Shown here: positions 1 to 64,000 of the stretch, one piece after another
Numbering within the stretch: the stretch's first letter is position 1
How the letters are laid out: each line of letters begins with the position of its first letter
Assembly (NCBI GenBank): GCA_038229495.1
Contig: JBBROJ010000004.1
Coordinates: forward strand, 9,320-73,319
Origin: Chthonomonadales bacterium
Lineage (GTDB): Bacteria > Armatimonadota > Chthonomonadetes > Chthonomonadales > CAJBBX01
Length of the DNA: 64,000 nt
Reading direction: 5' to 3'
Position numbers and translations under genes: made by a program
The notes under the pieces: generated by a model
Database searches by the model: none
What the model saw: only the letters and a program-made list of their open reading frames with translations
What the model was told of the DNA's origin: nothing

Positions 1-21
1 GGAAACCGCACCTGACCCTGC

Positions 22-1078
22 TCAACGATTACCGGAAGACGGCCTCCGACCGGCCGAAAACATCGTTGTCGCGCGAGGAGCTGGCCCACGAGATAAAGCG
101 GTGGTCGGCGGAGTACGGCATAGACTGCGGCGGTTAGGAATTTTGTTCGCTTGAGCAAATAACCTGGACATTTCACTTCCAAGTAAATCATTGCGCTGAT
201 GCGTAAATCGGTCGACCTGTTCTGGCATTGTTTGTCATGTGGATGCCTTTTGCGCGCCAGGCGCGGGCAGAGACGGGTCTGGGGGCGGCCCTAATTCGGA
301 TATAAGAGTTTCCAGTTCTCGACCTTCGAATAGTAGGCTCCGAGATCATCTCTTGACAAGAACGATACAGATGTAAGGACTGCCTCAGGGTAAAGAGGTG
401 CTCCGGGCGATAGTCGCCTTCTAACGACTTTTCAATCTCTTCCGGGGTCGCCCGTATGCGCACCATCGATACATGGCATAGGCTGGCAAGCGTATGACGG
501 TTTCGTTCGCCCGCCAAATTGGCGTCTACTATCGCCAACCCGCTTTTTCCGACGATGTCGGCGATGACGGTATGCAGGAGAACATTCATCTGGGTGAGCG
601 ATTTCTGCAACCTATGAACATGACTGCTCGCCTGTTCTACCAGATTGGCGCGATGGCGCATCACCGTGCGGATCGCGCATATCTGCTGTTTGGGGCGGAA
701 GGATGCGTTCAAGAGACCGAACGAGAAGAGACGTTGAATCCAGACCGCGTCTTTAACATCCGTCTTGCGTCCGGGCACGTTCTTCAGGTGCCTGGCATTT
801 ACCAGGCAGACGTCGATTTTATGCGCCTCCAGGATTTCAAACAAAGGGACCCAGTAAACCCCCGTGCTTTCCATCGCCACTTCCTTGACCCCTCGTTCAA
901 GGAGCCACTGGGTCAGACTGTGAAGGTCCTGCGTGAAGGTGGGGAAGTGGCGTACGATGCATTCGCCACGGGCCTCATGGACGGCGACATAGATTTCTTC
1001 GGCCCCAATGTCGATGCCTGCAACGTTGGCTTTGATCTCAGGTAGGGTCTCCTGAATAGATTCGATTCTGGCGGTCAT
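22..1078 (-). pseudogene. IS110-family transposase, disrupted remnant
   Basis: ATG at 1078 (MTARIES...). The N-terminal DEDD/RuvC-like IS110 domain is present (AGIDIG, MESTGVYW, TDVKDAVWIQRL), as is the inter-domain region (EGDYRPEHLFTLRQSL). After ...SCQEMISE (about nt 340) the similarity continues only in another frame (ELETLISELGPPPDP...GSEMSR, ORF 22..228), and the helix-hairpin-helix segment seems partly deleted. The remnant reaches the window edge. Confidence 0.6.
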
Positions 1079-1704
1079 TTTTTCTCTCGTCTCTCGGCAA
1101 ACGAGGATACATTCCGTCGATAAATGTTGGTAATCTTCCAAAACGGGTTCTGTCCGTCTAATGTGGCAAACAGAGCTGACACTAATGAGAATCCATTCGA
1201 CGGAAAACCATGCTGAACATCGGGCTATAGAACGCACCAGTGACAGGCCGGGCTCGGTTGTATCCTGACTTTGCCGGCAATCATTTTACCAGCCCACACG
1301 TAATGGGGGAGTTACTTTGAGAGAAATCTTGCCCCGCAAGTTGGGATGCTGAACAGTTATGCGGCACGCGGAGGCGCGTGAAGGATAAGGAAATGGGGGT
1401 AAAACACGTACAGTAGTCCACGGATCAATTTGTCGGGTGAATTAACCGGGGACAGAGTTGTCTAGACCCTTGATGCCAGTTCCTGGAAACTAGGAATCGT
1501 CGAATTGCAAAGAGAACTCGAACGTACACAGCTGTAGACTTCCTATCCTGGGCGCAGGCTCTTCGCCTCTCCCTCTCATTGCCCTCTCCGCTTTGCCGTA
1601 TCGCAATCGCCTTTCACTTCCACAAGATCCCTTCGCTTTCGCGCCGTCGTACGAATATGTTAGGCGCAGCAAAATTTTGAATTTCTCGCCCGGAGGCCCG
1701 GCCC

Positions 1705-1732
1705 TGAACATGACGGCAGTGAATACCGATAA
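1705..1732 (+). promoter_or_regulatory. Candidate sigma-28 (FliA)-type promoter upstream of the first PilZ gene
   Basis: TGAA-N17-CCGATAATTC. Same spacing and same extended -10 as the motifs at 40152 and 46329. Lies 76 nt upstream of 1808. Confidence 0.35.
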
Positions 1733-1807
1733 TTCGGGGAGTTATACAGTTCTATGCGCAGCGCCGGGACTATGCGGCCTATCCTTTCGAAAAGGCACCG
1801 AATTTAA

Positions 1808-2482
1808 TTGTTCAAACGCGACGGAATGGCTGAAATAAGGGTGGGCGACCATGGCATTGCCATATACGGTCAACTTTTGTCCACCGACGACGATACTCTG
1901 ACCGTAAACCTGCTCACCATTCCGCGCGACCAGGGCATGATTCGACAGGGTGATGAGGCGGAAGTGGTCTATTTCGCTCGCGGCACGCTATTTACCGCGG
2001 TTGTGGCGATTGCGGGCTGGCAGAACAATCAGCTCGTCCTAGGAATCCGCAGCGAGGCTAAACCCGCCCCGCATCGCACCCGCGCGCGAGTCCGCTACCA
2101 CATGCCGGTGCAGTACCGCGCCGTACGCCCTGACGGGCGCATGGGCGCATGGCTGGAGTGCGAGGCGGAAGACATTGGCGGCGGCGGTATAGGGCTTGTT
2201 TTCGAGGCTCAGACCTCCATACCCAGGCGCATGGAGGTTCGCTTCCTGCTGCCCGCGATCTCGTCGGCCAAATCCAGCACCCGAATACACTTGGATAGCG
2301 GCTCCGTAATTCTCAGCCACCAGCAGGACGACCGCCCGATAAAGGCCGTGGGCCGGGTCGTGCATACCCATCCCAGAGCGCGGGGACGTGTTCATATCGG
2401 CCTCGCCTACAGTGTCATAGCTCCTCAGGAGAGAGATCGAATCGTCCGATTCGTCGAAAGCCTTAGCGCAAAGGCCGCCTGA
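1808..2482 (+). CDS. PilZ domain protein (YcgR-like two-barrel layout)
   Basis: 224-aa ORF. RxxxR is RTRAR. DIGGGG is a Ser->Gly variant of (D/N)xSxxG. There is an N-terminal PilZN-like half. The start could instead be ATG 1826. Confidence 0.75.
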   Translation: MFKRDGMAEIRVGDHGIAIYGQLLSTDDDTLTVNLLTIPRDQGMIRQGDEAEVVYFARGTLFTAVVAIAGWQNNQLVLGIRSEAKPAPHRTRARVRYHMPVQYRAVRPDGRMGAWLECEAEDIGGGGIGLVFEAQTSIPRRMEVRFLLPAISSAKSSTRIHLDSGSVILSHQQDDRPIKAVGRVVHTHPRARGRVHIGLAYSVIAPQERDRIVRFVESLSAKAA

Positions 2483-2592
2483 TTACGCCGGACGATCCTG
2501 TAGGATTAGTATCTGTTTAAAACGTAGTTGTCCCCGTAGTGATCACTATCTGCCTAAAACCGCGGAATCCCCGCCCGCGAAGGGGCTGTCAA

Positions 2593-3189
2593 ATGGCGTC
2601 AAATTCTGGTTTCGCCGAGATTGGAATCGAGGACGGCAGCCAAAGGCTCTACGGAGCGCTGGTTCAAATGAGTCAGGAAGGCGCGTTAATACGCCTCGAA
2701 CGCGCCCCCTCCTCAGCGCGCGCCGGTCCCGTGCCTTCAGGATCCTCTGCTTCCCTGACTATTGTAACGGGGAGCGCGATGTTCACCGCAACGGCGCGAA
2801 TCGTATCGGAATCGGCCGGCGATATCGCGATTGTGTTCAATTCCAGCCTGCATAAGGAGCAGTTGCGCTCCGAGGAGCGTTACGCTTGTGAGCTGTCGGT
2901 AATGTACAGGGCAAGGCATACGGACAGCCGCGCGGGAGCGTGGAGAACAGGATCGACTTACGAAGTGAGCGTGGGCGGCTTTTGTATGAAGGCGGATCGC
3001 TGCGTGGAGGAGTCGAAGCTTTTCGAAGTCTGTTTTGTATTACCGAATGATGAGGAACAGGCTCCGGTCCGATCGGAAGCGCGTATCGCATACCAGCGCG
3101 CGTGGGCGGACGGTAAAGTGGCCGTCGGTTTCGACTTCACCTCGATATCGGCCCGAGACAAGATGCGAATCCTTCGGTTTATGAATTAA
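2593..3189 (+). CDS. PilZ domain protein, tandem paralogue
   Basis: ATG 2593 (MASNSG...) is preferred over the ORF-track start at 2539. RxxxR is RSEER. EVSVGG is an Asp->Glu variant of (D/N)xSxxG. Same length and layout as 1808..2482. Confidence 0.7.
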
Positions 3190-3206
3190 GAGGTGTACCG
3201 CATTGT

Positions 3207-3227
3207 CCCCTCCTTACCAAGGAGGGG
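3207..3227. terminator. Hairpin between the convergent PilZ gene and lon (possible bidirectional terminator)
   Basis: cccctcctt-acc-aaggagggg: 9-bp perfect stem, 3-nt loop. There is no clear U-tract on either strand. Confidence 0.35.
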
Positions 3228-3249
3228 GTTGGGGGAGGTTTCGCTCTCC

Positions 3250-5838
<2,589 letters not shown>

Positions 5839-5858
5839 ATGGGTCTCCGGAACGGAAG

Positions 5859-6036
5859 GTGTTCAGGTATTCGGGTGTTCAGGTATTCGGGTCGCTGGGT
5901 CAATGGGTCGTTAGGTCGTTGGATCGTTGGATCGTTAGGTCGTTGGATCGTTAGGTCGTTGGATCGTTAGGTCGTTGGATCGTTAGGTCGTTGATTCGTT
6001 CTTCCGACTTCCGTCTTCCGACTTCCGTCTTCCGAC
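5859..6036. repeat. Composite short-period tandem array in the clpX-lon spacer
   Basis: (gttcaggtattcgggt)x2, then about 12 units of RTCGTTRG, then (cttccgW)x5. Read in lon orientation: GGAAGNC array -> CNAACGA array -> CCGAATACCTGAAC array -> lon ATG. Confidence 0.9.
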
Positions 6037-6190
6037 GTTGTCCGTCAGCGGTCTTCATGTAGTGACACAAAGAAGAAGCAAGAGGCCATAGGACTCTTGC
6101 TTCTCTAATGAGGCGAGTACCCTTTATACTTAAAGGTATACCCGAAAGTTCCGGCTCATTGCCTGCTAGTCGGCAGCGTTCATGGTTCGC

Positions 6191-7462
6191 TTACGACGCC
6201 TGGCGAAGGTCCTGAATGGTAAGTACAGTCGGGTCTTCCCGCTTATCCACGGTATCCGCTGTAACTATGCACCGCTTTGCGTCCTTCGTCGAGGGGATCT
6301 CGTACATGATGTTCATCATGACCTCCTCGATAATTGTGCGAAGGGCGCGCGCGCCGGTGCTTCGCCGCATGGCTTCCCGCGCGATGGAGAGAATAGCGCC
6401 CTCCTCGAAGATGAGGTCGACCCCGTCATACTCGAAAAACTTGGCGTACTGCTTGGTGAGCGCGTTTTTCGGCTCGATTAGAATTTTGACCAGCGCCGCC
6501 TCGTCCAGGGACTCCAAGGTCGTGACGACCGGCAGGCGGCCAATAAATTCCGGGATAAGACCGTATTTGAGCAAGTCCTCCGGCATCACGTGCGCAAGCA
6601 TCTCCCCGACGTTGCGCTTCTCCTGCTTCGTGCCCCCCTCGTTCAGCAGCCCAATCTGGCCCTTCTTCTCTGTGCGCCGCGCTATCATTCTGTCGAGGCC
6701 CTCGAAAGCGCCGCCGCAAATGAACAGGATGTTGGACGTGTCAATCTGCACATACTCCTGCTGCGGGTGCTTGCGGCCACCCTGCGGAGGAACGTTCGCT
6801 ACGGTGCCCTCGATAATCTTGAGAAGGGACTGCTGCACGCCTTCGCCAGACACGTCGCGCGTAATGGACGGGTTCTCGGACTTGCGGGTGATCTTGTCGA
6901 TTTCATCGACGTAGATGATGCCGCGCTCCGCGTTGCGAATCGTCTCCTTCATATCGCCGCCGGTATCCGCCGCCTGTATCAGCTTGAGGAGGATATTCTC
7001 GACGTCTTCTCCGACGTATCCCGCTTCTGTAAGCGAGGTCGCGTCGGCGATGGCAAAGGGCACGTTCAGGATGCGCGCGAGGGTCTGGGCGAGGAGGGTC
7101 TTGCCGCTGCCGGTGGGGCCGATGAGCAGGATGTTCGACTTTTGAAGCTCGATGTCGCTTGCGGGAGCATTGATACGCTTGAAATGGTTGTAAACTGCCA
7201 CAGAAAGAGTGCGCTTGGCGCGCTCCTGCCCAATGACGTATTGCGAAAGAATTCGGTATATCTCTTTGGGCTTGGGGATCGACCCTATCGGGGTGAAGCT
7301 TTCCGCATTCGGCGTTTCGTTGCGGATGATGTCGTTGCAGAGGTCTATGCATTCCAGGCAAACGCCGCCATGGATTCCTATAATAAGCTTTTTGACCTGC
7401 TCGCGGCTCTTCCCGCACAAGAAACAGCGTTTTTCGTTCGTCGGTTCCAGTCCCCTCGCCAA
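6191..7462 (-). CDS. clpX: ATP-dependent Clp protease ATP-binding subunit ClpX
   Basis: Zinc ribbon CFLCGKS...CLECIDLC, Walker [12 protein letters not shown]+ core. TTG start at 7462. Confidence 0.97.
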
Positions 7463-7495
7463 AATGGCACCCCCGTGTCAGTTAACAGTCGTCAT

Positions 7496-7538
7496 TGATC
7501 AGTGGTCAGTCCGGATAGCTCTGACTGACCACTGATCA
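7496..7538. repeat. Perfect 16-bp hairpin (ATCAGTG unit family) in the clpP-clpX spacer
   Basis: tgatcagtggtcagtc / gactgaccactgatca with an 11-nt loop, followed by ctgacaa x2. Confidence 0.85.
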
Positions 7539-7565
7539 CTGACAACTGACAACCGTATTGTCGGT

Positions 7566-8219
7566 TTAGCGTTCGGCTTTATCTAGGACGTCGTCGACCA
7601 GACCGTACTCCTTGGCCTCCTCGGCGGAGAGCCAATAGTCGCGGTCGCAGTCGCGGGTGACCTTCTCGATGTCCTGGCCGGTGTGCTTGGCCAGAATGTT
7701 CATGAGGGCTTCCTGGGCGCGGTTCATCTCTTCCAGGCGGATTTTGGCGTCGGATACGGTTCCCTCGTAGCCGCCGGCCACCTGGTGCATCATGACACGG
7801 GAGTGGGGAAGGGCGAAGCGCTTGCCCGCCGCTCCGCCCGCAAGGAGGATAGCGCCCATGGAGGCGCATATGCCCATGCAGTAGGTTGCGACGTCACAGC
7901 TAATGTACTGCATTACGTCGTAGATTGCAAGACCCGAGGAAACGCTTCCGCCGGGACTGTTTATATAGACGTGGATGTCGGAATCCTTTTCCTCGTGCGC
8001 CAGGAACATAAGTTCCGCATTGATGAGGCTGGCGATATGATCGTCAATGGGACTGACGAGGAAGATAACGCGATCCTTTAGCAGGCGGGAATAGATGTCA
8101 TATGCCCGCTCTCCGCGCGCGCTCTGCTCGACAACCATCGGGATGACGTCTTTATCGGGGCGGATGACGCGCTCCGCCATCATGTATTGGGTATAGGGCC
8201 GCACGATTCGGTCGGACAT
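7566..8219 (-). CDS. clpP: ATP-dependent Clp protease proteolytic subunit ClpP
   Basis: [18 protein letters not shown], active-site context GICASMGA and MMHQ. The start may be an internal Met. Confidence 0.95.
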
Positions 8220-8231
8220 TGGGAAACTCCT

Positions 8232-8304
8232 ATCAGTGGTCCGTGGTCGGTGATCGGTGGTCAGTTCGGACTTTGCTGATCACTGATCGCCGACCACTGA
8301 TCAC
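8232..8304. repeat. Imperfect hairpin of ATCAGTG/GGTCGGT units in the tig-clpP spacer
   Basis: atcagtggtccgtggtcggtgatcggtggtcag ... ctgatcactgatcgccgaccactgatcac. The right arm overlaps the tig stop codon. Confidence 0.7.
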
Positions 8305-9602
8305 TCGGTTTTCGCGGGTACATCCACGATCTTTACGGTTTCGAAGAGATGGTCGCGCAGCTTGCGCTTGATGATAATATTTGTTACTTGCGTACGGCGT
8401 TTCTCGTCGCGGAAGAGGGTGCGCGCGTCTTCGTCGGAGAGCTTGTTCTGGACGGCGAGAAGGGCGAACTCGCCCGCCAGCTCCCCGTCGGTCACCTGGG
8501 TATTCAGCTTTTTGGCCAATTCGCGCAGAATCAGGACGCTCCGCACGCGATCTACAGCATTGGCTTGCAGCTTCTCGCGGTGTACCTCCTCGGTTTGCCC
8601 GGTCGCCTCCAGATACTCTTCATACGTCATTTTGCGGTTCTGCATTTCTTGGCTCAGCTCGTGCGCCTCGTCCTGCATCTCCTGCTCTACCATGACGTGC
8701 GGATATTCCACGGTGGAGCGCTTGATAAGCTCCTCGATAATTCGGCTCTCTACGACGCGGTCGGAAAGGTCCTTGATCTGGCCTTCCTGATTCTCTCGGA
8801 TAGCTTCTCTAAGTTCCTCGGCAGTTTTGAAGGGGGTAACCTGCTCCACCCACTCGTCCGTGACTTCCGGCAGCACCCGCTGATTGATGGTGGCGACATT
8901 CACGTCGAAGTGCGTGTTCTTGCCCGCGCGCTCGGCGTCCTGGTGATCCTCCGGATAGGTGAGGTCGAACGACCTCTCCTCGTCGGGCATCATGCCTAGA
9001 ATCTTGTCGTCAAATCCCGGAATGGATTCGCCCACTCGAATCAGGGTCCGGCGGGGCTGCGTCTGCGGCTCGTGCCCCTCAATATTCTCGGTCATCTCCG
9101 CAATCAGCACATCGCCCAATTGCACGCCCCTGCCGTCCACTTTCTCGGTTCGCGCGTACTCGCCGCGCAGCGATTCTATCTGGCGGTCTATGTCCTCGTC
9201 GCCTACCTGAAAAACGGGACGCTCGACGGATAAATCCTTATATTCGCCCAGCTCCACGTGAGGCGGCAGTGGAACGACGGCCTTGAACTGCCACGGCTCA
9301 CCGTCCGCGAGGTCCGAAAACTCGACCTCGGGATCGGCGAAGGGAGTAACCTCTTCCTTCTCAAGCGCTTCACGGTAGGCGGGCGCGGCGACAAGCTCCA
9401 TGACGCGCTCACGGACCTTCTCCTGGTTCACATAGCGCTCGACCATGCGGCGAGGCGCCTTGCCAGGGCGGAAGCCGGGTACATTGGTGTACTGCCCAAA
9501 CTCGCGGTAGGCCTGACCGAAAGCCTTGGAAATGATATCCGGCTCAATTTGAATATCGAGCGAAATCGTGCAGGGGTCAATCTGCTCTTTTGTGACCTGC
9601 AT
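8301..9602 (-). CDS. tig: Trigger factor
   Basis: 433 aa. Ribosome-binding motif GFRPGKAP, then a PPIase-like middle domain and a C-terminal arm domain. Sits in the conserved tig-clpP-clpX-lon order. Confidence 0.95.
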   Translation of the reverse strand: MQVTKEQIDPCTISLDIQIEPDIISKAFGQAYREFGQYTNVPGFRPGKAPRRMVERYVNQEKVRERVMELVAAPAYREALEKEEVTPFADPEVEFSDLADGEPWQFKAVVPLPPHVELGEYKDLSVERPVFQVGDEDIDRQIESLRGEYARTEKVDGRGVQLGDVLIAEMTENIEGHEPQTQPRRTLIRVGESIPGFDDKILGMMPDEERSFDLTYPEDHQDAERAGKNTHFDVNVATINQRVLPEVTDEWVEQVTPFKTAEELREAIRENQEGQIKDLSDRVVESRIIEELIKRSTVEYPHVMVEQEMQDEAHELSQEMQNRKMTYEEYLEATGQTEEVHREKLQANAVDRVRSVLILRELAKKLNTQVTDGELAGEFALLAVQNKLSDEDARTLFRDEKRRTQVTNIIIKRKLRDHLFETVKIVDVPAKTE

Positions 9603-9704
9603 TATGGCGTCCTTCTTTGGTGAATTCTTGGTGGCGGGGTTGCGCGCTGCTCGCCGTTTGTTCCCGGCTAATACAATACCTTAGAAGCCTGTGACTCGGA
9701 CATA

Positions 9705-9723
9705 ATTCGAATGGAATTCGAAT
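9705..9723. promoter_or_regulatory. Twin palindromes ATTCGAAT-gga-ATTCGAAT upstream of tig (possible operator)
   Basis: Two identical 8-bp palindromes, 11 bp centre to centre, about 105-120 nt upstream of the tig start. Confidence 0.2.
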
Positions 9724-9821
9724 ATAAGAGTGCAAAAACGAGAAGAAGGGACCGCGTGACAATCGGGGAAGGCCGGGAGTTGGCGGACGGCAAGAATCCC
9801 GGGCGGGAAAAGCGCGCGAGG

Positions 9822-9850
9822 AAACCCCCGCCTGTGGAGACGGGGGTTTT
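9822..9850 (-). terminator. Rho-independent terminator after the 9881..10648 gene
   Basis: aaacccccg-cctgtggaga-cgggggttt: GC-rich stem flanked by A/T runs on both strands, 30 nt downstream of the stop. Confidence 0.6.
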
Positions 9851-9880
9851 GAATACCACGCGTATCGCGATTTAATTTCG

Positions 9881-10648
9881 CTATCTGCTCGCGCGGCGGT
9901 TCGGATAGTCGGGTGGAAGCATGATGAATATATCGCGCTTTGGCTGGATCTTGCGATATACCCAGCGAATTGCATTTCCGTTCTGATTATCGGGCTTCGG
10001 CTCCAATCCTGCCAGACGCGCTTCGGTATGGCCGGGGGCGCGGAATCGAACTTCCACGAGGTCCGGCACGTCTCGCCAGCCGCCGAGGTCCTTAGTCACG
10101 AACTCCACGGTGCGGTGGCCGCCGTCCCAGCCAAGCGGCGAGGTTGACGTGATTGTCATCGCATGCACTTTGCCCGGAGCAAACGTGATCCAGAAGGTGC
10201 GCCACCGCGTGGCCGTATCTTTCTTGTCATTCAGTTTCCACGGCTCGATTGATATCGTCTGCCTTCGGCCGTCGACGGTGGCTCCAAAGCTCGCGAATCC
10301 GCGTGCGTCCGCTTCCATCAGATCGCCGGCCCCGCCATCCCTGGAACGGTAGTAGTCTTCCCGCACGCCCACCTGAATCCGGTCCATTCCCTTCTCCAAT
10401 TTGCCGCCCGGATAGTGCAGGCGAAAACTTTGGGTTACATTCAAATTGGAGCCGCGCACCACCAGATTGACGTCTCCGCGCTCCATCCAGACGTTTCCTT
10501 TGCTGTTGCGGACGGTCGGAAGCCCGGTGCGGCCCTGATACATCTTGTGGTCCGCGCGGGCGGCTAGCGGCATGAAGAGCAACAGCGCGGTCGCGCCTGC
10601 CACAGCCGCGCCAGCCAGGGTCGCCCTGCCTATTTGTAATACGGTCAT
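9881..10648 (-). CDS. Hypothetical exported protein
   Basis: 255 aa with an N-terminal signal peptide (AGAAVAGATALLLFMPLAARA). No motif I recognise. Confidence 0.6.
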   Translation of the reverse strand: MTVLQIGRATLAGAAVAGATALLLFMPLAARADHKMYQGRTGLPTVRNSKGNVWMERGDVNLVVRGSNLNVTQSFRLHYPGGKLEKGMDRIQVGVREDYYRSRDGGAGDLMEADARGFASFGATVDGRRQTISIEPWKLNDKKDTATRWRTFWITFAPGKVHAMTITSTSPLGWDGGHRTVEFVTKDLGGWRDVPDLVEVRFRAPGHTEARLAGLEPKPDNQNGNAIRWVYRKIQPKRDIFIMLPPDYPNRRASR

Positions 10649-10740
10649 TGCATCCTCCTTACGGTGCGCCGGGGTCGCTATTGGCCTGAAGCGGGCACAC
10701 TAAGCGTAAGACGATTCCGTTCCACCAATGTTCCGAGGAG

Positions 10741-10780
10741 GGAAGTCGGAAGTCGGAAGTCGGAAGAACGACCCAACGGC
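10741..10780. repeat. GGAAGTC x3-4 followed by CGACCCAACGG
   Basis: Same unit families as 5859-6036. Fills the spacer between two minus-strand genes. Confidence 0.85.
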
Positions 10781-10781
10781 C

Positions 10782-12041
10782 TCATCGCTCGCCCGTTCGT
10801 CCCTGTCTACGATAATCACGCATGGATATGATTTGCAACCAAACGCCCGCGCTAATAATGGTAAACGAGGTCAGAAACGCGGCCTGATAGCCCACGGCGC
10901 GCATGAGAGGAATGGCGAATTGGGGGGCGATGGAGCCTCGGATTCCGAAGAAGCTGGAGTGGAGTGCCTGGTACTGCGCCGCCTTACCCGGCTCCGCGAA
11001 GAGCAGCGTGGTATTGAGGTAGGCGAGGTCAATGCCCGCGACCGCCAGCCCCATGCCGGCCGATGCAATATAGAGCGAGGAGAGCCCCCACGCCTGCGCG
11101 TAGAGCAGCGGCACGGCAAGGTTAAACGCCAAGGCGACCAGTACGGTCGTCAATGGCCCCCTGCGGTCGAGAAATCCGCCCCAGAAAAAGAAGCCCACGA
11201 TTGTGGCCACGGAGCTGAAGTTCTGCATATTGGCGACGGCTGTGTTCGAAATGTGGAATACGTCCACCTGGTAGATGGGGTAGAGCGTAGTCGCCATGAG
11301 ATTGCCGAAACCCGAAACGAATACGGACGCCGAGAACCAGCGGTAGCCGGGATTGCGCCGCAAAATATCCACCGTGTCGAGGAAGAAAGCGCGCGCGGAG
11401 GTGCGATCGCCAAGTGAATCATCTCCCGGAGGTACCCGGATTCGGCTGAATGTGAAGGCGCTCAGCGCGCCAAACGCTCCTCCCAGGCAGAATCCCGTTC
11501 TCCAACTGAGGCCATGGTCAAGCAGCCGACCCATAAGTAGCGCGGAGAACAGGGTCATCAAGCTCATGCCCATTCGCACAAAGCTCATCAGCCGGCCGCG
11601 GTGCCGGTCCGGGTAGATGTCCTTCATGATGGCGGTATAGGCCGGCATGGATATCGAGAAGACGAACGGGGTCAGGCAAACGAGCGCCACGAACTGGCCG
11701 CGGGAGTGGACGAAAGGGGTAATTAGAAACAGGCCGCGCGCGATAAGCCAGGTCCAGAAGACGAACGGCATTTTCGAGCGGCCATCCATCTGGCGGGCCC
11801 AGACCGTCGCGAAGACATAGCCGAGCGCGGGGGCGGCGGCTATCCAGCCCATATTTGCGTAGGTCGCATGCAGATCTGCACGTGCGACGCGCGCCACAAA
11901 GGTCCACACGCATCCCTGATAGAGGCCCGCCAGGATACCCGTGGCGATGTCCCATTTCCACGCGGTCTGGGTCTCGGTCGGCAGCACGGCGAGGCGGGCG
12001 CGCACGCTTGCCGTGAGGCTAGTGATGTCCAAAAAGGGCAA
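10782..12041 (-). CDS. MFS-type transporter
   Basis: 419 aa, about 12 hydrophobic helices with short loops, as in the major facilitator superfamily. Confidence 0.75.
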   Translation of the reverse strand: MPFLDITSLTASVRARLAVLPTETQTAWKWDIATGILAGLYQGCVWTFVARVARADLHATYANMGWIAAAPALGYVFATVWARQMDGRSKMPFVFWTWLIARGLFLITPFVHSRGQFVALVCLTPFVFSISMPAYTAIMKDIYPDRHRGRLMSFVRMGMSLMTLFSALLMGRLLDHGLSWRTGFCLGGAFGALSAFTFSRIRVPPGDDSLGDRTSARAFFLDTVDILRRNPGYRWFSASVFVSGFGNLMATTLYPIYQVDVFHISNTAVANMQNFSSVATIVGFFFWGGFLDRRGPLTTVLVALAFNLAVPLLYAQAWGLSSLYIASAGMGLAVAGIDLAYLNTTLLFAEPGKAAQYQALHSSFFGIRGSIAPQFAIPLMRAVGYQAAFLTSFTIISAGVWLQIISMRDYRRQGRTGER

Positions 12042-12335
12042 TCCCGGAGGTTATGTCCGACCGGTCCTCAACCGGGAACCGTTCGGCCCCTTAAGGTTAG
12101 GTTATCAGGCGATGTTCTCCTGCCCCACCCGTCTCTGGATCAAGTCCTATCTAGCGGCTTTGCCAAGTCAACGTTAAGCGGCTGCTTCCCTTATCCCCAA
12201 AACCGGATTGTTCACGTAGAGACCGGCGCTACGGCATGTAGCGGAGGTTGCTCCCTATAGGGTAATCCTGAGCACCTGAGCGCCGTTGGCGGCATTGCGG
12301 GTAAGAAACAGTGACGCATTCGTTGCGTAGTAGCT

Positions 12336-12406
12336 TAGGGGCGAATAAATCGCAGTGAAACCGTTGATCGTTGCACCCAACTCTCGCTGCGATTTATTCG
12401 CCCCTA
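12336..12406. repeat. Perfect 20-bp inverted repeat (taggggcgaataaatcgcag) with a 31-nt loop
   Basis: 12336-12355 is the exact reverse complement of 12387-12406. It is nested inside a weaker outer inverted repeat (gtaagaaac ... gtttcttat, about 12301-12434). Confidence 0.85.
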
Positions 12407-12539
12407 CTGCCATCGCGCGGGCGGTAGTTTCTTATTAGGGAATAATTGTCCGTTACAAGCAATCTGGCCCTGTGTGTCAAATTGAGATGAGGAGACCTGC
12501 CTGCATTGTTTTGCCTATCGGCAGCCGATCATTCCCGCG

Positions 12540-14009
12540 CTACGATGAGCCTGCGTCGGGAAGTTTCCAGCGGTAAAGATAGAACTTTTCCGGCTGCGGC
12601 GGGCCATCGGTTGACCAATCCAGAATGCTGTCCTGTGTCTCCGTAACGACAAAATAGTAGTACCCGCGCTCAAAAACCCCGCGATCCCAGGACCGCCGTG
12701 GAAGAGACGTCAACTTTCTGACGATGGGCTCGCTACCTGGTTCTATGCCGCACAGGAACGCTCGAAATACCGCGTCCGCACCCCGCTCCTCTCGCGCCTC
12801 GAACAGCACGCCATAGAGGCGGCCGCCATACGAAAACAGGCGCGTGAGACGGACCGTAGCTTTCCCGCCATCCATCAGATTCAACACCACGCGCTGGGCC
12901 GTGCCGTCCGGATTGGCGCACACCAGGTCTCTGCGAACGGCATCGTTGAATCCCCCGAGAAGCGGTGAAGTGTAGCGCTCATTGATCCAATAGACTTTGC
13001 CTCGGCATTCTACCGGCGGCGAGGCGGGTTCGAACAGGCAATCCTTTATGACGGAGGTCTGCAGCGTGTCCGACGAAACATAAACCACATCGGTTATCGT
13101 CTGGCCGGCGAGAAAATCCGGCCGTACGACACGCAAATAGACGCCCTGCGTGGAAGAGAACAGACGGGCGGTCTCGAAGACTCCGCTATACAGTCTGCGC
13201 GCGGACCCGCCTTCCCCCGGTGACACCATCATCTCAAAATAGGCAGGAGGCATTGTACCGTCTCGTTTCGCGTAACGGGTCGATTCCGCTGGAGCGAGAG
13301 GTCTCCGCCGTATCCAGAAGATATGCTCTCCCAGCACGGACAGATTGTAAAAGATCGGATCGGCGCGGCTTGTATCGAGCGAGATCGTTCGCGGAGCGCC
13401 GCCCGCAAGCGGCACGCGGTGGAGCGTCGTTTTGGAACGCTGCGAGGCGAATAGGCTTCTGCCGCTTCTTGAAAGGAGGCCGAGGGCCTGGGGAGCGCCG
13501 GGGTGCGCGGACCGCGAGCCAAGCATCCCTCTCAAATCCGGCATGCTGAGGCCATTGTTCATTGCGTGGAGCTTGCGGCCTGGTCCCATGCCGAGCGGGA
13601 CATTTCGATACCAGACATTCACATAGTAAAGGTATGGTCCCGCAATGAACGCGCCTGCCTCGGTGTCGGTCGAGTCATGCCGGAGCAGCAGTCGCTCGCG
13701 GCCATCTGTAATCGAACGGGAGTGAGCGACGAGGTCTACGCCGTTGGGAGCCAGGCCGAAAACAATAGAATTGGCTGTGTGAATGCCGGCCCACTGGGTA
13801 ATCGGGCTTAACGGGAGCTCGGCCATGCGCTCCGGACGGCCTCGAAGCGCCGCCCACCTCAACAGCAGCATGGCGGCCAGCGCGCACGGAAGCAGCAGCC
13901 GGATGCGATGGAGGTCTTCTCCTATCCTCCTCGCCGGCGAGCTTTTGCCATTCTTTGGATTCGAATCGACTGGCATTTTGTGATCAGGGCGCAGATACAA
14001 TGGTCTCAA
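12540..14009 (-). CDS. Hypothetical membrane-anchored protein, beta-rich ectodomain
   Basis: 489-aa ORF with one N-terminal TM helix (LLLPCALAAMLLL). Recurring aromatic-rich strands suggest a propeller. No diagnostic motif. Confidence 0.5.
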   Translation of the reverse strand: MRPLYLRPDHKMPVDSNPKNGKSSPARRIGEDLHRIRLLLPCALAAMLLLRWAALRGRPERMAELPLSPITQWAGIHTANSIVFGLAPNGVDLVAHSRSITDGRERLLLRHDSTDTEAGAFIAGPYLYYVNVWYRNVPLGMGPGRKLHAMNNGLSMPDLRGMLGSRSAHPGAPQALGLLSRSGRSLFASQRSKTTLHRVPLAGGAPRTISLDTSRADPIFYNLSVLGEHIFWIRRRPLAPAESTRYAKRDGTMPPAYFEMMVSPGEGGSARRLYSGVFETARLFSSTQGVYLRVVRPDFLAGQTITDVVYVSSDTLQTSVIKDCLFEPASPPVECRGKVYWINERYTSPLLGGFNDAVRRDLVCANPDGTAQRVVLNLMDGGKATVRLTRLFSYGGRLYGVLFEAREERGADAVFRAFLCGIEPGSEPIVRKLTSLPRRSWDRGVFERGYYYFVVTETQDSILDWSTDGPPQPEKFYLYRWKLPDAGSS

Positions 14010-14292
14010 AGGTGGTGTTTAGGTCGATATTGAACTGATTGTAGATATTCGCATAGTCGTGTGTCGCGCCTCTATTGAAATGTGCAGAACCTGTGACACT
14101 TCAAATGTGACAGGACAGGCAAAATCGAGATTGTAACAGTTAAGTTTGTTGTGAGAGGAAATTGGGCCAGGAGGAGGAGCAAAGCATCATGCCGGTAGGT
14201 TCAACGTCGAGTTGCCTGGTGACTCCAGTACAATCACCTGCTTCCTGGAACGATTCTCACCACTGCTGAACGGATATCAAGTTTAAGGTTTG

Positions 14293-14365
14293 TGCGCCCG
14301 GAGGGATTCGAACCCCCGGCCCTCTGTTCCGAAGACAGATGCTCTATCCTCTGAGCTACGGACGC
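14293..14365 (-). tRNA. tRNA-Arg (anticodon UCG)
   Basis: GCGTCCG-TA-GCTC-AGAGGATA-GAGC-A-TCTGT-CTTCGGA-ACAGA-GGGCC-GGGGG-TTCGAAT-CCCTC-CGGGCGC-A. A 73-nt cloverleaf folded by hand. CCA is not encoded. Confidence 0.9.
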
Positions 14366-14506
14366 GCGAGACGAGATTACAAGAGATTATAACACAGCGG
14401 CTTGCTCACGGTCAAACAAGAAACGACAGGGGAGTGGTAACGCCGGCAGGAAGCCAGGCCCTCCCCGGTGAACTGTCATATGCTTCAGGCAAGCCTGTTG
14501 TGAACC

Positions 14507-15991
14507 GTGAACATCGACTACCGAGGAATTTCCATCTTGAGCGCCAGCTACGAAAACTATATCGGCGGGGAGTGGACCGCGCCCGCCGCGAACGAGTATA
14601 TCCCCAATATCAACCCGGCGGACCGTCGCGACTTAGTCGGCGAGTTTCCCAACTCAACCGCGCAGGACGCCGAGCGGGCAATTAGTGCCGCTTCCAATTC
14701 GCAGCCCGCCTGGGCCGCGCTGTCTCCGCACGGCAGGGGCGAGTTTCTTCGGAAAGCGGCGGACATCCTCGAATCGCGGGCCGACGAGGTGGCGCGCGGA
14801 CTCATGCGGGAAGAGGGCAAGTCGCTGCCGGAGGCGAAGGGCGAGATCATGCGCGGCGTGACTATCCTGCGCTACTACGGCATGCAGACCATGCTGCCGG
14901 ACGGCGACGTGATTCCCTCCGCGGGTGCCACCACGTTCCTCTACTCCCGGCGCATCCCGCTGGGCGCCTGCGCGCTCATCACGCCGTGGAACTTCCCCAT
15001 TGCGATTCCGATCTGGAAGGCCGCTCCCGCGCTGGCGTTCGGCAATACCGTCGTGCTCAAGCCCTCGGAGCTTGCCCCGCTCACCGCCTGGCACATCGCC
15101 AAGGCGCTCGAAGACGCCGGTCTTCCAAAGGGCGTCTTCAACGTGGTGTTCGGACAGGGCGCGCGGGTCGGCGAGACGCTGGCCACCCATCCGGCGGTCT
15201 CGGCAATCTCGTTCACCGGCTCGGTAAAGACCGGCAAGATTATCGCAGCGCAGGCGGCGTCTGCGGGCAAGAAGTACCAGCTCGAAATGGGTGGCAAGAA
15301 CGCTGCCGTCGTGCTCGCCGATGCCGATATGGAGCAGGCGGTGAACCTGACGATTCAGGGCGCTTTCAAATCCGCCGGCGAGAAGTGCACGGCCACTTCG
15401 CGCGCGATTATCCACAAAGATGTCTACGATGAGTTTTCGAGGCGGCTGGTGGAACGGACGAAAGCGTTGAAGGTTGGCCCCGGCGACGATTCGAGCGCCT
15501 ATCTCGGCCCCGTCATCAGCGAGCAGGCGCAGGCGAACATCCTGCGCGCCATCGACGACGCGCGGTCGGCCGGCTTGCAGATGCTGTGCGGCGGGAGAAT
15601 GGACAACCCTGAGCTTGCGAACGGATTCTACGTCGCCCCGACGATATTCGGCAATGTGACACCCGATTCAGCCATCGCCCGGCAGGAGGTCTTCGGACCT
15701 GTCCTCTGCCTGATGCGCGCGGAGAGCTTCGACCACGCCCTGGAGCTTTTGAACGGAGTCGAGTACGGCCTGAGCGCCTCCCTCTTCACCCGAGATCTCA
15801 ACGCAGCGATGCAGTTTGCCGAGAAGGCGCAGGCCGGCATGCTACGCGTCAACGGCGAAACGGCGGGCGTGGAGCCGCAGGCTCCGTTCGGCGGCATGAA
15901 AGCGTCGTCGAGCTGGAGCCGGGAACAAGGATTGGCCGCCCGCGACTTCTTTACGCAAACCAAGACCATCTCCATCGACCGTGCCGGGTAG
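14507..15991 (+). CDS. NAD(P)+ aldehyde dehydrogenase (by context possibly 2,5-dioxovalerate / alpha-ketoglutarate semialdehyde dehydrogenase)
   Basis: 494 aa. Catalytic Glu in LEMGGKN and catalytic Cys in GEKCTATSR. GTG start. Confidence 0.85.
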   Translation: MNIDYRGISILSASYENYIGGEWTAPAANEYIPNINPADRRDLVGEFPNSTAQDAERAISAASNSQPAWAALSPHGRGEFLRKAADILESRADEVARGLMREEGKSLPEAKGEIMRGVTILRYYGMQTMLPDGDVIPSAGATTFLYSRRIPLGACALITPWNFPIAIPIWKAAPALAFGNTVVLKPSELAPLTAWHIAKALEDAGLPKGVFNVVFGQGARVGETLATHPAVSAISFTGSVKTGKIIAAQAASAGKKYQLEMGGKNAAVVLADADMEQAVNLTIQGAFKSAGEKCTATSRAIIHKDVYDEFSRRLVERTKALKVGPGDDSSAYLGPVISEQAQANILRAIDDARSAGLQMLCGGRMDNPELANGFYVAPTIFGNVTPDSAIARQEVFGPVLCLMRAESFDHALELLNGVEYGLSASLFTRDLNAAMQFAEKAQAGMLRVNGETAGVEPQAPFGGMKASSSWSREQGLAARDFFTQTKTISIDRAG

Positions 15992-16065
15992 AGCCGAATC
16001 GCGAAACAGCGCGCTAGTCCGTCTCGTATCTCGTTTGAGTGGAGGCAACCGAGAAGGAGAGCGTC

Positions 16066-16992
16066 ATGGAGTTGCGCCAAGATACGCAGGAAGAGAGCAT
16101 TTCCCCTTCGCCGGCAATAGTCGAATCGAGCGCGCAACCGGTAACGACCGAAACGCCGCCGGTCGAACAGATAGTCAAAGAGCTGTCGAACCGCAACAAG
16201 GATATCCGCGCGGGGGCTGAGAAGCAGCTTGCCGCGCTCGGACCAGAATCGACGGACGAGCTTCTTCGCGTCCTGGAGATCGAAGGACAGAAATATCGAA
16301 GGCATAGACGGAACACGCGCAAGGGCCTCTATATCGGCGGCGGCATTCTTGTCCTGTATCTTTCCGGAGGCATCATCCTGGGGCTGACTACAGGCCATTG
16401 GGATATGATGACGAACCTTGGGTCGTTCGGCGTATTCGGCGGCGCCGGCGCAGCGGCGGCATTGACTCCGCAGCACAAGAGCATTGTGAAGGTCATCTCC
16501 GAGCTGGATGACATGAGGTCTGTCGGATGGCTTGCCGATACGCTCGATACCCAGGACAAAGAGATCATGACCACCGCCGAAGATACGTTGACGCGGCTGC
16601 TGCCACAGCTTCAGCGCGAAGATGCCGCTTACCTGGACAACGAGAGACGCCGCATGCTCGACCGGAAGCTGGTCAAGACGGACCGCGCGGACTTTGCGCT
16701 CGCAATTCTACTGACCTACGAGCGGCTCGGCGACAGCCGGTCGCTTGCTTCGGTCGAGATTGTGGAGTCTGGGCGGGCCGTTCTCAAGCAGTCCGAGATC
16801 GTACATGCGGCGCAAGCGGCAGCAGCGGCGCTCCGGGTGCGGCAGGCGCTGGAGCACGAAGTCCAGACGCTGCTCCGCCCGTCGTCCACGCCGGTCGAAG
16901 AGGCGGAAATACTGCTTCGGCCCGCGGGCGGAGCAACCCACGAGCCGGAATCGGCGCTGCTCCGACCGGCAATGACAGACACGGACGATTAG
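16066..16992 (+). CDS. Membrane protein with three C-terminal LLRP[SA] motifs (paralogue of 58798..59649)
   Basis: ATG 16066 is preceded by AAGGAG. Two TM helices follow a basic RRHRRNTRK patch, then a helical domain, then TLLRPS / ILLRPA / ALLRPA at the C-terminus. Confidence 0.6.
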   Translation: MELRQDTQEESISPSPAIVESSAQPVTTETPPVEQIVKELSNRNKDIRAGAEKQLAALGPESTDELLRVLEIEGQKYRRHRRNTRKGLYIGGGILVLYLSGGIILGLTTGHWDMMTNLGSFGVFGGAGAAAALTPQHKSIVKVISELDDMRSVGWLADTLDTQDKEIMTTAEDTLTRLLPQLQREDAAYLDNERRRMLDRKLVKTDRADFALAILLTYERLGDSRSLASVEIVESGRAVLKQSEIVHAAQAAAAALRVRQALEHEVQTLLRPSSTPVEEAEILLRPAGGATHEPESALLRPAMTDTDD

Positions 16993-17003
16993 AAAGGCTC
17001 GCA

Positions 17004-17888
17004 ATGGCGCTCTGCCGCTACGAAACATATCTGCCGGCCGTTGGGCGGCAGAAACGCTGGGGATGGGTTCGGGACGGCAGTGTATATCCGCTCGAAGACC
17101 AGGCTGTCGCGCAGCGCTTTCAGTCGCCCGACGCCAATGGGCTTCAATCGCTGGCGGCTGCCGCAATCCCGGAATCGATTCCGTTTTCGGATCTCGACAC
17201 AGCGCCGGGTCGATACGGACATCCTTCGCTCGTCGCCCCGCTGACCACCGGCATGGAGGTCTGGGCAGCGGGTGTCACGTACGAGAGCAGCAAGTTTGCG
17301 CGCATAGCCGAATCGACGGAGGGCGGCGACTTCTATGCCAAAGTCTATGTCGCGGACCGGCCCGAACTTTTCTTCAAGGCCACTCCAGGCCGCACCGTGG
17401 GCCCCAACGATTTCGTCAGAATCAGGCGCGATTCGAAGTGGAACGTGCCGGAACCGGAACTTGCCGTTGTCGTCGCCGCATCGGGTGAAATTCTGGGCTA
17501 CACGGTCGGGAACGACATGTCGTCGCGCGACATCGAGGGCGAGAATCCGCTCTATCTGCCGCAGGCGAAGGTGTACACAGCCTCCTGCGCGCTGGGACCA
17601 GTGATTGTGCCTGTTGGAGAAGTTGACCCGCAGAACCTCGGAATTGTGCTCACGATCACGCGGGGCGGGGAGACGGCCTATCGCGGCGAGACATCCACCG
17701 CGCGCATGAGAAGGCGCGTGGACGATCTGGTGGATTGGTTATTTCGCGAGAACGAGTTCCCGCACGGAGTCGTCCTCTTAACTGGAACCGGCCTCATCCC
17801 TCCCGACAACTTCACTCTACAACCCGGCGACGAGATTGCGATTCAGATCGAGCAGATTGGCACATTGCGTAATCAGGTCGCGGCTTAA
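17004..17888 (+). CDS. FAH-family 2-dehydro-3-deoxy-D-arabinonate dehydratase (KdaD)-like
   Basis: ATG 17004 (MALCRYE). Strong resemblance to KdaD: PELFFKATP, WNVPEPELAVVV, ENPLYLPQAKVY, LLTGTG. The upstream 159 codons of the ORF-track ORF overlap the previous gene and are rejected. Confidence 0.75.
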   Translation: MALCRYETYLPAVGRQKRWGWVRDGSVYPLEDQAVAQRFQSPDANGLQSLAAAAIPESIPFSDLDTAPGRYGHPSLVAPLTTGMEVWAAGVTYESSKFARIAESTEGGDFYAKVYVADRPELFFKATPGRTVGPNDFVRIRRDSKWNVPEPELAVVVAASGEILGYTVGNDMSSRDIEGENPLYLPQAKVYTASCALGPVIVPVGEVDPQNLGIVLTITRGGETAYRGETSTARMRRRVDDLVDWLFRENEFPHGVVLLTGTGLIPPDNFTLQPGDEIAIQIEQIGTLRNQVAA

Positions 17889-17895
17889 CGGCGGC

Positions 17896-18309
17896 TTGTC
17901 CACAGATGACACAGAGGAAGACCAGAGAACGTCGAAGGATTCCAATGAGCGCGATCCGCAGACTTATGCAGTCATTGGCGCAGCAATGGAAGTCCATCGC
18001 GTACTCGGATACGGCTTTCTGGAGGCTGTATATCAGGAAGCGCTTTCTTTGGAATTCGCGTGCCGCAGCTTGCCATTCATCCGCGAAGTGGCGCTTCCCG
18101 TGAAGTATAAGAGCTCCGTACTCGCTTGCGCCTATCGCGCCGACTTTGTTTGCTTCTGCGAAATCATCGTAGAGATCAAGGCATTGGACAACCTGTCAGG
18201 CTCACATCAGGCTCAGGTTATCAATTACCTCCGCGCAACCGGATTCAAGCGCGCTGTCCTACTCAATTTCGGTACGGGGCGGCTCGAGTATACACGCGTC
18301 GTTCTTTAG
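17896..18309 (+). CDS. GxxExxY family protein (PD-(D/E)XK-like)
   Basis: Signature GFLEAVYQEAL, and C-terminus NYLRATGFKRAVLLNFG. TTG 17896 is the first start codon after the upstream stop and is also the first base of the 5' inverted repeat. Confidence 0.8.
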   Translation: MSTDDTEEDQRTSKDSNERDPQTYAVIGAAMEVHRVLGYGFLEAVYQEALSLEFACRSLPFIREVALPVKYKSSVLACAYRADFVCFCEIIVEIKALDNLSGSHQAQVINYLRATGFKRAVLLNFGTGRLEYTRVVL

Positions 18310-18351
18310 CATTTGCACTTATCTGTGTTCATCTGTGTCATCTGTGGACAA
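17896..18351. repeat. Perfect 20-bp inverted repeats bracketing the GxxExxY gene
   Basis: ttgtccacagatgacacaga (17896-17915) is the exact reverse complement of 18332-18351. The bracketed unit fills the gap between the stop at 17888 and the ATG at 18355. Confidence 0.9.
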
Positions 18352-18354
18352 AAC

Positions 18355-19728
18355 ATGAAATCTCTATCCAGTCTAACCGCGCTTCTGCTCTGTGGCATCT
18401 CCGCCGCGGCTCAGACGAAGCCCGCGCCGGTGAGCTACAAGAAGCAGATTGCGCCGATATTTGCGACCTCCTGCAACGCCTGCCACAGCGCCGCCACGCC
18501 GCAGAGCAAGCTCAACACGACAGCCTATGCGGCACTGATGACGGGTGGCTCGCGCGGCAAGGTTATTTTGCCTGGAAACGCGGCCAACAGCCTGATTGTC
18601 CAGTATATCGAGGGACGCAAGCAGCCGAAGATGCCCATCGGCGGCTCGCTCAAGCCCGCCGAGACTGCGCTCATTCGGCGGTGGATAATGGAAGGGGCGA
18701 AGTCCGACGGCGAAGCCGCGCCCATCGACCCGTCGAAGGTGTCCGGTACGGGCGGAATCCCCGTGCGTGCAGACATCCTGCCGCAGGCGGCGTCGCTGGC
18801 GTGGAGCAAGGACGGGAAGATTGTGGCCGTAGGAACCTATCGAGAGGTCAAGCTCTTCGAGATGCCGGGCGGCAAGATTCAGCGCACGCTGACCGGCCAT
18901 GCGGACGTGGTGCGCGCGCTGGCGTTCAGCCCCGACGGGACCACGCTGGCTGCGGCGGGAGGAGTTCCGGGGCAGGGCGGTGAAATCCGGCTCTGGAACA
19001 TGGCTGACGGCACGCTGAAAAGGACGCTGACGGGACATACGGACTGCATCTACGGATTCGGCTGGCGGCCCGACGGCAAGCAGTTCGCGACATCCAGCTA
19101 CGACAAGACGGTCAAAATCTGGGACGTCGAGAAGGGCGTATCCATAGCCGATCTGAAGGACCACGCCGACGCGGTCTATGCCGTTGCCTACACGACGAGC
19201 GGCAAGTACCTCGCCACCGCGAGCGCGGACCGCTCGATTCGGGTGTGGGACGCTGCAACGGGCAAGCGGCTTTACACTCTTGCCGGGCATACGGAGATGG
19301 TAACCGGCCTTGCGGCCCATCCGACAGCGGATCAGATCGTCTCCGTGAGCGCCGACAAGACTATGCGGCTCTGGAATCTGAAGCCGGACGGCGGGAGCGC
19401 GGCAAGGACTTCGCCGACGCAGCCGGACGTCCTGACGGACGTGCGCTTCTCCCCGGATGGAAAGTGGATCGTCACCTCGAGCAACGACGGCGCGGTGAAA
19501 ATCTGGAATGCGGACAGCGGCGCGGAGGTCAAGGCGATTCCAAACCCCGATGCGATATTGGCGGTAAGCGTGGACCCCGCAAGCCAACTCGTGGCGGTCG
19601 GCGGGTACGACGGTTCCGCGGTTCTTTACAAGCTCGCCGATGGAGTAAAGACGGCGTCACTCATTACTCTTCCTCGGCGCGTAACGCAGCCCGCGCCGAC
19701 CCCCAAGACAGATGCTCACAGCAAATAG
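18355..19728 (+). CDS. Secreted cytochrome c (PSCyt1-type) domain fused to a WD40 beta-propeller
   Basis: ATG 18355 (MKSLSSLTALLLCGISAAAQ signal peptide). Heme motif CNACH with LIVQYIEG...KMP, then about 7 WD40 repeats (GH...WD/WN). Confidence 0.8.
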   Translation: MKSLSSLTALLLCGISAAAQTKPAPVSYKKQIAPIFATSCNACHSAATPQSKLNTTAYAALMTGGSRGKVILPGNAANSLIVQYIEGRKQPKMPIGGSLKPAETALIRRWIMEGAKSDGEAAPIDPSKVSGTGGIPVRADILPQAASLAWSKDGKIVAVGTYREVKLFEMPGGKIQRTLTGHADVVRALAFSPDGTTLAAAGGVPGQGGEIRLWNMADGTLKRTLTGHTDCIYGFGWRPDGKQFATSSYDKTVKIWDVEKGVSIADLKDHADAVYAVAYTTSGKYLATASADRSIRVWDAATGKRLYTLAGHTEMVTGLAAHPTADQIVSVSADKTMRLWNLKPDGGSAARTSPTQPDVLTDVRFSPDGKWIVTSSNDGAVKIWNADSGAEVKAIPNPDAILAVSVDPASQLVAVGGYDGSAVLYKLADGVKTASLITLPRRVTQPAPTPKTDAHSK

Positions 19729-19740
19729 TGCAATCATGCG

Positions 19741-21723
19741 ATGATGCAGACAAAGGACCGTATGCCCTCACGAATTTTTACAGCTTCGCTCGCGTTCTGC
19801 CTAGCTTCGCTCACGCAAACTGGACGTGCCCAAAACATCGCGGACGTATGGCCTCCCGGAGCGCCCCGCGGCGGGAAGGCGACTGTACAGATCGAAGGCT
19901 CGGGTTTCGTGGGCGCTAAAGCGGCGCTCATCAGTGGGCAGGGCGTGAAGGCGCAAATTGGCGCGCCTGCCGCAAACGGCAATTCGATTCCGCTGACGCT
20001 CGACATTGCGCCGGACGCCGCGCCGGGCCCTTACGAGGTGCGCGTAGTGACGCCGGGCGGCCTGTCGAATCCCGGCTACCTGTGGGTCGGGACATTCAAG
20101 GAGACCCAAGAGAAGGAACCCGATAATCAGCCCGCCGAGGCGATGAAGCTGGACAATCTCCCGATCACCGTGAATGGCCGCGCCAACAACCCGGAGGACG
20201 TGGACTGGTATCAGTTCCACGCGGACGCGGGCGAAACGTTCGTATTCGATATCTGCGCGAACCGGCTCTATGCGCCGCTCGACCCTTTCCTAGAACTGAG
20301 GGACAGCGAGGGAAGGCTGCTCGGATCCGCGATGGAGGGCTATGATCGCGATCCGCGCCTGATTCATACTTTCAAGAAGTCGGGCGAATACAGATTGCAG
20401 GTGCGTGACACGCTCTATCGGGGGGGCGGCAGTTTCATCTACCGGCTGACGCTGGGCAAGATTCCGGTGATTACGTCTCTGACACCTGGAGGCGGGCGGC
20501 GGGGGCAGACCCTGAACGCCGCAGTCGAAGGCTACAATCTGGGCAGCATGAAGACCGTGACGATTCCTCTTCCCGCCGACATGCCGGAGAATCGCACGTG
20601 GTACGCCCTCGTGGATACCCCTAACGGTCCCGCGCTGCCCGTGGCGGTATTCGGGGATGACATGGCGCATACCGTCGCACCGGCCGGGGCGGCCACGCTG
20701 CCGAAAGCCGGTCTGCCCGCCGCGATTGATGGCCGCCTGAACGCCGCGAAAGAGACGCACCTCATTCATTTCGACGCGGAGGCCGGCAAAGCGTATCAGA
20801 TTTCCGTGGCGGCGCGCTCTACTGGCTCGCGCGCGATTCCCTATCTTCGAATCCTGAATGGAGCCGGCAAGGAGCTTCTCAATACCGAGGATCAGATTGG
20901 CCGTGACCCGCAGATCGTCTTCACGCCGCCCGCCAATGGCACGTACAAGATTGAGTTGAGCACGATCGACGCGAAGGGCGGTCCGGACTACTACTACCGC
21001 CTGTTCGTTCGCCCGCCCACAATGCCGGAATTTCGGCTCACCGCTTCACCGGATAATCTCGTGCTCGGCCACGGCCAGACACTGGTCGTGAACGTGGGTC
21101 TGGAGAGGCGCGGCGGCTTCGGCGGGCCTGCAACCATATCTGTGGAAGGGCTGCCGGCAGGCGTAATGGTGAATCCGTTGGTAATAGGTCCCGGCCAAAC
21201 ATCTGGTATCCTAACGCTAACCGCCGCGACCGATGCCGCGCCAGCCAACGCTCCGCTGCGAATCGTGGCCGAGTCGGCGGACGTGAAGGGACCGGATGGA
21301 AAGCCTTTTCGGCTCGGCGCGCTCGTGCTTGCCAACCTGCCGCGTCCGGGAGAGGGCCAGGTCGTTCCGCGCCCGGTGCATTTCCAGATGGCAACCACGA
21401 CCGCCGCCGTCCCGCTATACACATTGACTCCGGAGTCGACGCAGATTACCCTGATGCCGGGCCAGACCGTGATGGTGAAGGTCCGCGCGAATCGCCGCCC
21501 GAACGATAACGCCGCAAATCCCGCCATTGCCTTGACGCTGGCGAATCTGCCGCCCGGAGTGAGCGCCGAGACGCCCGCCATCCCCGACAAGCAGACCGAA
21601 ATCACAATCAAGCTCACTGCCGCCGGAAACGCGGGTCCGTTCTCCGCCAGCGCACTCCTCACCGGCAAGCTCGGCAACGACGTTCAGCCTGCCCCCGCGA
21701 TTCAGGTTACGGTAAAGAAATAG
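19741..21723 (+). CDS. Secreted protein with pre-peptidase C-terminal (PPC)-type beta-sandwich domains
   Basis: Signal peptide. DVDWYQFHADAGETFVFD...GEYRLQVRD is a typical PPC domain and a second similar module is present. Starts 12 nt after the previous gene. Confidence 0.65.
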   Translation: MMQTKDRMPSRIFTASLAFCLASLTQTGRAQNIADVWPPGAPRGGKATVQIEGSGFVGAKAALISGQGVKAQIGAPAANGNSIPLTLDIAPDAAPGPYEVRVVTPGGLSNPGYLWVGTFKETQEKEPDNQPAEAMKLDNLPITVNGRANNPEDVDWYQFHADAGETFVFDICANRLYAPLDPFLELRDSEGRLLGSAMEGYDRDPRLIHTFKKSGEYRLQVRDTLYRGGGSFIYRLTLGKIPVITSLTPGGGRRGQTLNAAVEGYNLGSMKTVTIPLPADMPENRTWYALVDTPNGPALPVAVFGDDMAHTVAPAGAATLPKAGLPAAIDGRLNAAKETHLIHFDAEAGKAYQISVAARSTGSRAIPYLRILNGAGKELLNTEDQIGRDPQIVFTPPANGTYKIELSTIDAKGGPDYYYRLFVRPPTMPEFRLTASPDNLVLGHGQTLVVNVGLERRGGFGGPATISVEGLPAGVMVNPLVIGPGQTSGILTLTAATDAAPANAPLRIVAESADVKGPDGKPFRLGALVLANLPRPGEGQVVPRPVHFQMATTTAAVPLYTLTPESTQITLMPGQTVMVKVRANRRPNDNAANPAIALTLANLPPGVSAETPAIPDKQTEITIKLTAAGNAGPFSASALLTGKLGNDVQPAPAIQVTVKK

Positions 21724-21877
21724 TGCCGAGTGCTGAGTGCTGAGAGAACGTCAAGAACACGGCGCAACGCGGCTAAAATATCGGCGCAACGCGGAGGTTG
21801 CTCCGTACTTGAGGCGAGCGGCCACACAGGGCAGCCCCTACTCATCACTCAGCACCCAGCACTCAGCACCCAGCGCT
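21722..21877. repeat. Inverted TGAGTGC arrays flanking a core that carries the GGCGCAACGCGGAGGTTGCTCCGTAC motif
   Basis: agtgccgagtgctgagtgctgag (21722-21744) versus ctcagcacccagcactcagcaccc (21848-21872). The 26-nt motif is at 21783-21808, with a half copy at 21761-21772. Confidence 0.8.
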
Positions 21878-21881
21878 TCCC

Positions 21882-23000
21882 ATGAACATTCTACAAGTCA
21901 TCTCCAGCTCGCGCACTTCGGGGGCGGAGAAGCACCTCGTCGTGCTCTCCGAGTGGCTCCGCAAGCGCGGCCATAACATAACCGCCGTCTGCCCATGCGG
22001 CGGCTGGCTTCCCGAGCAGCTGCGCGGCGCGGGCATCCCGACTATAGAGCTTTCCATGCGCGGCGCGACGTCCTCGGCAACCATTCTCGCGCTTCGCCGC
22101 ATGGTCCGCGAGCAGAAAGTAGACGTGATTCACACCCATTTGACCCGCGCAACCTATATGGGCTACGCCGCCGGCCACCTGGCCCACGTGCCGGTCATAT
22201 CAACGGTCCACGTGCTCACGCGTGATTTTGCCTACCGCTGGCTGCCGCGCGGGAATCATTCCTTTGTCGCGGTCTCGAACTATCTCCGCGAGCGGTTGAT
22301 AGCGCGCGGCGTGCCCGAAGCGCGCGTGCACACGGTCTACAACGGAACGGACTTCACCGATCTGACAGCCGACGACCGGATTGTTCCAGCCCCGTCGCTT
22401 AGTGTCCGCGCGGAGCTGGGGCTTCCCGCCGACTCGGAGCTGATTGGGCAGATTGGACGCGTAGACTCATTCAAGGGAGCGCCGCTGCTCGTGAGGGCCG
22501 CAGCCGAAGTCGTTGCAAAGAGACCGCGCGCCTATTTCGTCTTCGTGGGACATGCTGAGCCTGGAATCCAGCAGGCGCTCTGGGAGCTGGCGAGCGAGGC
22601 AGGGATTGACGATAGATTGCGATTCACGGGCGTGCGAGACGACGTGCCGCGAATCATGAATGCGATGGATGTTATCTCGGTGCCCTCTGAGACCGAGACG
22701 TTCGGCATGGTTATTGCGGAAGCTATGGCGATGGGACGCCCCGTGGTTGCCACCCGTGCCGGTGGAATTCCCGAGTTGGTCGAGGATGGCGAGACAGGCA
22801 TTCTGGTCGAGCGGAATCCGGATGCGCTTGCGCGAGCCATTAACGATATCCTGGAGGATCCTATACTGCGCGAGCGCATGGGCAACGCCGCGCGAACGCG
22901 CGCGAATACGCGCTTCACTGCGCAGGTTATGGCTCAGAACATGGAGCAGGTCTACCAGAGCATCTTGAGCGCCCGTCGCTCCGCGCGCGTCGCGGCCTGA
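21882..23000 (+). CDS. Glycosyltransferase family 4 (GT-B)
   Basis: 372 aa. N-terminal SSSRTSGAEKH and a C-terminal EX7E-type region (ETFGMVIAEAMAMGRPVVATRAGGIPELVEDGETG). Confidence 0.9.
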   Translation: MNILQVISSSRTSGAEKHLVVLSEWLRKRGHNITAVCPCGGWLPEQLRGAGIPTIELSMRGATSSATILALRRMVREQKVDVIHTHLTRATYMGYAAGHLAHVPVISTVHVLTRDFAYRWLPRGNHSFVAVSNYLRERLIARGVPEARVHTVYNGTDFTDLTADDRIVPAPSLSVRAELGLPADSELIGQIGRVDSFKGAPLLVRAAAEVVAKRPRAYFVFVGHAEPGIQQALWELASEAGIDDRLRFTGVRDDVPRIMNAMDVISVPSETETFGMVIAEAMAMGRPVVATRAGGIPELVEDGETGILVERNPDALARAINDILEDPILRERMGNAARTRANTRFTAQVMAQNMEQVYQSILSARRSARVAA

Positions 23001-23055
23001 AGCAACGACCAACGACGGAAGACGGTAGTCGGAAGCCCGACTACCCGACGACTCA
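23001..23055. repeat. CAACGAC x2 + GGAAGAC/GTAGTCGGAAG units with a small hairpin
   Basis: agcaacgaccaacgacggaagacggtagtcggaagcccgactacccgacgactc. gtagtcgg/ccgactac forms an 8-bp stem. Confidence 0.8.
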
Positions 23056-23063
23056 TCAACCCC

Positions 23064-23777
23064 ATGCCACTCCCCATCCTCATGTACCACAAGGTCGGCG
23101 CGCCCGTCGCGTCGAAGGCGGACACCTTCCTGAACGTCTCCGCCAAGAGCTTTGCGCGGCAAATGCGGCTGCTCATGCGGCTCGGATATACGGGGATCAC
23201 GCTCGCGGAAGGCTGCGAGAGGCTTGCCGCGGGCAGTCTGCCCCGGCGCACCGTCTGCGTCACGTTCGACGATGGCTACGCAAGTGTCGGCGATCATGCG
23301 GCGCCAATTCTCGATGCTTATGGATGGCCGGCGACCGTATTCGTCCCGACCGCCTATGTAGGCGGCGAAAACCAATGGGACGGAATGAACGGTCACCCGC
23401 TGCTGCCTATCATGAACTGGTCCAGGCTCAGGGAGCTTCAGGAAGCGGGATGGGAGATGGCGGCGCATACCCGTACGCACCCTCGCCTGGAAACGCTGGG
23501 CGACGACGAGGCTCTGCGCGAGATGCGTGAGGGCCGGGACGACCTGACAAACAACCTTACCGCGCCTGCGCGAACGTTCTGCTACCCCTTCGGCGGCATC
23601 AACGCGCGGACGCCGCAGCTTGCGCGGGAGGCCGGATTTGTGGCGGCGTGCACAACGAAGAGTGGTGTCGCCCGGCACGATTCCGATCCTTTCCTTCTGC
23701 CGCGCGTAAAGGTCGCCTATCGCGATGACGTCTGGGGTCTCTTTTATCGCCTCGTGATTCGCCCGCGGCTAAATTAG
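23064..23777 (+). CDS. Polysaccharide deacetylase (CE4 / NodB homology)
   Basis: ILMYHKV N-terminus, TFDDGY metal motif, HTRTHPRL. Confidence 0.88.
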   Translation: MPLPILMYHKVGAPVASKADTFLNVSAKSFARQMRLLMRLGYTGITLAEGCERLAAGSLPRRTVCVTFDDGYASVGDHAAPILDAYGWPATVFVPTAYVGGENQWDGMNGHPLLPIMNWSRLRELQEAGWEMAAHTRTHPRLETLGDDEALREMREGRDDLTNNLTAPARTFCYPFGGINARTPQLAREAGFVAACTTKSGVARHDSDPFLLPRVKVAYRDDVWGLFYRLVIRPRLN

Positions 23778-23950
23778 CCCGTAATTCGACCTGTTCCGTA
23801 GAATCCCCCTTCAGTTATTGCGCGTTTAAGTCGATAATAATTGAGCGCGGGGAAAGAGTGGGTATATGCGGAACCTGGATGTTGCCGCCCCCGAGCAGTG
23901 GAGGCGCGAACGGCGAATGATGGGCACGAACGTCGCGTCTGTAATAACTT

Positions 23951-25288
23951 ATGTCGAACGACACCAACCGGCGGCTGTCGGATCTGGAGGTTCACGACCT
24001 TCTGCGTGAGTACAAGCTCACTCGCCGGCAGGCGATTCGAGACCGCATCGTAATGCAATATACCAATCTCGTGGAAAGCATAGCAAGGCGCTTCGCGGGG
24101 GCGGCTGAACCAAGTGAAGATCTGGCGCAAGAAGGATATATCGGGCTAATTACTGCCGTAGACGGATATGACGCCGACAAAGGAGTCAAATTCAGCACCT
24201 ACGCTACTCACTTTATTATCGGGCAGATTAAACATCACCTGCGTGACAGGGGCAAAATCATAAAGGAGCCCGCCTGGCTGCAAGAGCTTAACCAGAAGGT
24301 TACCAAAGTCATTGAGTCGCTGTCGCAAGAGCTTGGCCGCCCGCCTACGAATAGTGAGATAGCAAAATTGATGGGCATGCAGGAAGAGGCCATCGCGGAC
24401 CTCATGACGAGCAGAGAGGTCTTCAAAGTCGCGTCATTGGACGGTGGAAATGAGCAGGATGACGAGGCGTCTTCGACCTATGACATGGACAGAGTAAAGG
24501 CGGATAAAGCCGTCGACTTCCAGCTGCCGGTCGAGGAGAAGCTCGTGCTCGAAACGGCCCTTCGAAAGCTCAAGGAGCTGGAACAGGCCGTGGTCCAGGA
24601 GTTCTATTACCGGGACAGAAACCAGACGGAGATCGCCCGTAACATGGGAATCTCCTGCAACTACGTATCGCACATTCTTCGCAATTCGACGAAGAAGCTG
24701 AAAAAGATCATGGTCACCGATGAGATCAAGGAGGCGCAGATGGCGATGAGCCTGGTGCGCCGCCGTGGAGACTCGCTGCCCGTGATCTCAACGGAACAGA
24801 CCGTCGTGGATGGCTTGACCAGGCTCTACAACCGCCGCTACTTCGACAGTCGTCTCGAAGAGGAGCTGAGCCGCGCAAGCCGCTACGAAGCGCCGCTGTC
24901 CATACTGCTGATAGAACTTCAGGGGTACGAGCAGATCGGCCGGGCTTATGGTACGATTCGCGCTGAGGAGACGCTTCGGAGCGCGGCAGACATAATCCGC
25001 GAAACGGTTAGAAAAGCGGACATCGTCACGCGGTTCGACAATTGCTGCTTTGGCCTGGTGCTTCCGCACACGGGGACCCAGGTTGAGGTCGTGGTGAATC
25101 GATTGACGGACAACCTGGGCGAGTGGCTTGTTTCGGAGGGGCATCTGACAAGCAGAGCGCCTCTGGCCCTCAAGCTGGGGTGGGCGTGTTATCCGCGGGA
25201 CGCCGAAGACGGCGCAGCGCTTCTAGCGCACGCCGCCGAATCTATCGCGGCCGTTGAGATTGCAGGCCAGACCGCTATCGCGGCCTAG
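23951..25288 (+). CDS. Group-3 sigma factor (SigB/F/G-like) fused to a degenerate GGDEF domain with a retained RxxD I-site
   Basis: Aa 1-255 carry region 2 (DLAQEGYIGLITAVDGYD, FSTYATHFIIGQIKHHLRD), region 3, and region 4.2 (QTEIARNMGISCNYVSHILRNSTKKLKK). Aa 286-445 form a GGDEF fold (DGLTRLYNRRYF). The GG(D/E)EF site reads DNCCF (nt 25037-25051). RKAD lies exactly 5 residues upstream of it. Confidence 0.85.
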   Translation: MSNDTNRRLSDLEVHDLLREYKLTRRQAIRDRIVMQYTNLVESIARRFAGAAEPSEDLAQEGYIGLITAVDGYDADKGVKFSTYATHFIIGQIKHHLRDRGKIIKEPAWLQELNQKVTKVIESLSQELGRPPTNSEIAKLMGMQEEAIADLMTSREVFKVASLDGGNEQDDEASSTYDMDRVKADKAVDFQLPVEEKLVLETALRKLKELEQAVVQEFYYRDRNQTEIARNMGISCNYVSHILRNSTKKLKKIMVTDEIKEAQMAMSLVRRRGDSLPVISTEQTVVDGLTRLYNRRYFDSRLEEELSRASRYEAPLSILLIELQGYEQIGRAYGTIRAEETLRSAADIIRETVRKADIVTRFDNCCFGLVLPHTGTQVEVVVNRLTDNLGEWLVSEGHLTSRAPLALKLGWACYPRDAEDGAALLAHAAESIAAVEIAGQTAIAA

Positions 25289-25313
25289 CAGATTAATTCG
25301 TAAATTAAGCTGT

Positions 25314-25368
25314 CCGGGCCGGCGCCTTCCGAAAAGAGTTTTCGGGGGCGCCGGTCCGGGCATTTTCT
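25314..25368. terminator. Long GC-rich hairpin plus T-run between convergent genes (bidirectional terminator)
   Basis: ccgggccggcgcc..ccgaaaa-gag-ttttcgg..ggcgccggtccgg, followed by gcattttct. Confidence 0.6.
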
Positions 25369-25390
25369 ATGTTTCCGGTTTATCGGGCAG

Positions 25391-26563
25391 TTAAGCGCTC
25401 ATTTCTTCCAGCGCAGTGCACATTCGGTCCATCTCCTCCTCCGTGTTGTAATAGTGGACGGAGGCGCGCAAGACGGGCTTCGCCCGACCCGCCAGCACAT
25501 CCAGCGGCGTCACGGGCCGCGGTATGGTATTGATTCCCAGGGCAGCAAGCTCTCGCCGAATATCCTCCGGGGACAGCCGCGCATGCGTGAACGTAACGAT
25601 GCCGCACTGCTCCCTGCCCACGTCTTCGACCGTTAAGTAAGGCATCTCGCGAAGCCGCGCGCGCAGGCGGTCCGCCAATCCCGTGACTCGTGTCCGAATA
25701 GATTCCAACCCCAAACTGAGCGCATAATCTATGGCAACGCCGAGCCCGATTCGGGCCGCGTGGCTCGTCTCCCAGGTTTCGAATCGTCTGGCGTCTTCGT
25801 GCACCGAATAGTCGGTAAGGGAGAGCAGGTCCGCGGCCGAGTGGTCGAGCAGCGGGGGATCAAGCCGGGGAATCAATCCTTGCCGCACGTATAAGAACGC
25901 GGCGCCGCGAGGACCCCGAAGATACTTCCGGCATGTCGCAGTCAGCATGTCGCACTCAATCCGGTTTACATCCAACGGCATTTGCCCGGCGGATTGGGCC
26001 GCATCCAGCAGGTAGTGCACGCCCGCGTCTTTCGCGATTCTCCCAACCTCTTCGGCCGGATTCACGAGGCCGTTATTGGTTGAAATGTGCGTGAGCGCAA
26101 TCATTTTCACGCGGTCATCAATGGAGTTTCTCAGAGCGTCAAGCGATACCCGGCCCGATTCGTCGTCCGGAATCACCTTCACCGTTGCGTCCGTTCGTCG
26201 GGCGTAGTGCAGCAGGCTTACGTAGTTGCCGGGATACTCCGCGCACGCAGTCAGAATACGGTCGCCGGGCTTCAAGGGAATCGAGTAGAGCGCCATCTCC
26301 CAGGCGCGCGTGGCGTTCTCCATCAGCGCGATCTCATTGCGCCGCGCCCCAATCAGCTCCGCGACCGCAAGGTAAGCCCGCTCAAGTTTCGCGTGTTCTT
26401 GCTCCGCCGCCTCATATCCGCCGATCTGCGCTTCAAGCCGCAGATATTCGATCATGGCATCGGTGACCTGGCGCGGCGGCAGCGAGGCTCCCGCGTTATT
26501 GAAGTGGATTCTATTTTTGCAGCCGGGCGTATCCGCGCGGGTTTTTCCAATGTCGAAGCTCAC
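25391..26563 (-). CDS. Class V PLP-dependent aminotransferase / desulfurase-like enzyme
   Basis: GTG 26563 overlaps the upstream stop (GTGA), and GAAGGAA lies 12 nt upstream. Class V features: HFNNAGASL, ALTHISTNNG, CRKYLRGPRG (PLP Lys). The extra 90 codons of the ORF-track start lie inside the upstream gene. Confidence 0.8.
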   Translation of the reverse strand: MSFDIGKTRADTPGCKNRIHFNNAGASLPPRQVTDAMIEYLRLEAQIGGYEAAEQEHAKLERAYLAVAELIGARRNEIALMENATRAWEMALYSIPLKPGDRILTACAEYPGNYVSLLHYARRTDATVKVIPDDESGRVSLDALRNSIDDRVKMIALTHISTNNGLVNPAEEVGRIAKDAGVHYLLDAAQSAGQMPLDVNRIECDMLTATCRKYLRGPRGAAFLYVRQGLIPRLDPPLLDHSAADLLSLTDYSVHEDARRFETWETSHAARIGLGVAIDYALSLGLESIRTRVTGLADRLRARLREMPYLTVEDVGREQCGIVTFTHARLSPEDIRRELAALGINTIPRPVTPLDVLAGRAKPVLRASVHYYNTEEEMDRMCTALEEMSA

Positions 26564-27432
26564 TTTGACGCATGTTCCTTCAAGCGATAGATTCTCAGCG
26601 CGTTGTCGTGGAGCAGTTTGCACTGTCGTTCGTCCGGCCAGACCGATATGATTTCGCGAAGAGCGGTCACCCACTCGCGCAGCGGCGCGACGAGCGTGCA
26701 TACGGGCCAGTCGCCGCCGAATACGATTCGGTCCGGCCCAAATACTTCCGTGCAGTGGAGGACGATAGGCGCGAGATCGGCGGCGCTCCATGCCCCGGGC
26801 CGGGCGGTTACGACGATTCCCGATATTTTGCAAGCAACATTGGGCCGGGCGGCTACACGTTCACTGTCGCGCCGCCACTGCGATAGATCGGTCGATTGAA
26901 CGTCGGGATTGCCGCAGTGATCGAGGATAAATTGCGTATCGGGGCAGATCTCGGCCAGCTTCGCGGCATCTTTCAGCTCCTCCGGGCGGATGCAGATATC
27001 GAACGAAAGACCGAGAGCGCCGAGAAGACGCACCGATTCGACAAATACCGGCTGGAGGCAGAATCCGGCGGGTGTCGAGCCGTGCAGAATCTGCCGCACG
27101 CCCTTTACGTATCCACCATAGGGTTCGCCGGTGAATCGGCGAATGTATGATTCGAACCCTTCTTCCGCCGGACGCCCGGAGATGACCGCAGCGAGCATCG
27201 GATTGTCCGGCCGGCGGCAAAGGCCGATTACGTATTCCGCCTCATTAGGCTGCTGGTCCGGCGCGAGGTCCACTTCCATATAGACCGTGCCGGCGATGTT
27301 GAGCCCCTCCGCTTCTTGCAGGTAGTCTGCCATGAGGTGGCTGCGGCCGAGCCGGCTCCCCTCCACGATCCACGGCAGCCGGAAGCGATTCAGGTCCCAG
27401 AGATGCTGATGCGTGTCTATGATGGGGAGCAT
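26560..27432 (-). CDS. Amidohydrolase-2 family metal-dependent hydrolase
   Basis: ATG 27432 is preceded by GGAGG. Metal motif IIDTHQHLW, TIM-barrel pattern, HCGNPD. Confidence 0.8.
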   Translation of the reverse strand: MLPIIDTHQHLWDLNRFRLPWIVEGSRLGRSHLMADYLQEAEGLNIAGTVYMEVDLAPDQQPNEAEYVIGLCRRPDNPMLAAVISGRPAEEGFESYIRRFTGEPYGGYVKGVRQILHGSTPAGFCLQPVFVESVRLLGALGLSFDICIRPEELKDAAKLAEICPDTQFILDHCGNPDVQSTDLSQWRRDSERVAARPNVACKISGIVVTARPGAWSAADLAPIVLHCTEVFGPDRIVFGGDWPVCTLVAPLREWVTALREIISVWPDERQCKLLHDNALRIYRLKEHASK

Positions 27433-27575
27433 GTTTCCTCCAAACGGTTGCCACGCAGTGCGGCACATTTCGCGCGAAGGGTTTAGCATAGCTAAACACG
27501 CGATCTAACGATCTGCAACAAGGCCCGTCGTCCGAGCGTTCGGATGACGGGCCTGTTCACTGGCGAGCTTCGGAC

Positions 27576-28898
27576 CTAGATCTTATACCCGTGCTGCAGA
27601 CGCGGCTTGACGATGATGTCCACCTCCGGCGCGTTCTTGGCGCGCAGGTTCTTCGCGTCCCACTCGATCTTCTTGCCGTCCGCCCAGACCGCGAGGTTGC
27701 CCAGGAGCACCGTCTCGGTGAGCGGGCCGGAGTAGCCGGGGAAGTTGGACATAGCGGGCGCGCCACCCTTGCATGCGAGAATGAACTCCTCGAAGTGGCC
27801 GGGGGAGACGGGGAAATCCACCGGCGTGGGGTCCGTATGGATGAATCGGCCACCGCCGCCGTAGTCGCCCGGCGTATAGAGCTGATCCTTATCGCCGATG
27901 ATGAGGGAGCCGCTGTCGGGGATCTTTCCATCGATCACAAGATCCTCGAACTTGCCGCCCTTGAAGAGCTCCTTCGGCGGAAGCTTGCCGCCGTCATACC
28001 AGAACATTTTGAGGCCGGGGCGGGAGGCGGTCGCCGGGAACTCGTAGGTGATGACGGACCAATGCGGGTAGCTGTCCTTGTTGTGACCGCCGGTCGTGGC
28101 CTGAACGGAAGTGGGGTTGCGCAGATCGAGCGCCATGTACGGCAGGTTCATCGTATGGCAGGCCATGTCTCCGAGCGCTCCCGTGCCGAAGTCCCACCAT
28201 CCGCGCCATGCGAACGTGTGATATCCGGGGCCGTAGGGGCGGTCGGGCGCGGGGCCGATCCAGGTGTCCCAGTGGAGGTAGGAGGGAACGGGCTGCGGCT
28301 CCGGGCGCGAGCCGCCCTGAGGCCAGATGGGGCGGTTGGTCCACACGTGGATTTCGGACACTTTGCCCAAAACGCCGCTCTTTACAAGATAGGCGTTCTT
28401 GCGCGTGCCGGGGTCCGACGTGCCCTGGTTGCCCATTTGCGTCGCCACCTTCGTCTTGCGGGCGATCTCCTGAAGCTGACGGGCCTCCCACAGGCTGTGC
28501 GTGAGCGGCTTCTGGCAGAACGTATGCTTGCCCATGTGCATCGCCATAGCGGCGGCAGGGCCATGATTGTGGTCTGGCGTGCTCACTGTCACGGCGTCGA
28601 TGCTCTTGCCCATCTCGTCGAGCATCTTGCGGTAGTCGGTGTACTGCTTCGCGCCCGGATATTTCTGGGCGGCTTTGGCAAGCGTGTTCTCGTCCACGTC
28701 GCAGATGGCGACGATGTTGCCGAGGCGGGCCGCGTCGGAAGAGTCGCTGTCGCCCTTGCCGCCCACGCCAATGCACCCGAAGTTGACGCGCTCGTTGGGA
28801 GACTTGTCCTGCGCGAGGACGCGGTCGGCGGCAATGACGCCGATTCCGGTCAAGGCAGCGGAGCGGATAAACTCGCGCCGGTTGCTCTGAAAACTCAT
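27576..28898 (-). CDS. Gfo/Idh/MocA-family oxidoreductase with a Tat signal
   Basis: Twin-arginine signal SNRREFIRSAALTG, Rossmann motif GCIGVGGKG, conserved CQKPL. Confidence 0.9.
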   Translation of the reverse strand: MSFQSNRREFIRSAALTGIGVIAADRVLAQDKSPNERVNFGCIGVGGKGDSDSSDAARLGNIVAICDVDENTLAKAAQKYPGAKQYTDYRKMLDEMGKSIDAVTVSTPDHNHGPAAAMAMHMGKHTFCQKPLTHSLWEARQLQEIARKTKVATQMGNQGTSDPGTRKNAYLVKSGVLGKVSEIHVWTNRPIWPQGGSRPEPQPVPSYLHWDTWIGPAPDRPYGPGYHTFAWRGWWDFGTGALGDMACHTMNLPYMALDLRNPTSVQATTGGHNKDSYPHWSVITYEFPATASRPGLKMFWYDGGKLPPKELFKGGKFEDLVIDGKIPDSGSLIIGDKDQLYTPGDYGGGGRFIHTDPTPVDFPVSPGHFEEFILACKGGAPAMSNFPGYSGPLTETVLLGNLAVWADGKKIEWDAKNLRAKNAPEVDIIVKPRLQHGYKI

Positions 28899-29207
28899 GT
28901 GGATTCCTCTCTGAAGTCGAAATTGGGATTGCAGTCATGCCCGCCGAGTGAGGGGGGCCTGCGCCATGACTGTAATACAATCTACTGTTACTCTCGCCGC
29001 AGGCAGATTCCTACCTCTTTAGTGAAATGAAATGTCATTGAGGCACTGCGCGGCCTTATTCGTGGGAACTCAATGGCTTCAAGACGGAACATGTAACCAT
29101 TGAGAATCGTTGAATGGCGGTAACCTGCCGTCGATTGAAGGGGTATGATTCGCATACGCCCCACGGGGAAGTCCGGCGCACCAAGCGAGAGAATCTGGAA
29201 CATCCAA

Positions 29208-29660
29208 ATGTTTGCAAAGCTGTGGCATACAATCACTTTCGTGGTCCTGTCGGCGTTTAGCTGGTGCCTGCACCGTACGGTTGCATCGCGCTACCGTGCG
29301 CAGGCGCACGTTACGGCGGCGTGGGTCGTTCGCGAAGTCCGCAAGGTGCTGAATGGCCGCGTGAACGGAGACCTCGCCTGGGAGCTGGACCAGTTCCAGC
29401 TCTTCCTCGCTCACGCCATCTATCGCGAACTGGTGCGAAATAACGGCTGTTATCCTATCTCGAACTCGCCGCTTCTCTCCCCTACCGCACTCTTCTACGA
29501 GGCCATCAAGAGCGCGCGCATCAACCCGCCCGCCCAGGTCATCAATGCGCTTCCTCACGTTCGCATCCGAATCGTCCCCGGCTGGGTAAAGGTCTACGGA
29601 ATCGGCATGCACGAAAGCGCGCCGACGGTGTTGTATCCGGCCCAGTTTACGCGTGGATAA
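29208..29660 (+). CDS. Hypothetical protein
   Basis: Third-codon-position GC and residue composition favour the plus frame over the overlapping minus ORF 29079..29612. N-terminal hydrophobic helix. No motif recognised. Confidence 0.45.
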   Translation: MFAKLWHTITFVVLSAFSWCLHRTVASRYRAQAHVTAAWVVREVRKVLNGRVNGDLAWELDQFQLFLAHAIYRELVRNNGCYPISNSPLLSPTALFYEAIKSARINPPAQVINALPHVRIRIVPGWVKVYGIGMHESAPTVLYPAQFTRG

Positions 29661-29723
29661 ATCGATTTTCCGTCCTTACTCGTGAGGAACCACTGCGCAT
29701 CAAAAGCAATTCGCGCACGGAAT

Positions 29724-29976
29724 AAATCCCAATGTTGTTGAAAGGACGCTTGGCTGCACCCAAAAATGGCCTGCTGCCGGGTTTGCGCGTGTCGTACTAC
29801 GCGTGTAAAACCGGTGTCTGGGGAGCCTTCGGCCAAACGTCCGCCGGACGGTAAACACATTCAATATACATCAAATCAGCATTTTCCCACCCGCGAGGGC
29901 GTTCGGCGGCTTGTCCGCCCCCCAGACACCGGTTTTACACCGGTGGTGGGATCAGCATTCAACAACAATGGGATTT
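29724..29976. repeat. About 250-bp element with nested inverted repeats (MITE-like or a structured RNA)
   Basis: Outer inverted repeat aaatcccaatgttgttgaa (29724-29742) versus 29958-29976, 18/19 matching. Inner perfect 21-bp inverted repeat gtgtaaaaccggtgtctgggg (29803-29823) versus 29920-29940. Confidence 0.8.
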
Positions 29977-30084
29977 AACTCGTACGCAAGATGGCAGTGT
30001 CTGCCGCACCATTTCGACGTTTCCGGATTCCACGCGGCGAAATAGAATCGCGAAACGCAGGATGACGCGCATCGTTCGGCGAAC

Positions 30085-31320
30085 GTGGATTCAACCGAAC
30101 GGGAGGATGGGAGCGAGACTATGAGCAGGGCACCGAGCGAGCGGGCGCGGGAAACCATTGAGCCTATCGGCGTCGTGGCGACGCCCGATCCTTCCGCGCC
30201 TGCGGGGTCCACTGGGTCGACTCCACCAGGCGGACGGCTGGTCTCGCTGGATACGCTCCGTGGCTTCAACATGTTCTGGATTATGGGGGGCGCGGAGTTG
30301 TTCGCTTCGGTCGCCAAGTACCTGAACCTATCGTGGCTCAACCCCATTAGCGACAACCTCACCGAGCACGTGAAGTGGGAGGGATTCCACTATCACGACA
30401 TGATCTTTCCGCTCTTTCTCTTTATCATGGGCGTAACGTTTCCGTTCTCGATGTCGCGCCGACTGGACGGCAGCTCGACGCGAGGGCGGCTGGCTCGCCG
30501 CGTAATTCTTAGGGCGGCAACTCTCGTTTTTCTAGGATGGGTCTACTACGGTCTCTTCGAACTGAAGGGAATCGAGCACCAGCGTATGATGGGCGTGCTA
30601 CAGCGGCTCGGCCTGGCGTGGGGAATCGCCGCGATGATCGCGCTCTTCACCAACATTCGAGGTCAGGCTGCCGCCGCTTGCACCCTGCTCGTCGGCTACT
30701 GGCTGGCAATGCGATACCTTCATGTTCCGGGCTTCCCAGCGGGCACTCTCACTGCCGAAGGCAATTTCGCCAACTATGTAGACCGACTGCTGTTCCTCCC
30801 TGGACAGCTCTACGAGAAGTATGGCGACCCCGAGGGCCTGTTCTCCACTATACCGGCGATTGCGACCGCGCTGCTCGGGATTCTGGCCGGTCATTGGCTG
30901 CGAACGACCAACGCGCCGATCAAGAAAGCTCAGGGCCTTGCAATCGCCGGGCTTGCCTGCCTCGCGCTCGGGCATTTATGGGGGCTGGAGTTTCCGGTCA
31001 TCAAAAAGATATGGACCAGCTCCTACGTCCTGGTCGCGGGCGGATGGAGCCTGCTTCTACTCGCCGCGTTCTACTGGGCCATCGACGTTCGGGGCTGGCG
31101 GCGCGGCACCTTCTTCTTCATCGTGATCGGCATGAACCCCATTACTATCTATCTCGGCCAGCGGATGATCGATTTCGACAAGACCGCGGTGTTCTTCTTT
31201 GGCGGCATGGCGAAGCATCTTCCATCTCTGTCGGCCATCATCACAGCCGCCAGCGAGTTCGCCATCCGCTGGCTATTCCTGCTTTTCCTCTTCCGCCGCA
31301 AGATTTTCCTCAGGATTTAG
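30085..31320 (+). CDS. DUF5009 / heparan-alpha-glucosaminide N-acetyltransferase-like membrane acyltransferase
   Basis: RLVSLDTLRGFNMFWIMG, HYHDMIFPLFLFIMGV, about 10 TM helices. The start could instead be ATG 30121. Confidence 0.7.
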   Translation: MDSTEREDGSETMSRAPSERARETIEPIGVVATPDPSAPAGSTGSTPPGGRLVSLDTLRGFNMFWIMGGAELFASVAKYLNLSWLNPISDNLTEHVKWEGFHYHDMIFPLFLFIMGVTFPFSMSRRLDGSSTRGRLARRVILRAATLVFLGWVYYGLFELKGIEHQRMMGVLQRLGLAWGIAAMIALFTNIRGQAAAACTLLVGYWLAMRYLHVPGFPAGTLTAEGNFANYVDRLLFLPGQLYEKYGDPEGLFSTIPAIATALLGILAGHWLRTTNAPIKKAQGLAIAGLACLALGHLWGLEFPVIKKIWTSSYVLVAGGWSLLLLAAFYWAIDVRGWRRGTFFFIVIGMNPITIYLGQRMIDFDKTAVFFFGGMAKHLPSLSAIITAASEFAIRWLFLLFLFRRKIFLRI

Positions 31321-31486
31321 CGGTCAACGGTTGGCCCTAACTTTTCAGCTGCGCCGTTCGTCGCAATCGATTCTTCTTCCCTCGGTCTAACGACAAACGT
31401 TTCCGTCGCACCTGGCGTCAGGCTGTTCCCCGCTATTCTTCGGACCGCCCATTCCACATATTCCGGCAATTTCACTAATATTTTCG

Positions 31487-31514
31487 TAAAGAAGCGGTTT
31501 CCACGTGCCGACAA
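31487..31514 (+). promoter_or_regulatory. Candidate sigma-28-type promoter upstream of flgB
   Basis: TAAA-N17-CCGACAA (gccgacaa, 7/8 to GCCGATAA), 131 nt upstream of the flgB ATG. Confidence 0.45.
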
Positions 31515-31644
31515 TACTTTTGTCGATAACCGGATCGCGCTGCGCGGACTACGCGTGCCGTGGGCAATCCGTAACATCCTCCTTGCCCGCGCAGGCATCT
31601 TTCGAACGCTCCAATCCCAGATTCTTCACTGTGAGGCACACCCA

Positions 31645-32034
31645 ATGCTTGACCGTCTCCTCAACACAGGCACTTTCCAGGCAGCGCAAGGCGCGTTGGA
31701 CGGCCTCTCCGCCCGGCACGCGGCCATTGCGGATAACCTCGCAAACGTCAATACGCCCGGCTATAAGCGAAAAGAGGTCCCTTTCGAGGATACTCTTGCC
31801 CGCGCTGTCAAGGACCAGACCTCGCAGTGCACCGGTGCGGCGAGCGGCCCGGTCCGTCCCTTTACGCCGTGCGTGACGCGAGACACCGATTCCCAGGCCC
31901 GCGCCGACGGCAACAATGTAGACATTGAAGCAGAGATGGTCCGCCTCGCGGATACCAGCCTGCGCTACGAAACGCTGACTCAGTACGTAGGCGGATTCTT
32001 CTCCGGCCTCAAGGCAGTTATTAACGCGAAGTAG
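31645..32034 (+). CDS. flgB: Flagellar basal-body rod protein FlgB
   Basis: ATG 31645 (MLDRLL...). NLANVNTPGYKRK rod motif. First gene of the cluster. Confidence 0.9.
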   Translation: MLDRLLNTGTFQAAQGALDGLSARHAAIADNLANVNTPGYKRKEVPFEDTLARAVKDQTSQCTGAASGPVRPFTPCVTRDTDSQARADGNNVDIEAEMVRLADTSLRYETLTQYVGGFFSGLKAVINAK

Positions 32035-32102
32035 GAAGTAGGAAGCCGGAAGACGGAATTCAGAAGAACGGCCCTGCTTCCGACTTCCGACTTCCGGCTT
32101 CC
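32034..32102. repeat. GGAAG array plus inverted CTTCC array (hairpin) in the flgB-flgC spacer
   Basis: ggaagtaggaagccggaagacggaattcagaag ... cttccgacttccgacttccggcttcc, then AGGAG and the flgC ATG. Confidence 0.85.
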
Positions 32103-32113
32103 AGGAGACCAAC

Positions 32114-32557
32114 ATGAGCATCGCCCGTTCTCTCCAGATTAGCGCCAGCGGCCTTACGGCCGAGCGGCTGCGCATGGACGTTATCAGTAACAACATTGCG
32201 AACGTCAATACAACGCAGACAGCCGCGGGTACGCCCTATCGCCGCCAGCACGTCATATTCGCCGCGAGCGAAGGCGGCTCAGATTTTCCCTCTGCCCTCC
32301 GATCCGCGGCTGGAATGCGCTCGTCCGAGCCAAACGGCGGCGGTGTGCGCGTTGCGTCCGTCGAAGCCGACAAGGGCGACTTCAAGCGCGTCAAGGACCC
32401 GGACAGCCCCACCGGCTACACCCTACTGCCCAACATCGAGCCGGTCATGGAGATGGTGGACCTGATCACCGCCACCCGCGCGTACGACGCCGGCGTGACT
32501 GCCATTGGAGCCGCCAAGCAAATGCAGCAGAAAGCTTTGGAGATAGGAAGAGGGTAA
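32114..32557 (+). CDS. flgC: Flagellar basal-body rod protein FlgC
   Basis: SASGLTAERLRMDVISNNIANVNTT, and C-terminal MVDLITATRAYDAG. Confidence 0.95.
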   Translation: MSIARSLQISASGLTAERLRMDVISNNIANVNTTQTAAGTPYRRQHVIFAASEGGSDFPSALRSAAGMRSSEPNGGGVRVASVEADKGDFKRVKDPDSPTGYTLLPNIEPVMEMVDLITATRAYDAGVTAIGAAKQMQQKALEIGRG

Positions 32558-32574
32558 GTAGTCAATTAGTCAAT

Positions 32575-32635
32575 GGGTCAACGAGTAAGTGAACGGCCTC
32601 CCTATTGACTCATTTACCAATTTGCTCGTTGACCC
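32575..32635. repeat. GTCAATG/GTCAACG-family hairpin in the flgC-fliE spacer
   Basis: gggtcaacgag (32575-32585) pairs with ctcgttgaccc (32625-32635). Flanked by gtcaattagtcaatg and ttgactcatttacc units. Confidence 0.7.
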
Positions 32636-32657
32636 GTTAGTGGAAAGGTTTATCACG

Positions 32658-32984
32658 ATGCCGGTTGATGCAATCGCGCCGATAGGGGCGCGTGGAGCGC
32701 AGCAGATTATTCCGAATGAGATGGGCGCGGGCCTGTCGATTCCGGGGGCCGAAACGCAGGACGGCAAGTCCTTCGGACAGTTCCTCACCAATGCGCTGGG
32801 CGACGTAAACGCTCTCCAGCACAATGCAGGTGACATGGTCCAGAAGTTCGCCACCGGCGCGCCGATGGACGTTCACCAGGTGATGATCGCCATTGAGCAG
32901 GCGGGTACCGCGCTGGCGCTCACCACGCAGGTCCGAAACAAGCTGGTCGACGCTTATCAGGAAGTGATGCACACACAGGTCTAG
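32658..32984 (+). CDS. fliE: Flagellar hook-basal body complex protein FliE
   Basis: ATG 32658. SFGQFLTNALGDVNALQ...DVHQVMIAIEQAGTALALTTQVRNKLVDAYQEVM. Confidence 0.9.
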   Translation: MPVDAIAPIGARGAQQIIPNEMGAGLSIPGAETQDGKSFGQFLTNALGDVNALQHNAGDMVQKFATGAPMDVHQVMIAIEQAGTALALTTQVRNKLVDAYQEVMHTQV

Positions 32985-32990
32985 GAGGGA

Positions 32991-33077
32991 GGACGGAAGA
33001 CGGAAGACGGAAGACGGAAGATGCGGGTCTCGGGTGGCCCAGGCTTCCGGCTTCTGACTTCCGGCTTCCGACTTCCG
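32991..33077. repeat. (GGAAGAC)x4 plus an inverted (CTTCCGN) array forming a hairpin in the fliE-fliF spacer
   Basis: ggacggaagacggaagacggaagacggaaga ... cttccggcttctgacttccggcttccgacttccg, about 22-nt loop, then GAGGGG and the fliF ATG. Confidence 0.9.
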
Positions 33078-33096
33078 CATTAAAGAGGGGAACTCG

Positions 33097-34782
33097 ATGC
33101 AGGAAGGTCTGGCCCGGATAAAGCAGCTCTGGCAGGACACCAGCCGGCCGAATCAGATCATGATCTCCGCGGCGGCAGTCGCGGCGCTTGTCGTCGCTAT
33201 CGGATTCGTCTACTGGGCGAGCGCGCCGGAGTATTCGACGCTGGTTTCCAACGCGTCGCCGGAAAACGCGAACAAGATTATCAACCAGCTCAAGGAGAAG
33301 AAGATTGCCTATCGCGCCTCCAACGGTTCCATCGAGGTTCCGGCAGGGCAGAAGGACGAGCTTCTCATGGAGTTGGCGGGCACGGGAGCGCTGGAGCAGG
33401 GTTCCGCCGGCTGGGGAATGCTCGAAAAAGCGCCCTTCGGCCAGACGCAGGCAATGGAGCAGGAGACCATCCGTCACGCCCACGAGGTGATGATGGAACA
33501 GACCATCTCCAAGCTCGCGCCGGTCGCCTCCGCTACGGTCCACTTCACCGATGGCGACAAGAACGAGCTCTTCGATCCGACCAAGAAAGAGGGCACCGCG
33601 AACGTCACCGTCCGCGTCAAGCCCGGCAATGAGCTTACCAAAGAGAACGTCCGCTCCATTGTCGCCCTTCTTCAGAGCGGCTACGCAAACATCCCTTCCT
33701 CCAGCATCTTCGTCGTGGACGGCCAGGGCAGCCTGCGTTGGAACGGCGCGGAGCAGGCTGAGGGCCTCTCCAACTCTGATGAGCGGCAGGTCCAGGAAGC
33801 GCGCAAGGCCGAAGAGCTTTCCCATAAGATTCAGGCGCATATCGATAGAATCGCGGGTCCGGGCAGGTCAACGGTACTTGTCCGCGCCACGCTGAATCTC
33901 GACAAGCGCAAGATACACGAGAACCTGCTGCTGCCGGGCCAGCCGACTACCAAGAGCACGACCGAGGAGTCGCTTTCCGGTGGCGCGCTTGGTAACCGCG
34001 CGGGAGTCCCCGCTTCTCCCGGAGTCGCTTCCAATTCCAACGGCGCGACTCCACCCACGTATGCAGGGTCCAACAGCGTGGATGCGAGCAACGGCAAATA
34101 CAGCAGCACAACCTCGTCGGTAACGACGACGCCCGGCATGCGCGAGACCAATACCGTGGAAGCCCCCGGTGAAATCAAGACCGCGGCCGTCATCGTTACG
34201 CTCGATAAGGCCATCAAGCCGGAGACGATTGCCACACTGAAGGGGCAGATCCCTATTCTTATGGGCGATGATCCGGCGAATCCGAATCCGAATATCAGGG
34301 TGTCCGTGGAAACCGCCGACTTCGACCGTTCGGCGCTCTCCGCGGACGAAAAGGCGGCCAAAGAGGCTGTGACAAACGAGCGCATGAACAAGATGTTGAG
34401 TTATGGCGTTCCGCTCGTTCTCATGCTAGGGATGCTTTTCATTCTTGCCAAGGCGCTCAAGCGTCCGCAGACAGCGGGCATGCTGGCTCGGCATCCATCG
34501 CACGGAGCCAACGGCTTTCAGCTGGCAGGAGCGGGCGGGCACGGCGGTATCAATATGCTGGCGGGTGACGACCTGCCTGCCGGTATGAGTGTCGACCAGG
34601 CGCTCAACGGCGGCGTCGGCAAAATCGTCCCCGTTGGAAGAGAGTCTCTGGACCACACGTTCGACGTCATTTCCGAACAGTTCGACTCGAACCTGGAATC
34701 CATCCTGCACCTTGCAAAGTCCAAGCCAGATACGGTCGCCGCGCTCGTCAAGAGCTGGATGATGACAGAAGAAAAGAAGTAG
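33097..34782 (+). CDS. fliF: Flagellar M-ring/MS-ring protein FliF
   Basis: 561 aa. N-terminal TM helix, YscJ/FliF ring-building motifs, second TM helix (VPLVLMLGMLFIL), C-terminal FliG-binding tail. Confidence 0.93.
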   Translation: MQEGLARIKQLWQDTSRPNQIMISAAAVAALVVAIGFVYWASAPEYSTLVSNASPENANKIINQLKEKKIAYRASNGSIEVPAGQKDELLMELAGTGALEQGSAGWGMLEKAPFGQTQAMEQETIRHAHEVMMEQTISKLAPVASATVHFTDGDKNELFDPTKKEGTANVTVRVKPGNELTKENVRSIVALLQSGYANIPSSSIFVVDGQGSLRWNGAEQAEGLSNSDERQVQEARKAEELSHKIQAHIDRIAGPGRSTVLVRATLNLDKRKIHENLLLPGQPTTKSTTEESLSGGALGNRAGVPASPGVASNSNGATPPTYAGSNSVDASNGKYSSTTSSVTTTPGMRETNTVEAPGEIKTAAVIVTLDKAIKPETIATLKGQIPILMGDDPANPNPNIRVSVETADFDRSALSADEKAAKEAVTNERMNKMLSYGVPLVLMLGMLFILAKALKRPQTAGMLARHPSHGANGFQLAGAGGHGGINMLAGDDLPAGMSVDQALNGGVGKIVPVGRESLDHTFDVISEQFDSNLESILHLAKSKPDTVAALVKSWMMTEEKK

Positions 34783-34788
34783 ATAGGA

Positions 34789-34876
34789 GGGGTGTTCGGT
34801 ATTCAGGTATTCGGGTGCGGGATTCAAAGCGCTCCGCATCTCCCCAAAACCTGAAAACTTGAATACCAGAACACCC
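34789..34876. repeat. GGTGTTCAGGTATTC-family hairpin in the fliF-fliG spacer
   Basis: ggggtgttcggtattcaggtattcgggtg ... cctgaaaacttgaataccagaacaccc. Same unit family as 5861-5892 and 36680-36756. Confidence 0.8.
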
Positions 34877-34893
34877 TCTTCCGGAGGAAGCTC

Positions 34894-35904
34894 GTGGCTC
34901 GAACGAATCAACTGAACAACAAGCAGAAAGCTGCCGTGCTGATGATTGCTCTCGGTCCCGAGGCGTCCGGCAAGCTGTGCCAGTTCATGCCGGAAGATGA
35001 CGTAGAGCAGCTTATGATCGAAGTGGCGCGTCTCGGCCAGGTGTCGCATAGCGACCGCTGCACCATCATATCCGAGTTCCGCGAGCTCTGTCTCGCGCAG
35101 GAAGTTATTTCGGAGGGCGGAATTCAACACGCCCGAAAGTTCCTCGAGTCGGCGTTCGGCGAAGAGAAAGCCAGCACCATCGTAGGGAGGGTCGTCAGCG
35201 CGCTTCAGGTGCTTCCCTTCGATTTCGTCAAGAAAACGGACCCGGCCCAGCTCATCTCCTTCATTCAGGAAGAGCATCCGCAGACCATCGCGCTCATTCT
35301 TGCTCACCTCGCGCCAAACCAGGCTGCCGCCGTGCTGTCGGGGCTTCCCCAGGAGATACGCGGCGAGGTCGCGCGCCGCATGGCGATTATGGACCGAACT
35401 CCGCCGGAGGTAGTCCGCGAGATTGAGCGTGTGCTTCAGAGCAAGCTCTCGTCGGTCGTTTCGCAGAGCTTTACGGCCGTGGGCGGCGTAAAGTCGCTCG
35501 TGGACGTTATCAATTGCGTGGACCGGCAGACGGAAAAGACAATCCTGGAAGCGCTCACCGAAAACAGCCCGGAAATCGCCGAAGAGGTCAAAAAGATGAT
35601 GTTCGTCTTCGAGGACATTATCACGCTTGACGATCCGTCGATTCAAAAAGTGCTTCGCGAGGTGGAGATGAAGGAGCTTGGCCTGGCGCTCAAAGGCGTG
35701 GGCGACGAAGTCCAGAGCCGTATATTCCGCAACATGTCCGAGCGCGCGGCAAACATGCTTCGGGAGGATATGGAGTTTATGGGGCCGGTTCGCCTCCGTT
35801 CCGTCGAAGAGGCGCAGCAGCGTGTCGTGGCGATCATCCGGCGCCTGGAAGAGAGCGGGGAGATTGTGGTCGCTCGCGGCGGCGGGGAGGAACTGATTGT
35901 CTAG
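34894..35904 (+). CDS. fliG: Flagellar motor switch protein FliG
   Basis: GTG start after GGAGGAAG. KAAVLMIALG, EHPQTIALILAHL, C-terminal torque-helix region. Confidence 0.95.
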   Translation: MARTNQLNNKQKAAVLMIALGPEASGKLCQFMPEDDVEQLMIEVARLGQVSHSDRCTIISEFRELCLAQEVISEGGIQHARKFLESAFGEEKASTIVGRVVSALQVLPFDFVKKTDPAQLISFIQEEHPQTIALILAHLAPNQAAAVLSGLPQEIRGEVARRMAIMDRTPPEVVREIERVLQSKLSSVVSQSFTAVGGVKSLVDVINCVDRQTEKTILEALTENSPEIAEEVKKMMFVFEDIITLDDPSIQKVLREVEMKELGLALKGVGDEVQSRIFRNMSERAANMLREDMEFMGPVRLRSVEEAQQRVVAIIRRLEESGEIVVARGGGEELIV

Positions 35905-36619
35905 CGTTGTCAAAGCCGCCAATGGGATCCCGATCTCGCAATTCGGCGAAATCAGTATCGTGGCGAAACAGGAGCAGCGGCGTATTTGGGGCCAGGAGCC
36001 CGAATCCATCGAAGTTCAGATGCTTCGCGCGGAGGCCGCGGATGAGGCGCGCGAAATGGTTCGCGACGCTTTAGAACATGCGGCCCGTATTCGCGAGGAG
36101 GCTCGCCAGTCGGGCTACCTGGAGGGCTACTCCTCCGGTCACGATACTGCGCTTGAAGATGCAGCATTTAAGCTGGAAAGAGATCGTGAATCACTGCGGG
36201 CCGATCTTCAGTCATTCTTGGACCAAATAGACTGCGAGCGCCGCCGCATGTGGCGCGACGCCGAACCGCAGATTATTACGTTCGTACTGGAGATCGCTCG
36301 TAAGGTCGTGAAGGACGAGGCGCGAGTGAACCGCGACGTCGTTCTCTCCGTGGTGCGGAATGCCTTACGGCGCGTCGTGGATACGGAGAACATACGCGTC
36401 CGCGTCAACATGGAAGACCTTGACACCGTTCGGTCTTCGCGCGAGGACCTTGCTTCGCTGATCGAGGGCATTCGCGGCGTAGAAATCGTCGCCGACCGCC
36501 GCGTCGATCCGGGCGGCTGCGTAGTGGAGACCGGCTCGGGCACTATCGACGCCAAGATCGATACCCAGTTCGATGAAGTCGTCTCCGCGTTCCGGGTGAT
36601 GATGGATGAAGCGGCGTGA
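35897..36619 (+). CDS. fliH: Flagellar assembly protein FliH
   Basis: TTG start overlaps the fliG stop by 8 nt. C-terminal FliH domain (IITFVLEIARKVV...GGCVVETGSGTIDAKIDTQF). Confidence 0.85.
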   Translation: MSSVVKAANGIPISQFGEISIVAKQEQRRIWGQEPESIEVQMLRAEAADEAREMVRDALEHAARIREEARQSGYLEGYSSGHDTALEDAAFKLERDRESLRADLQSFLDQIDCERRRMWRDAEPQIITFVLEIARKVVKDEARVNRDVVLSVVRNALRRVVDTENIRVRVNMEDLDTVRSSREDLASLIEGIRGVEIVADRRVDPGGCVVETGSGTIDAKIDTQFDEVVSAFRVMMDEAA

Positions 36620-36624
36620 GGAGT

Positions 36625-36756
36625 GACGACGGAAGTCGGAAGTCGGAAGACGGAAGTCGGAAGACCAACGACCCGCAGACCACCAAATACCTGAACACCA
36701 AATACCCGAATACCTGAACACCCGAATACGCGAATACCCGAACATCCTAAACACCC
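36625..36756. repeat. Composite array (GGAAGWC)x5 - CCAACGACC - (AATACCYGAAYACC)x5 abutting the fliI ATG
   Basis: Same neighbour order as the lon-upstream array read in lon orientation. No Shine-Dalgarno sequence is visible before the fliI ATG. Confidence 0.9.
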
Positions 36757-38097
36757 ATGTCCTTAACAATTCCAACTGACGAGCCGCCTGCAATCGACAT
36801 CAGCCGCTACAGGGAATTCCTGGACCGGTTCGATCCGGTGAAGATAAATGGCCGCGTAGTGCAGGTGATCGGACTCGTTATCGAATCGCTGGGGCCGTCC
36901 GCCATGATCGGTGAGGTCTGCAAGGTCTACACGGATCGCACACGCCCGCCGATTACGGCGGAGGTGGTAGGATTCCGCGATAACCGAGTGCTGCTCATGC
37001 CGCTCGGAATTATGGAAGGAATCAAGGCCGGCAGCGAGGTTGTCGCCACTCGGTCGACCCACCATGTTTCCGTCGGTAGCGAGCTGCTTGGCCGGGTGTT
37101 GGACGGCCTGGGAAACCCGATGGACGAACGCGGGCCTCTCCCCACCCATACGCGCTATCCGGTCAATGCCTCGCCTCCCGATTCGCTGAAGCGGCACAGA
37201 ATCACCGAGCCGCTCGGGCTGGGCGTCCGCAGTATCGATGGCTGTCTTACCGTTGGCAAGGGACAGCGCGTCGGCATCTTCGCCGGATCCGGAGTCGGTA
37301 AGAGCACGGCGCTCGGCATGATTGCCCGCAGCACGCAGGCGGACGTGAATGTGATAGCCCTTACGGGAGAGCGCGGACGCGAGGTACGGGATTTTATCGA
37401 GGAATCGCTGGGCGAGGAGGGGTTGAAGCGAACCGTCGTCGTGGTAGCGACGTCCGACCAGCCGGCCCTCGTCCGAATCAAGGCGTCGCTGGTAGCCACG
37501 GCCATTGCGGAGTATTTTCGGGATCAGGGCCTCGACGTGATGCTGATGATGGATTCCGTCACCCGACTCGCTATGGCGCAACGCGAGGTCGGCCTGGCTA
37601 TCGGCGAGCCGCCCGCCACGCGCGGCTACACACCCTCCGTGTTCGCTCTTCTGCCACGACTTCTCGAGCGTTCCGGAGCAGGCGAACGGGGCTCCATTAC
37701 CGGCCTCTACACCGTGCTGGTGGACGGCGACGATATGAACGAGCCGGTCGCCGACGCGGTGCGTGGCATCCTGGACGGCCACATCGTCCTTTCGCGGACC
37801 CTCGCGCAGCAGAATCACTATCCGGCAGTAGATATTCTTCAGAGCGTCTCTCGCGTCATGCCCTCGGTCACCACGGAGGAGCACCGCCAGGCAGCGGGCG
37901 AGCTTCGGAACCTGCTCTCGGCCTACCGGGAAGCGGAAGACCTGATCAATATCGGAGCCTATTCCGAGGGGAGCAACCCGCGCATAGACCGCGCGCGCAA
38001 GTACATCGATGCGATAAACACCTTTCTCCGGCAGCGCACTGACGAGCGCGCCCCTCTTGCTGAAACGATTGGAAAGCTGCTGAGCATGTTCCGATAG
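36757..38097 (+). CDS. fliI: Flagellum-specific ATPase FliI
   Basis: Walker A GSGVGKST, Walker B DVMLMMDS, F1/T3SS ATPase fold. Confidence 0.96.
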   Translation: MSLTIPTDEPPAIDISRYREFLDRFDPVKINGRVVQVIGLVIESLGPSAMIGEVCKVYTDRTRPPITAEVVGFRDNRVLLMPLGIMEGIKAGSEVVATRSTHHVSVGSELLGRVLDGLGNPMDERGPLPTHTRYPVNASPPDSLKRHRITEPLGLGVRSIDGCLTVGKGQRVGIFAGSGVGKSTALGMIARSTQADVNVIALTGERGREVRDFIEESLGEEGLKRTVVVVATSDQPALVRIKASLVATAIAEYFRDQGLDVMLMMDSVTRLAMAQREVGLAIGEPPATRGYTPSVFALLPRLLERSGAGERGSITGLYTVLVDGDDMNEPVADAVRGILDGHIVLSRTLAQQNHYPAVDILQSVSRVMPSVTTEEHRQAAGELRNLLSAYREAEDLINIGAYSEGSNPRIDRARKYIDAINTFLRQRTDERAPLAETIGKLLSMFR

Positions 38098-38100
38098 GAA

Positions 38101-38292
38101 GGTCGTTGGGTCGTTGGCCCCCCGGCCCGCAATTCTGGGGGAGATGCCCCCCGGCCCCCAATTCTGGGGGAGATGCCCCCCGGCCCCCAATTCTGGGGGA
38201 GACGGCATCGGTCGTTGGGTCGTTGGGTCGTTGGGTCGTTGGGTCGTTGGGTGGGGGCGGCTTCCGGCTTCCGACTTCCGGCTTCCGACTTC
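38101..38292. repeat. Composite array: (GGTCGTTG)x2 - 3 x 29-nt G/C hairpin unit - (GGTCGTTG)x5 - (CTTCCGN)x5
   Basis: 29-nt units ccccccggcccSSaattctgggggagaYg at 38118-38146, 38147-38175 and 38176-38204, each containing ccccca-attc-tggggg. Confidence 0.92.
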
Positions 38293-38307
38293 TTATGAGG
38301 TTGCTGC

Positions 38308-38748
38308 GTGAAACGATTCAAGTTCCGTTTTGAAGCCGTGCTGAAGCATCGCGCGGTCATCGAAGAGCTGCGAATGCATGAGTACGTTCGCATACAGGAC
38401 GAGCTTGCCATTTGCGAGGCCCGTCTTGCCGGCTGCCGTGACCAATATGCCCGGACAATCGCGGAGCGGCCCGCAAAGATCGACTTTGAGGACATTCCCC
38501 GGCGCGAGCGCTACCTGGACGTTCTCAATGCAAGAATCGCCCAGGAAGAGCGGCTCCGCGAGGGAATTGCGGCGAGGCTCGATGACGCGCGAACGGCCCT
38601 GATCGCGGCGCGCCAGGCGCGCGAGGCGCTGAAGCGAATACGCGAGGCGGACCAGGCGGAGCACCTGAGACTCGCGCTGCTGGCCGAACAGAATGCGCTC
38701 GACGAGATGTCCTCGCAGCGCTATCGAAGGGCGCAAGCAGCGCGGTAA
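38308..38748 (+). CDS. fliJ: Flagellar export chaperone FliJ
   Basis: GTG start. MKRFKFRFEAVLKHR..., coiled-coil of 146 aa, positioned after fliI. Confidence 0.85.
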   Translation: MKRFKFRFEAVLKHRAVIEELRMHEYVRIQDELAICEARLAGCRDQYARTIAERPAKIDFEDIPRRERYLDVLNARIAQEERLREGIAARLDDARTALIAARQAREALKRIREADQAEHLRLALLAEQNALDEMSSQRYRRAQAAR

Positions 38749-38750
38749 CA

Positions 38751-38911
38751 GTCAATGAGTGTTGAGTGTTGAGTGCTGGGTGCTGAGTACGCAGCAGCCT
38801 CCGTGTTGCGCCGTTCCCATTGACCCAACGACCCAACGACCCAACGACCCATTGACCCATTGACCCATTGACCCATTGACCCATTGACCCATTGACCCAT
38901 TGACCCAACGA
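38751..38911. repeat. TGAGTGY array, reverse copy of the 26-nt motif, then 12 x 8-bp CCCAWYGA units
   Basis: gtcaatgagtgttgagtgttgagtgctgggtgctgag. Motif at 38787-38812 (minus strand). (cccattga/cccaacga)x12 at 38816-38911, ending 7 nt before the ATG. Confidence 0.9.
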
Positions 38912-38918
38912 GGGAAAC

Positions 38919-39536
38919 ATGAGCATCGAAGCCATCAATGCGCGAATATCGGAGATACAGGCCCGGATTGACGCTCTAGCCATAAGGCCGGAGCCGCAGG
39001 CCGCGCCGATCACGCCAACCGGGCCTCAATTGCCTGCTGGCGCGCAAAAGCCGGCAACTGTCGAGCCGTTCAACGTGACATTCGAGCAGGCGCAGGGGCG
39101 CGCGATTCTGCGGCCCACTTCCGCGACTGGCGCATCTGCCGGGGAGAAGTTCTCGCCATACGTTGAGGGCCTCATCTCCAAGTACAGCGGGCTGAACAGC
39201 CTCGATCCGAATCTCGTCCGCGCAGTCATAACGGCTGAATCCGATGGAGACGTAAATTGCCGCTCGACCAAAGGGGCGATGGGACTCATGCAGCTTATGC
39301 CGGATGAGGTAGCGGGCTACGGAATCAAGAACCCGTTCGACGCGGAAGAGAGCATTAAGGGCGGCACGCGCCAACTCGCGGAGAAGCTGAAACTCTTTAA
39401 TGGCGACGTGACCAAGGCTCTGGCCGCCTACAATGCGGGCAGCGGCGCGGTGCGAAAGTACAACGGTGTTCCGCCCTATCATGAGACTCAGCACTACGTT
39501 AAGAAGATTCTCGCCATGGTCGGGCAGTCACGGTAA
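38919..39536 (+). CDS. Lytic transglycosylase (SLT domain), flagellar-cluster associated
   Basis: AESDGDVNCRSTKGAMGLMQLMP (catalytic Glu context) and AYNAGSGAV. Confidence 0.85.
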   Translation: MSIEAINARISEIQARIDALAIRPEPQAAPITPTGPQLPAGAQKPATVEPFNVTFEQAQGRAILRPTSATGASAGEKFSPYVEGLISKYSGLNSLDPNLVRAVITAESDGDVNCRSTKGAMGLMQLMPDEVAGYGIKNPFDAEESIKGGTRQLAEKLKLFNGDVTKALAAYNAGSGAVRKYNGVPPYHETQHYVKKILAMVGQSR

Positions 39537-39589
39537 GCCCAAGTCACCCAGGATTCAGCCACAAATCCTGTAGGTAAAAGCAGTCAACT

Positions 39590-40090
39590 ATGAAACGCTT
39601 GCTATTCATCGTTATCCCGCTTCTCCTTGTCGGGGGGACCGTCTACGGCATGATGTTATCCGGCATTCCGCCGTTCAAGAAGGACACCGGGAAGAAATCG
39701 AAGGCGCATGCTGCACCTGCCACCGAGCAGAAGACGACCGCGTCGTCGTCAGCGCCGGCCAATGGAGGTGCCGGGTCCTCGACGGTTCCACCCGTTCCGC
39801 CCGTTCGCCGCTCGACTCCGCCTCCCAGGCCGCAGGCCGCAGATGCGAATACGGTGGAGATGACCGAGGCGCGAATCGCCCGTCTCTCGACCGTCTACGA
39901 GCAGATGCCCGCGGAAGAGGCGGGCCGAATCTTTGCGAAGCTGCCGGACCCGCTGGTCGAGGAGCTTCTACGCCGCATGGATGAGAGACAGGTTGGCAAG
40001 TTGTTGCTTGCGCTCGATGTTGGGCGCGCCGCGCGCCTGACGCAGTCCCTGGCTATGCAGCCCCTGGCTAAGCCGCCCCTGGCTAAGTAG
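39590..40090 (+). CDS. MgtE-N-like flagellar protein (FlbB/MotE-like)
   Basis: N-terminal TM helix, Pro-rich linker, and C-terminal MPAEEAGRIFAKLPDPLVEELLRRMDERQVGKLL. Confidence 0.6.
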   Translation: MKRLLFIVIPLLLVGGTVYGMMLSGIPPFKKDTGKKSKAHAAPATEQKTTASSSAPANGGAGSSTVPPVPPVRRSTPPPRPQAADANTVEMTEARIARLSTVYEQMPAEEAGRIFAKLPDPLVEELLRRMDERQVGKLLLALDVGRAARLTQSLAMQPLAKPPLAK

Positions 40091-40151
40091 CGCGGGCTGC
40101 ATCAGGCGCTCCCTTCCACATTTGGCCCGTAGTTTCCCCAAAACAATTACC

Positions 40152-40179
40152 TGAAGAACGCTCAATAACCGCCCGATAA
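40152..40179 (+). promoter_or_regulatory. Candidate sigma-28-type promoter upstream of fliK
   Basis: TGAA-N17-CCGATAATTC, 52 nt upstream of the fliK start. Confidence 0.4.
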
Positions 40180-40230
40180 TTCACACAGCAGTTAGTACAG
40201 GTAAATTTAGCAGGAAGGAGGTAGACCAAG

Positions 40231-42729
40231 TTGGTGAATCCCACAGTACCTGCCGTTTCCCAGGCAAGCGCTAGCACAGGCGCCCTCGAACAGACGTCCG
40301 CGACTTCCGCTCCCGGCGACATTTCCGATGGAAGTCCCTTCGCAAATGTTCTTGCTCACACCGTGGTTTCGAATAGTACTACCGGAAAGGGCCGTCCCGC
40401 CGCGCGGGGATCGAAGCCAGATCCGAGCGGCTCACCGGCCACCGCGGACGAGAGTGCGGAAGCCGATATGCCCCCGCAAGAAGGCGTACCCTCCGCCAAT
40501 TCGGCGGTCTCAGCTATGCTAAGTGCCGTATTCGCCGGAATCAATCCCGGGCCCCAGGGCCTCGACGTTGTGACGTCAACGAAGGCCTCGGGCTCTTCAT
40601 CCGTCAAGCCGGCATCCTGCACCACGGCACCTGGAGGTACGGAGAAGCAACACGCGCAGCCACTTGTGAAGTTATTCACGCAGCCGATCACTCCCATCAC
40701 TCCCATCACTCCCATCACTCCCATCACTCCCATCACTCCCATCACTCCCATGACTCCCATCACTCCCATCACTCCCATCACTCCCATCACTCCCATGACT
40801 CCCATGACTACCATGATTACCATGACTACCGTGGCAGCCTCAACCGATAACGCGCAATTGGTGGACGCCGTAACTACGACTACGACTACAACCGGGCACA
40901 GCAAGGTCGTAACCGGCGAGCTAAAAGCGCAGACACCGATTCCTCAAACCGGTTCCTATGGGCCCCACGACTTAGATGCAGCAAATGCTGTAACAGCCAT
41001 GTCTGTCTCGGTTCATACCGCGCCAATTAAGCCTTTGCCGGAGATCGCCACAGCGCAGTCGCTTCTTACGCAGACTGCTGGAGTCGAATTTCCGCAGGCA
41101 GGCGCAACCAATAGCGTGACAGGAGAGGTTACAGCGCCGGGAACTTCGATTCCGACACAAAATGAGTCCAAGTCGCAAGCTGCGTCTATCGCGCAGGCAA
41201 CGCCCGTTATGCAGGCAACGCCCAGTGTGCAAGTTGCGCCCAGTATACAGGCTGCGATTATCGCGCAGGCAACGCCCAGTAAGCAGGCTGCGACTATCGC
41301 GCAGGCAACGCCCATTATGCAGGCAACGCCCGTTATGCAGTCATTGCCTGCCACGTATGCCGCGCCCGGTATGGAGGTCGTCTCGAGCATACAGGTCTCT
41401 CCCGGCGTACAGGCAGCATCGGTCGCGGCGCAGGGTTCGCCGCTCACCGCGGACGCGGGAATCAAAGGCATAACAGGCATAACAGCCATTGCAGGCATAA
41501 GCAGGAAGCCGGCGCCGGCGAACGTTACCGCCCCGGACGGACGTACCGGACAGTCAGCGGCTAAAGCCGCAATCTCTCCAGTCTCTCCGATCTCACGTGA
41601 AGCTGATATGCGCCCGGCGAGCCTACCCACCGTGGATCCAGGCGCTCCGTCGAATTCACGTTCACAGCCGATTCCCGCTGGGGCAATTCAGCCGCAGGAA
41701 AAATTGACGCGAACTCTGTTGACGAGTGCGCCGCAGCCCGACAATTCCCAGCCATCGGAGCACACCGCTTTGGGTGTCGCCGCGCCCAAGTCGGCTGTGC
41801 TCGCGACAACAGCGCCGGCCGCTCAACTCGGCGCGCCGGCCCTCATGGCGTCCGAAGCGGCAAACCCGGTTGACCCGCGCCAGGCGCAGACGACTGGACA
41901 AGGGATCAACCCCAATTTGCGGCAAATTCCCGCCGGCGCCCCGGCCATCTCGACCGCGCCCGCCGGCAATCAGACATCCCTGTCGGCTGCCCTGCTTTCG
42001 GCAGCCGTTCCACCGGACAACAGCCGGCCCCTCGACCGAAACTTCGCGATGGAGCGAACGACAATGACGTCGCTCGGAAGCACGGCAATGGCTGCGTCCA
42101 CCATAGGCCAGGCGGCTTTGGGAGAAGAGCAGAGCGCGGCTGATAAAGAGCGCCGCTCTTCCCCCGGACCGGATACCTCCGATCCGAAGCTTGGGCAGAC
42201 GGCGACCACCGGCAGCGCGACCGCCGAGTTCTCTCTCAAGGCCGCCCGAATTGAGGCAGCCGCGCAGCCGCCGCCGCACGACCGAATGCACGTCGTGGAG
42301 CAGGTCATGCAAAAAATGGAGACTTTGCGGCTCTCGCATGGCCACCAGGAGGTGACCGTCCATTTGCGACCCGATCACCTGGGGGACCTTCGTCTTACGA
42401 TCGTCGCCGACGGCCATAACGTCACGGCCACGATCGTGGCGGAGACTGCCGCCGCGAGTGAAGCAGTGAGAGAGGGCCATGAGCAGCTTCGCTCCGCGCT
42501 GGAACAGAAAGGTTACTCGCTTCAGGGGCTCGACGTCTCACTCGACGCCTCATTCAGTAACAGCGGTGGTGAACAGAAGTTCCTGCCCTTTGAGCAGAAT
42601 CAGCAGCCGTCCGGGCCAATGCGATCCTACGCCTCGCCCGACAACTTGGAGCCCGCTATTCACTTGCCTTTGGAAACGCGCTCCATGGTTGTATCGCGGG
42701 GAGCCGGAAGGCTGGACTATCAGGCATGA
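40231..42729 (+). CDS. fliK: Flagellar hook-length control protein FliK (unusually long, repeat-rich)
   Basis: 832 aa. C-terminal Flg_hook domain (VHLRPDHLGDLRLTIVADGHNVTATIVAE). Disordered Pro/Thr/Ala/Gln-rich N-terminal two thirds. TTG/GTG start. Confidence 0.85.
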   Translation: MVNPTVPAVSQASASTGALEQTSATSAPGDISDGSPFANVLAHTVVSNSTTGKGRPAARGSKPDPSGSPATADESAEADMPPQEGVPSANSAVSAMLSAVFAGINPGPQGLDVVTSTKASGSSSVKPASCTTAPGGTEKQHAQPLVKLFTQPITPITPITPITPITPITPITPMTPITPITPITPITPMTPMTTMITMTTVAASTDNAQLVDAVTTTTTTTGHSKVVTGELKAQTPIPQTGSYGPHDLDAANAVTAMSVSVHTAPIKPLPEIATAQSLLTQTAGVEFPQAGATNSVTGEVTAPGTSIPTQNESKSQAASIAQATPVMQATPSVQVAPSIQAAIIAQATPSKQAATIAQATPIMQATPVMQSLPATYAAPGMEVVSSIQVSPGVQAASVAAQGSPLTADAGIKGITGITAIAGISRKPAPANVTAPDGRTGQSAAKAAISPVSPISREADMRPASLPTVDPGAPSNSRSQPIPAGAIQPQEKLTRTLLTSAPQPDNSQPSEHTALGVAAPKSAVLATTAPAAQLGAPALMASEAANPVDPRQAQTTGQGINPNLRQIPAGAPAISTAPAGNQTSLSAALLSAAVPPDNSRPLDRNFAMERTTMTSLGSTAMAASTIGQAALGEEQSAADKERRSSPGPDTSDPKLGQTATTGSATAEFSLKAARIEAAAQPPPHDRMHVVEQVMQKMETLRLSHGHQEVTVHLRPDHLGDLRLTIVADGHNVTATIVAETAAASEAVREGHEQLRSALEQKGYSLQGLDVSLDASFSNSGGEQKFLPFEQNQQPSGPMRSYASPDNLEPAIHLPLETRSMVVSRGAGRLDYQA
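40687..40830 (+). repeat. In-frame 9-bp microsatellite (atcactccc)n inside fliK
   Basis: 16 consecutive units encoding ITPx7-MTP-ITPx4-MTP-MTT-MIT-MTT. Confidence 0.95.
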
Positions 42730-42783
42730 CGCCTGCTCGCCCAGTCGCACACGATTAAGAATAAGTTCAGAAAGGAATCAAAA

Positions 42784-43191
42784 ATGAGCACGCCACCTAT
42801 TGACAGCTCGACCGGCTCGGGGTCCATTTCGCAAGCTCTCGCCGGTAACCGCAAGTTGGGCCAGGATGAGTTCCTAAAGCTCCTCGTGACACAGCTCACG
42901 AACCAGGATCCCCTTGCGCCGCAGGACGACAAGCAGTTTCTCGCGCAGATGGCGCAGTTCTCGACCCTGGAAGGCGTCAACAATCTCGATACTTCCCTGA
43001 ATCGCGCGCAGGCCGCAGGCTTCATCAGCAAGACAGTGGACGCGCAGGTCCTGGAAGCGGGAAAGACGACGACTGTAACCGGAGTCGTGAAGGCCGTTAC
43101 ATATCAGAGCGACGGAGTGCACCTGCTGCTCAATAGCAAGAATGGCGACCGGGACGTTCAACTCACGCAGCTCACGCAAGTAAGGGCTTAG
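42784..43191 (+). CDS. flgD: Flagellar hook capping/assembly protein FlgD
   Basis: LGQDEFLKLLVTQLTNQDPLAPQDDKQFLAQMAQFSTLEG. Confidence 0.93.
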   Translation: MSTPPIDSSTGSGSISQALAGNRKLGQDEFLKLLVTQLTNQDPLAPQDDKQFLAQMAQFSTLEGVNNLDTSLNRAQAAGFISKTVDAQVLEAGKTTTVTGVVKAVTYQSDGVHLLLNSKNGDRDVQLTQLTQVRA

Positions 43192-43200
43192 GAGAATCCC

Positions 43201-43602
43201 ATGGCCGAACCGTTCCGAATCAATGAGCTGCTCATCGCGCCACAAGGACCGCAGCTTTTACCGGCGGCGGGAAGACCCGGGCAGGCAGCCCCCGGCGCGC
43301 CAAGCTTTGCCGACCTTCTCAAGAAGGCCCAATCGCCCGCGGATACCGGCGCGCTCCGGTTCTCCGCGCACGCGCAGACTCGCATTCAATCCCGCCAGAT
43401 TCAGATGGGCGCGGCGGAGATGCAGCGAGTAGAAGCGGCCGTGCAGAAGGCCGCAGGAAAGGGCGCTCGCGAGTCGCTCGTTCTTCTCGACCAGACGGCC
43501 CTTGTGGTGAGCGTGCCCAACCGCACGGTTATCACGGTGGTGGATAAGGACAGTCTCAAACAGAACGTCTTCACCAATATCGACAGCGCGGTGATCGCCT
43601 AG
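43201..43602 (+). CDS. Flagellar operon protein of unknown function (TIGR02530-like, between flgD and flgE)
   Basis: 133 aa. ...FSAHAQTRIQSRQI...VVSVPNRTVITVVDK. Same position as in Firmicute and Thermotoga clusters. Confidence 0.6.
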   Translation: MAEPFRINELLIAPQGPQLLPAAGRPGQAAPGAPSFADLLKKAQSPADTGALRFSAHAQTRIQSRQIQMGAAEMQRVEAAVQKAAGKGARESLVLLDQTALVVSVPNRTVITVVDKDSLKQNVFTNIDSAVIA

Positions 43603-43677
43603 AAGACGGAAGACGGAAGACGGAAGGTAGAAGGTAGAAGCCAACGACCCAACGACCCAACGACCCAACGACCCAAT
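43602..43677. repeat. (GAAGACG)x3-(GTAGAAG)x2 followed by (CCAACGAC)x4
   Basis: Same GGAAG -> CAACGA neighbour order as at 36625 and in the lon-upstream array. Confidence 0.9.
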
Positions 43678-43812
43678 GTCTCACTACAACCAGGCTGGAC
43701 CGACGTTTGACGGCGCGCCATTTGGCCGCTCCAGACGGGGAAGCCTGAGTCCCTGATCGATTGACGGGACGCACAATCTACTTTGGCAGAACGCCAAACG
43801 GAGGTCAAAACC

Positions 43813-45552
43813 ATGCTTCAAGCAATGTTTGCCGGTGTTAGCGGGCTTCAGGCTCATCAGAACAAGATTAACACGATCGGCAACAATATAGCCAACGTCA
43901 ATACCGTTGGATTCAAGAGCCAGCGCGTATCGTTTCAGGACCAGCTTTCCCAGACCCTCCACGGCGCGACGGCGCCAAAGTCCGGGGCATCGGGAGGTCA
44001 AAATCCCACGCAGGTCGGTCTTGGCGTGACCCTGGGATCCATCGACACCATCCAGACGCAGGGCAACCTTCAAACGACCGGCAAGTCTACGGATATGGCG
44101 GTGCAGGGCAACGGATTCTTCGTGGTGACCAGCGGAAAGTCGGTCCAATATACTCGTGACGGAACTTTCGATCTGGACAGCTCGGGGACGCTTGTGAATC
44201 CGGCCAGCGGCGTTAAGCTGCTTGGTTACCAGGCGGACAAGTTTGGCATAGTCGATAACTCCGCACCGGTCACCGCAAGCAGCACCATACAGATTCCTCT
44301 TGGCTCGCTAACGGACGCGAAGCAGACCGCCGCGATGACCACCACGGGGAACCTGGACGCGGGGGCGGCCCTCTATTCCTCCAAAGTAGACTATTCCGGG
44401 AATCTGGACTCGGCTGCTGTTGCCGGCGCGCAGGTGCAGTCGAACTCGACGGTCTTCGATAACCTTGGTAATCCGCATATCGTTCAGACCACGTTCACCA
44501 ACCCGGTGAACGCTCCGGTCGGCCCTAGCGTCCCGGCGGGCGCAACCCGCGCATGGGATGTTTCCGTAAGGGTCGACGGAGCCACCATCTACGACAGCAC
44601 GGCGGGAAAATCCAAGATGTACAGGGTGGGCGCGGCCTGGCAGTTCGCCGATACGACGACCGGAGCGGCGCTCGGGTCCAAAATCTCGCTGGACGGCGCG
44701 GTCGGATCCAATCATGCCGCGCAGGTGGCAGGCGCAAGCGGAGCGGCCAATGTTTCCATTGATCTGAACTATGCCCCCGTCACCGGCAACGCGGCGGCGT
44801 CTACGCTTCAGGGAGCGGCAGACGGCCAGACGGGAAGCAGCCCGTCCTGGGGAACCTCTATCCAGCTCTACGACAGCCTGGGAGTGGGCCATCTGGTCAA
44901 CTTCAAATATACCCACGTGCAGCTCGGAGCGGGCGCCCCCGGCGGGGCTACGGGCCGCTGGGACTGGTCGGCCACTGAAAACGGCAAGCCGGTAGGCGAC
45001 TCGACTCAGGCAGGCAATTCGCCGCTATACTTCGGCGGCACAGGCACGCTGGTGAGCGGTGCGATCCAAAACATTTCCGTTACGCCCAACGATGGTTCCG
45101 TTTCCCCGTTCGCCATCAAAGTCAATAATGAAAAAATGACTCAACTCGCCAGCGACGCGAACGCTTCAGCCGATTCGCAGGACGGTTACCCCGTGGGAAC
45201 TCTCCAGAGCTTCTCAATCTCGAGCGACGGCATAGTCACGGGAATCTTTTCCAGCGGCCAGTCTCGCGCCTTGGGACAGATAGCCATGGCGACGTTCACG
45301 AACCCCGGCGGCTTGCAGAGGGCCGGCGGGAACATGCTCAACAATACCGACAATTCGGGATCAGCGAGTATAGGCATCCCAGGGCAGGGCGGGCGAGGAA
45401 AAATCAACCCCGGCTTCCTGGAGATGTCCAACGTGGACTTGGCAACAGAGTTCACGAACCTGATCGTTACGGAGCGCGGCTTCCAGGCGAATACGAAAAT
45501 CGTTTCGACTATCGACAGCCTGCTTCAGGACGTACTGAATCTCAAGAGATAA
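43813..45552 (+). CDS. flgE: Flagellar hook protein FlgE
   Basis: ATG 43813 after GGAGG. MLQAMFAGVSGLQAHQNKINTIGNNIANVNTVGFK, and C-terminal TERGFQANTKIVSTIDSLLQDVLNLKR. Confidence 0.95.
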   Translation: MLQAMFAGVSGLQAHQNKINTIGNNIANVNTVGFKSQRVSFQDQLSQTLHGATAPKSGASGGQNPTQVGLGVTLGSIDTIQTQGNLQTTGKSTDMAVQGNGFFVVTSGKSVQYTRDGTFDLDSSGTLVNPASGVKLLGYQADKFGIVDNSAPVTASSTIQIPLGSLTDAKQTAAMTTTGNLDAGAALYSSKVDYSGNLDSAAVAGAQVQSNSTVFDNLGNPHIVQTTFTNPVNAPVGPSVPAGATRAWDVSVRVDGATIYDSTAGKSKMYRVGAAWQFADTTTGAALGSKISLDGAVGSNHAAQVAGASGAANVSIDLNYAPVTGNAAASTLQGAADGQTGSSPSWGTSIQLYDSLGVGHLVNFKYTHVQLGAGAPGGATGRWDWSATENGKPVGDSTQAGNSPLYFGGTGTLVSGAIQNISVTPNDGSVSPFAIKVNNEKMTQLASDANASADSQDGYPVGTLQSFSISSDGIVTGIFSSGQSRALGQIAMATFTNPGGLQRAGGNMLNNTDNSGSASIGIPGQGGRGKINPGFLEMSNVDLATEFTNLIVTERGFQANTKIVSTIDSLLQDVLNLKR

Positions 45553-45573
45553 TAATCAGGGACCAGAGATAAT

Positions 45574-45634
45574 AGTCAGGGATCAGGAGTCAGCTAACGG
45601 CAATGCCGATGTCCCTGACTCCTGATCCCTGACT
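45574..45634. repeat. Perfect 20-bp hairpin (AGTCAGGGATCAGG family) in the flgE-fliL spacer
   Basis: agtcagggatcaggagtcag (45574-45593) is the exact reverse complement of 45615-45634, with a 21-nt loop. Further degenerate units flank both arms. Confidence 0.92.
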
Positions 45635-45656
45635 CCCAGCTCCCAGGAATAAACAT

Positions 45657-46151
45657 ATGGCAGAGAAACAGTCGGCGCCGGAAAAGCCGGTCGAGGACAA
45701 GCCGGTCAAGGAAAAGAAGCGCCGAGTGCCGATACTCCCGATTATCGCGATCGTGGTAGTGCTCAATGTGCTTCTGGTTGGAAAGATCTATATGGGTAGA
45801 GTTGCAAAGAAGAGCCCCGCTGAGTCGTCCAAGATTAAGAAGGAGGAGCCCGTCGGCGTGAAGGTGCCGCTCGAAGAGTTCCTGGTCAATCTCGCCGGCA
45901 GCAGCGAACACTACCTGAAGGCGACATTCGCGATCGGCCTGCGCAAGGGCGAGACGGAAGAGTCGATAAAGGAAGAGGTCGCCCCGATTCGCGATGCAAT
46001 ACTCAGCGTGCTCACCTCAAAGCAGGCGGACGAGCTGGCAACGGAATCCGGCAAAGAGAAGCTCAAGAAAGACATGGTCGGCAAGATCAACAAGGAGATA
46101 GGCGGCGAGAAGGTCCTCAAAGTCTACTTCATGTCCTTCGCAACCCAGTAG
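45657..46151 (+). CDS. fliL: Flagellar basal body-associated protein FliL
   Basis: Lys-rich N-terminus, one TM helix, FLVNLAGSSEHYLKATFAI...KVYFMSFATQ. Confidence 0.9.
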   Translation: MAEKQSAPEKPVEDKPVKEKKRRVPILPIIAIVVVLNVLLVGKIYMGRVAKKSPAESSKIKKEEPVGVKVPLEEFLVNLAGSSEHYLKATFAIGLRKGETEESIKEEVAPIRDAILSVLTSKQADELATESGKEKLKKDMVGKINKEIGGEKVLKVYFMSFATQ

Positions 46152-46181
46152 AAGCAGCAGTAAACACATGTGAGGCTTGAT

Positions 46182-46294
46182 GGGAAGAACGGAAGAAGGG
46201 AAGAAGGGAGGAAGGGAGGCTCGAGTGGCAGCCATCCCGTTCTCCCTTCTCCCCTTCTCCCGTTCTCCCGTTCTCCCGTTCTCCCGTTCTCCCC
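46182..46294. repeat. GGGAAGAA array plus an inverted (CCGTTCTC) x about 6 array, forming a hairpin downstream of fliL
   Basis: gggaagaacggaagaagggaagaagggaggaagggagg ... cccgttctcccttctccccttctcccgttctcccgttctcccgttctcccgttctcccc. Confidence 0.9.
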
Positions 46295-46328
46295 GCCGAC
46301 CTCTTCCATGTTTCCCGCAAAAACTCCC

Positions 46329-46356
46329 TAACTATTTTCCCCACGTTCTCCGATAA
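46329..46356 (+). promoter_or_regulatory. Candidate sigma-28-type promoter upstream of fliM
   Basis: TAAC-N17-CCGATAATTC, 223 nt upstream of the fliM GTG, just after the hairpin array. Confidence 0.4.
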
Positions 46357-46578
46357 TTCAACCGAGGCTGCTTCCGCTTAGCAACCGGCGCGAGCGCGAT
46401 GGCATTGCCGATCCGCGCGATGAGATGCGCGGCCTCACAGTGATCGTTTGAAACCAGGCAGCCGCTTGAGCTGCCGCGCGCGGGTGGAAGGCAAGGCTGG
46501 AATCGGTCAGGAAGGCGGGCTGCCTCACGCCCCGACTCCTTTCTTCTCACAGTCTCCTCCCGTCTGCTCCATCGGAGG

Positions 46579-47655
46579 GTGAAGTTGGTCGAGATTCTTT
46601 CTCAGGCCGAGATTGAGGCGCTCCTCGCGTCGCTGACAAGCGATGGTGATTCCGTCGATCCCGAGCCAGACAGCAGCATTAGCGAGCCCGTACAGTTTAC
46701 GAGGGGGGGAGGCGCGCCCGCATCCGCGCTTGCCCTGTCCTCTCCCACCCGCCCGGATGCGCGCCGCACAATCGCCTACGAGCCCTACGATTTTCGCAGG
46801 CCGGACAAGTTCTCCAAGGATCAGCTGCGCACATTGCAGATGCTCCATGAGACTTTCGCCCGGCTGTTCGCCTCATCCCTGTCCGCCTACCTCCGAGTCT
46901 CCACTCATGTCGATCTCGTAAGCGTCGAGCAGGTTCCCTACAACGAGTACATGCGCTCCCTGACAACGTCGATTATCAACGTTTTCAGCCTCGGGCCGCT
47001 CGAAGGCCAGGCCATCCTGGAGATGGAATTTAACGTCGTCCTCGCCATGATCGATCGTCTTCTGGGCGGGCCAGGCAACATGGTAAAGACCAACACTATG
47101 TTGACGGAAATTGAAAAGGCTCTCACGGAATCCATTATCAATCGCGCCCTCAGGGACCTTCAGACAGCATGGGTCAGCGTGGTCGCTTTTACTGCGAAGC
47201 GCGAAAGCATGGAGACTCAATCGCAATTCATACAGATCGTCCCGCCGAACGATACCATCGTGTCGATTCTGTTCGAGGTAAAGGTTGGCGATCTGCGTGG
47301 CGCGATGAGCCTGTGCATACCCTATCTTCTGCTGAAGCCCATCACTCCAAAGCTTTCGGTACAGCGCTGGTTCTCCTCCACCGCCGGCGAGAACGCGGGC
47401 CAGAATTCGGAACAGCTCGCGAAGCGCCTTTCAAAAGCGAAGGTGACCTGTGTCTGCCGCCTCGGCACTTCGCGAATCACGGTCCGTGAGTTGGTAAATC
47501 TTAGTGCGGGCGACACGGTCCTGCTGGATCGGCGCAATACCGACGAGGTGGACCTGATGATTGGCAACAGCGTAAAGTTTCGCGGCAAGCCCGGCACCGC
47601 GGGCCGCAAAGTCGCGCTCCACATCAACCGTATTGCAGGCGACGACCGCGCCTAA
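46579..47655 (+). CDS. fliM: Flagellar motor switch protein FliM
   Basis: GTG start. N-terminal CheY-P binding motif ILSQAEIEALL. FliM middle domain and C-terminal SpoA-like domain. Confidence 0.93.
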   Translation: MKLVEILSQAEIEALLASLTSDGDSVDPEPDSSISEPVQFTRGGGAPASALALSSPTRPDARRTIAYEPYDFRRPDKFSKDQLRTLQMLHETFARLFASSLSAYLRVSTHVDLVSVEQVPYNEYMRSLTTSIINVFSLGPLEGQAILEMEFNVVLAMIDRLLGGPGNMVKTNTMLTEIEKALTESIINRALRDLQTAWVSVVAFTAKRESMETQSQFIQIVPPNDTIVSILFEVKVGDLRGAMSLCIPYLLLKPITPKLSVQRWFSSTAGENAGQNSEQLAKRLSKAKVTCVCRLGTSRITVRELVNLSAGDTVLLDRRNTDEVDLMIGNSVKFRGKPGTAGRKVALHINRIAGDDRA

Positions 47656-47735
47656 GCGAACCAGGGGTTGAAACCTGTGGCTGTTAGTGCAAAGTCGGCC
47701 TGCGCCGACCCCAGACGAAGCTATAGATTTGCAAG

Positions 47736-47788
47736 TCCTAAATCCTAAATCCCGACCTGAGATCTGAAACCTGAAACCTGAAACCTGA
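47736..47788. repeat. (TCCTAAA)x2 and (CTGAAAC)x3 tandem units in the fliM-fliY spacer
   Basis: tcctaaatcctaaatccc ... ctgaaacctgaaacctgaaacctga, then AAGGAG and the ATG. Confidence 0.85.
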
Positions 47789-47803
47789 CTCAAGGAGCCT
47801 CTC

Positions 47804-48820
47804 ATGTCTGAACTATCCAGCGCCCGGCTTACAGCATTCCAAACGGTAATCGAACCCCTTGCCGAGGCGTTTGCGATGTCGCTCTCGGAGAATATCAACC
47901 AGCTCGCCGTGTTCGATCCGCCTGTCATTACGCAGGAATCGATCAGCGCGCTGATCTCCGATCCGGAGCCGGTAATCCAGACCTCGTTCACCTTCCCGAC
48001 ACTCTGCGAGGATGAGGCGGCCGTTCTATTCTCGGAGTCCGATTCGCATATCCTGGCAGATATTATCGGAATGGGCGACGGAAGCGAGCCCCCCGAGATG
48101 CTGGAAGAGGAGCACATCGAGCGGCTGAGCGCTGCAATGGCCGGATTCGTTCAGGGCATCGGCACGGCAATCGGCAACGTCCTTAGCCAGCCGGTTGCGC
48201 CCGGGCCCGGCTGCTCGACAAAACTGGTCCCAATGACTCTCTCCGCCGGGTTTCTCACAGCGGGCTACGCCGTCCAAATCGCGTTCCCATATCGCGTCGA
48301 AGGGTTGATTGACGGCACTTTCCGGATTCTGGTCACACCGGATACGGCGCGCGCAATAACTCCCGGCGTCGAAGAAGAGTTGCCCGGCGAGCAGAACGAT
48401 ATTCAGGCGATCAATGCGGCAGAGGTTCCCCCCGCGCAGGCGGGCGCCGCGCCCGGGATATCGATGGCCGGCGCGACCCCGGCGTCCGACTTCGGCACGC
48501 ATTCGTTCCAGCCCTTCGAGGTCCTCGGCGGTGTTCAGGATGCCATGCCTCGCGGCATGGACATCATCATGGACATTCCTCTCGATGTCTCCGTAGAGCT
48601 TGGGCGCGTCCAGATGCTTATCAAGGACGTGCTGGAACTGGCCACAGGCTCCATCGTAGAGCTTGAGCGCGTGGCGGGCGAGCCTATCGATCTGATGGTG
48701 AACGGGCAGCTCATCGCCAAAGGCGAGGTAGTCGTTATCGAAGACAACTTCGGCATCCGCATCACCGAAATCGTCAGCCCCTCCGACCGCCTGAACACCG
48801 CCGGCAAGCGCGCCGCGTAG
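47804..48820 (+). CDS. fliY: Flagellar motor switch protein FliN with a long N-terminal extension (FliY-like)
   Basis: C-terminal SpoA/FliN domain (IPLDVSVELGRVQMLIKDVLELATGSIVELERVAGEPIDLMVNGQLIAKGEVVVIEDNFGIRITEI). About 240 aa of N-terminal extension, possibly CheC-like. Confidence 0.85.
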   Translation: MSELSSARLTAFQTVIEPLAEAFAMSLSENINQLAVFDPPVITQESISALISDPEPVIQTSFTFPTLCEDEAAVLFSESDSHILADIIGMGDGSEPPEMLEEEHIERLSAAMAGFVQGIGTAIGNVLSQPVAPGPGCSTKLVPMTLSAGFLTAGYAVQIAFPYRVEGLIDGTFRILVTPDTARAITPGVEEELPGEQNDIQAINAAEVPPAQAGAAPGISMAGATPASDFGTHSFQPFEVLGGVQDAMPRGMDIIMDIPLDVSVELGRVQMLIKDVLELATGSIVELERVAGEPIDLMVNGQLIAKGEVVVIEDNFGIRITEIVSPSDRLNTAGKRAA

Positions 48821-48833
48821 GTTGTCGATCAAT

Positions 48834-48900
48834 GGGGTCAATGGGTCAATGGGTCAATGGGTGCCCGTTTATTTACTCATTTACAAATTGACTGGTTTAC
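48834..48900. repeat. (GGTCAATG)x3 plus degenerate inverted units in the fliY-fliO spacer
   Basis: ggggtcaatgggtcaatgggtcaatgggtg ... tttactcatttacaaattgactggtttac. Confidence 0.8.
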
Positions 48901-48944
48901 GCATCTGAAGTAAGCAAGAGGTCAGACGTTACAGGAGGCCCGAA

Positions 48945-50069
48945 ATGAGAAGCAAATGGAAGGCAGCAATCGGATCTACAATCGTCTTAGCAATGTCGGG
49001 CGCGGCGCTCGGCCAGGCTGCCTCAGTCGAGAAGGCTGGAAAGCAGCTTCCAATCAAATTCAGCATCGCCGGCCGGATAACCGATGAGCGCGTGAATGTT
49101 CGGCAGGGACCCGGAAGCGATTACAAGCGCGCGACGCTCGTCGACAAGGATACGCGCGTCGTCATCACAGCTCGCGAGGGTGATTGGCTGCAAGTCTCGC
49201 TTCCCGACGGAACGGCGGGATGGGTCGGAGCGAGATTCACGGAATCCCAAAAAGCCCTGCCGAAAGCCGCGGTTCCCAAGGTCATCCGTATCGCCTCGGT
49301 CGCTCCGGCCGCCGTAAATACAGTTCCGCCGATAAAGCCCGCGCCAGTGGCCCTCAAGCCTGCCGCTCCCGCTGTTCATCCGGCCTCTGGCACCCCCACC
49401 GTGTCCAAGACAGCCGCGCCGACTCCGGGCAGGAAGGCGGCGGATGTCGAGAAGGATGTCATGGGAGCGCTAGTGGGCACGAAGCCCGACCTCCTCAGCA
49501 GCGCGAGGCAGAGTCCCGCCACCACGCTCGCCGATTCATTCCGAATGGTTGTCGTTTTGCTGCCGGTCCTTGCTCTTATCGTGCTCGCCGTGCGCGGCCT
49601 GAAGGGCCTTCAGCAGCGCACGGGCAGGATCCCGGACTTCCGCAAGGGCCTTCGCAGCGGCATTCTGGGCGGCTTCAATCTATCCAACGCCCGCAGGAGC
49701 GGCGGCAGCTCAATTCGCGTCATCGAATCCGTCCCTATCGGCTCCGCGGGTCTCCATCTCGTGGAGGTGCGCGGACGCGTCCTGCTCCTTGGAGCAACCG
49801 GCAGCTCGATATCAACATTGGCCGAGCTGAGCGAAACGCAGCCCGCCTATGCAGAGGGTGGCGATTCCGATTTCCGTTCGCTGCTCAACAATATGTCCGA
49901 CGATCTGCATGAGGACTACTCCGACATTCAGGGGGGGCTCGGCAGGGTTGTCGGCTCGCTCGAAGATCAGATACGTGAAGCGCGGGAATCCATCGCGCAG
50001 AGCGCCGTTCGCAGCAGCACGTCGCGTTGGAAGGAATCGGACGATGAAGAAACTTCCTACAATCACTAA
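48945..50069 (+). CDS. fliO: FliO-like protein with an N-terminal signal peptide and an SH3b domain
   Basis: Signal peptide. SH3b-like region RVNVRQGPGSDYKRATLVDKDTRVVITAREGDWLQVSLPDGTAGWVGARF. Pro/Ala linker. FliO core (TM helix VVVLLPVLALIVLAV plus IRVIESVPIGSAGLHLVEVRGRVLLLGATGSSIS). Confidence 0.7.
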   Translation: MRSKWKAAIGSTIVLAMSGAALGQAASVEKAGKQLPIKFSIAGRITDERVNVRQGPGSDYKRATLVDKDTRVVITAREGDWLQVSLPDGTAGWVGARFTESQKALPKAAVPKVIRIASVAPAAVNTVPPIKPAPVALKPAAPAVHPASGTPTVSKTAAPTPGRKAADVEKDVMGALVGTKPDLLSSARQSPATTLADSFRMVVVLLPVLALIVLAVRGLKGLQQRTGRIPDFRKGLRSGILGGFNLSNARRSGGSSIRVIESVPIGSAGLHLVEVRGRVLLLGATGSSISTLAELSETQPAYAEGGDSDFRSLLNNMSDDLHEDYSDIQGGLGRVVGSLEDQIREARESIAQSAVRSSTSRWKESDDEETSYNH

Positions 50070-50961
50070 ACAGATCGATGAGGCGATGAGGCGCGGTAAC
50101 GATAAGGCGAAACGGCGGCTTTCCCCTCATCCCCTCATCTCCTCATCGCCTCATCCGTTCTTTACTACCCGTCTCATCCACACGCTTACCGGCAGGAAGG
50201 CTCTGTTGTGCCTGGTCGGCCTGCTGCTAGTGATAGGAATCTGCGGTGGAGTCGCGGCGCAGGGCGGCGGAGGGCTGGTGGGCGTGCCGAAGATCTCGCT
50301 CGGCATGGAGGCGTCCAAGAATCCGAAGGACGTTGCGGTGACGCTGCAAGTGCTCCTGCTGATGACCGTCCTTACGCTCGCGCCGTCGCTGCTCATTATG
50401 ACGACCGCGTTTACGCGAATCATAATCGTGCTCTCGATTCTGCGCAGCGCGCTCGGTCTGCCCCAGATTCCCCCGAATCAGGTACTCGTAGGTCTCGCGC
50501 TCTTCATGACCTTCTTCGTTATGCGGCCAACCTTCGAGAAAGTCAATGATGACGCTTTGCAGCCCTACTTCAGCAACAAGATCACGTTTCAGCAGGGTAT
50601 CGACAGGGCGGCCAGCCCGCTCCATTCGTTCATGATTCACCAGACATACCGCAAGGATCTCGCCTTCTTCCTCGGAATGGCAAAGCTGAAGCAGGCCCCG
50701 AAGAACGAGCAGCAGATTCCTTTCACGGTCGTAGTGCCGGCCTTCATAACGAGTGAGTTGAAGACCGCCTTCATCATGGGTTTCTACATCTATCTGCCGT
50801 TCCTGATTATCGACATCGTCGTGGCCTCCACGCTCATGAGCATGGGCATGATGATGCTCCCGCCAACCATTATCGCGCTGCCGGCAAAGCTGCTTCTCTT
50901 CGTGATGGCGGACGGATGGACCCTTCTCCTGGGCTCGCTCGCGAAAGGATTCCGCCCGTAA
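50044..50961 (+). CDS. fliP: Flagellar export apparatus protein FliP
   Basis: Conserved core LLLMTVLTLAPSLLIMTTAFTRIIIVLSILRSALG...PAFITSELKTAF. The start is uncertain (ATG 50044 or 50089). The N-terminus includes a CCTCATC-type repeat at about 50118-50160. Confidence 0.88.
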   Translation: MKKLPTITKQIDEAMRRGNDKAKRRLSPHPLISSSPHPFFTTRLIHTLTGRKALLCLVGLLLVIGICGGVAAQGGGGLVGVPKISLGMEASKNPKDVAVTLQVLLLMTVLTLAPSLLIMTTAFTRIIIVLSILRSALGLPQIPPNQVLVGLALFMTFFVMRPTFEKVNDDALQPYFSNKITFQQGIDRAASPLHSFMIHQTYRKDLAFFLGMAKLKQAPKNEQQIPFTVVVPAFITSELKTAFIMGFYIYLPFLIIDIVVASTLMSMGMMMLPPTIIALPAKLLLFVMADGWTLLLGSLAKGFRP

Positions 50962-51230
50962 TGTCGCAGCAAGAGGTCCTCACAATCGGGCGCACGTGCC
51001 TCATGGTGACGCTCCAGCTTGCGCTGCCCATCCTTCTTTTCGGGCTGGTGGCGGGCGTGCTCGTGAGCATCTTCCAGGCGGTTACGCAGATTCAGGAGTT
51101 CACGCTCACGTTCATTCCGAAGCTGCTTGCCGTCCTGCTCGCCCTGGCGATATTCGGCCCCTGGATGCTCGCCACCATGGTGAACTTCATCGTCACCATC
51201 TTCAACCATATGCCCACCGTAACGCAGTAG
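50961..51230 (+). CDS. fliQ: Flagellar export apparatus protein FliQ
   Basis: ATG 50961 overlaps the fliP stop (TAATG). 89 aa, two TM helices, ILLFGLVAGVLVSIFQAVTQIQE. Confidence 0.92.
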   Translation: MSQQEVLTIGRTCLMVTLQLALPILLFGLVAGVLVSIFQAVTQIQEFTLTFIPKLLAVLLALAIFGPWMLATMVNFIVTIFNHMPTVTQ

Positions 51231-51300
51231 GGATTAGGGACGAGGATTGAGGGATGCGAACATCTCTCCTTTCCTCATCCCTCATCCCACATCCCTAATC
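51228..51300. repeat. GGGATKAGG array plus an inverted CCTCATCCC array (hairpin) in the fliQ-fliR spacer
   Basis: tagggattagggacgaggattgagggatg ... cctttcctcatccctcatcccacatccctaatc. Confidence 0.85.
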
Positions 51301-51303
51301 TCT

Positions 51304-52074
51304 ATGTCCATCGGCGTACACGAATTCTGGTCCTGCGTACTCATCTTCGCCAGGGTGGCCGCGCTCTTCACGACCGCGCCCATCTTTGGGAATCGCGCGA
51401 TTCCCAAGCAGGTGAAGGTCGGTCTCGCGGCGCTCATTACGCTTGCGCTGCTGCCGCTCGTCGGTCCAAAGGTCGGCGCCGCGCCCGTTGACCTGGTTTC
51501 GATGGCCGGGCAGGTAGCGGCGGAGACGGCGGTCGGCCTCTGCCTCGGATTCATGGTTCAGCTTCTGCTCTCCGCATTCCAGATGGCCGGCTACTACATC
51601 GATACGCAGATGGGATTCGGTATCATCAACATCCTGAACCCGTTCACGGAGCAGCAGACCTCCGCCATGGGCCAGTTCATGTACCAGCTCGGCATGACCC
51701 TCTTCCTTGTCGGCGGCGGCCATCTATTCCTCATCAGCACCGTCGCGGGCAGCTATCTCACCGTGGCGCCCGGCGGAGCGCACTTTAACGGCGACATGTC
51801 CGGCGCGTTCACCGGATTCCTGGGACAGCTTTTCATTGTGGCCATCAAGATCGCCGCGCCTGCCGCCGCGGTGCTGCTGGTCGTGGACGTAGCGTTTGGA
51901 ATCATCGCGCGGACGGTGCCGCAGATGAACGTTTTCATCGTCGGCATGCCCGTCAAGATCATCGTCGGAGTCCTGACCCTGGCGCTGGTTCTGCCTGTAG
52001 TCGCCCTCGTCGTAACTCAAATTCCAACCTTCATTGCGAGCGGCGCGCAAACTTTGCTCCAGGCTGCACGTTAG
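51304..52074 (+). CDS. fliR: Flagellar export apparatus protein FliR
   Basis: ATG 51304 (MSIGVHEF...). IFARVAALFTTAPIFG, 6-7 TM helices. Confidence 0.92.
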   Translation: MSIGVHEFWSCVLIFARVAALFTTAPIFGNRAIPKQVKVGLAALITLALLPLVGPKVGAAPVDLVSMAGQVAAETAVGLCLGFMVQLLLSAFQMAGYYIDTQMGFGIINILNPFTEQQTSAMGQFMYQLGMTLFLVGGGHLFLISTVAGSYLTVAPGGAHFNGDMSGAFTGFLGQLFIVAIKIAAPAAAVLLVVDVAFGIIARTVPQMNVFIVGMPVKIIVGVLTLALVLPVVALVVTQIPTFIASGAQTLLQAAR

Positions 52075-52089
52075 TAGTAGGATTTAGTC

Positions 52090-53175
52090 ATGGCTGGAGG
52101 AGACGCGGGCGAAAAAACGGAGGCGGCGACACCTCGCAAACGCAGCGAGCTGCGCAGGCAGGGGCAGATTGCCAAGAGCCAGGACCTCTCGTCGATGGTC
52201 GTCTTTATGGGGACTATCCTGTGCCTGCATGCGGTTGGCGGGGCGTCGGCCTCTCGGCTGCGCGACTACCTCAAGACGTCCCTTCTAAATGCCAATGCTA
52301 CGCCTTTGAGCACGCACGTTCTCTACGCGAAGGCATGGCAGTCCGCCGCGCTCATTGCGGCTACTACCGGCCCCTACCTGATGACGGCTATGCTGCTCGG
52401 CGTGCTGGTCAACCTGCTTCAGACCGGGTTCCTTGTCTCGCCGCAAGCGCTCAAGCCGGACTTCAATCGCCTCAATCCGCTGAATGGCTTGAAGCGGTTC
52501 GTTTCCATGCGCGGCATCGTGGAGACGGCCAAGAACATCGCGAAGATCGCGATTATTGCCTGGATCTCCTGGTCCACCATTTCGGGCGGTTATCAGGAGT
52601 TGCTCGCGACTATTCGGATGGACCTGCCGACGATCGTAGGCACTATTGGCGATATCCTCTTCCGCCTGATGATTCGCATATCGGCATTCCTCCTCATCCT
52701 CGCCGCCGCGGACTTCGGCTATCAGAAACACTCCTTCGAGAAGTCGATTCGGATGACCAAGCAGGAGGTGAAGATGGAATCGAAGCAGCAGGAGGGCGAC
52801 CCGCTCATCAAGAGCCGAATCCGCGCGCGCCAAAGGCAGATCGCCAAAAAGCGCATGATGTCGTCCGTGCCGCTGGCGGACGTGATTATCACGAACCCGA
52901 CCCACTTCGCGGTAGCTTTGCGGTACGATCAGGCGAATATGGGATCGCCTCAAGTAGTGGCCAAGGGCGCGGACCTCCTTGCTCAGAAGATTCGCGAGCT
53001 GGCGATGGAGCATGACATTCCTATCGTCGAGAACCCTCCGCTCGCTCGCAATCTCTACAAGAACGTGGAGATCGGCCGGGAAATACCCCCCGACCTCTTC
53101 GCGCCCGTCGCCGAAGTCCTCGCCTATGTTTACGCCATCAACGCCCGCAGACGTCAGCGCGCGGGGATCGCATAG
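52090..53175 (+). CDS. flhB: Flagellar export switch protein FlhB
   Basis: EKTEAATPRKRSELRRQGQIAKSQDL and the NPTH autocleavage site (ITNPTHFAVAL). Confidence 0.95.
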   Translation: MAGGDAGEKTEAATPRKRSELRRQGQIAKSQDLSSMVVFMGTILCLHAVGGASASRLRDYLKTSLLNANATPLSTHVLYAKAWQSAALIAATTGPYLMTAMLLGVLVNLLQTGFLVSPQALKPDFNRLNPLNGLKRFVSMRGIVETAKNIAKIAIIAWISWSTISGGYQELLATIRMDLPTIVGTIGDILFRLMIRISAFLLILAAADFGYQKHSFEKSIRMTKQEVKMESKQQEGDPLIKSRIRARQRQIAKKRMMSSVPLADVIITNPTHFAVALRYDQANMGSPQVVAKGADLLAQKIRELAMEHDIPIVENPPLARNLYKNVEIGREIPPDLFAPVAEVLAYVYAINARRRQRAGIA

Positions 53176-53206
53176 GCTTACTCGTATTGGTCGGCAGGAA
53201 TACGCA

Positions 53207-53245
53207 AACGGGCCGCGAATTCGATTCGCGGCCCGTTCGTCTATA
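53207..53245 (+). terminator. Strong terminator hairpin after flhB
   Basis: aacgggccgcgaat-tcg-attcgcggcccgtt: 14-bp perfect stem followed by a T/A-rich tail. Confidence 0.7.
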
Positions 53246-53283
53246 TTATCTTAAAGACTGGCCCTGGGCAGGGGAGAGAAAGC

Positions 53284-54243
53284 TTGGAAAAGGTCGTGGT
53301 GGTAGGAAAGAGCTGGAAACTGTTCGATGAGGCAATCCACATTATCGAGGAGGCCGGCGGAACGGTGATCCACCTGGACAGCCTGGACCCGGAGGTGATT
53401 GCCGGCGCCTGCAGCGATGCATCCGCCGTCATGGCGATTCTCGCGCCGATTCCGGCTTCGGTCATCAATCGCCTGGAAAAATGCAAGGTGATCGTCCGCG
53501 TGGGCGTGGGCTACGACAGTGTGGATGTCGAGGCGGCGAGGGAGCGTGGTATTCCCGTGTGCAACGTGCCCGATTACTGTACCGACGAAGTCGCGGACCA
53601 CACACTCGCGCTGACTCTCGCTCTGGCACGCGCTCTCCCGCTTTTGGATCGCAGCCTGCGCGTACAGACGTGGAAACCGGTCCTGCCCTACCCAATCCAC
53701 TCTTCCGAGAATTTGACGTTCGGGGTTGTTGGCTTTGGCCGCATAGGCCGGGCCGCCGTTCAACGCGCCAGGGTCTTCGAATACCGTCTCGCGGCGTGCG
53801 ACCCCTACGCAGCCCCCGAGGTGTTTGCGGAGGAGGGCGTCGCGCGAATGGACATCGATACCATTACCGCTTGCGCCGACATCCTATCATTGCACGCCCC
53901 GCTCACGCCGGAGACAGATCGACTGTTCGATGCCGCGCGCCTCTCGAAAATGAAGACCGGGGCCATCCTCATCAATACCGCGCGAGGACAATTGGTTGAC
54001 AATCATGCGCTCGCGGAGGCGCTTGCCGGCGGAAGATTGGCGGCCGCGGGCATTGACGTATTCGAAGAGGAGCCGCTACCGCCGGACCACCCCCTGCTCG
54101 CCTGCCCAACGGCTCTCCTCACGCCTCACTATGCGTGGCACAGTGCGGAGAGCGAGCGCCGGCTGCACCGGCGCTCCGCGGAAGAGGTGGCGCGCGCGCT
54201 TCGGGGCCGCCCGCTGCACTGCTCGGTCAGCGCTTTCTCGTGA
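53284..54243 (+). CDS. D-isomer-specific 2-hydroxyacid dehydrogenase family protein
   Basis: TTG start. NAD motif GFGRIGR, and LHAPLTPET...INTARG...DVFEEEP...TPHYAW. Confidence 0.88.
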   Translation: MEKVVVVGKSWKLFDEAIHIIEEAGGTVIHLDSLDPEVIAGACSDASAVMAILAPIPASVINRLEKCKVIVRVGVGYDSVDVEAARERGIPVCNVPDYCTDEVADHTLALTLALARALPLLDRSLRVQTWKPVLPYPIHSSENLTFGVVGFGRIGRAAVQRARVFEYRLAACDPYAAPEVFAEEGVARMDIDTITACADILSLHAPLTPETDRLFDAARLSKMKTGAILINTARGQLVDNHALAEALAGGRLAAAGIDVFEEEPLPPDHPLLACPTALLTPHYAWHSAESERRLHRRSAEEVARALRGRPLHCSVSAFS

Positions 54244-54592
54244 AGAGGAAGTGGGCGAAGAAGGGACGATTGGCGGCGACAATCCGGTAGACCAGCTCGA
54301 CGAGCCAGATAAACGGGGGCAGCATGAGCGGCCGCGCAAGCCAGCCGAAACCGATGCCGTCAAGCACGAACAGCGTTGCCCGACCGGCGCGCAGAATCTC
54401 GCCGTCCGTCTTGATGACGTGCACCACCTTCTCGCACGCTATGAGCAGTTTCGGCGTCATGGGCGGGGACGGCGCTTCCTGGTTCGGAACCGCATAGAAC
54501 AGGTTCCTATTGTCGTGCCGCTTTGCCCACCCAACAGCCCGCCGGCAAAACCCGCAATCCCTGTCCCAGAGTATCCAATGCTGCTCAGTCAT
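54227..54592 (-). CDS. DCC-family thiol-disulfide oxidoreductase (DUF393)
   Basis: WDRDCGFCRR (DxxCxxC). 121 aa. 3' end overlaps the convergent dehydrogenase gene by 17 nt. Confidence 0.8.
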   Translation of the reverse strand: MTEQHWILWDRDCGFCRRAVGWAKRHDNRNLFYAVPNQEAPSPPMTPKLLIACEKVVHVIKTDGEILRAGRATLFVLDGIGFGWLARPLMLPPFIWLVELVYRIVAANRPFFAHFLFTRKR

Positions 54593-54610
54593 GTAGCGGA
54601 AGCCAGAAGA

Positions 54611-54730
54611 GGGAAGTCGGAAGTCGGAAGACGGAAGTCAGAACCCCATCGACCGATGCCGTCTCCCCCAGGATTGGGAGCCGGGGGGCGTCTCCCCCAG
54701 GATGGGGGGCCCGGGGGCCAGCGACCCAAC
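54611..54730. repeat. Inverted copy of the 38101-38292 composite: (GGAAGTC)x4 - 2 x 29-nt G/C hairpin unit - CGACCCAAC
   Basis: Units cgtctcccccaggattgggagccgggggg (54660-54688) and cgtctcccccaggatggggggcccggggg (54689-54717) are reverse complements of the ccccccggcccccaattctgggggagacg family. Confidence 0.88.
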
Positions 54731-54733
54731 ATC

Positions 54734-56089
54734 TCACCGTCCCGGTTTCGGATAGCTGACGGGACTCTTACGTCCGGACCTGTCCAGCGCTCGAATGCCG
54801 AACAGATAATTGTCCTTCGAGAGCCCGTTCACCGTAAAGGTTGTCACCTTGCCCACGAAGCGCGCGTTCGTCCAGAGCGATGAATCGGTGGGCCGCCATA
54901 CTATCTCATAGCCCGCAAGGTCCGGCTCGGTGTTCGCGGCCCACGCGAGCGTCGTATCGTAGGAGAGGCGTGATGAGAGCGTGGCATTTCGCGGCGAGTC
55001 CGGAGCGGAGCCGAGCAGGCAAAGCGCGGCGGCATTGATTCGCGTTACTTGCGCCACGTAGGGGAAATCGACGAATTCCGGCAGGTCGCCGTACTGTACT
55101 CCATCCACATTTCGCACGTCCTGGTGCTGATGGCGATAGTCCTCGTTCGGCTCGGTGAACCGGACCGCCGGAAACCCGCGCTCCAGAAAGGGGATGTGGT
55201 CGCCGCCCCGGCTGTACCGGTCCCGCCGGTAGATGAGCTGCACCTTGATTCCGCGTACGTAGCGGTCGCCCGCCTCCTTTATATATCGCGCAAGCTGCCG
55301 CGACGGCCCGTCGTTCTCACCGCCGACGCTTCTTCGAATCGCCGCCTGCGCGGGCGTCTCATCCGTGGGGACTCCCTCCGAAAAGACGCGCACGCTCTTG
55401 TCGTCGAAGATGTTGTTGCCGCCGTGAGTGTTGCCGATGATGTCGTTCGTGAACATCGCCTGCACCCGCCAGCCGTTCTTTTTCGCCTGTTCCGCCGCGT
55501 ACGCCGAGCCGAGTAGTCCCTGCTCCTCGCCCGCCACCGCTATGAAGACGATGGGCGCGTCGAATCGATATTCGGACATTACGCGCGCAAGCTCCAGCAC
55601 GGCGGCGGCGCCGGAAGCGTCGTCGTTTGCACCGGGAGCATCGGAATTGGGATCGGTGGGGCGGGAGGGCATCGAATCGTAGTGGCCGCTCACGATGTAG
55701 ATGCGCTGTTCAGGAGTGTATCTCTCCCCTCGCAGCATGGCGATAACGTTAGTCAGCCTGGTAGGCTTGGGTATGCGGGGACTCACGCCCTGCTCGAACG
55801 ATTGCAGCTCAACCTTCAGCCGCCCGCTGGACTCCCGCGCGATCTTCTGAAACTCAGCGTAGAGCCAGTCGCGCGCCGCCCCGATGCCCCGCGCCGGGTC
55901 TGTTTGAGACGAGAGGGTGTTGCGAGTCCCGAACGAAGCCAGTTTGCGAATCGTGCGCTCTATGTTGGCCGCGTCTATGTCGCGGACCATCCGGGCGATG
56001 TCGGCGGGCTCGGCCGCCCGGCAGGAAAGCGCCGTGGAACCACAGCCCAGCACGACAGCACAGGCTGTCACCCGCAGAGATGGTCTCAT
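54734..56089 (-). CDS. M28-family aminopeptidase with a C-terminal fibronectin-III-like domain
   Basis: Signal peptide. Zinc-ligand contexts SGHYDS, GANDDASG, AGEEQGLLGS and GGDHIPF. Confidence 0.88.
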   Translation of the reverse strand: MRPSLRVTACAVVLGCGSTALSCRAAEPADIARMVRDIDAANIERTIRKLASFGTRNTLSSQTDPARGIGAARDWLYAEFQKIARESSGRLKVELQSFEQGVSPRIPKPTRLTNVIAMLRGERYTPEQRIYIVSGHYDSMPSRPTDPNSDAPGANDDASGAAAVLELARVMSEYRFDAPIVFIAVAGEEQGLLGSAYAAEQAKKNGWRVQAMFTNDIIGNTHGGNNIFDDKSVRVFSEGVPTDETPAQAAIRRSVGGENDGPSRQLARYIKEAGDRYVRGIKVQLIYRRDRYSRGGDHIPFLERGFPAVRFTEPNEDYRHQHQDVRNVDGVQYGDLPEFVDFPYVAQVTRINAAALCLLGSAPDSPRNATLSSRLSYDTTLAWAANTEPDLAGYEIVWRPTDSSLWTNARFVGKVTTFTVNGLSKDNYLFGIRALDRSGRKSPVSYPKPGR

Positions 56090-56155
56090 CTGTTCGCCTT
56101 TCTCCCCTTTTTCCCGTAGTTAAGCTGCTTCATACAATACTCATGCGGCCAACCG

Positions 56156-57484
56156 TCAGTGATTATGTGCGTTTTGGTTGAGCGCAATATCCGCGCGGGC
56201 GTTTATGCCTGGGCGCAGCGCGGAGCCGCCATTCGTTAGCCGGATCTTAAGAGGAATCGACCGTCCATCGTCGGCGACCGGCAGTATCTCGGAAACCACG
56301 CCGTGCAGCGCGCGATTCAGGGCCGTATCCAATCGGACGCCGGCGGCAAGACCGGGACGAATTGACATTGCATAGCGGGCAGGCACGGCGGCCTCGAGAT
56401 AGATGGAATCGAGGGAGACTACGCTCATTAGCGGCTGCGCTGGCTGTGCGGTCTCCCCGGCATGAATTGCCACGTCGGATACTATGCCCGCGAACGGCGC
56501 GGTCAGCGTGCCGTTTCCGATCTGCGATGCCGCCTGTCGCCTGCCGGCTTTTGCCTGGTCCAACTGGGCTTTCGCCGCTTCGATGTCCCTATCCGTGACT
56601 CGAAGCGTCTCCGTTTTTGCCCTGAACGCGTTTTTCACGCCATCCTGCCCCTGCCGAACGCCCGCGCGAGCCGCCTCAATATCGGCTTCGCTCACCTGGC
56701 GGCGAAGAGGAGCCGATTCCACGGCGGGTTTCGCTGCCGCGCGAGCCTGATCCAGCGCGGCAATCGCCGAATCCCGCTGCGCCCGCGCTATGCCTGCCTG
56801 CGCCTCCGCTCCCTCCATGTCGACCCGCGCAATTCCGCCATGCGAGTAGAGAAACTGCATGCGCTTCAACGTGCTCTCCGCCTGTTTATCGACCGTTTCC
56901 GCTTGCCGAACACCGGATTCCGCCTGCCGTACCGCAGCCTGCGCCCGCTCCGCGTCGGAAGTGGCCGAGCTATCGCTTAGTCGGATGGAGAGCTCCGCTT
57001 GCCGTTGCTTTGCCAGAGCCGTCCTGAGACCGCCCTCCGCCTGGGAAATCTGCGAATCCATCTCCACGGCACGGGCGCGCTTGCCGTCCAGCGCCTTCCG
57101 ATACTGCGCCATGGCCGCTTCGACGCCGGCCTTCGCGGAATCGGCTTGAGCTGTCGTGTCTCCCAGATCGAGGCGCACCAGAGGCTGGCCCGCGCGCACC
57201 GATTCGCCATCCCGCACGAGGATGGCCGACACGCGGGAAGGCATCTTAGCGCTTATCGCGGCCTTTCGATCTGCCCGCAAGACGCCTGTCACGGCAATAG
57301 ACTGCGGTTGGACCTCTCGCTCGGCAGGCGGGGTTACAAACGGAGCGCCCTGCGAAGCATCTGCCGTGGAAACGGGAACGCGGCGCGGATTGATAGGCGC
57401 GTTTCGCTCCCGGGCGTTGTAGTAGACCGCCCAGGCAAGTATGCCCACGAGCGCAAGAGCCGCAATGATTCGGTTCAGGTTCAT
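56156..57484 (-). CDS. Efflux/secretion periplasmic adaptor (HlyD/MFP family)
   Basis: ATG 57484 overlaps the tolC-like stop (ATGA). Membrane anchor, long Ala/Gln-rich coiled-coil hairpin, beta-barrel tail. Confidence 0.85.
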   Translation of the reverse strand: MNLNRIIAALALVGILAWAVYYNARERNAPINPRRVPVSTADASQGAPFVTPPAEREVQPQSIAVTGVLRADRKAAISAKMPSRVSAILVRDGESVRAGQPLVRLDLGDTTAQADSAKAGVEAAMAQYRKALDGKRARAVEMDSQISQAEGGLRTALAKQRQAELSIRLSDSSATSDAERAQAAVRQAESGVRQAETVDKQAESTLKRMQFLYSHGGIARVDMEGAEAQAGIARAQRDSAIAALDQARAAAKPAVESAPLRRQVSEADIEAARAGVRQGQDGVKNAFRAKTETLRVTDRDIEAAKAQLDQAKAGRRQAASQIGNGTLTAPFAGIVSDVAIHAGETAQPAQPLMSVVSLDSIYLEAAVPARYAMSIRPGLAAGVRLDTALNRALHGVVSEILPVADDGRSIPLKIRLTNGGSALRPGINARADIALNQNAHNH

Positions 57485-58791
57485 TTCATGTCCGCGCCGT
57501 TGCTGCCCGTAGCATGGGCATAGTCGGCGGCTGCCGCCTGAATGTCGAACTGTGCTTGAGCGCGGTTGCCGCGCGCCTTGATCACGATGAAGAGCGCGCC
57601 GCTCACTTCCAGTTGGGTGGCGGCGCGCGCTTGATAGCGCAGCTCGGAGATGTCCAGCGCAGATTGCGCCGATGCGACCTGTCTGCCGGAAGTTTCGATT
57701 CGCGCGGCCGCCTCGCGCATGTTGCGCCACGCCTTCTCAACCTCCACGCGGATGCCTAGCCGGGCCTCTTCAAGCTGCGCCTTGAGCTGCCCTGCGCGCG
57801 CCTTCGCCTCTCTCGCGTCCGCCCGTGATCTCGCTGTGTCGAAGGGATTCCACGTTACCACCAGACCCGCGGCGTAATAGCGCGAGCTAGTGAAGGCGGT
57901 AGGGGTCTGCGCCGCGGCGACCGCGCGGCCCGAAAGTATTGGAAGGTTCTGCATGCCGGCGAGAACGCCCCCCGCCTTCGCTCCCTTAATGCCTTCCTCC
58001 AGCGCCTTCAGCTCAGGTCGCTGCTTTAGAGCGAGAGCGATTCCGGGTTCAGGGCTTTCCGGCGGAGCGGGTAGGGCGGAGGAAGTGGAGGCAGTGAAGG
58101 GCGTCGCGGGGTCTCGCCCGAGAATGCGATTCAGGTTGGCGCGGGCAAGAGCGACGCCGTTTTCTGCCTTCACGGCGCCCTGCTCGGCCTCGGCCAAATC
58201 GGCGTCAGACGCCTTCACGTCGCGCTCGGAGGATGAGCCTGCCTCCAGCATCGTGCGCGTCAAATCGAGATGTTTGCGCGCCAAATCGACGCCGTTTCGC
58301 GCCACTTCCGCCATCGTCTCCGCTGCCAGAAATTGAAAGTAGGCGCGGCGGACCTCGAGAATCAGGTCGTTCTCCTGCCGGCTCACCTCCAAGCCGTTGG
58401 CGCGAGTCTGCGCTCCATATCTCTCTTTAGCCGCCCCCAGCCCCGCCCGGTAGAGAATCTGTTCCACGCTCAGCTCCACGCGCCCGAATCGCTCGGGGAT
58501 TACGGTGTCATCGCCCGCGCCCAGGCGGGGAAAGGTGACGCGCGGTCCCTGCAATCGCGCTTCCGCAGTCGTGGTGATGGTGGGGACGGCGACGGGCTTG
58601 TCGCGGTCGGTCTGTGCCTGGACTGCCTGCGCCTCGAACCGGGCGGCCCTGAGGCGCGGGCTTTGCGACAGCGCCGTGCGGACTGCCTCATCGAGGGACA
58701 ATGATGGTCCCGCCTGCGCCGCCGCAACGGTTATGACGGTTATGAGAATAAACGGCATAAGTGTAAGCAAGGGGACTGAAGGAGGATTCAC
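57481..58791 (-). CDS. TolC-family outer-membrane channel protein
   Basis: Signal peptide. Two-fold repeat of the OEP helical/barrel pattern (LSLDEAVRTAL...; second repeat around LALKQRPELKA). Confidence 0.88.
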   Translation of the reverse strand: MNPPSVPLLTLMPFILITVITVAAAQAGPSLSLDEAVRTALSQSPRLRAARFEAQAVQAQTDRDKPVAVPTITTTAEARLQGPRVTFPRLGAGDDTVIPERFGRVELSVEQILYRAGLGAAKERYGAQTRANGLEVSRQENDLILEVRRAYFQFLAAETMAEVARNGVDLARKHLDLTRTMLEAGSSSERDVKASDADLAEAEQGAVKAENGVALARANLNRILGRDPATPFTASTSSALPAPPESPEPGIALALKQRPELKALEEGIKGAKAGGVLAGMQNLPILSGRAVAAAQTPTAFTSSRYYAAGLVVTWNPFDTARSRADAREAKARAGQLKAQLEEARLGIRVEVEKAWRNMREAAARIETSGRQVASAQSALDISELRYQARAATQLEVSGALFIVIKARGNRAQAQFDIQAAAADYAHATGSNGADMK

Positions 58792-58797
58792 AAGGAT

Positions 58798-59649
58798 TCA
58801 CGCAGCTCTATTCTCGATGGCTTCGGAGGGCCGTAGAAGCTGGTCCGGCTGGGCTCCCCGCTCTTTTGCGGGCCGAAGCAGCGACACGTCACCGGCAACG
58901 TCGGGGCGGCTGGGCCGCAGCAACGCGCGGATCGCAGCATCCTTTTCGAAGCGTAACCGCAGTGCGGGAAGGCATGACATCGCCGCCTGGCGGAGCTGCC
59001 CGCGCTCGCGATGCGCAATGCGTTCCACGGGGCGAACGTAGCGTCCGTCCCCGACCTGTTCGAGCGCGGCCAATATCGCCTGCGAGAGCGCGAGGCTGTA
59101 GGTAATGGATCGAGTGTTCGTGCAGCCGTCCAAACTCTGCGAGAGAGCGGCGTAATGGAGTTCGGTAAGACGGGCCGCATCATTGGCGCGCACATGTTCC
59201 AGCAGATGCTCGGCGGCAAGCGTTACCGCTCGCGCCCGCCGGTCCCGCACGTTCCATGGTGGTATGCGCGGAGCAAGAAACCATGCTCCGCAGACTATGG
59301 CGGCAATTGCGCCGAGCGCGTATAGCTTGTAGGTGGCGCCACCCATGAAAACCAGGTACATCAGGAGCGCGCTGAGGGGAGCGCAGCCTACCAGCGCGAT
59401 GAACGCCCACAAGCCGATGCTGCCGAGATTCTCGCGAAAGGAGTGCCGATGATAACGCCGCTCTTCGTTCAGGCAATCCACCCAGCAGTCCTGAACTGCA
59501 TTGAGAAGTGGAAGCAGCATGTCGACACGACGCTCTTCGAGCTTCTGGCTCGCGGCCCGGCGCTTCCATCCTGTTTCGAACGCCTCGATAATCGCTTCGA
59601 CTTCCGAATCGATCTCTCGGGCTGCCCGGTATGTTTCGGCGAAAGGCAC
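58798..59649 (-). CDS. Membrane protein with three C-terminal LLRP[SA] motifs (paralogue of 16066..16992)
   Basis: The start is uncertain; GTG 59649 is the first candidate after the upstream stop at 59715. Basic patch RRYHRHSFR, 2-3 TM helices, a helical domain, then ALLRPS / SLLRPA / QLLRPS. Ends 7 nt before the tolC-like start. Confidence 0.55.
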   Translation of the reverse strand: MPFAETYRAAREIDSEVEAIIEAFETGWKRRAASQKLEERRVDMLLPLLNAVQDCWVDCLNEERRYHRHSFRENLGSIGLWAFIALVGCAPLSALLMYLVFMGGATYKLYALGAIAAIVCGAWFLAPRIPPWNVRDRRARAVTLAAEHLLEHVRANDAARLTELHYAALSQSLDGCTNTRSITYSLALSQAILAALEQVGDGRYVRPVERIAHRERGQLRQAAMSCLPALRLRFEKDAAIRALLRPSRPDVAGDVSLLRPAKERGAQPDQLLRPSEAIENRAA

Positions 59650-59714
59650 GTCGAAGTCCTCATGCGGCGAATTGACCGGCGAATTGCGACAGGCAAACTT
59701 TCCAATTGAGCCAC

Positions 59715-60464
59715 TTATTCTATCGCAATAACATACGATTCGACGAAAGAGGCGAGATTCCTTGCCGCAAGACCCGCGCGGCCGCCAAGCCGAGCGAGAT
59801 CCGGGATTTTCCACGGATGGAGCAGCGCCGCCAATACGATTCTGCCGACCGACACTTCCCCCGTTTCATCGTTTATCATGCCGGAAAAGTCAAGCGGCAG
59901 GTCGTCATTGATACCGTCCGATATCGCCCGGATTCCGATCCAGGGCGTACCCGCCTCGGCTGCCACGCCTGCCGCCCCCGCCGTCTCCATGTCCATTGCG
60001 AGCGAGCCTGGGTACAGCGTCGCAATTTCACGCTTGTGTCGAGCAGACTGGGCAATGCTGGGGTAAGTGAGCAGACCGCAGATACGACACGTCACCCCGG
60101 CAACATGAACTGTTTCGGTTTTGGCGACGAGCGCGGGATCGGGCTGCGCGGTTGGACGAGTGTCGAGGGGCGCGGCGTCCCGAAGACTACCCGTGACAAC
60201 AATGTCGCCCGGCGCCTGCGTTTCGGAGAGACCTCCCGCGAATCCGCAAATAAGGAGCGTTCGCGGAGAATATCGGCCCAGCATCTGCCCGACAGTCTGC
60301 AGCGTTCGAACTCTACCCATCCCCGACCGCGCCACGACAACGGCCCTGCCCGCGATTTCGCCCCGGTAAAACAGAAGGCCGCCGGTCGATTCAGTCTCGA
60401 CCGACGGCATTTTTTTAAGTATGGGGTTTAGCTCTTCCCGAACTGCTGTCAGTATCCCGATCAC
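59715..60464 (-). CDS. hpnG: Nucleoside phosphorylase family, hopanoid-associated HpnG-like
   Basis: PNP/MTAN fold (MIGILTAVREE..., GFAGGL, MDMETAGAA). Sits next to hpnH, hpnA and ispH. Confidence 0.65.
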   Translation of the reverse strand: MIGILTAVREELNPILKKMPSVETESTGGLLFYRGEIAGRAVVVARSGMGRVRTLQTVGQMLGRYSPRTLLICGFAGGLSETQAPGDIVVTGSLRDAAPLDTRPTAQPDPALVAKTETVHVAGVTCRICGLLTYPSIAQSARHKREIATLYPGSLAMDMETAGAAGVAAEAGTPWIGIRAISDGINDDLPLDFSGMINDETGEVSVGRIVLAALLHPWKIPDLARLGGRAGLAARNLASFVESYVIAIE

Positions 60465-60480
60465 AGGCTGTTATTCACCG

Positions 60481-60547
60481 CGAAGGCGCGAAGACCACGA
60501 AGAACGACAAGAGTCTGATCCACAGATTGACATAGATTTGCACAAAT
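60481..60547. repeat. Solo copy of the sequence family that flanks the GxxExxY gene
   Basis: The reverse complement catttgtgcaaatctatgtcaatctgtggatcag resembles catttgcacttatctgtgttcatctgtgtcatctgtggacaa (18311-18351). The adjacent gaagaccacgaagaacg resembles gaagaccagagaacg (17917-17931). Confidence 0.5.
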
Positions 60548-60637
60548 GAAGGCAAAATCCCTGACGTTCCCCGTGCTCCCCGTGGTTGAATCGCCGTTTG
60601 CCCTTCGTCGTATCTTCGCGTCTCCGCGGTTAAAATG

Positions 60638-61591
60638 TTAGTGGGTCGCGTGGCCCGCGATGACGTAGCGCGATTCGTGCGGGCGGTGTTCCAGCTGGAG
60701 CGGACCATCGTAGCCGGTAACTTTCGCGCGCACTCCCTCAACCAAATCCTCAGGGGTTGAGAGGCCGGACGCGATTCCAATGTGCGCGGCCCAGTCGAAG
60801 TCCTCGGTCAGAAGCTCGTCGGCGTTCTGAATATGCAACGTAAACGGATTGTGGTGGCGGCACAGGGCGGCCAACTCCATCGTGTTGGCGCTGGTGCGGC
60901 TGCCCACCACGAGCATCAGGTCCACCTTCTCCGCCAGATCGAGAGCGTCATCCTGCCGATTCTGCACCGGGCGGCAGATCGTGTTGATGATCTGGACCTC
61001 TTTACACATGAAGACCAACTCGTTCATAATCTCGCGGCAGAGCTCCAGCGCGTGAGTTGTCTGAAAAATGACGCCGACCTTGCGCAGCAGCTTGTGGCTT
61101 GCCTTTGCCTCGCGGAGCTCCTCCACGCTGTCAACGACGAGGGCGGGGTTCTCCAGCGTGCCGAGGATGCCCTTGATCTCTGCGTGATGCTGGTCGCCAA
61201 TAATAACCACCTGGCAGCCGCGCTTCTCCAGTGTCTGAGCTGCCTCCTGGGCGCGCAGTACAATCGGGCAGGTGGCGTCCACGATCTCCAGGCCTCGGTC
61301 CCGCGCCTCCTGGATACGGGACTTGGGCAGTCCGTGAGCGCGGATAACCATTGTGCCGGCATTCTGGGTCGTGTAATCGTCGACCTTATGAAGCCCCTTG
61401 GACTCCAGCTCGTCGGTCACGCGCTTGTTGTGCACGAGGTCGCCGAGGATGAAAACCTGGCTGCGCTCGGACAGAGCCTGCTTGGTGAGGTTGATGGCCC
61501 GCTTCACGCCGAAGCAGAATCCGACCTCTTTTGCCAGGGTTACCTTGCGCCGCGTCGTTGCCTGCGTTTTCGATTTCACCTGTGTAGTCAA
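60638..61591 (-). CDS. ispH: 4-hydroxy-3-methylbut-2-enyl diphosphate reductase
   Basis: Three cluster cysteines (GFCFGV, DATCPIV, NTICRPV). TTG 61591 is preceded by AGGAG. The ORF-track N-terminal 39 codons are unlikely to be coding. Confidence 0.9.
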   Translation of the reverse strand: MTTQVKSKTQATTRRKVTLAKEVGFCFGVKRAINLTKQALSERSQVFILGDLVHNKRVTDELESKGLHKVDDYTTQNAGTMVIRAHGLPKSRIQEARDRGLEIVDATCPIVLRAQEAAQTLEKRGCQVVIIGDQHHAEIKGILGTLENPALVVDSVEELREAKASHKLLRKVGVIFQTTHALELCREIMNELVFMCKEVQIINTICRPVQNRQDDALDLAEKVDLMLVVGSRTSANTMELAALCRHHNPFTLHIQNADELLTEDFDWAAHIGIASGLSTPEDLVEGVRAKVTGYDGPLQLEHRPHESRYVIAGHATH

Positions 61592-61743
61592 AACCCGTCT
61601 CCTAAGATTGTCCAGTGTCTGACTGCGTCTGCGAGCGAGGCACTGAGTGACTATGGATTTGTGGCTGCAGGGCCTGCGGCCGGTCGTCCTGCCGGACGAA
61701 AAGGACACACCTGTGCAAGAAGTCTATTGACCGCCGGCCGACG

Positions 61744-62739
61744 TCAGACCTTCACATACCCGTTTGCGCGAAACCATTCTACCGCGCGGGCGAGGGCGTC
61801 TTTCACCGGAGACTGCGGCAGTCCCAACTCTCGGATCGCCTTTGCCGGATCGAAGTACATGTGCTTGCGCGCCATCTTCACGCCTTCGAGTGGAAAATGC
61901 GGCTCTTGTCGCAGTATTGTACCAAATATTAGTGTATCTAGCTGCGCCACGGAGAGTGCTATTGCAAAAGGAATCTGTCTGCGGGGCGCGGGCAGGCTGG
62001 TAATCTCCGCGAGAAGGTCAAGAATTCCCTTCAGCGTTACATTCTCGCTGCCCAGGATGTATCGCTCGCCGGGCACGCCCTTATCGGCTGCCAGCAGATG
62101 TCCCGCGGCGACATCGCGCACGTCGATGAGGTTGAGGCCGGTCTGAATGAACGCGGGCATCCTGCGATTCAGGAAATCAACCACGATCTTGCCGGTCGGC
62201 GTGGGCTTGATGTCGTTCTCGCCGACAGGGGTGCTGGGATTCACGATGACCAGCGGAAGATTTTCCTCATGGGCGAAGCGCTTGGCTTCCTTTTCGGCGA
62301 GGAACTTGCTGCGCTTGTAGTGCCCAACCATATCGTCCAGCGAAACGGGGGTCTCTTCTGTGCCGGGAGTTCCGTCTTTCGGTATGCCGAGAGCGCCGAC
62401 CGTGCTGGTATAGACCACCCGCTTGACATCGGCCTCTTTCGCCGCGCGCAGCAGGTTGAGCGTGCCTTCGACGTTGCTTCGGTACAGCTCCCGCGGGTCG
62501 CGCGACCACAAACGGTAGTCGGCAGCGACATGGAAAACGCACCCGCATCCCTTTGCCGCCTGTCGCAGCGATTCGGCGTCCTGCAAATCGCCATAGACCG
62601 GCTCGCAGTCCAGGGCCGCCAGATTGTCGATCCTGCTCGTGCGCCGGATCAGCGCCCTGACCGAATCTCCGCGCTCTACAAGCAGGCGGGCGACGTGGCT
62701 CCCGACGAATCCGGTTCCCCCGGTGACTAAAACACGCAA
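61744..62739 (-). CDS. hpnA: NAD-dependent epimerase/dehydratase, hopanoid-associated HpnA-like
   Basis: VTGGTGFVGSHV Rossmann motif and the YxxxK pair (YKRSK). Resembles dihydroflavonol-reductase-like HpnA. Context supports the call. Confidence 0.7.
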   Translation of the reverse strand: MRVLVTGGTGFVGSHVARLLVERGDSVRALIRRTSRIDNLAALDCEPVYGDLQDAESLRQAAKGCGCVFHVAADYRLWSRDPRELYRSNVEGTLNLLRAAKEADVKRVVYTSTVGALGIPKDGTPGTEETPVSLDDMVGHYKRSKFLAEKEAKRFAHEENLPLVIVNPSTPVGENDIKPTPTGKIVVDFLNRRMPAFIQTGLNLIDVRDVAAGHLLAADKGVPGERYILGSENVTLKGILDLLAEITSLPAPRRQIPFAIALSVAQLDTLIFGTILRQEPHFPLEGVKMARKHMYFDPAKAIRELGLPQSPVKDALARAVEWFRANGYVKV

Positions 62740-62743
62740 GGTC

Positions 62744-63748
62744 CTATTTGGACAGCGACCAGGCGGCGAGCTGAATCTTCCCCTTGAAGCTCTTCATCGC
62801 CTCTTCCACCGCACTGTGCTCGAATCCACTGTGCATCTTGCAGTTCTGGCAGCGGCGATCCAGGCGGCTCTCCCAATACTCCCAGTTGGTCTTTTCCCAG
62901 AAGTCGGTCCAATCGGCGTGGTACCCCTCGCCGTCGATGAGATAGCAGGGCGCTTTCCAGCCCTTCGGCGTGTAGTTGACTGTGGACCACGGCGCACAGG
63001 GAAGCTCCCGAAGGCCGGCGGCAAACTCCAGGAAGTAGGGGGTAGCATTGATCTTGTATTTGTGGGAGAACTCTCGAATCTTGCCGAACTTCTCGTGAAT
63101 TTGGTCCTTGGTGAGAAAGACGTCCTGCTCCACGCTCTCGTACTCGTAGCCGGGCGAGACCAGGATGCCGTCCGCCTTCAATCGCTCCACCATCTGGCAC
63201 ATCTCTTCCACTTCTTCGACGGCGGTCTCCTTGAAGACGGTAGTGTTGACGAAGACGTAGTAGCCGCGCTTTTTCGCCTCTTTGATCATCTGCACCGCCT
63301 TATCGAACACGCCCTCTTTATTGCAGACATAATCATGGGTCTTGCGCATTCCGTCCAGATGAATCATGAGGAAGAAATGGTCGCTCGGGGGAATCAAGTC
63401 GAAGACTTTGGTGTCGAGCTTGAGCGCGTTGGTACAGCAGAGAATATACTTGCCCCGGTCGATCAGCCCCTGAACAAGCTGCGGAAGCTCCGGATAGAGG
63501 GTCGGCTCGCCGCCGCAAAGATTCACGATGGGCGCGCCGCAGTCCTCGACTGCCTTGAAGCACTGGTCGAGATCCATGCGATCTTTAAGCTTGCCCGTAT
63601 GCCGCTCTACCGAGCAGCCGATGCAGGCGAGGTTGCAGGTATAGAGTGGCTCCAGCATCAGCACCGTCGGATACCGCTTCAACCCCTGCCTGGTCATCTT
63701 CGAACGGTGCTTGGCCTGCGCCATGGTAAAGCCTATAGGAAATCTCAT
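62744..63748 (-). CDS. hpnH: Radical SAM adenosylhopane synthase HpnH
   Basis: CNLACIGC (CxxxCxxC), RYPTVLMLEPLYTCN, and C-terminal CQNCKMHSGFE, typical of HpnH. Confidence 0.8.
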   Translation of the reverse strand: MRFPIGFTMAQAKHRSKMTRQGLKRYPTVLMLEPLYTCNLACIGCSVERHTGKLKDRMDLDQCFKAVEDCGAPIVNLCGGEPTLYPELPQLVQGLIDRGKYILCCTNALKLDTKVFDLIPPSDHFFLMIHLDGMRKTHDYVCNKEGVFDKAVQMIKEAKKRGYYVFVNTTVFKETAVEEVEEMCQMVERLKADGILVSPGYEYESVEQDVFLTKDQIHEKFGKIREFSHKYKINATPYFLEFAAGLRELPCAPWSTVNYTPKGWKAPCYLIDGEGYHADWTDFWEKTNWEYWESRLDRRCQNCKMHSGFEHSAVEEAMKSFKGKIQLAAWSLSK

Positions 63749-64000
63749 GATTCAAGTCCTCTCATACATGTCATACAATTGCGTCTAACCGTCATATCTG
63801 GCAGCCGCACTATCAAATTGTAAAGCCCTTGACCTATCTTTGCGGTAAGAACAGCAGTGTCTTGGGATCGACGGGGGTTCGCCATCCGCCGATAACTCCC
63901 CGCAGAAAGCTGGCTGCCCGGCCAAGGCCCGAGGGTTTTCGGAGCTTTAACACTTGCTTCAGTGGCGGAAGCACCGCCCACGCCCAAAACTCATATGCGG

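Follow-up and report, generated by a model that had tools for sequence, protein, structure and literature searches.

Tandem heptamer and octamer arrays form hairpins between co-directional genes of a flagellar operon in a Chthonomonadales bacterium

The hairpins lying between flagellar, protease and other co-directional genes of this soil-type bacterium, a relative of Chthonomonas within the Armatimonadota, are a real and striking example of a poorly understood repeat type already seen in cyanobacteria and Xanthomonas, not a new kind of element. They and the related arrays occupy the majority of the gaps within its operons. In the 64-kb stretch of DNA analysed here (hereafter, the window), they are best read as repeat hairpins of the STRR (short tandemly repeated repetitive) type, that is, as a dense example of a genome- and lineage-wide class with known counterparts. 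A previous sequence-only reading of the same DNA had the architecture right, but the wider repeat class, with its STRR and Xanthomonas GGGAATC counterparts, went unrecognised; of its functional interpretation, the parts concerning structure and placement hold, whereas a role as classical terminators and, at most sites, in occlusion is not supported.

Array hairpins and unpaired arrays of the window

In the flgE-fliL spacer, two 20-nt arms (45574-45593, AGTCAGGGATCAGGAGTCAG, and 45615-45634) are 100% complementary and lie 21 nt apart; both this perfect inverted repeat and the degenerate units lengthening its arms (AGAGATAATAATCAGGGACC / AGAGATAATAGTCAGGGATC upstream and two copies of TCCCTGACTCC downstream) are as the sequence-only reading had described them. 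The spacer RNA folds at -49.9 kcal/mol compared with -24.6 +/- 3.4 kcal/mol for dinucleotide shuffles (z -7.5; 0/200 shuffles equal), and an SD-like AGGA is found at -12 from the ATG at 45657. The unit AGTCAGG/GATCAGG has a single site within the window, with no second locus.

Ten spacers, including flgE-fliL, have folding energies between -33 and -70 kcal/mol (z from -4.5 to -7.5), with 0/200 shuffles as stable at each site. The eight further sites listed by the earlier reading, which had proposed folding them, are thus all real, each one giving a strong and stable hairpin with a z-score within this range; every entry of its list was confirmed, but a tenth hairpin (fliO-fliP, 50072-50161) was absent from it. 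Its gene names agree with Pfam. The ten hairpins are the following:

7481-7553, minus strand: clpP-clpX array hairpin; 31-nt arms, 87% complementary, with a perfect 16-bp core at 7496-7538; the 5' arm in mRNA sense is GUUGUCAGUUGUCAGUGAUCAGUGGUCAGUC.
8232-8305, minus strand: tig-clpP array hairpin, built from CAGTGGT / CGGTGAT and the complementary units; 24-nt arms, 83% complementary, confirmed at 8232-8301.
21722-21877, plus strand: array hairpin between a PPC-domain gene and a GT1 glycosyltransferase gene; (GTGCTGA)3 ... (CAGCACY)4; 23-nt arms and a 96-nt structured loop; it begins inside the stop codon and ends 4-12 nt ahead of an SD-less ATG.
32028-32102 (confirmed as a hairpin at 32041-32102), plus strand: flgB-flgC array hairpin, in which GAAGTAG/GGAAGCC/GGAAGAC units precede (CTTCCGR)n; the first unit contains the stop codon, and the SD AGGAGA is directly 3' of the stem.
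32988-33077, plus strand: fliE-fliF array hairpin; (GGAAGAC)5 ... (GRCTTCC)5; -57.7 kcal/mol; five 6-bp blocks with single mismatches between them.
34786-34881, plus strand: fliF-fliG array hairpin of -51.7 kcal/mol, made of the octamers GGTATTCA/GGTGTTCG and the complementary units.
45556-45650, plus strand: flgE-fliL array hairpin built of AGTCAGG/GATCAGG units; its 20-bp core is perfect, and its 21-nt loop contains a further small hairpin.
46179-46294, plus strand: hairpin 3' of fliL; (GGGAAGAA)4.5 ... (TCCCGTTC)7.5; -70 kcal/mol; extra unpaired copies in the 3' array.
50072-50161, plus strand: fliO-fliP array hairpin; (GATGAGGC)2 ... (CCTCATCN)4.
51227-51305, plus strand: fliQ-fliR array hairpin; TAGGGAT/TAGGGAC/GAGGGAT units and their complement.

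All ten have arms composed of degenerate 7- or 8-nt units in tandem, and the stems are therefore made of 6-7-bp blocks split by single mismatches. The true start of fliR is the ATG at 51304 rather than the TTG at 51247 of the longest ORF, so that the fliQ-fliR hairpin is intergenic; fliR has no SD, and the fliQ stop codon (UAG) pairs with bases abutting its ATG.

Arrays are not confined to hairpins. Many spacers of the window harbor arrays without local pairing or beside a non-complementary array. The further arrays mapped in the window are the following:

5858-6036, minus strand: arrays of the clpX-lon spacer, without self-complementarity; read as mRNA, they are (GGAAGWC)5, (YAACGAYC)11 and (CGAATACCTGAACACC)2.
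10741-10766, minus strand: unpaired (CTTCCGA)3.7 in mRNA sense, in the spacer that separates an MFS gene from the next gene downstream, a hypothetical one.
32560-32586, plus strand: flgC-fliE spacer (31 nt), about three GTCAATNN units.
36630-36756, plus strand: fliH-fliI spacer, with two heterologous arrays, (GGAAGWC)5 followed by (GAATACC/GAACACC)n, that lack self-complementarity; the MFE is only -21 kcal/mol.
38098-38303, plus strand: fliI-fliJ mosaic; (GGGTCGTT)2, a 29-nt REP-like unit three times (38117-38202), (GGGTCGTT)5, (GCTTCCGR)5.
38756-38907, plus strand: spacer 3' of fliJ; (GAGTGYT)4.7 then (CCCAACGA/CCCATTGA)11.5.
43600-43676, plus strand: spacer 5' of flgE; (GGAAGAC)3.6, (GAAGGTA)2.6, then (CCAACGAC)4.5.
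47736-47788, plus strand: fliM-fliN spacer; C-rich (TCCTAAA)2.4 and (ACCTGAA)4.9, directly 5' of the SD.
48829-48862, plus strand: fliN-fliO spacer; (GGGTCAAT)4 array.
54597-54718, minus strand: mosaic in the M28 peptidase / DCC1 spacer; GGGTCGYT, the 29-nt unit twice, GGTCGATGGG, (CTTCCGR)n.

The last of these is a second copy of the mosaic at 38098, in the same orientation relative to transcription; the 29-nt unit that they share (CCCCCCGGCCCCCAATTCTGGGGGAGATG, at 38117-38202 and 54660-54718) is the only REP-like repeated sequence in the window. Overall, TRF places period-7/8 arrays at about 35 positions of the window, and a purpose-written detector retrieved 21 arrays of at least three copies; intergenic DNA represents 13% of the window, yet it holds most unit copies. 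The claim that each spacer uses a different unit is true of the focal one, which is unique, but not of GGAAGNC, which recurs in at least ten spacers of the window (flgB-flgC, fliE-fliF and at least eight others), nor of GGGTCRWT (at least seven) and GGTRTTC (four). G3 tracts at 7-8-nt spacing occur in some families (GGGTCGTT, GGGAAGAA, GGGTGTC), and TAGGGAT also carries a G3; none is present in the focal AGTCAGG/GATCAGG or in the GGAAGAC, GTGCTGA, CAGTGGT, GGTATTCA and GATGAGG units. The CsrA-type motif GGA is present in some unit families only.

Placement, polarity and RNA-level signals

The sequence-only reading had placed the architecture (tandem array, loop, inverted array) in the spacers of co-directional operon genes, and the census confines it there: arrays, paired or unpaired, occupy about 21 of 36 co-directional spacers of the window and 0 of 5 divergent or convergent ones, a contrast resting on only five spacers of the latter kind. 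Spacer length is bimodal, in that array-less spacers do not exceed about 55 nt, some of the genes even overlapping, and array-bearing ones measure at least 73 nt. Moreover, in a set of 32 hairpins (10 from the window and 22 from relatives), the G-rich array comes first in mRNA sense in every case, minus-strand genes included. A replication-strand cause of this polarity is discarded, as polarity turns with gene orientation at five places of the window.

The base of the stem falls within 3 nt of the stop codon (-3 to +3) in 10/10 hairpins, and its end lies -1 to 23 nt ahead of the start codon in eight; the exceptions are fliL-fliM, whose start codon lies about 300 nt past the stem, and fliO-fliP, where it is some distance past it, the fliP start being uncertain. 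An SD sequence had been claimed directly 3' of several hairpins, which is often the case: an SD-like motif lies outside the stem in 6/10 hairpins, and the suggested occlusion of translation initiation is accordingly unsupported at most sites. The GT1 gene (ATG 21882) and fliR (ATG 51304) have no SD-like motif, and their start codons are located at the stem base.

No stem has a T-rich tail within the 12 nt after it, and a terminator scan flagged no array hairpin (15 matches in total versus the 18.7 expected from shuffles). The transcription units of the window end in ordinary hairpins, GC-rich, short-looped and T-tailed. A classical intrinsic terminator was therefore rejected, there being no U tract, no short loop, no scan match and a different design at operon ends, and with it the idea that the stems attenuate read-through by such termination. 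With Rfam 15 at gathering score, the only match in the window was a tRNA (14293-14365), and no hairpin was matched. As for RNA-level purifying selection, no G-U asymmetry was seen: an excess of G-U pairs on the sense strand was not found among the 32 hairpins (88 sense versus 117 antisense), and the sense fold was the more stable one in only 11/32 (Wilcoxon p 0.32). These data thus give no signature of selection on the RNA helix.

Relatives and known repeat classes

The nearest genome is a Chthonomonadaceae MAG (Armatimonadota), with a FliI 72% identical. Every 10 kb of the window holds on average 3.3 period-7/8 arrays, and clade relatives have 2-8 over the same length, whereas 75 other flagellar loci contain 7 arrays in 1,416 kb, i.e., about 65-fold fewer; tandem-unit hairpins number 9 in the window, 6 in locus L001 and about 0 in 78 other loci. 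The feature is not phylum-wide, since the Armatimonadota loci L034 and L053 lack it altogether, nor exclusive to the clade, since a Selenomonadaceae MAG (L079) has a similar hairpin.

A check had been proposed of whether orthologous spacers of relatives keep a hairpin while changing its sequence, and they do. The flgE-fliL spacer bears an array hairpin in the window and in L081, L083, L085, L086 and L087; the unit families seen there number at least four and are unrelated to one another. Another is found in the fliE-fliF spacer of the window, L081 and L001, each time with its own unit family; the fliL-fliM hairpins (window, L081, L085 and L086) are all built of related purine-rich units of the GGGRAGAA type. 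Where sequences are unrelated, orthologous hairpins cannot be aligned. This recurrence at orthologous positions could reflect few permissive insertion sites. Several spacers of relatives are devoid of hairpins, which implies that these are dispensable for operon function; fliG and fliH overlap in the window and are separated in L001 by a 344-nt array hairpin. Two paralogous L001 hairpins share 33-nt arms that are 100% identical and perfectly complementary, with diverged loops, and in L081 a dispersed MITE-like core lies in arms of variable copy number at three spacers. The only other contig with an identical FliL (L084) has the same sequence as the window and breaks off within an array. Strains from different samples that are 99.9-99.99% identical (L081/L082, one 1-nt indel over 19.4 kb; L087/L088, no gaps) do not differ in array copy number, which argues against a hypermutable contingency locus.

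Among known repeats, the closest are the STRR heptamers of cyanobacteria, reportedly described by Mazel et al. in 1990. Both consist of tandem 7-nt units, in several families per genome, dispersed in intergenic regions and able to form hairpins inside co-transcribed gene pairs; here we find head-to-tail 7-8-nt units in at least 2-3 copies, with families at many intergenic loci. Cyanobacterial 7-bp STRRs form hairpins between hupS and hupL, for which transcript stability or translational coupling was proposed (PMC2670836), and one unit is common to Nostoc csR1.1 (ttgtcagttgtcag) and the 5' arm of the clpP-clpX hairpin (PMC2408588). On the other hand, 8-nt units are as common here as 7-nt ones, the density is far higher (most spacers of a 22-kb operon are occupied), and inverted pairs are the rule whereas most described STRRs are one-sided. 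Moreover, STRRs belong to heterocystous cyanobacteria and the present host is an armatimonadotal bacterium, for which reason we file the arrays as the same kind of element and not as the cyanobacterial STRR family.

Xanthomonas genomes harbor 70-75 paired convergent GGGAATC arrays each (Rehm et al. 2015, PMC4692102), 89-93% of which are intergenic, mostly between co-oriented ORFs, with the G-rich strand as coding strand and close behind the upstream ORF (mean 28 nt); their length and sequence differ between related species at the same gene pairs, and they form G4 structures in vitro, although Rehm et al. found no regulatory role (PMC4692102). The hairpins described here share the heptamer array with a nearby inverted array, the polarity, and the intergenic position between co-oriented ORFs, near the upstream one and with a G-rich coding strand. 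They differ in having at least ten families instead of one, in arrays abutting the stop codon (0-3 nt versus a mean of 28 nt) and in mosaics with the 29-nt REP-like unit; most families, including the focal one, have no G3, and the focal unit is neither GGGAATC nor a source of four or more G3 tracts.

REP/BIME elements of enterobacteria and pseudomonads are extragenic palindromes transcribed within operons, built as mosaics of modules with an orientation bias and variable in location between strains; the REPs of a genome belong to a single conserved family of 20-40-nt palindromes that a RAYT transposase mobilises. Operon-internal palindromes, mosaics of few modules and orientation bias are also found here, but the hairpins derive from short tandem units differing from site to site, and a single palindrome of about 20-40 nt in many copies is lacking, except for the 29-nt unit. 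No Y1 (RAYT-like) transposase gene was found in the 64-kb window, which contains an IS110-family transposase at 188-1237. PMC3333891 and PMC3116915 deal with elements of this kind. REP325 acts as a stabiliser of upstream mRNA and a partial Rho-dependent attenuator (bioRxiv 10.64898/2026.03.23.713779).

TAACTGA direct repeats, a further heptamer type, occur in marine Beggiatoaceae, cyanobacteria and Bacteroidetes (MacGregor 2015, PMC4679880). They too are intergenic, oriented with the downstream gene and end just 5' of starts, and a related unit (CAACTGA/TTGTCAG) is present in the clpP-clpX hairpin; they differ in being nearly all direct (one inverted set in 170), of one unit and predicted to be unstructured (PMC4679880). 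The focal hairpin does not correspond to a MITE, its unit being unique in the window with no target-site duplication evident, and the arrays are not CRISPRs, as the units are 7-8 nt long and contiguous and the 29-nt unit is tandem without spacers.

Origin and possible effects of the arrays

According to the reading that we prefer, with a confidence neither high nor low, these are STRR-type array hairpins that originate and persist at the DNA level in the gaps between stop codon and SD, and that would behave as REP-like transcribed stem-loops. In Chthonomonadaceae-like Armatimonadota, whose operons are otherwise tightly packed, 7-8-nt units would be laid down as array, loop and inverted array between a stop codon and the next SD. 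The data largely bear out that the arrays are add-ons arising and turning over at the DNA level (slippage, inverted duplication, spread of mosaics), that the mosaic elements are drawn from a limited unit vocabulary, and that the likeness of the arms is kept by DNA-level homogenisation rather than base-by-base RNA selection. To the same extent, only one orientation seems tolerated, namely a G-rich, SD-like array 3' of the stop and a C-rich, start-codon-free array 5' of the RBS. Transcribed in the polycistronic mRNA, the arrays would be bound to fold as very stable stem-loops, which, having no U tract, would not work as terminators of the classical kind. The differences in mRNA stability or processing that the sequence-only reading had suggested are plausible by analogy with REP elements: the most likely effect would be REP/BIME-like, in that the stem would block 3' exonucleases and so stabilise the upstream cistron, with factor-dependent attenuation probably partial at most, and the stems may also keep the stop codon of one cistron adjacent to the start of the following one.

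It is possible, if rather doubtful, that the arrays are instead selfish or neutral repeat DNA, derived from slippage-prone repeats, MITE-like mosaics, inverted duplication and insertion into existing palindromes, and piling up where harmless; the hairpin would then be a by-product with no expression effect worth selecting. The missing sense-strand G-U bias (88 versus 117), the unpaired and heterologous arrays, the one mosaic dispersed to two operons, the MITE-like core at three L081 spacers, the bimodal spacer length with a gene overlap in the window at the place of an L001 hairpin, the assembly break inside an array (L084), and the lack of a regulatory role in Xanthomonas according to Rehm et al. 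are all consistent with this, but the strict 32/32 polarity, which follows transcription whichever strand the genes are on, calls for a selective filter at the least. Furthermore, a stem of -40 to -70 kcal/mol at most 3 nt from a stop codon would hardly be inert for terminating ribosomes and exonucleases, and the arms of the L001 paralogues stay perfect while their loops diverge.

Less probable is a primary role in translational coupling, in which the stem base would juxtapose the upstream stop and the downstream start across spacers of 70-160 nt, and the terminating ribosome, by melting it, would re-initiate or free the SD, making downstream translation depend on upstream translation. The stop geometry (10/10) and start geometry (8/10) agree with it, as do the location of the SD-less GT1 and fliR starts at the base of the stem, the pairing of the fliQ UAG with bases that adjoin the fliR AUG, and the coupling proposed for cyanobacterial STRR hairpins (PMC2670836); this geometry is, however, trivial if arrays were inserted between an originally adjacent stop codon and SD, and neither the distant starts of fliL-fliM and fliO-fliP nor the unpaired arrays fit. 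It is distinctly improbable that the hairpins constitute an evolvable device for SD-independent termination-reinitiation, with ribosomes passing across the helix, most clearly at the SD-less fliQ-fliR junction, and array slippage tuning the strength of coupling. By extension, pairing between complementary arrays of separate spacers would amount to an addressable code that loops out single genes in the polycistronic mRNA; fliI is bracketed by complementary (GGAAGWC)5 at 36630 and (GRCTTCC)5 at 38258, and fliJ by complementary (GGGTCGTT)5 at 38210 and (CCCAACGA)n at 38816.

We consider it very unlikely that the stems are intra-operon attenuators or terminators stopping or pausing RNA polymerase to give expression steps: ten strong terminators within a flagellar export operon would abolish the expression of distal essential genes such as fliP, fliQ, fliR and flhB, and the absence of U tracts, short loops and scan matches beyond expectation (15 versus 18.7), together with the canonical design at operon ends, outweighs the stability of the hairpins directly 3' of stop codons, the REP325 precedent of partial Rho-dependent attenuation (bioRxiv 10.64898/2026.03.23.713779) and the resemblance to Rho loading sites of unpaired arrays that are rich in C, poor in G and as long as 92 nt (38816-38907). 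Lastly, elements acting as DNA (G-quadruplex/i-motif or cruciform formers, or phase-variable repeats switching expression by copy number) can be practically dismissed in spite of the G3 tracts in the GGGTCGTT, GGGAAGAA and GGGTGTC families, the G4 structures of Xanthomonas arrays in vitro (PMC4692102) and the equal stability of the stems on both strands, given that the focal unit and several others have no G3, polarity tracks transcription and not a fixed strand, copy numbers are the same in near-identical strains (L081/L082, L087/L088), and the flanking genes are housekeeping ones, not surface antigens.

Tandem heptamers are the most over-represented of the longer simple-sequence repeats in many bacterial genomes and, to our knowledge, those of cyanobacteria and Xanthomonas have no known function after 35 years. 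In practical terms, short-read assemblies break at the arrays, and gene calling by longest ORF is led astray by them, as for the fliR start. Above all, this lineage represents an unusually dense and clean natural data set, i.e., one essential 22-kb operon with a hairpin in most spacers, several unit families, strict polarity, and relatives that keep the architecture while replacing the sequence, which makes an exonuclease barrier, attenuation, coupling and orientation-filtered selfish DNA directly testable.

Structure, distribution and non-terminator design of the array hairpins

The inverted repeat that the sequence-only reading had described in the flgE-fliL spacer was recovered exactly, with 20-nt arms at 45574-45593 and 45615-45634 that are 100% complementary and separated by 21 nt; on either side the same units continue as weaker copies, so that the degenerate extension of both arms also holds. 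The RNA of this spacer (104 nt) folds at -49.9 kcal/mol, against -24.6 ± 3.4 for dinucleotide shuffles (z -7.5), none of 200 shuffles being equally stable. Inverted-repeat detection and folding showed that all eight other sites proposed are real hairpins, and a tenth of identical design, absent from that list, lies between fliO and fliP (50072-50161). The energies of the ten range from -33 to -70 kcal/mol (z -4.5 to -7.5), with 0/200 shuffles as stable in each case; the gene names were upheld by Pfam (ClpX, ClpP, trigger factor, FlgB/C, FliE/F/G, FlgE, FliL/M/N/O/P/Q/R, and FlhB). The arms are degenerate tandem arrays with a unit of 7 or 8 nt and the stems are therefore periodic, with blocks of 6-7 bp and a single 1x1 mismatch once per unit, as best exemplified by the five blocks of the fliE-fliF hairpin. 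An Rfam search of the window retrieved one match only, a tRNA, and no array hairpin; this tRNA gene (14293-14365, -) is located in the divergent spacer upstream of an aldehyde dehydrogenase gene.

In 10/10 hairpins the stem base starts at -3 to +3 nt relative to the stop codon of the preceding gene, which in several is part of the first repeat unit, and in eight of the ten the stem ends -1 to 23 nt ahead of the next start codon. As had been proposed, a Shine-Dalgarno (SD) sequence and a start directly follow several stems: in six, an SD-like motif at -9 to -12 lies immediately beyond the stem, while the glycosyltransferase gene (ATG 21882) 3' of the 21722-21877 hairpin and fliR, both without such a motif, have their start codons at the stem base. 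The longest fliR ORF (TTG 51247) would span the fliQ-fliR hairpin; the clade relative L081 aligns to FliR from residue 17 only, and an in-frame ATG occurs at 51304, which is the true start, 3' of the hairpin. Array hairpins can thus misdirect gene callers (51247-51304, fliR). The arrays are most simply read as add-ons, placed between a stop codon and an SD that once adjoined each other; such an insertion also accounts for the contact of the stems with the stop codon.

From the curated gene map with Pfam, counting co-directional spacers of at least 25 nt, arrays or array hairpins were found in about 21 of 36 spacers in the window, and in none of its divergent (0/3) or convergent (0/2) ones. Spacer length is bimodal: gene pairs without arrays overlap or have spacers no longer than about 55 nt, whereas spacers with arrays reach at least 73 nt. 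fliG and fliH overlap by 8 nt in the window, whereas a 344-nt array hairpin separates them in L001, another clade relative.

No T-rich tail follows the stem of any array hairpin. The ends of transcription units (operons and convergent genes) have a different design, i.e., a GC-rich stem, a short loop, and a T-rich tail:

53207-53237: terminator-like stem 3' of flhB
About 25312-25361: terminator-like stem in the convergent spacer 25289-25390
Spacer 3190-3249: terminator-like hairpin
Spacer 27490-27575 (-): terminator-like hairpin
Spacer 9603-9880 (-): terminator-like hairpin

A consensus terminator scan of 31000-50999 flagged no array hairpin and gave 15 candidates, fewer than the 18.7 of shuffled sequence. 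The missing tails, the blank scan, and the different construction of operon ends speak against the array hairpins being ordinary terminators.

Two strong inverted repeats without tandem units are also present in long spacers, at 12336-12406 (23-nt arms at 96%, loop of 25 nt) and 29796-29947 (31-nt arms at 87%, loop of 90 nt).

Unpaired arrays, unit families and mosaics

In the flagellar operon, almost all spacers between cistrons contain period-7/8 arrays, and several of these arrays are not locally self-complementary:

fliH-fliI spacer (+): 36630-36663, (GGAAGWC)5, then (GAATACC/GAACACC)n; minimum free energy only -21 kcal/mol
fliI-fliJ spacer (+): (GGGTCGTT)2, a 29-nt REP-like unit x3, (GGGTCGTT)5, then (GCTTCCGR)5
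Spacer 3' of fliJ (+): (GAGTGYT)4.7, then (CCCAACGA/CCCATTGA)11.5
Spacer 5' of flgE (+): (GGAAGAC)3.6, (GAAGGTA)2.6, then (CCAACGAC)4.5

The idea that each spacer uses a different unit applies to the focal AGTCAGG/GATCAGG, which is local, and not to GGAAGNC (at least 10 window spacers), GGGTCRWT (at least seven), and GGTRTTC (four), which recur between spacers. Moreover, the same mosaic, [GGGTCGYT array][29-nt unit x2-3][GGTCGWTGGG][CTTCCGR array], occurs at 38098-38307 (+) and 54593-54733 (-), both copies being oriented alike with respect to transcription of their operons. Its GC-rich 29-nt unit, CCCCCCGGCCCCCAATTCTGGGGGAGATG, is a small palindrome present three times at 38117-38202 (+) and twice at 54660-54718 (-), in each case embedded in GGGTCGTT arrays; the two operons differ, but the unit points the same way relative to transcription in both, and it behaves like a REP element (the extragenic palindromes of enterobacteria and pseudomonads).

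Complementary arrays bracket fliI, with (GGAAGWC)5 at 36630-36663 and (GRCTTCC)5 at 38258-38292, and fliJ, with (GGGTCGTT)5 at 38210-38252 and (CCCAACGA/CCCATTGA)n at 38816-38907; this could reflect either long-range mRNA pairing or chance from a small unit vocabulary. A 2185-nt short-read contig identical to the window (L084, Logan SRR19962015) ends within the (TCCCGTTC)n array 3' of fliL, which indicates that arrays break assemblies.

In-frame coding tandem repeats are harbored by the fliK ORF (hook-length control protein) at 40687-40830 and 41175-41340 (+), with a 9-nt period in about 15 copies and 18/36/54-nt periods in 3-8 copies. The ORF 23951-25288 (+), adjoining flagellar and PilZ genes, is an unusual fusion, in which sigma-70 regions 2, 3, and 4 are joined to a GGDEF diguanylate-cyclase domain at the C terminus. 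An IS110-family transposase gene (188-1237, -) lies at the window edge, and two tandem PilZ-domain genes (1808-3189, +) come next.

Recurrence at orthologous positions with sequence turnover

The window was placed by a FliI scan with one genome per species: the nearest match was L001, a Chthonomonadaceae MAG (Armatimonadota, 72% identity), the remaining ones belonging to Firmicutes, Eremiobacterota, and similar groups. Further clade members, some closer and some more distant, were L081/L082 (FliI 86% identical to that of the window) and L083, obtained by scanning metagenomes with FlgE, and L085-L090, obtained as FliL homologues (50-63% identical). A detector of inverted repeats with tandem arms found 9 such hairpins among 14 inverted-repeat clusters in the window, 6 among 11 in L001, and essentially none in 78 other flagellar loci. 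Period-7/8 arrays of at least three copies number 2-8 per 10 kb in the window and clade members, and 7 in 1,416 kb in 75 other loci, which differ from the clade by a factor of about 65. Elsewhere in the Armatimonadota, two loci (L034 and L053) lack tandem-arm hairpins, which makes the feature clade-specific rather than phylum-specific. The design is also sporadic outside the clade, given a similar heptamer hairpin in a flagellar operon of an unrelated phylum, i.e., (GTAGTGA/GTAGTTA)n followed by (CTACTCC)n (z -5.6) at 8394-8490 of L079, a Selenomonadaceae MAG from reindeer.

Orthologous spacers of relatives retain the hairpin architecture with a changed unit, in agreement with the check suggested from the sequence:

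Repeat units in two orthologous spacers
flgE-fliL, window: AGTCAGG/GATCAGG
flgE-fliL, L081: GGGTCGTY, plus a nested core of about 95 nt
flgE-fliL, L083: TTAGGAK
flgE-fliL, L085: GAATTAGGAGCC
flgE-fliL, L086 and L087: GTTCTAG
fliE-fliF: window GGAAGAC; L081 GTGTTGA; L001 GGGTGTC

Polarity, DNA-level homogenisation and possible roles

Read along the mRNA, 32/32 hairpins begin with the G-rich (often purine-rich) array and end with the C-rich one, including those of minus-strand genes (clp/tig, the M28 peptidase-DCC1 pair, and a pair in L089), and this order is also kept where the paired arrays are heterologous and non-complementary. Inside the window the polarity flips with gene orientation, which ties it to transcription or translation and not to the replication strand. 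A plausible explanation is a filter on start-codon and SD content: C-rich, G-poor arrays cannot hold ATG, GTG, TTG, or SD-like motifs and would thus be harmless directly upstream of a ribosome-binding site, where SD-like G-rich arrays would make spurious initiation sites.

Purifying selection on a sense helix would leave more G-U pairs than A-C mismatches, the latter corresponding to G-U pairs of the antisense strand. No sense-strand excess was found in the 32 hairpins (88 G-U in sense and 117 in antisense folds), and the sense fold is the more stable in only 11/32 (Wilcoxon p 0.32). Furthermore, two paralogous L001 elements have 33-nt arms that are 100% identical and perfectly complementary, with loops only about 55-60% identical, and three L081 hairpins possess a common conserved MITE-like core within arms of variable copy number. 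Taken together, these data indicate that DNA-level forces keep the arms alike, and point to slippage, inverted duplication, conversion, and mosaic dispersal. Short-term hypermutability was not seen in either pair of close relatives: array copy numbers agree between L081 and L082 (99.985% identity over 19.4 kb), which differ by one 1-nt indel beside an array, and L087 and L088 show no gaps.

The L081 core, which is about 95 nt long and has a terminal inverted repeat of its own (CTTGACGTCATTC...GAATGACGTCAAG), occupies the hairpin loop in three spacers (11738-11971, 15077-15326, and 17570-17778) whose arms are (GGGTCGTY)n/(CRACGACC)n, like a MITE nested in arrays. In L001 (4697-9019), the loops of the flgB-flgC, fliE-fliF, and fliF-fliG hairpins have in common a core of about 40 nt, CGCTCACTGAAAGTTT...AAACTTTCAGCAAACGAGCG, itself a small hairpin.

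The array hairpins are a lineage-specific, very dense case of a known repeat class, that is, STRR-type arrays (short tandemly repeated repetitive heptamers) in inverted pairs. In heterocystous cyanobacteria, STRR heptamers form hairpins, e.g., between hupS and hupL, and have been proposed to act in transcript stability or in translational coupling (PMC2670836). The dispersed Nostoc repeat ttgtcagttgtcagttgtca (PMC2408588), csR1.1 of PCC 7120, equals the heptamer TTGTCAG of the 5' arm of the clpP-clpX hairpin (7523-7553, -), which is one base from a reverse-complement rotation of TAACTGA, whose direct heptamers sit ahead of start codons in Beggiatoaceae and cyanobacteria (PMC4679880); thus, the same heptamers recur across phyla. 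Xanthomonas genomes harbor about 185 GGGAATC arrays each, paired and convergent in 70-75 cases; these mostly separate ORFs of the same direction, lie a short way behind the upstream one, and differ from species to species at a given gene pair, and no regulatory role was found (PMC4692102). According to Rehm et al. (PMC4692102), the G-rich strand is the coding one where the arrays follow an ORF and the non-coding one where they precede it, the same placement as here.

The closest functional analogue is REP, with REP325 acting as a stabiliser of upstream mRNA and a partial Rho-dependent attenuator of read-through (bioRxiv 10.64898/2026.03.23.713779). We infer that the transcribed stems would act in a REP-like manner, as exonuclease barriers and perhaps weak attenuators, and would keep the stop codon close to the start codon. 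The chief rival explanation is orientation-filtered selfish DNA without a selected function. The lineage of the window represents an unusually favourable system for testing the role of this repeat class.
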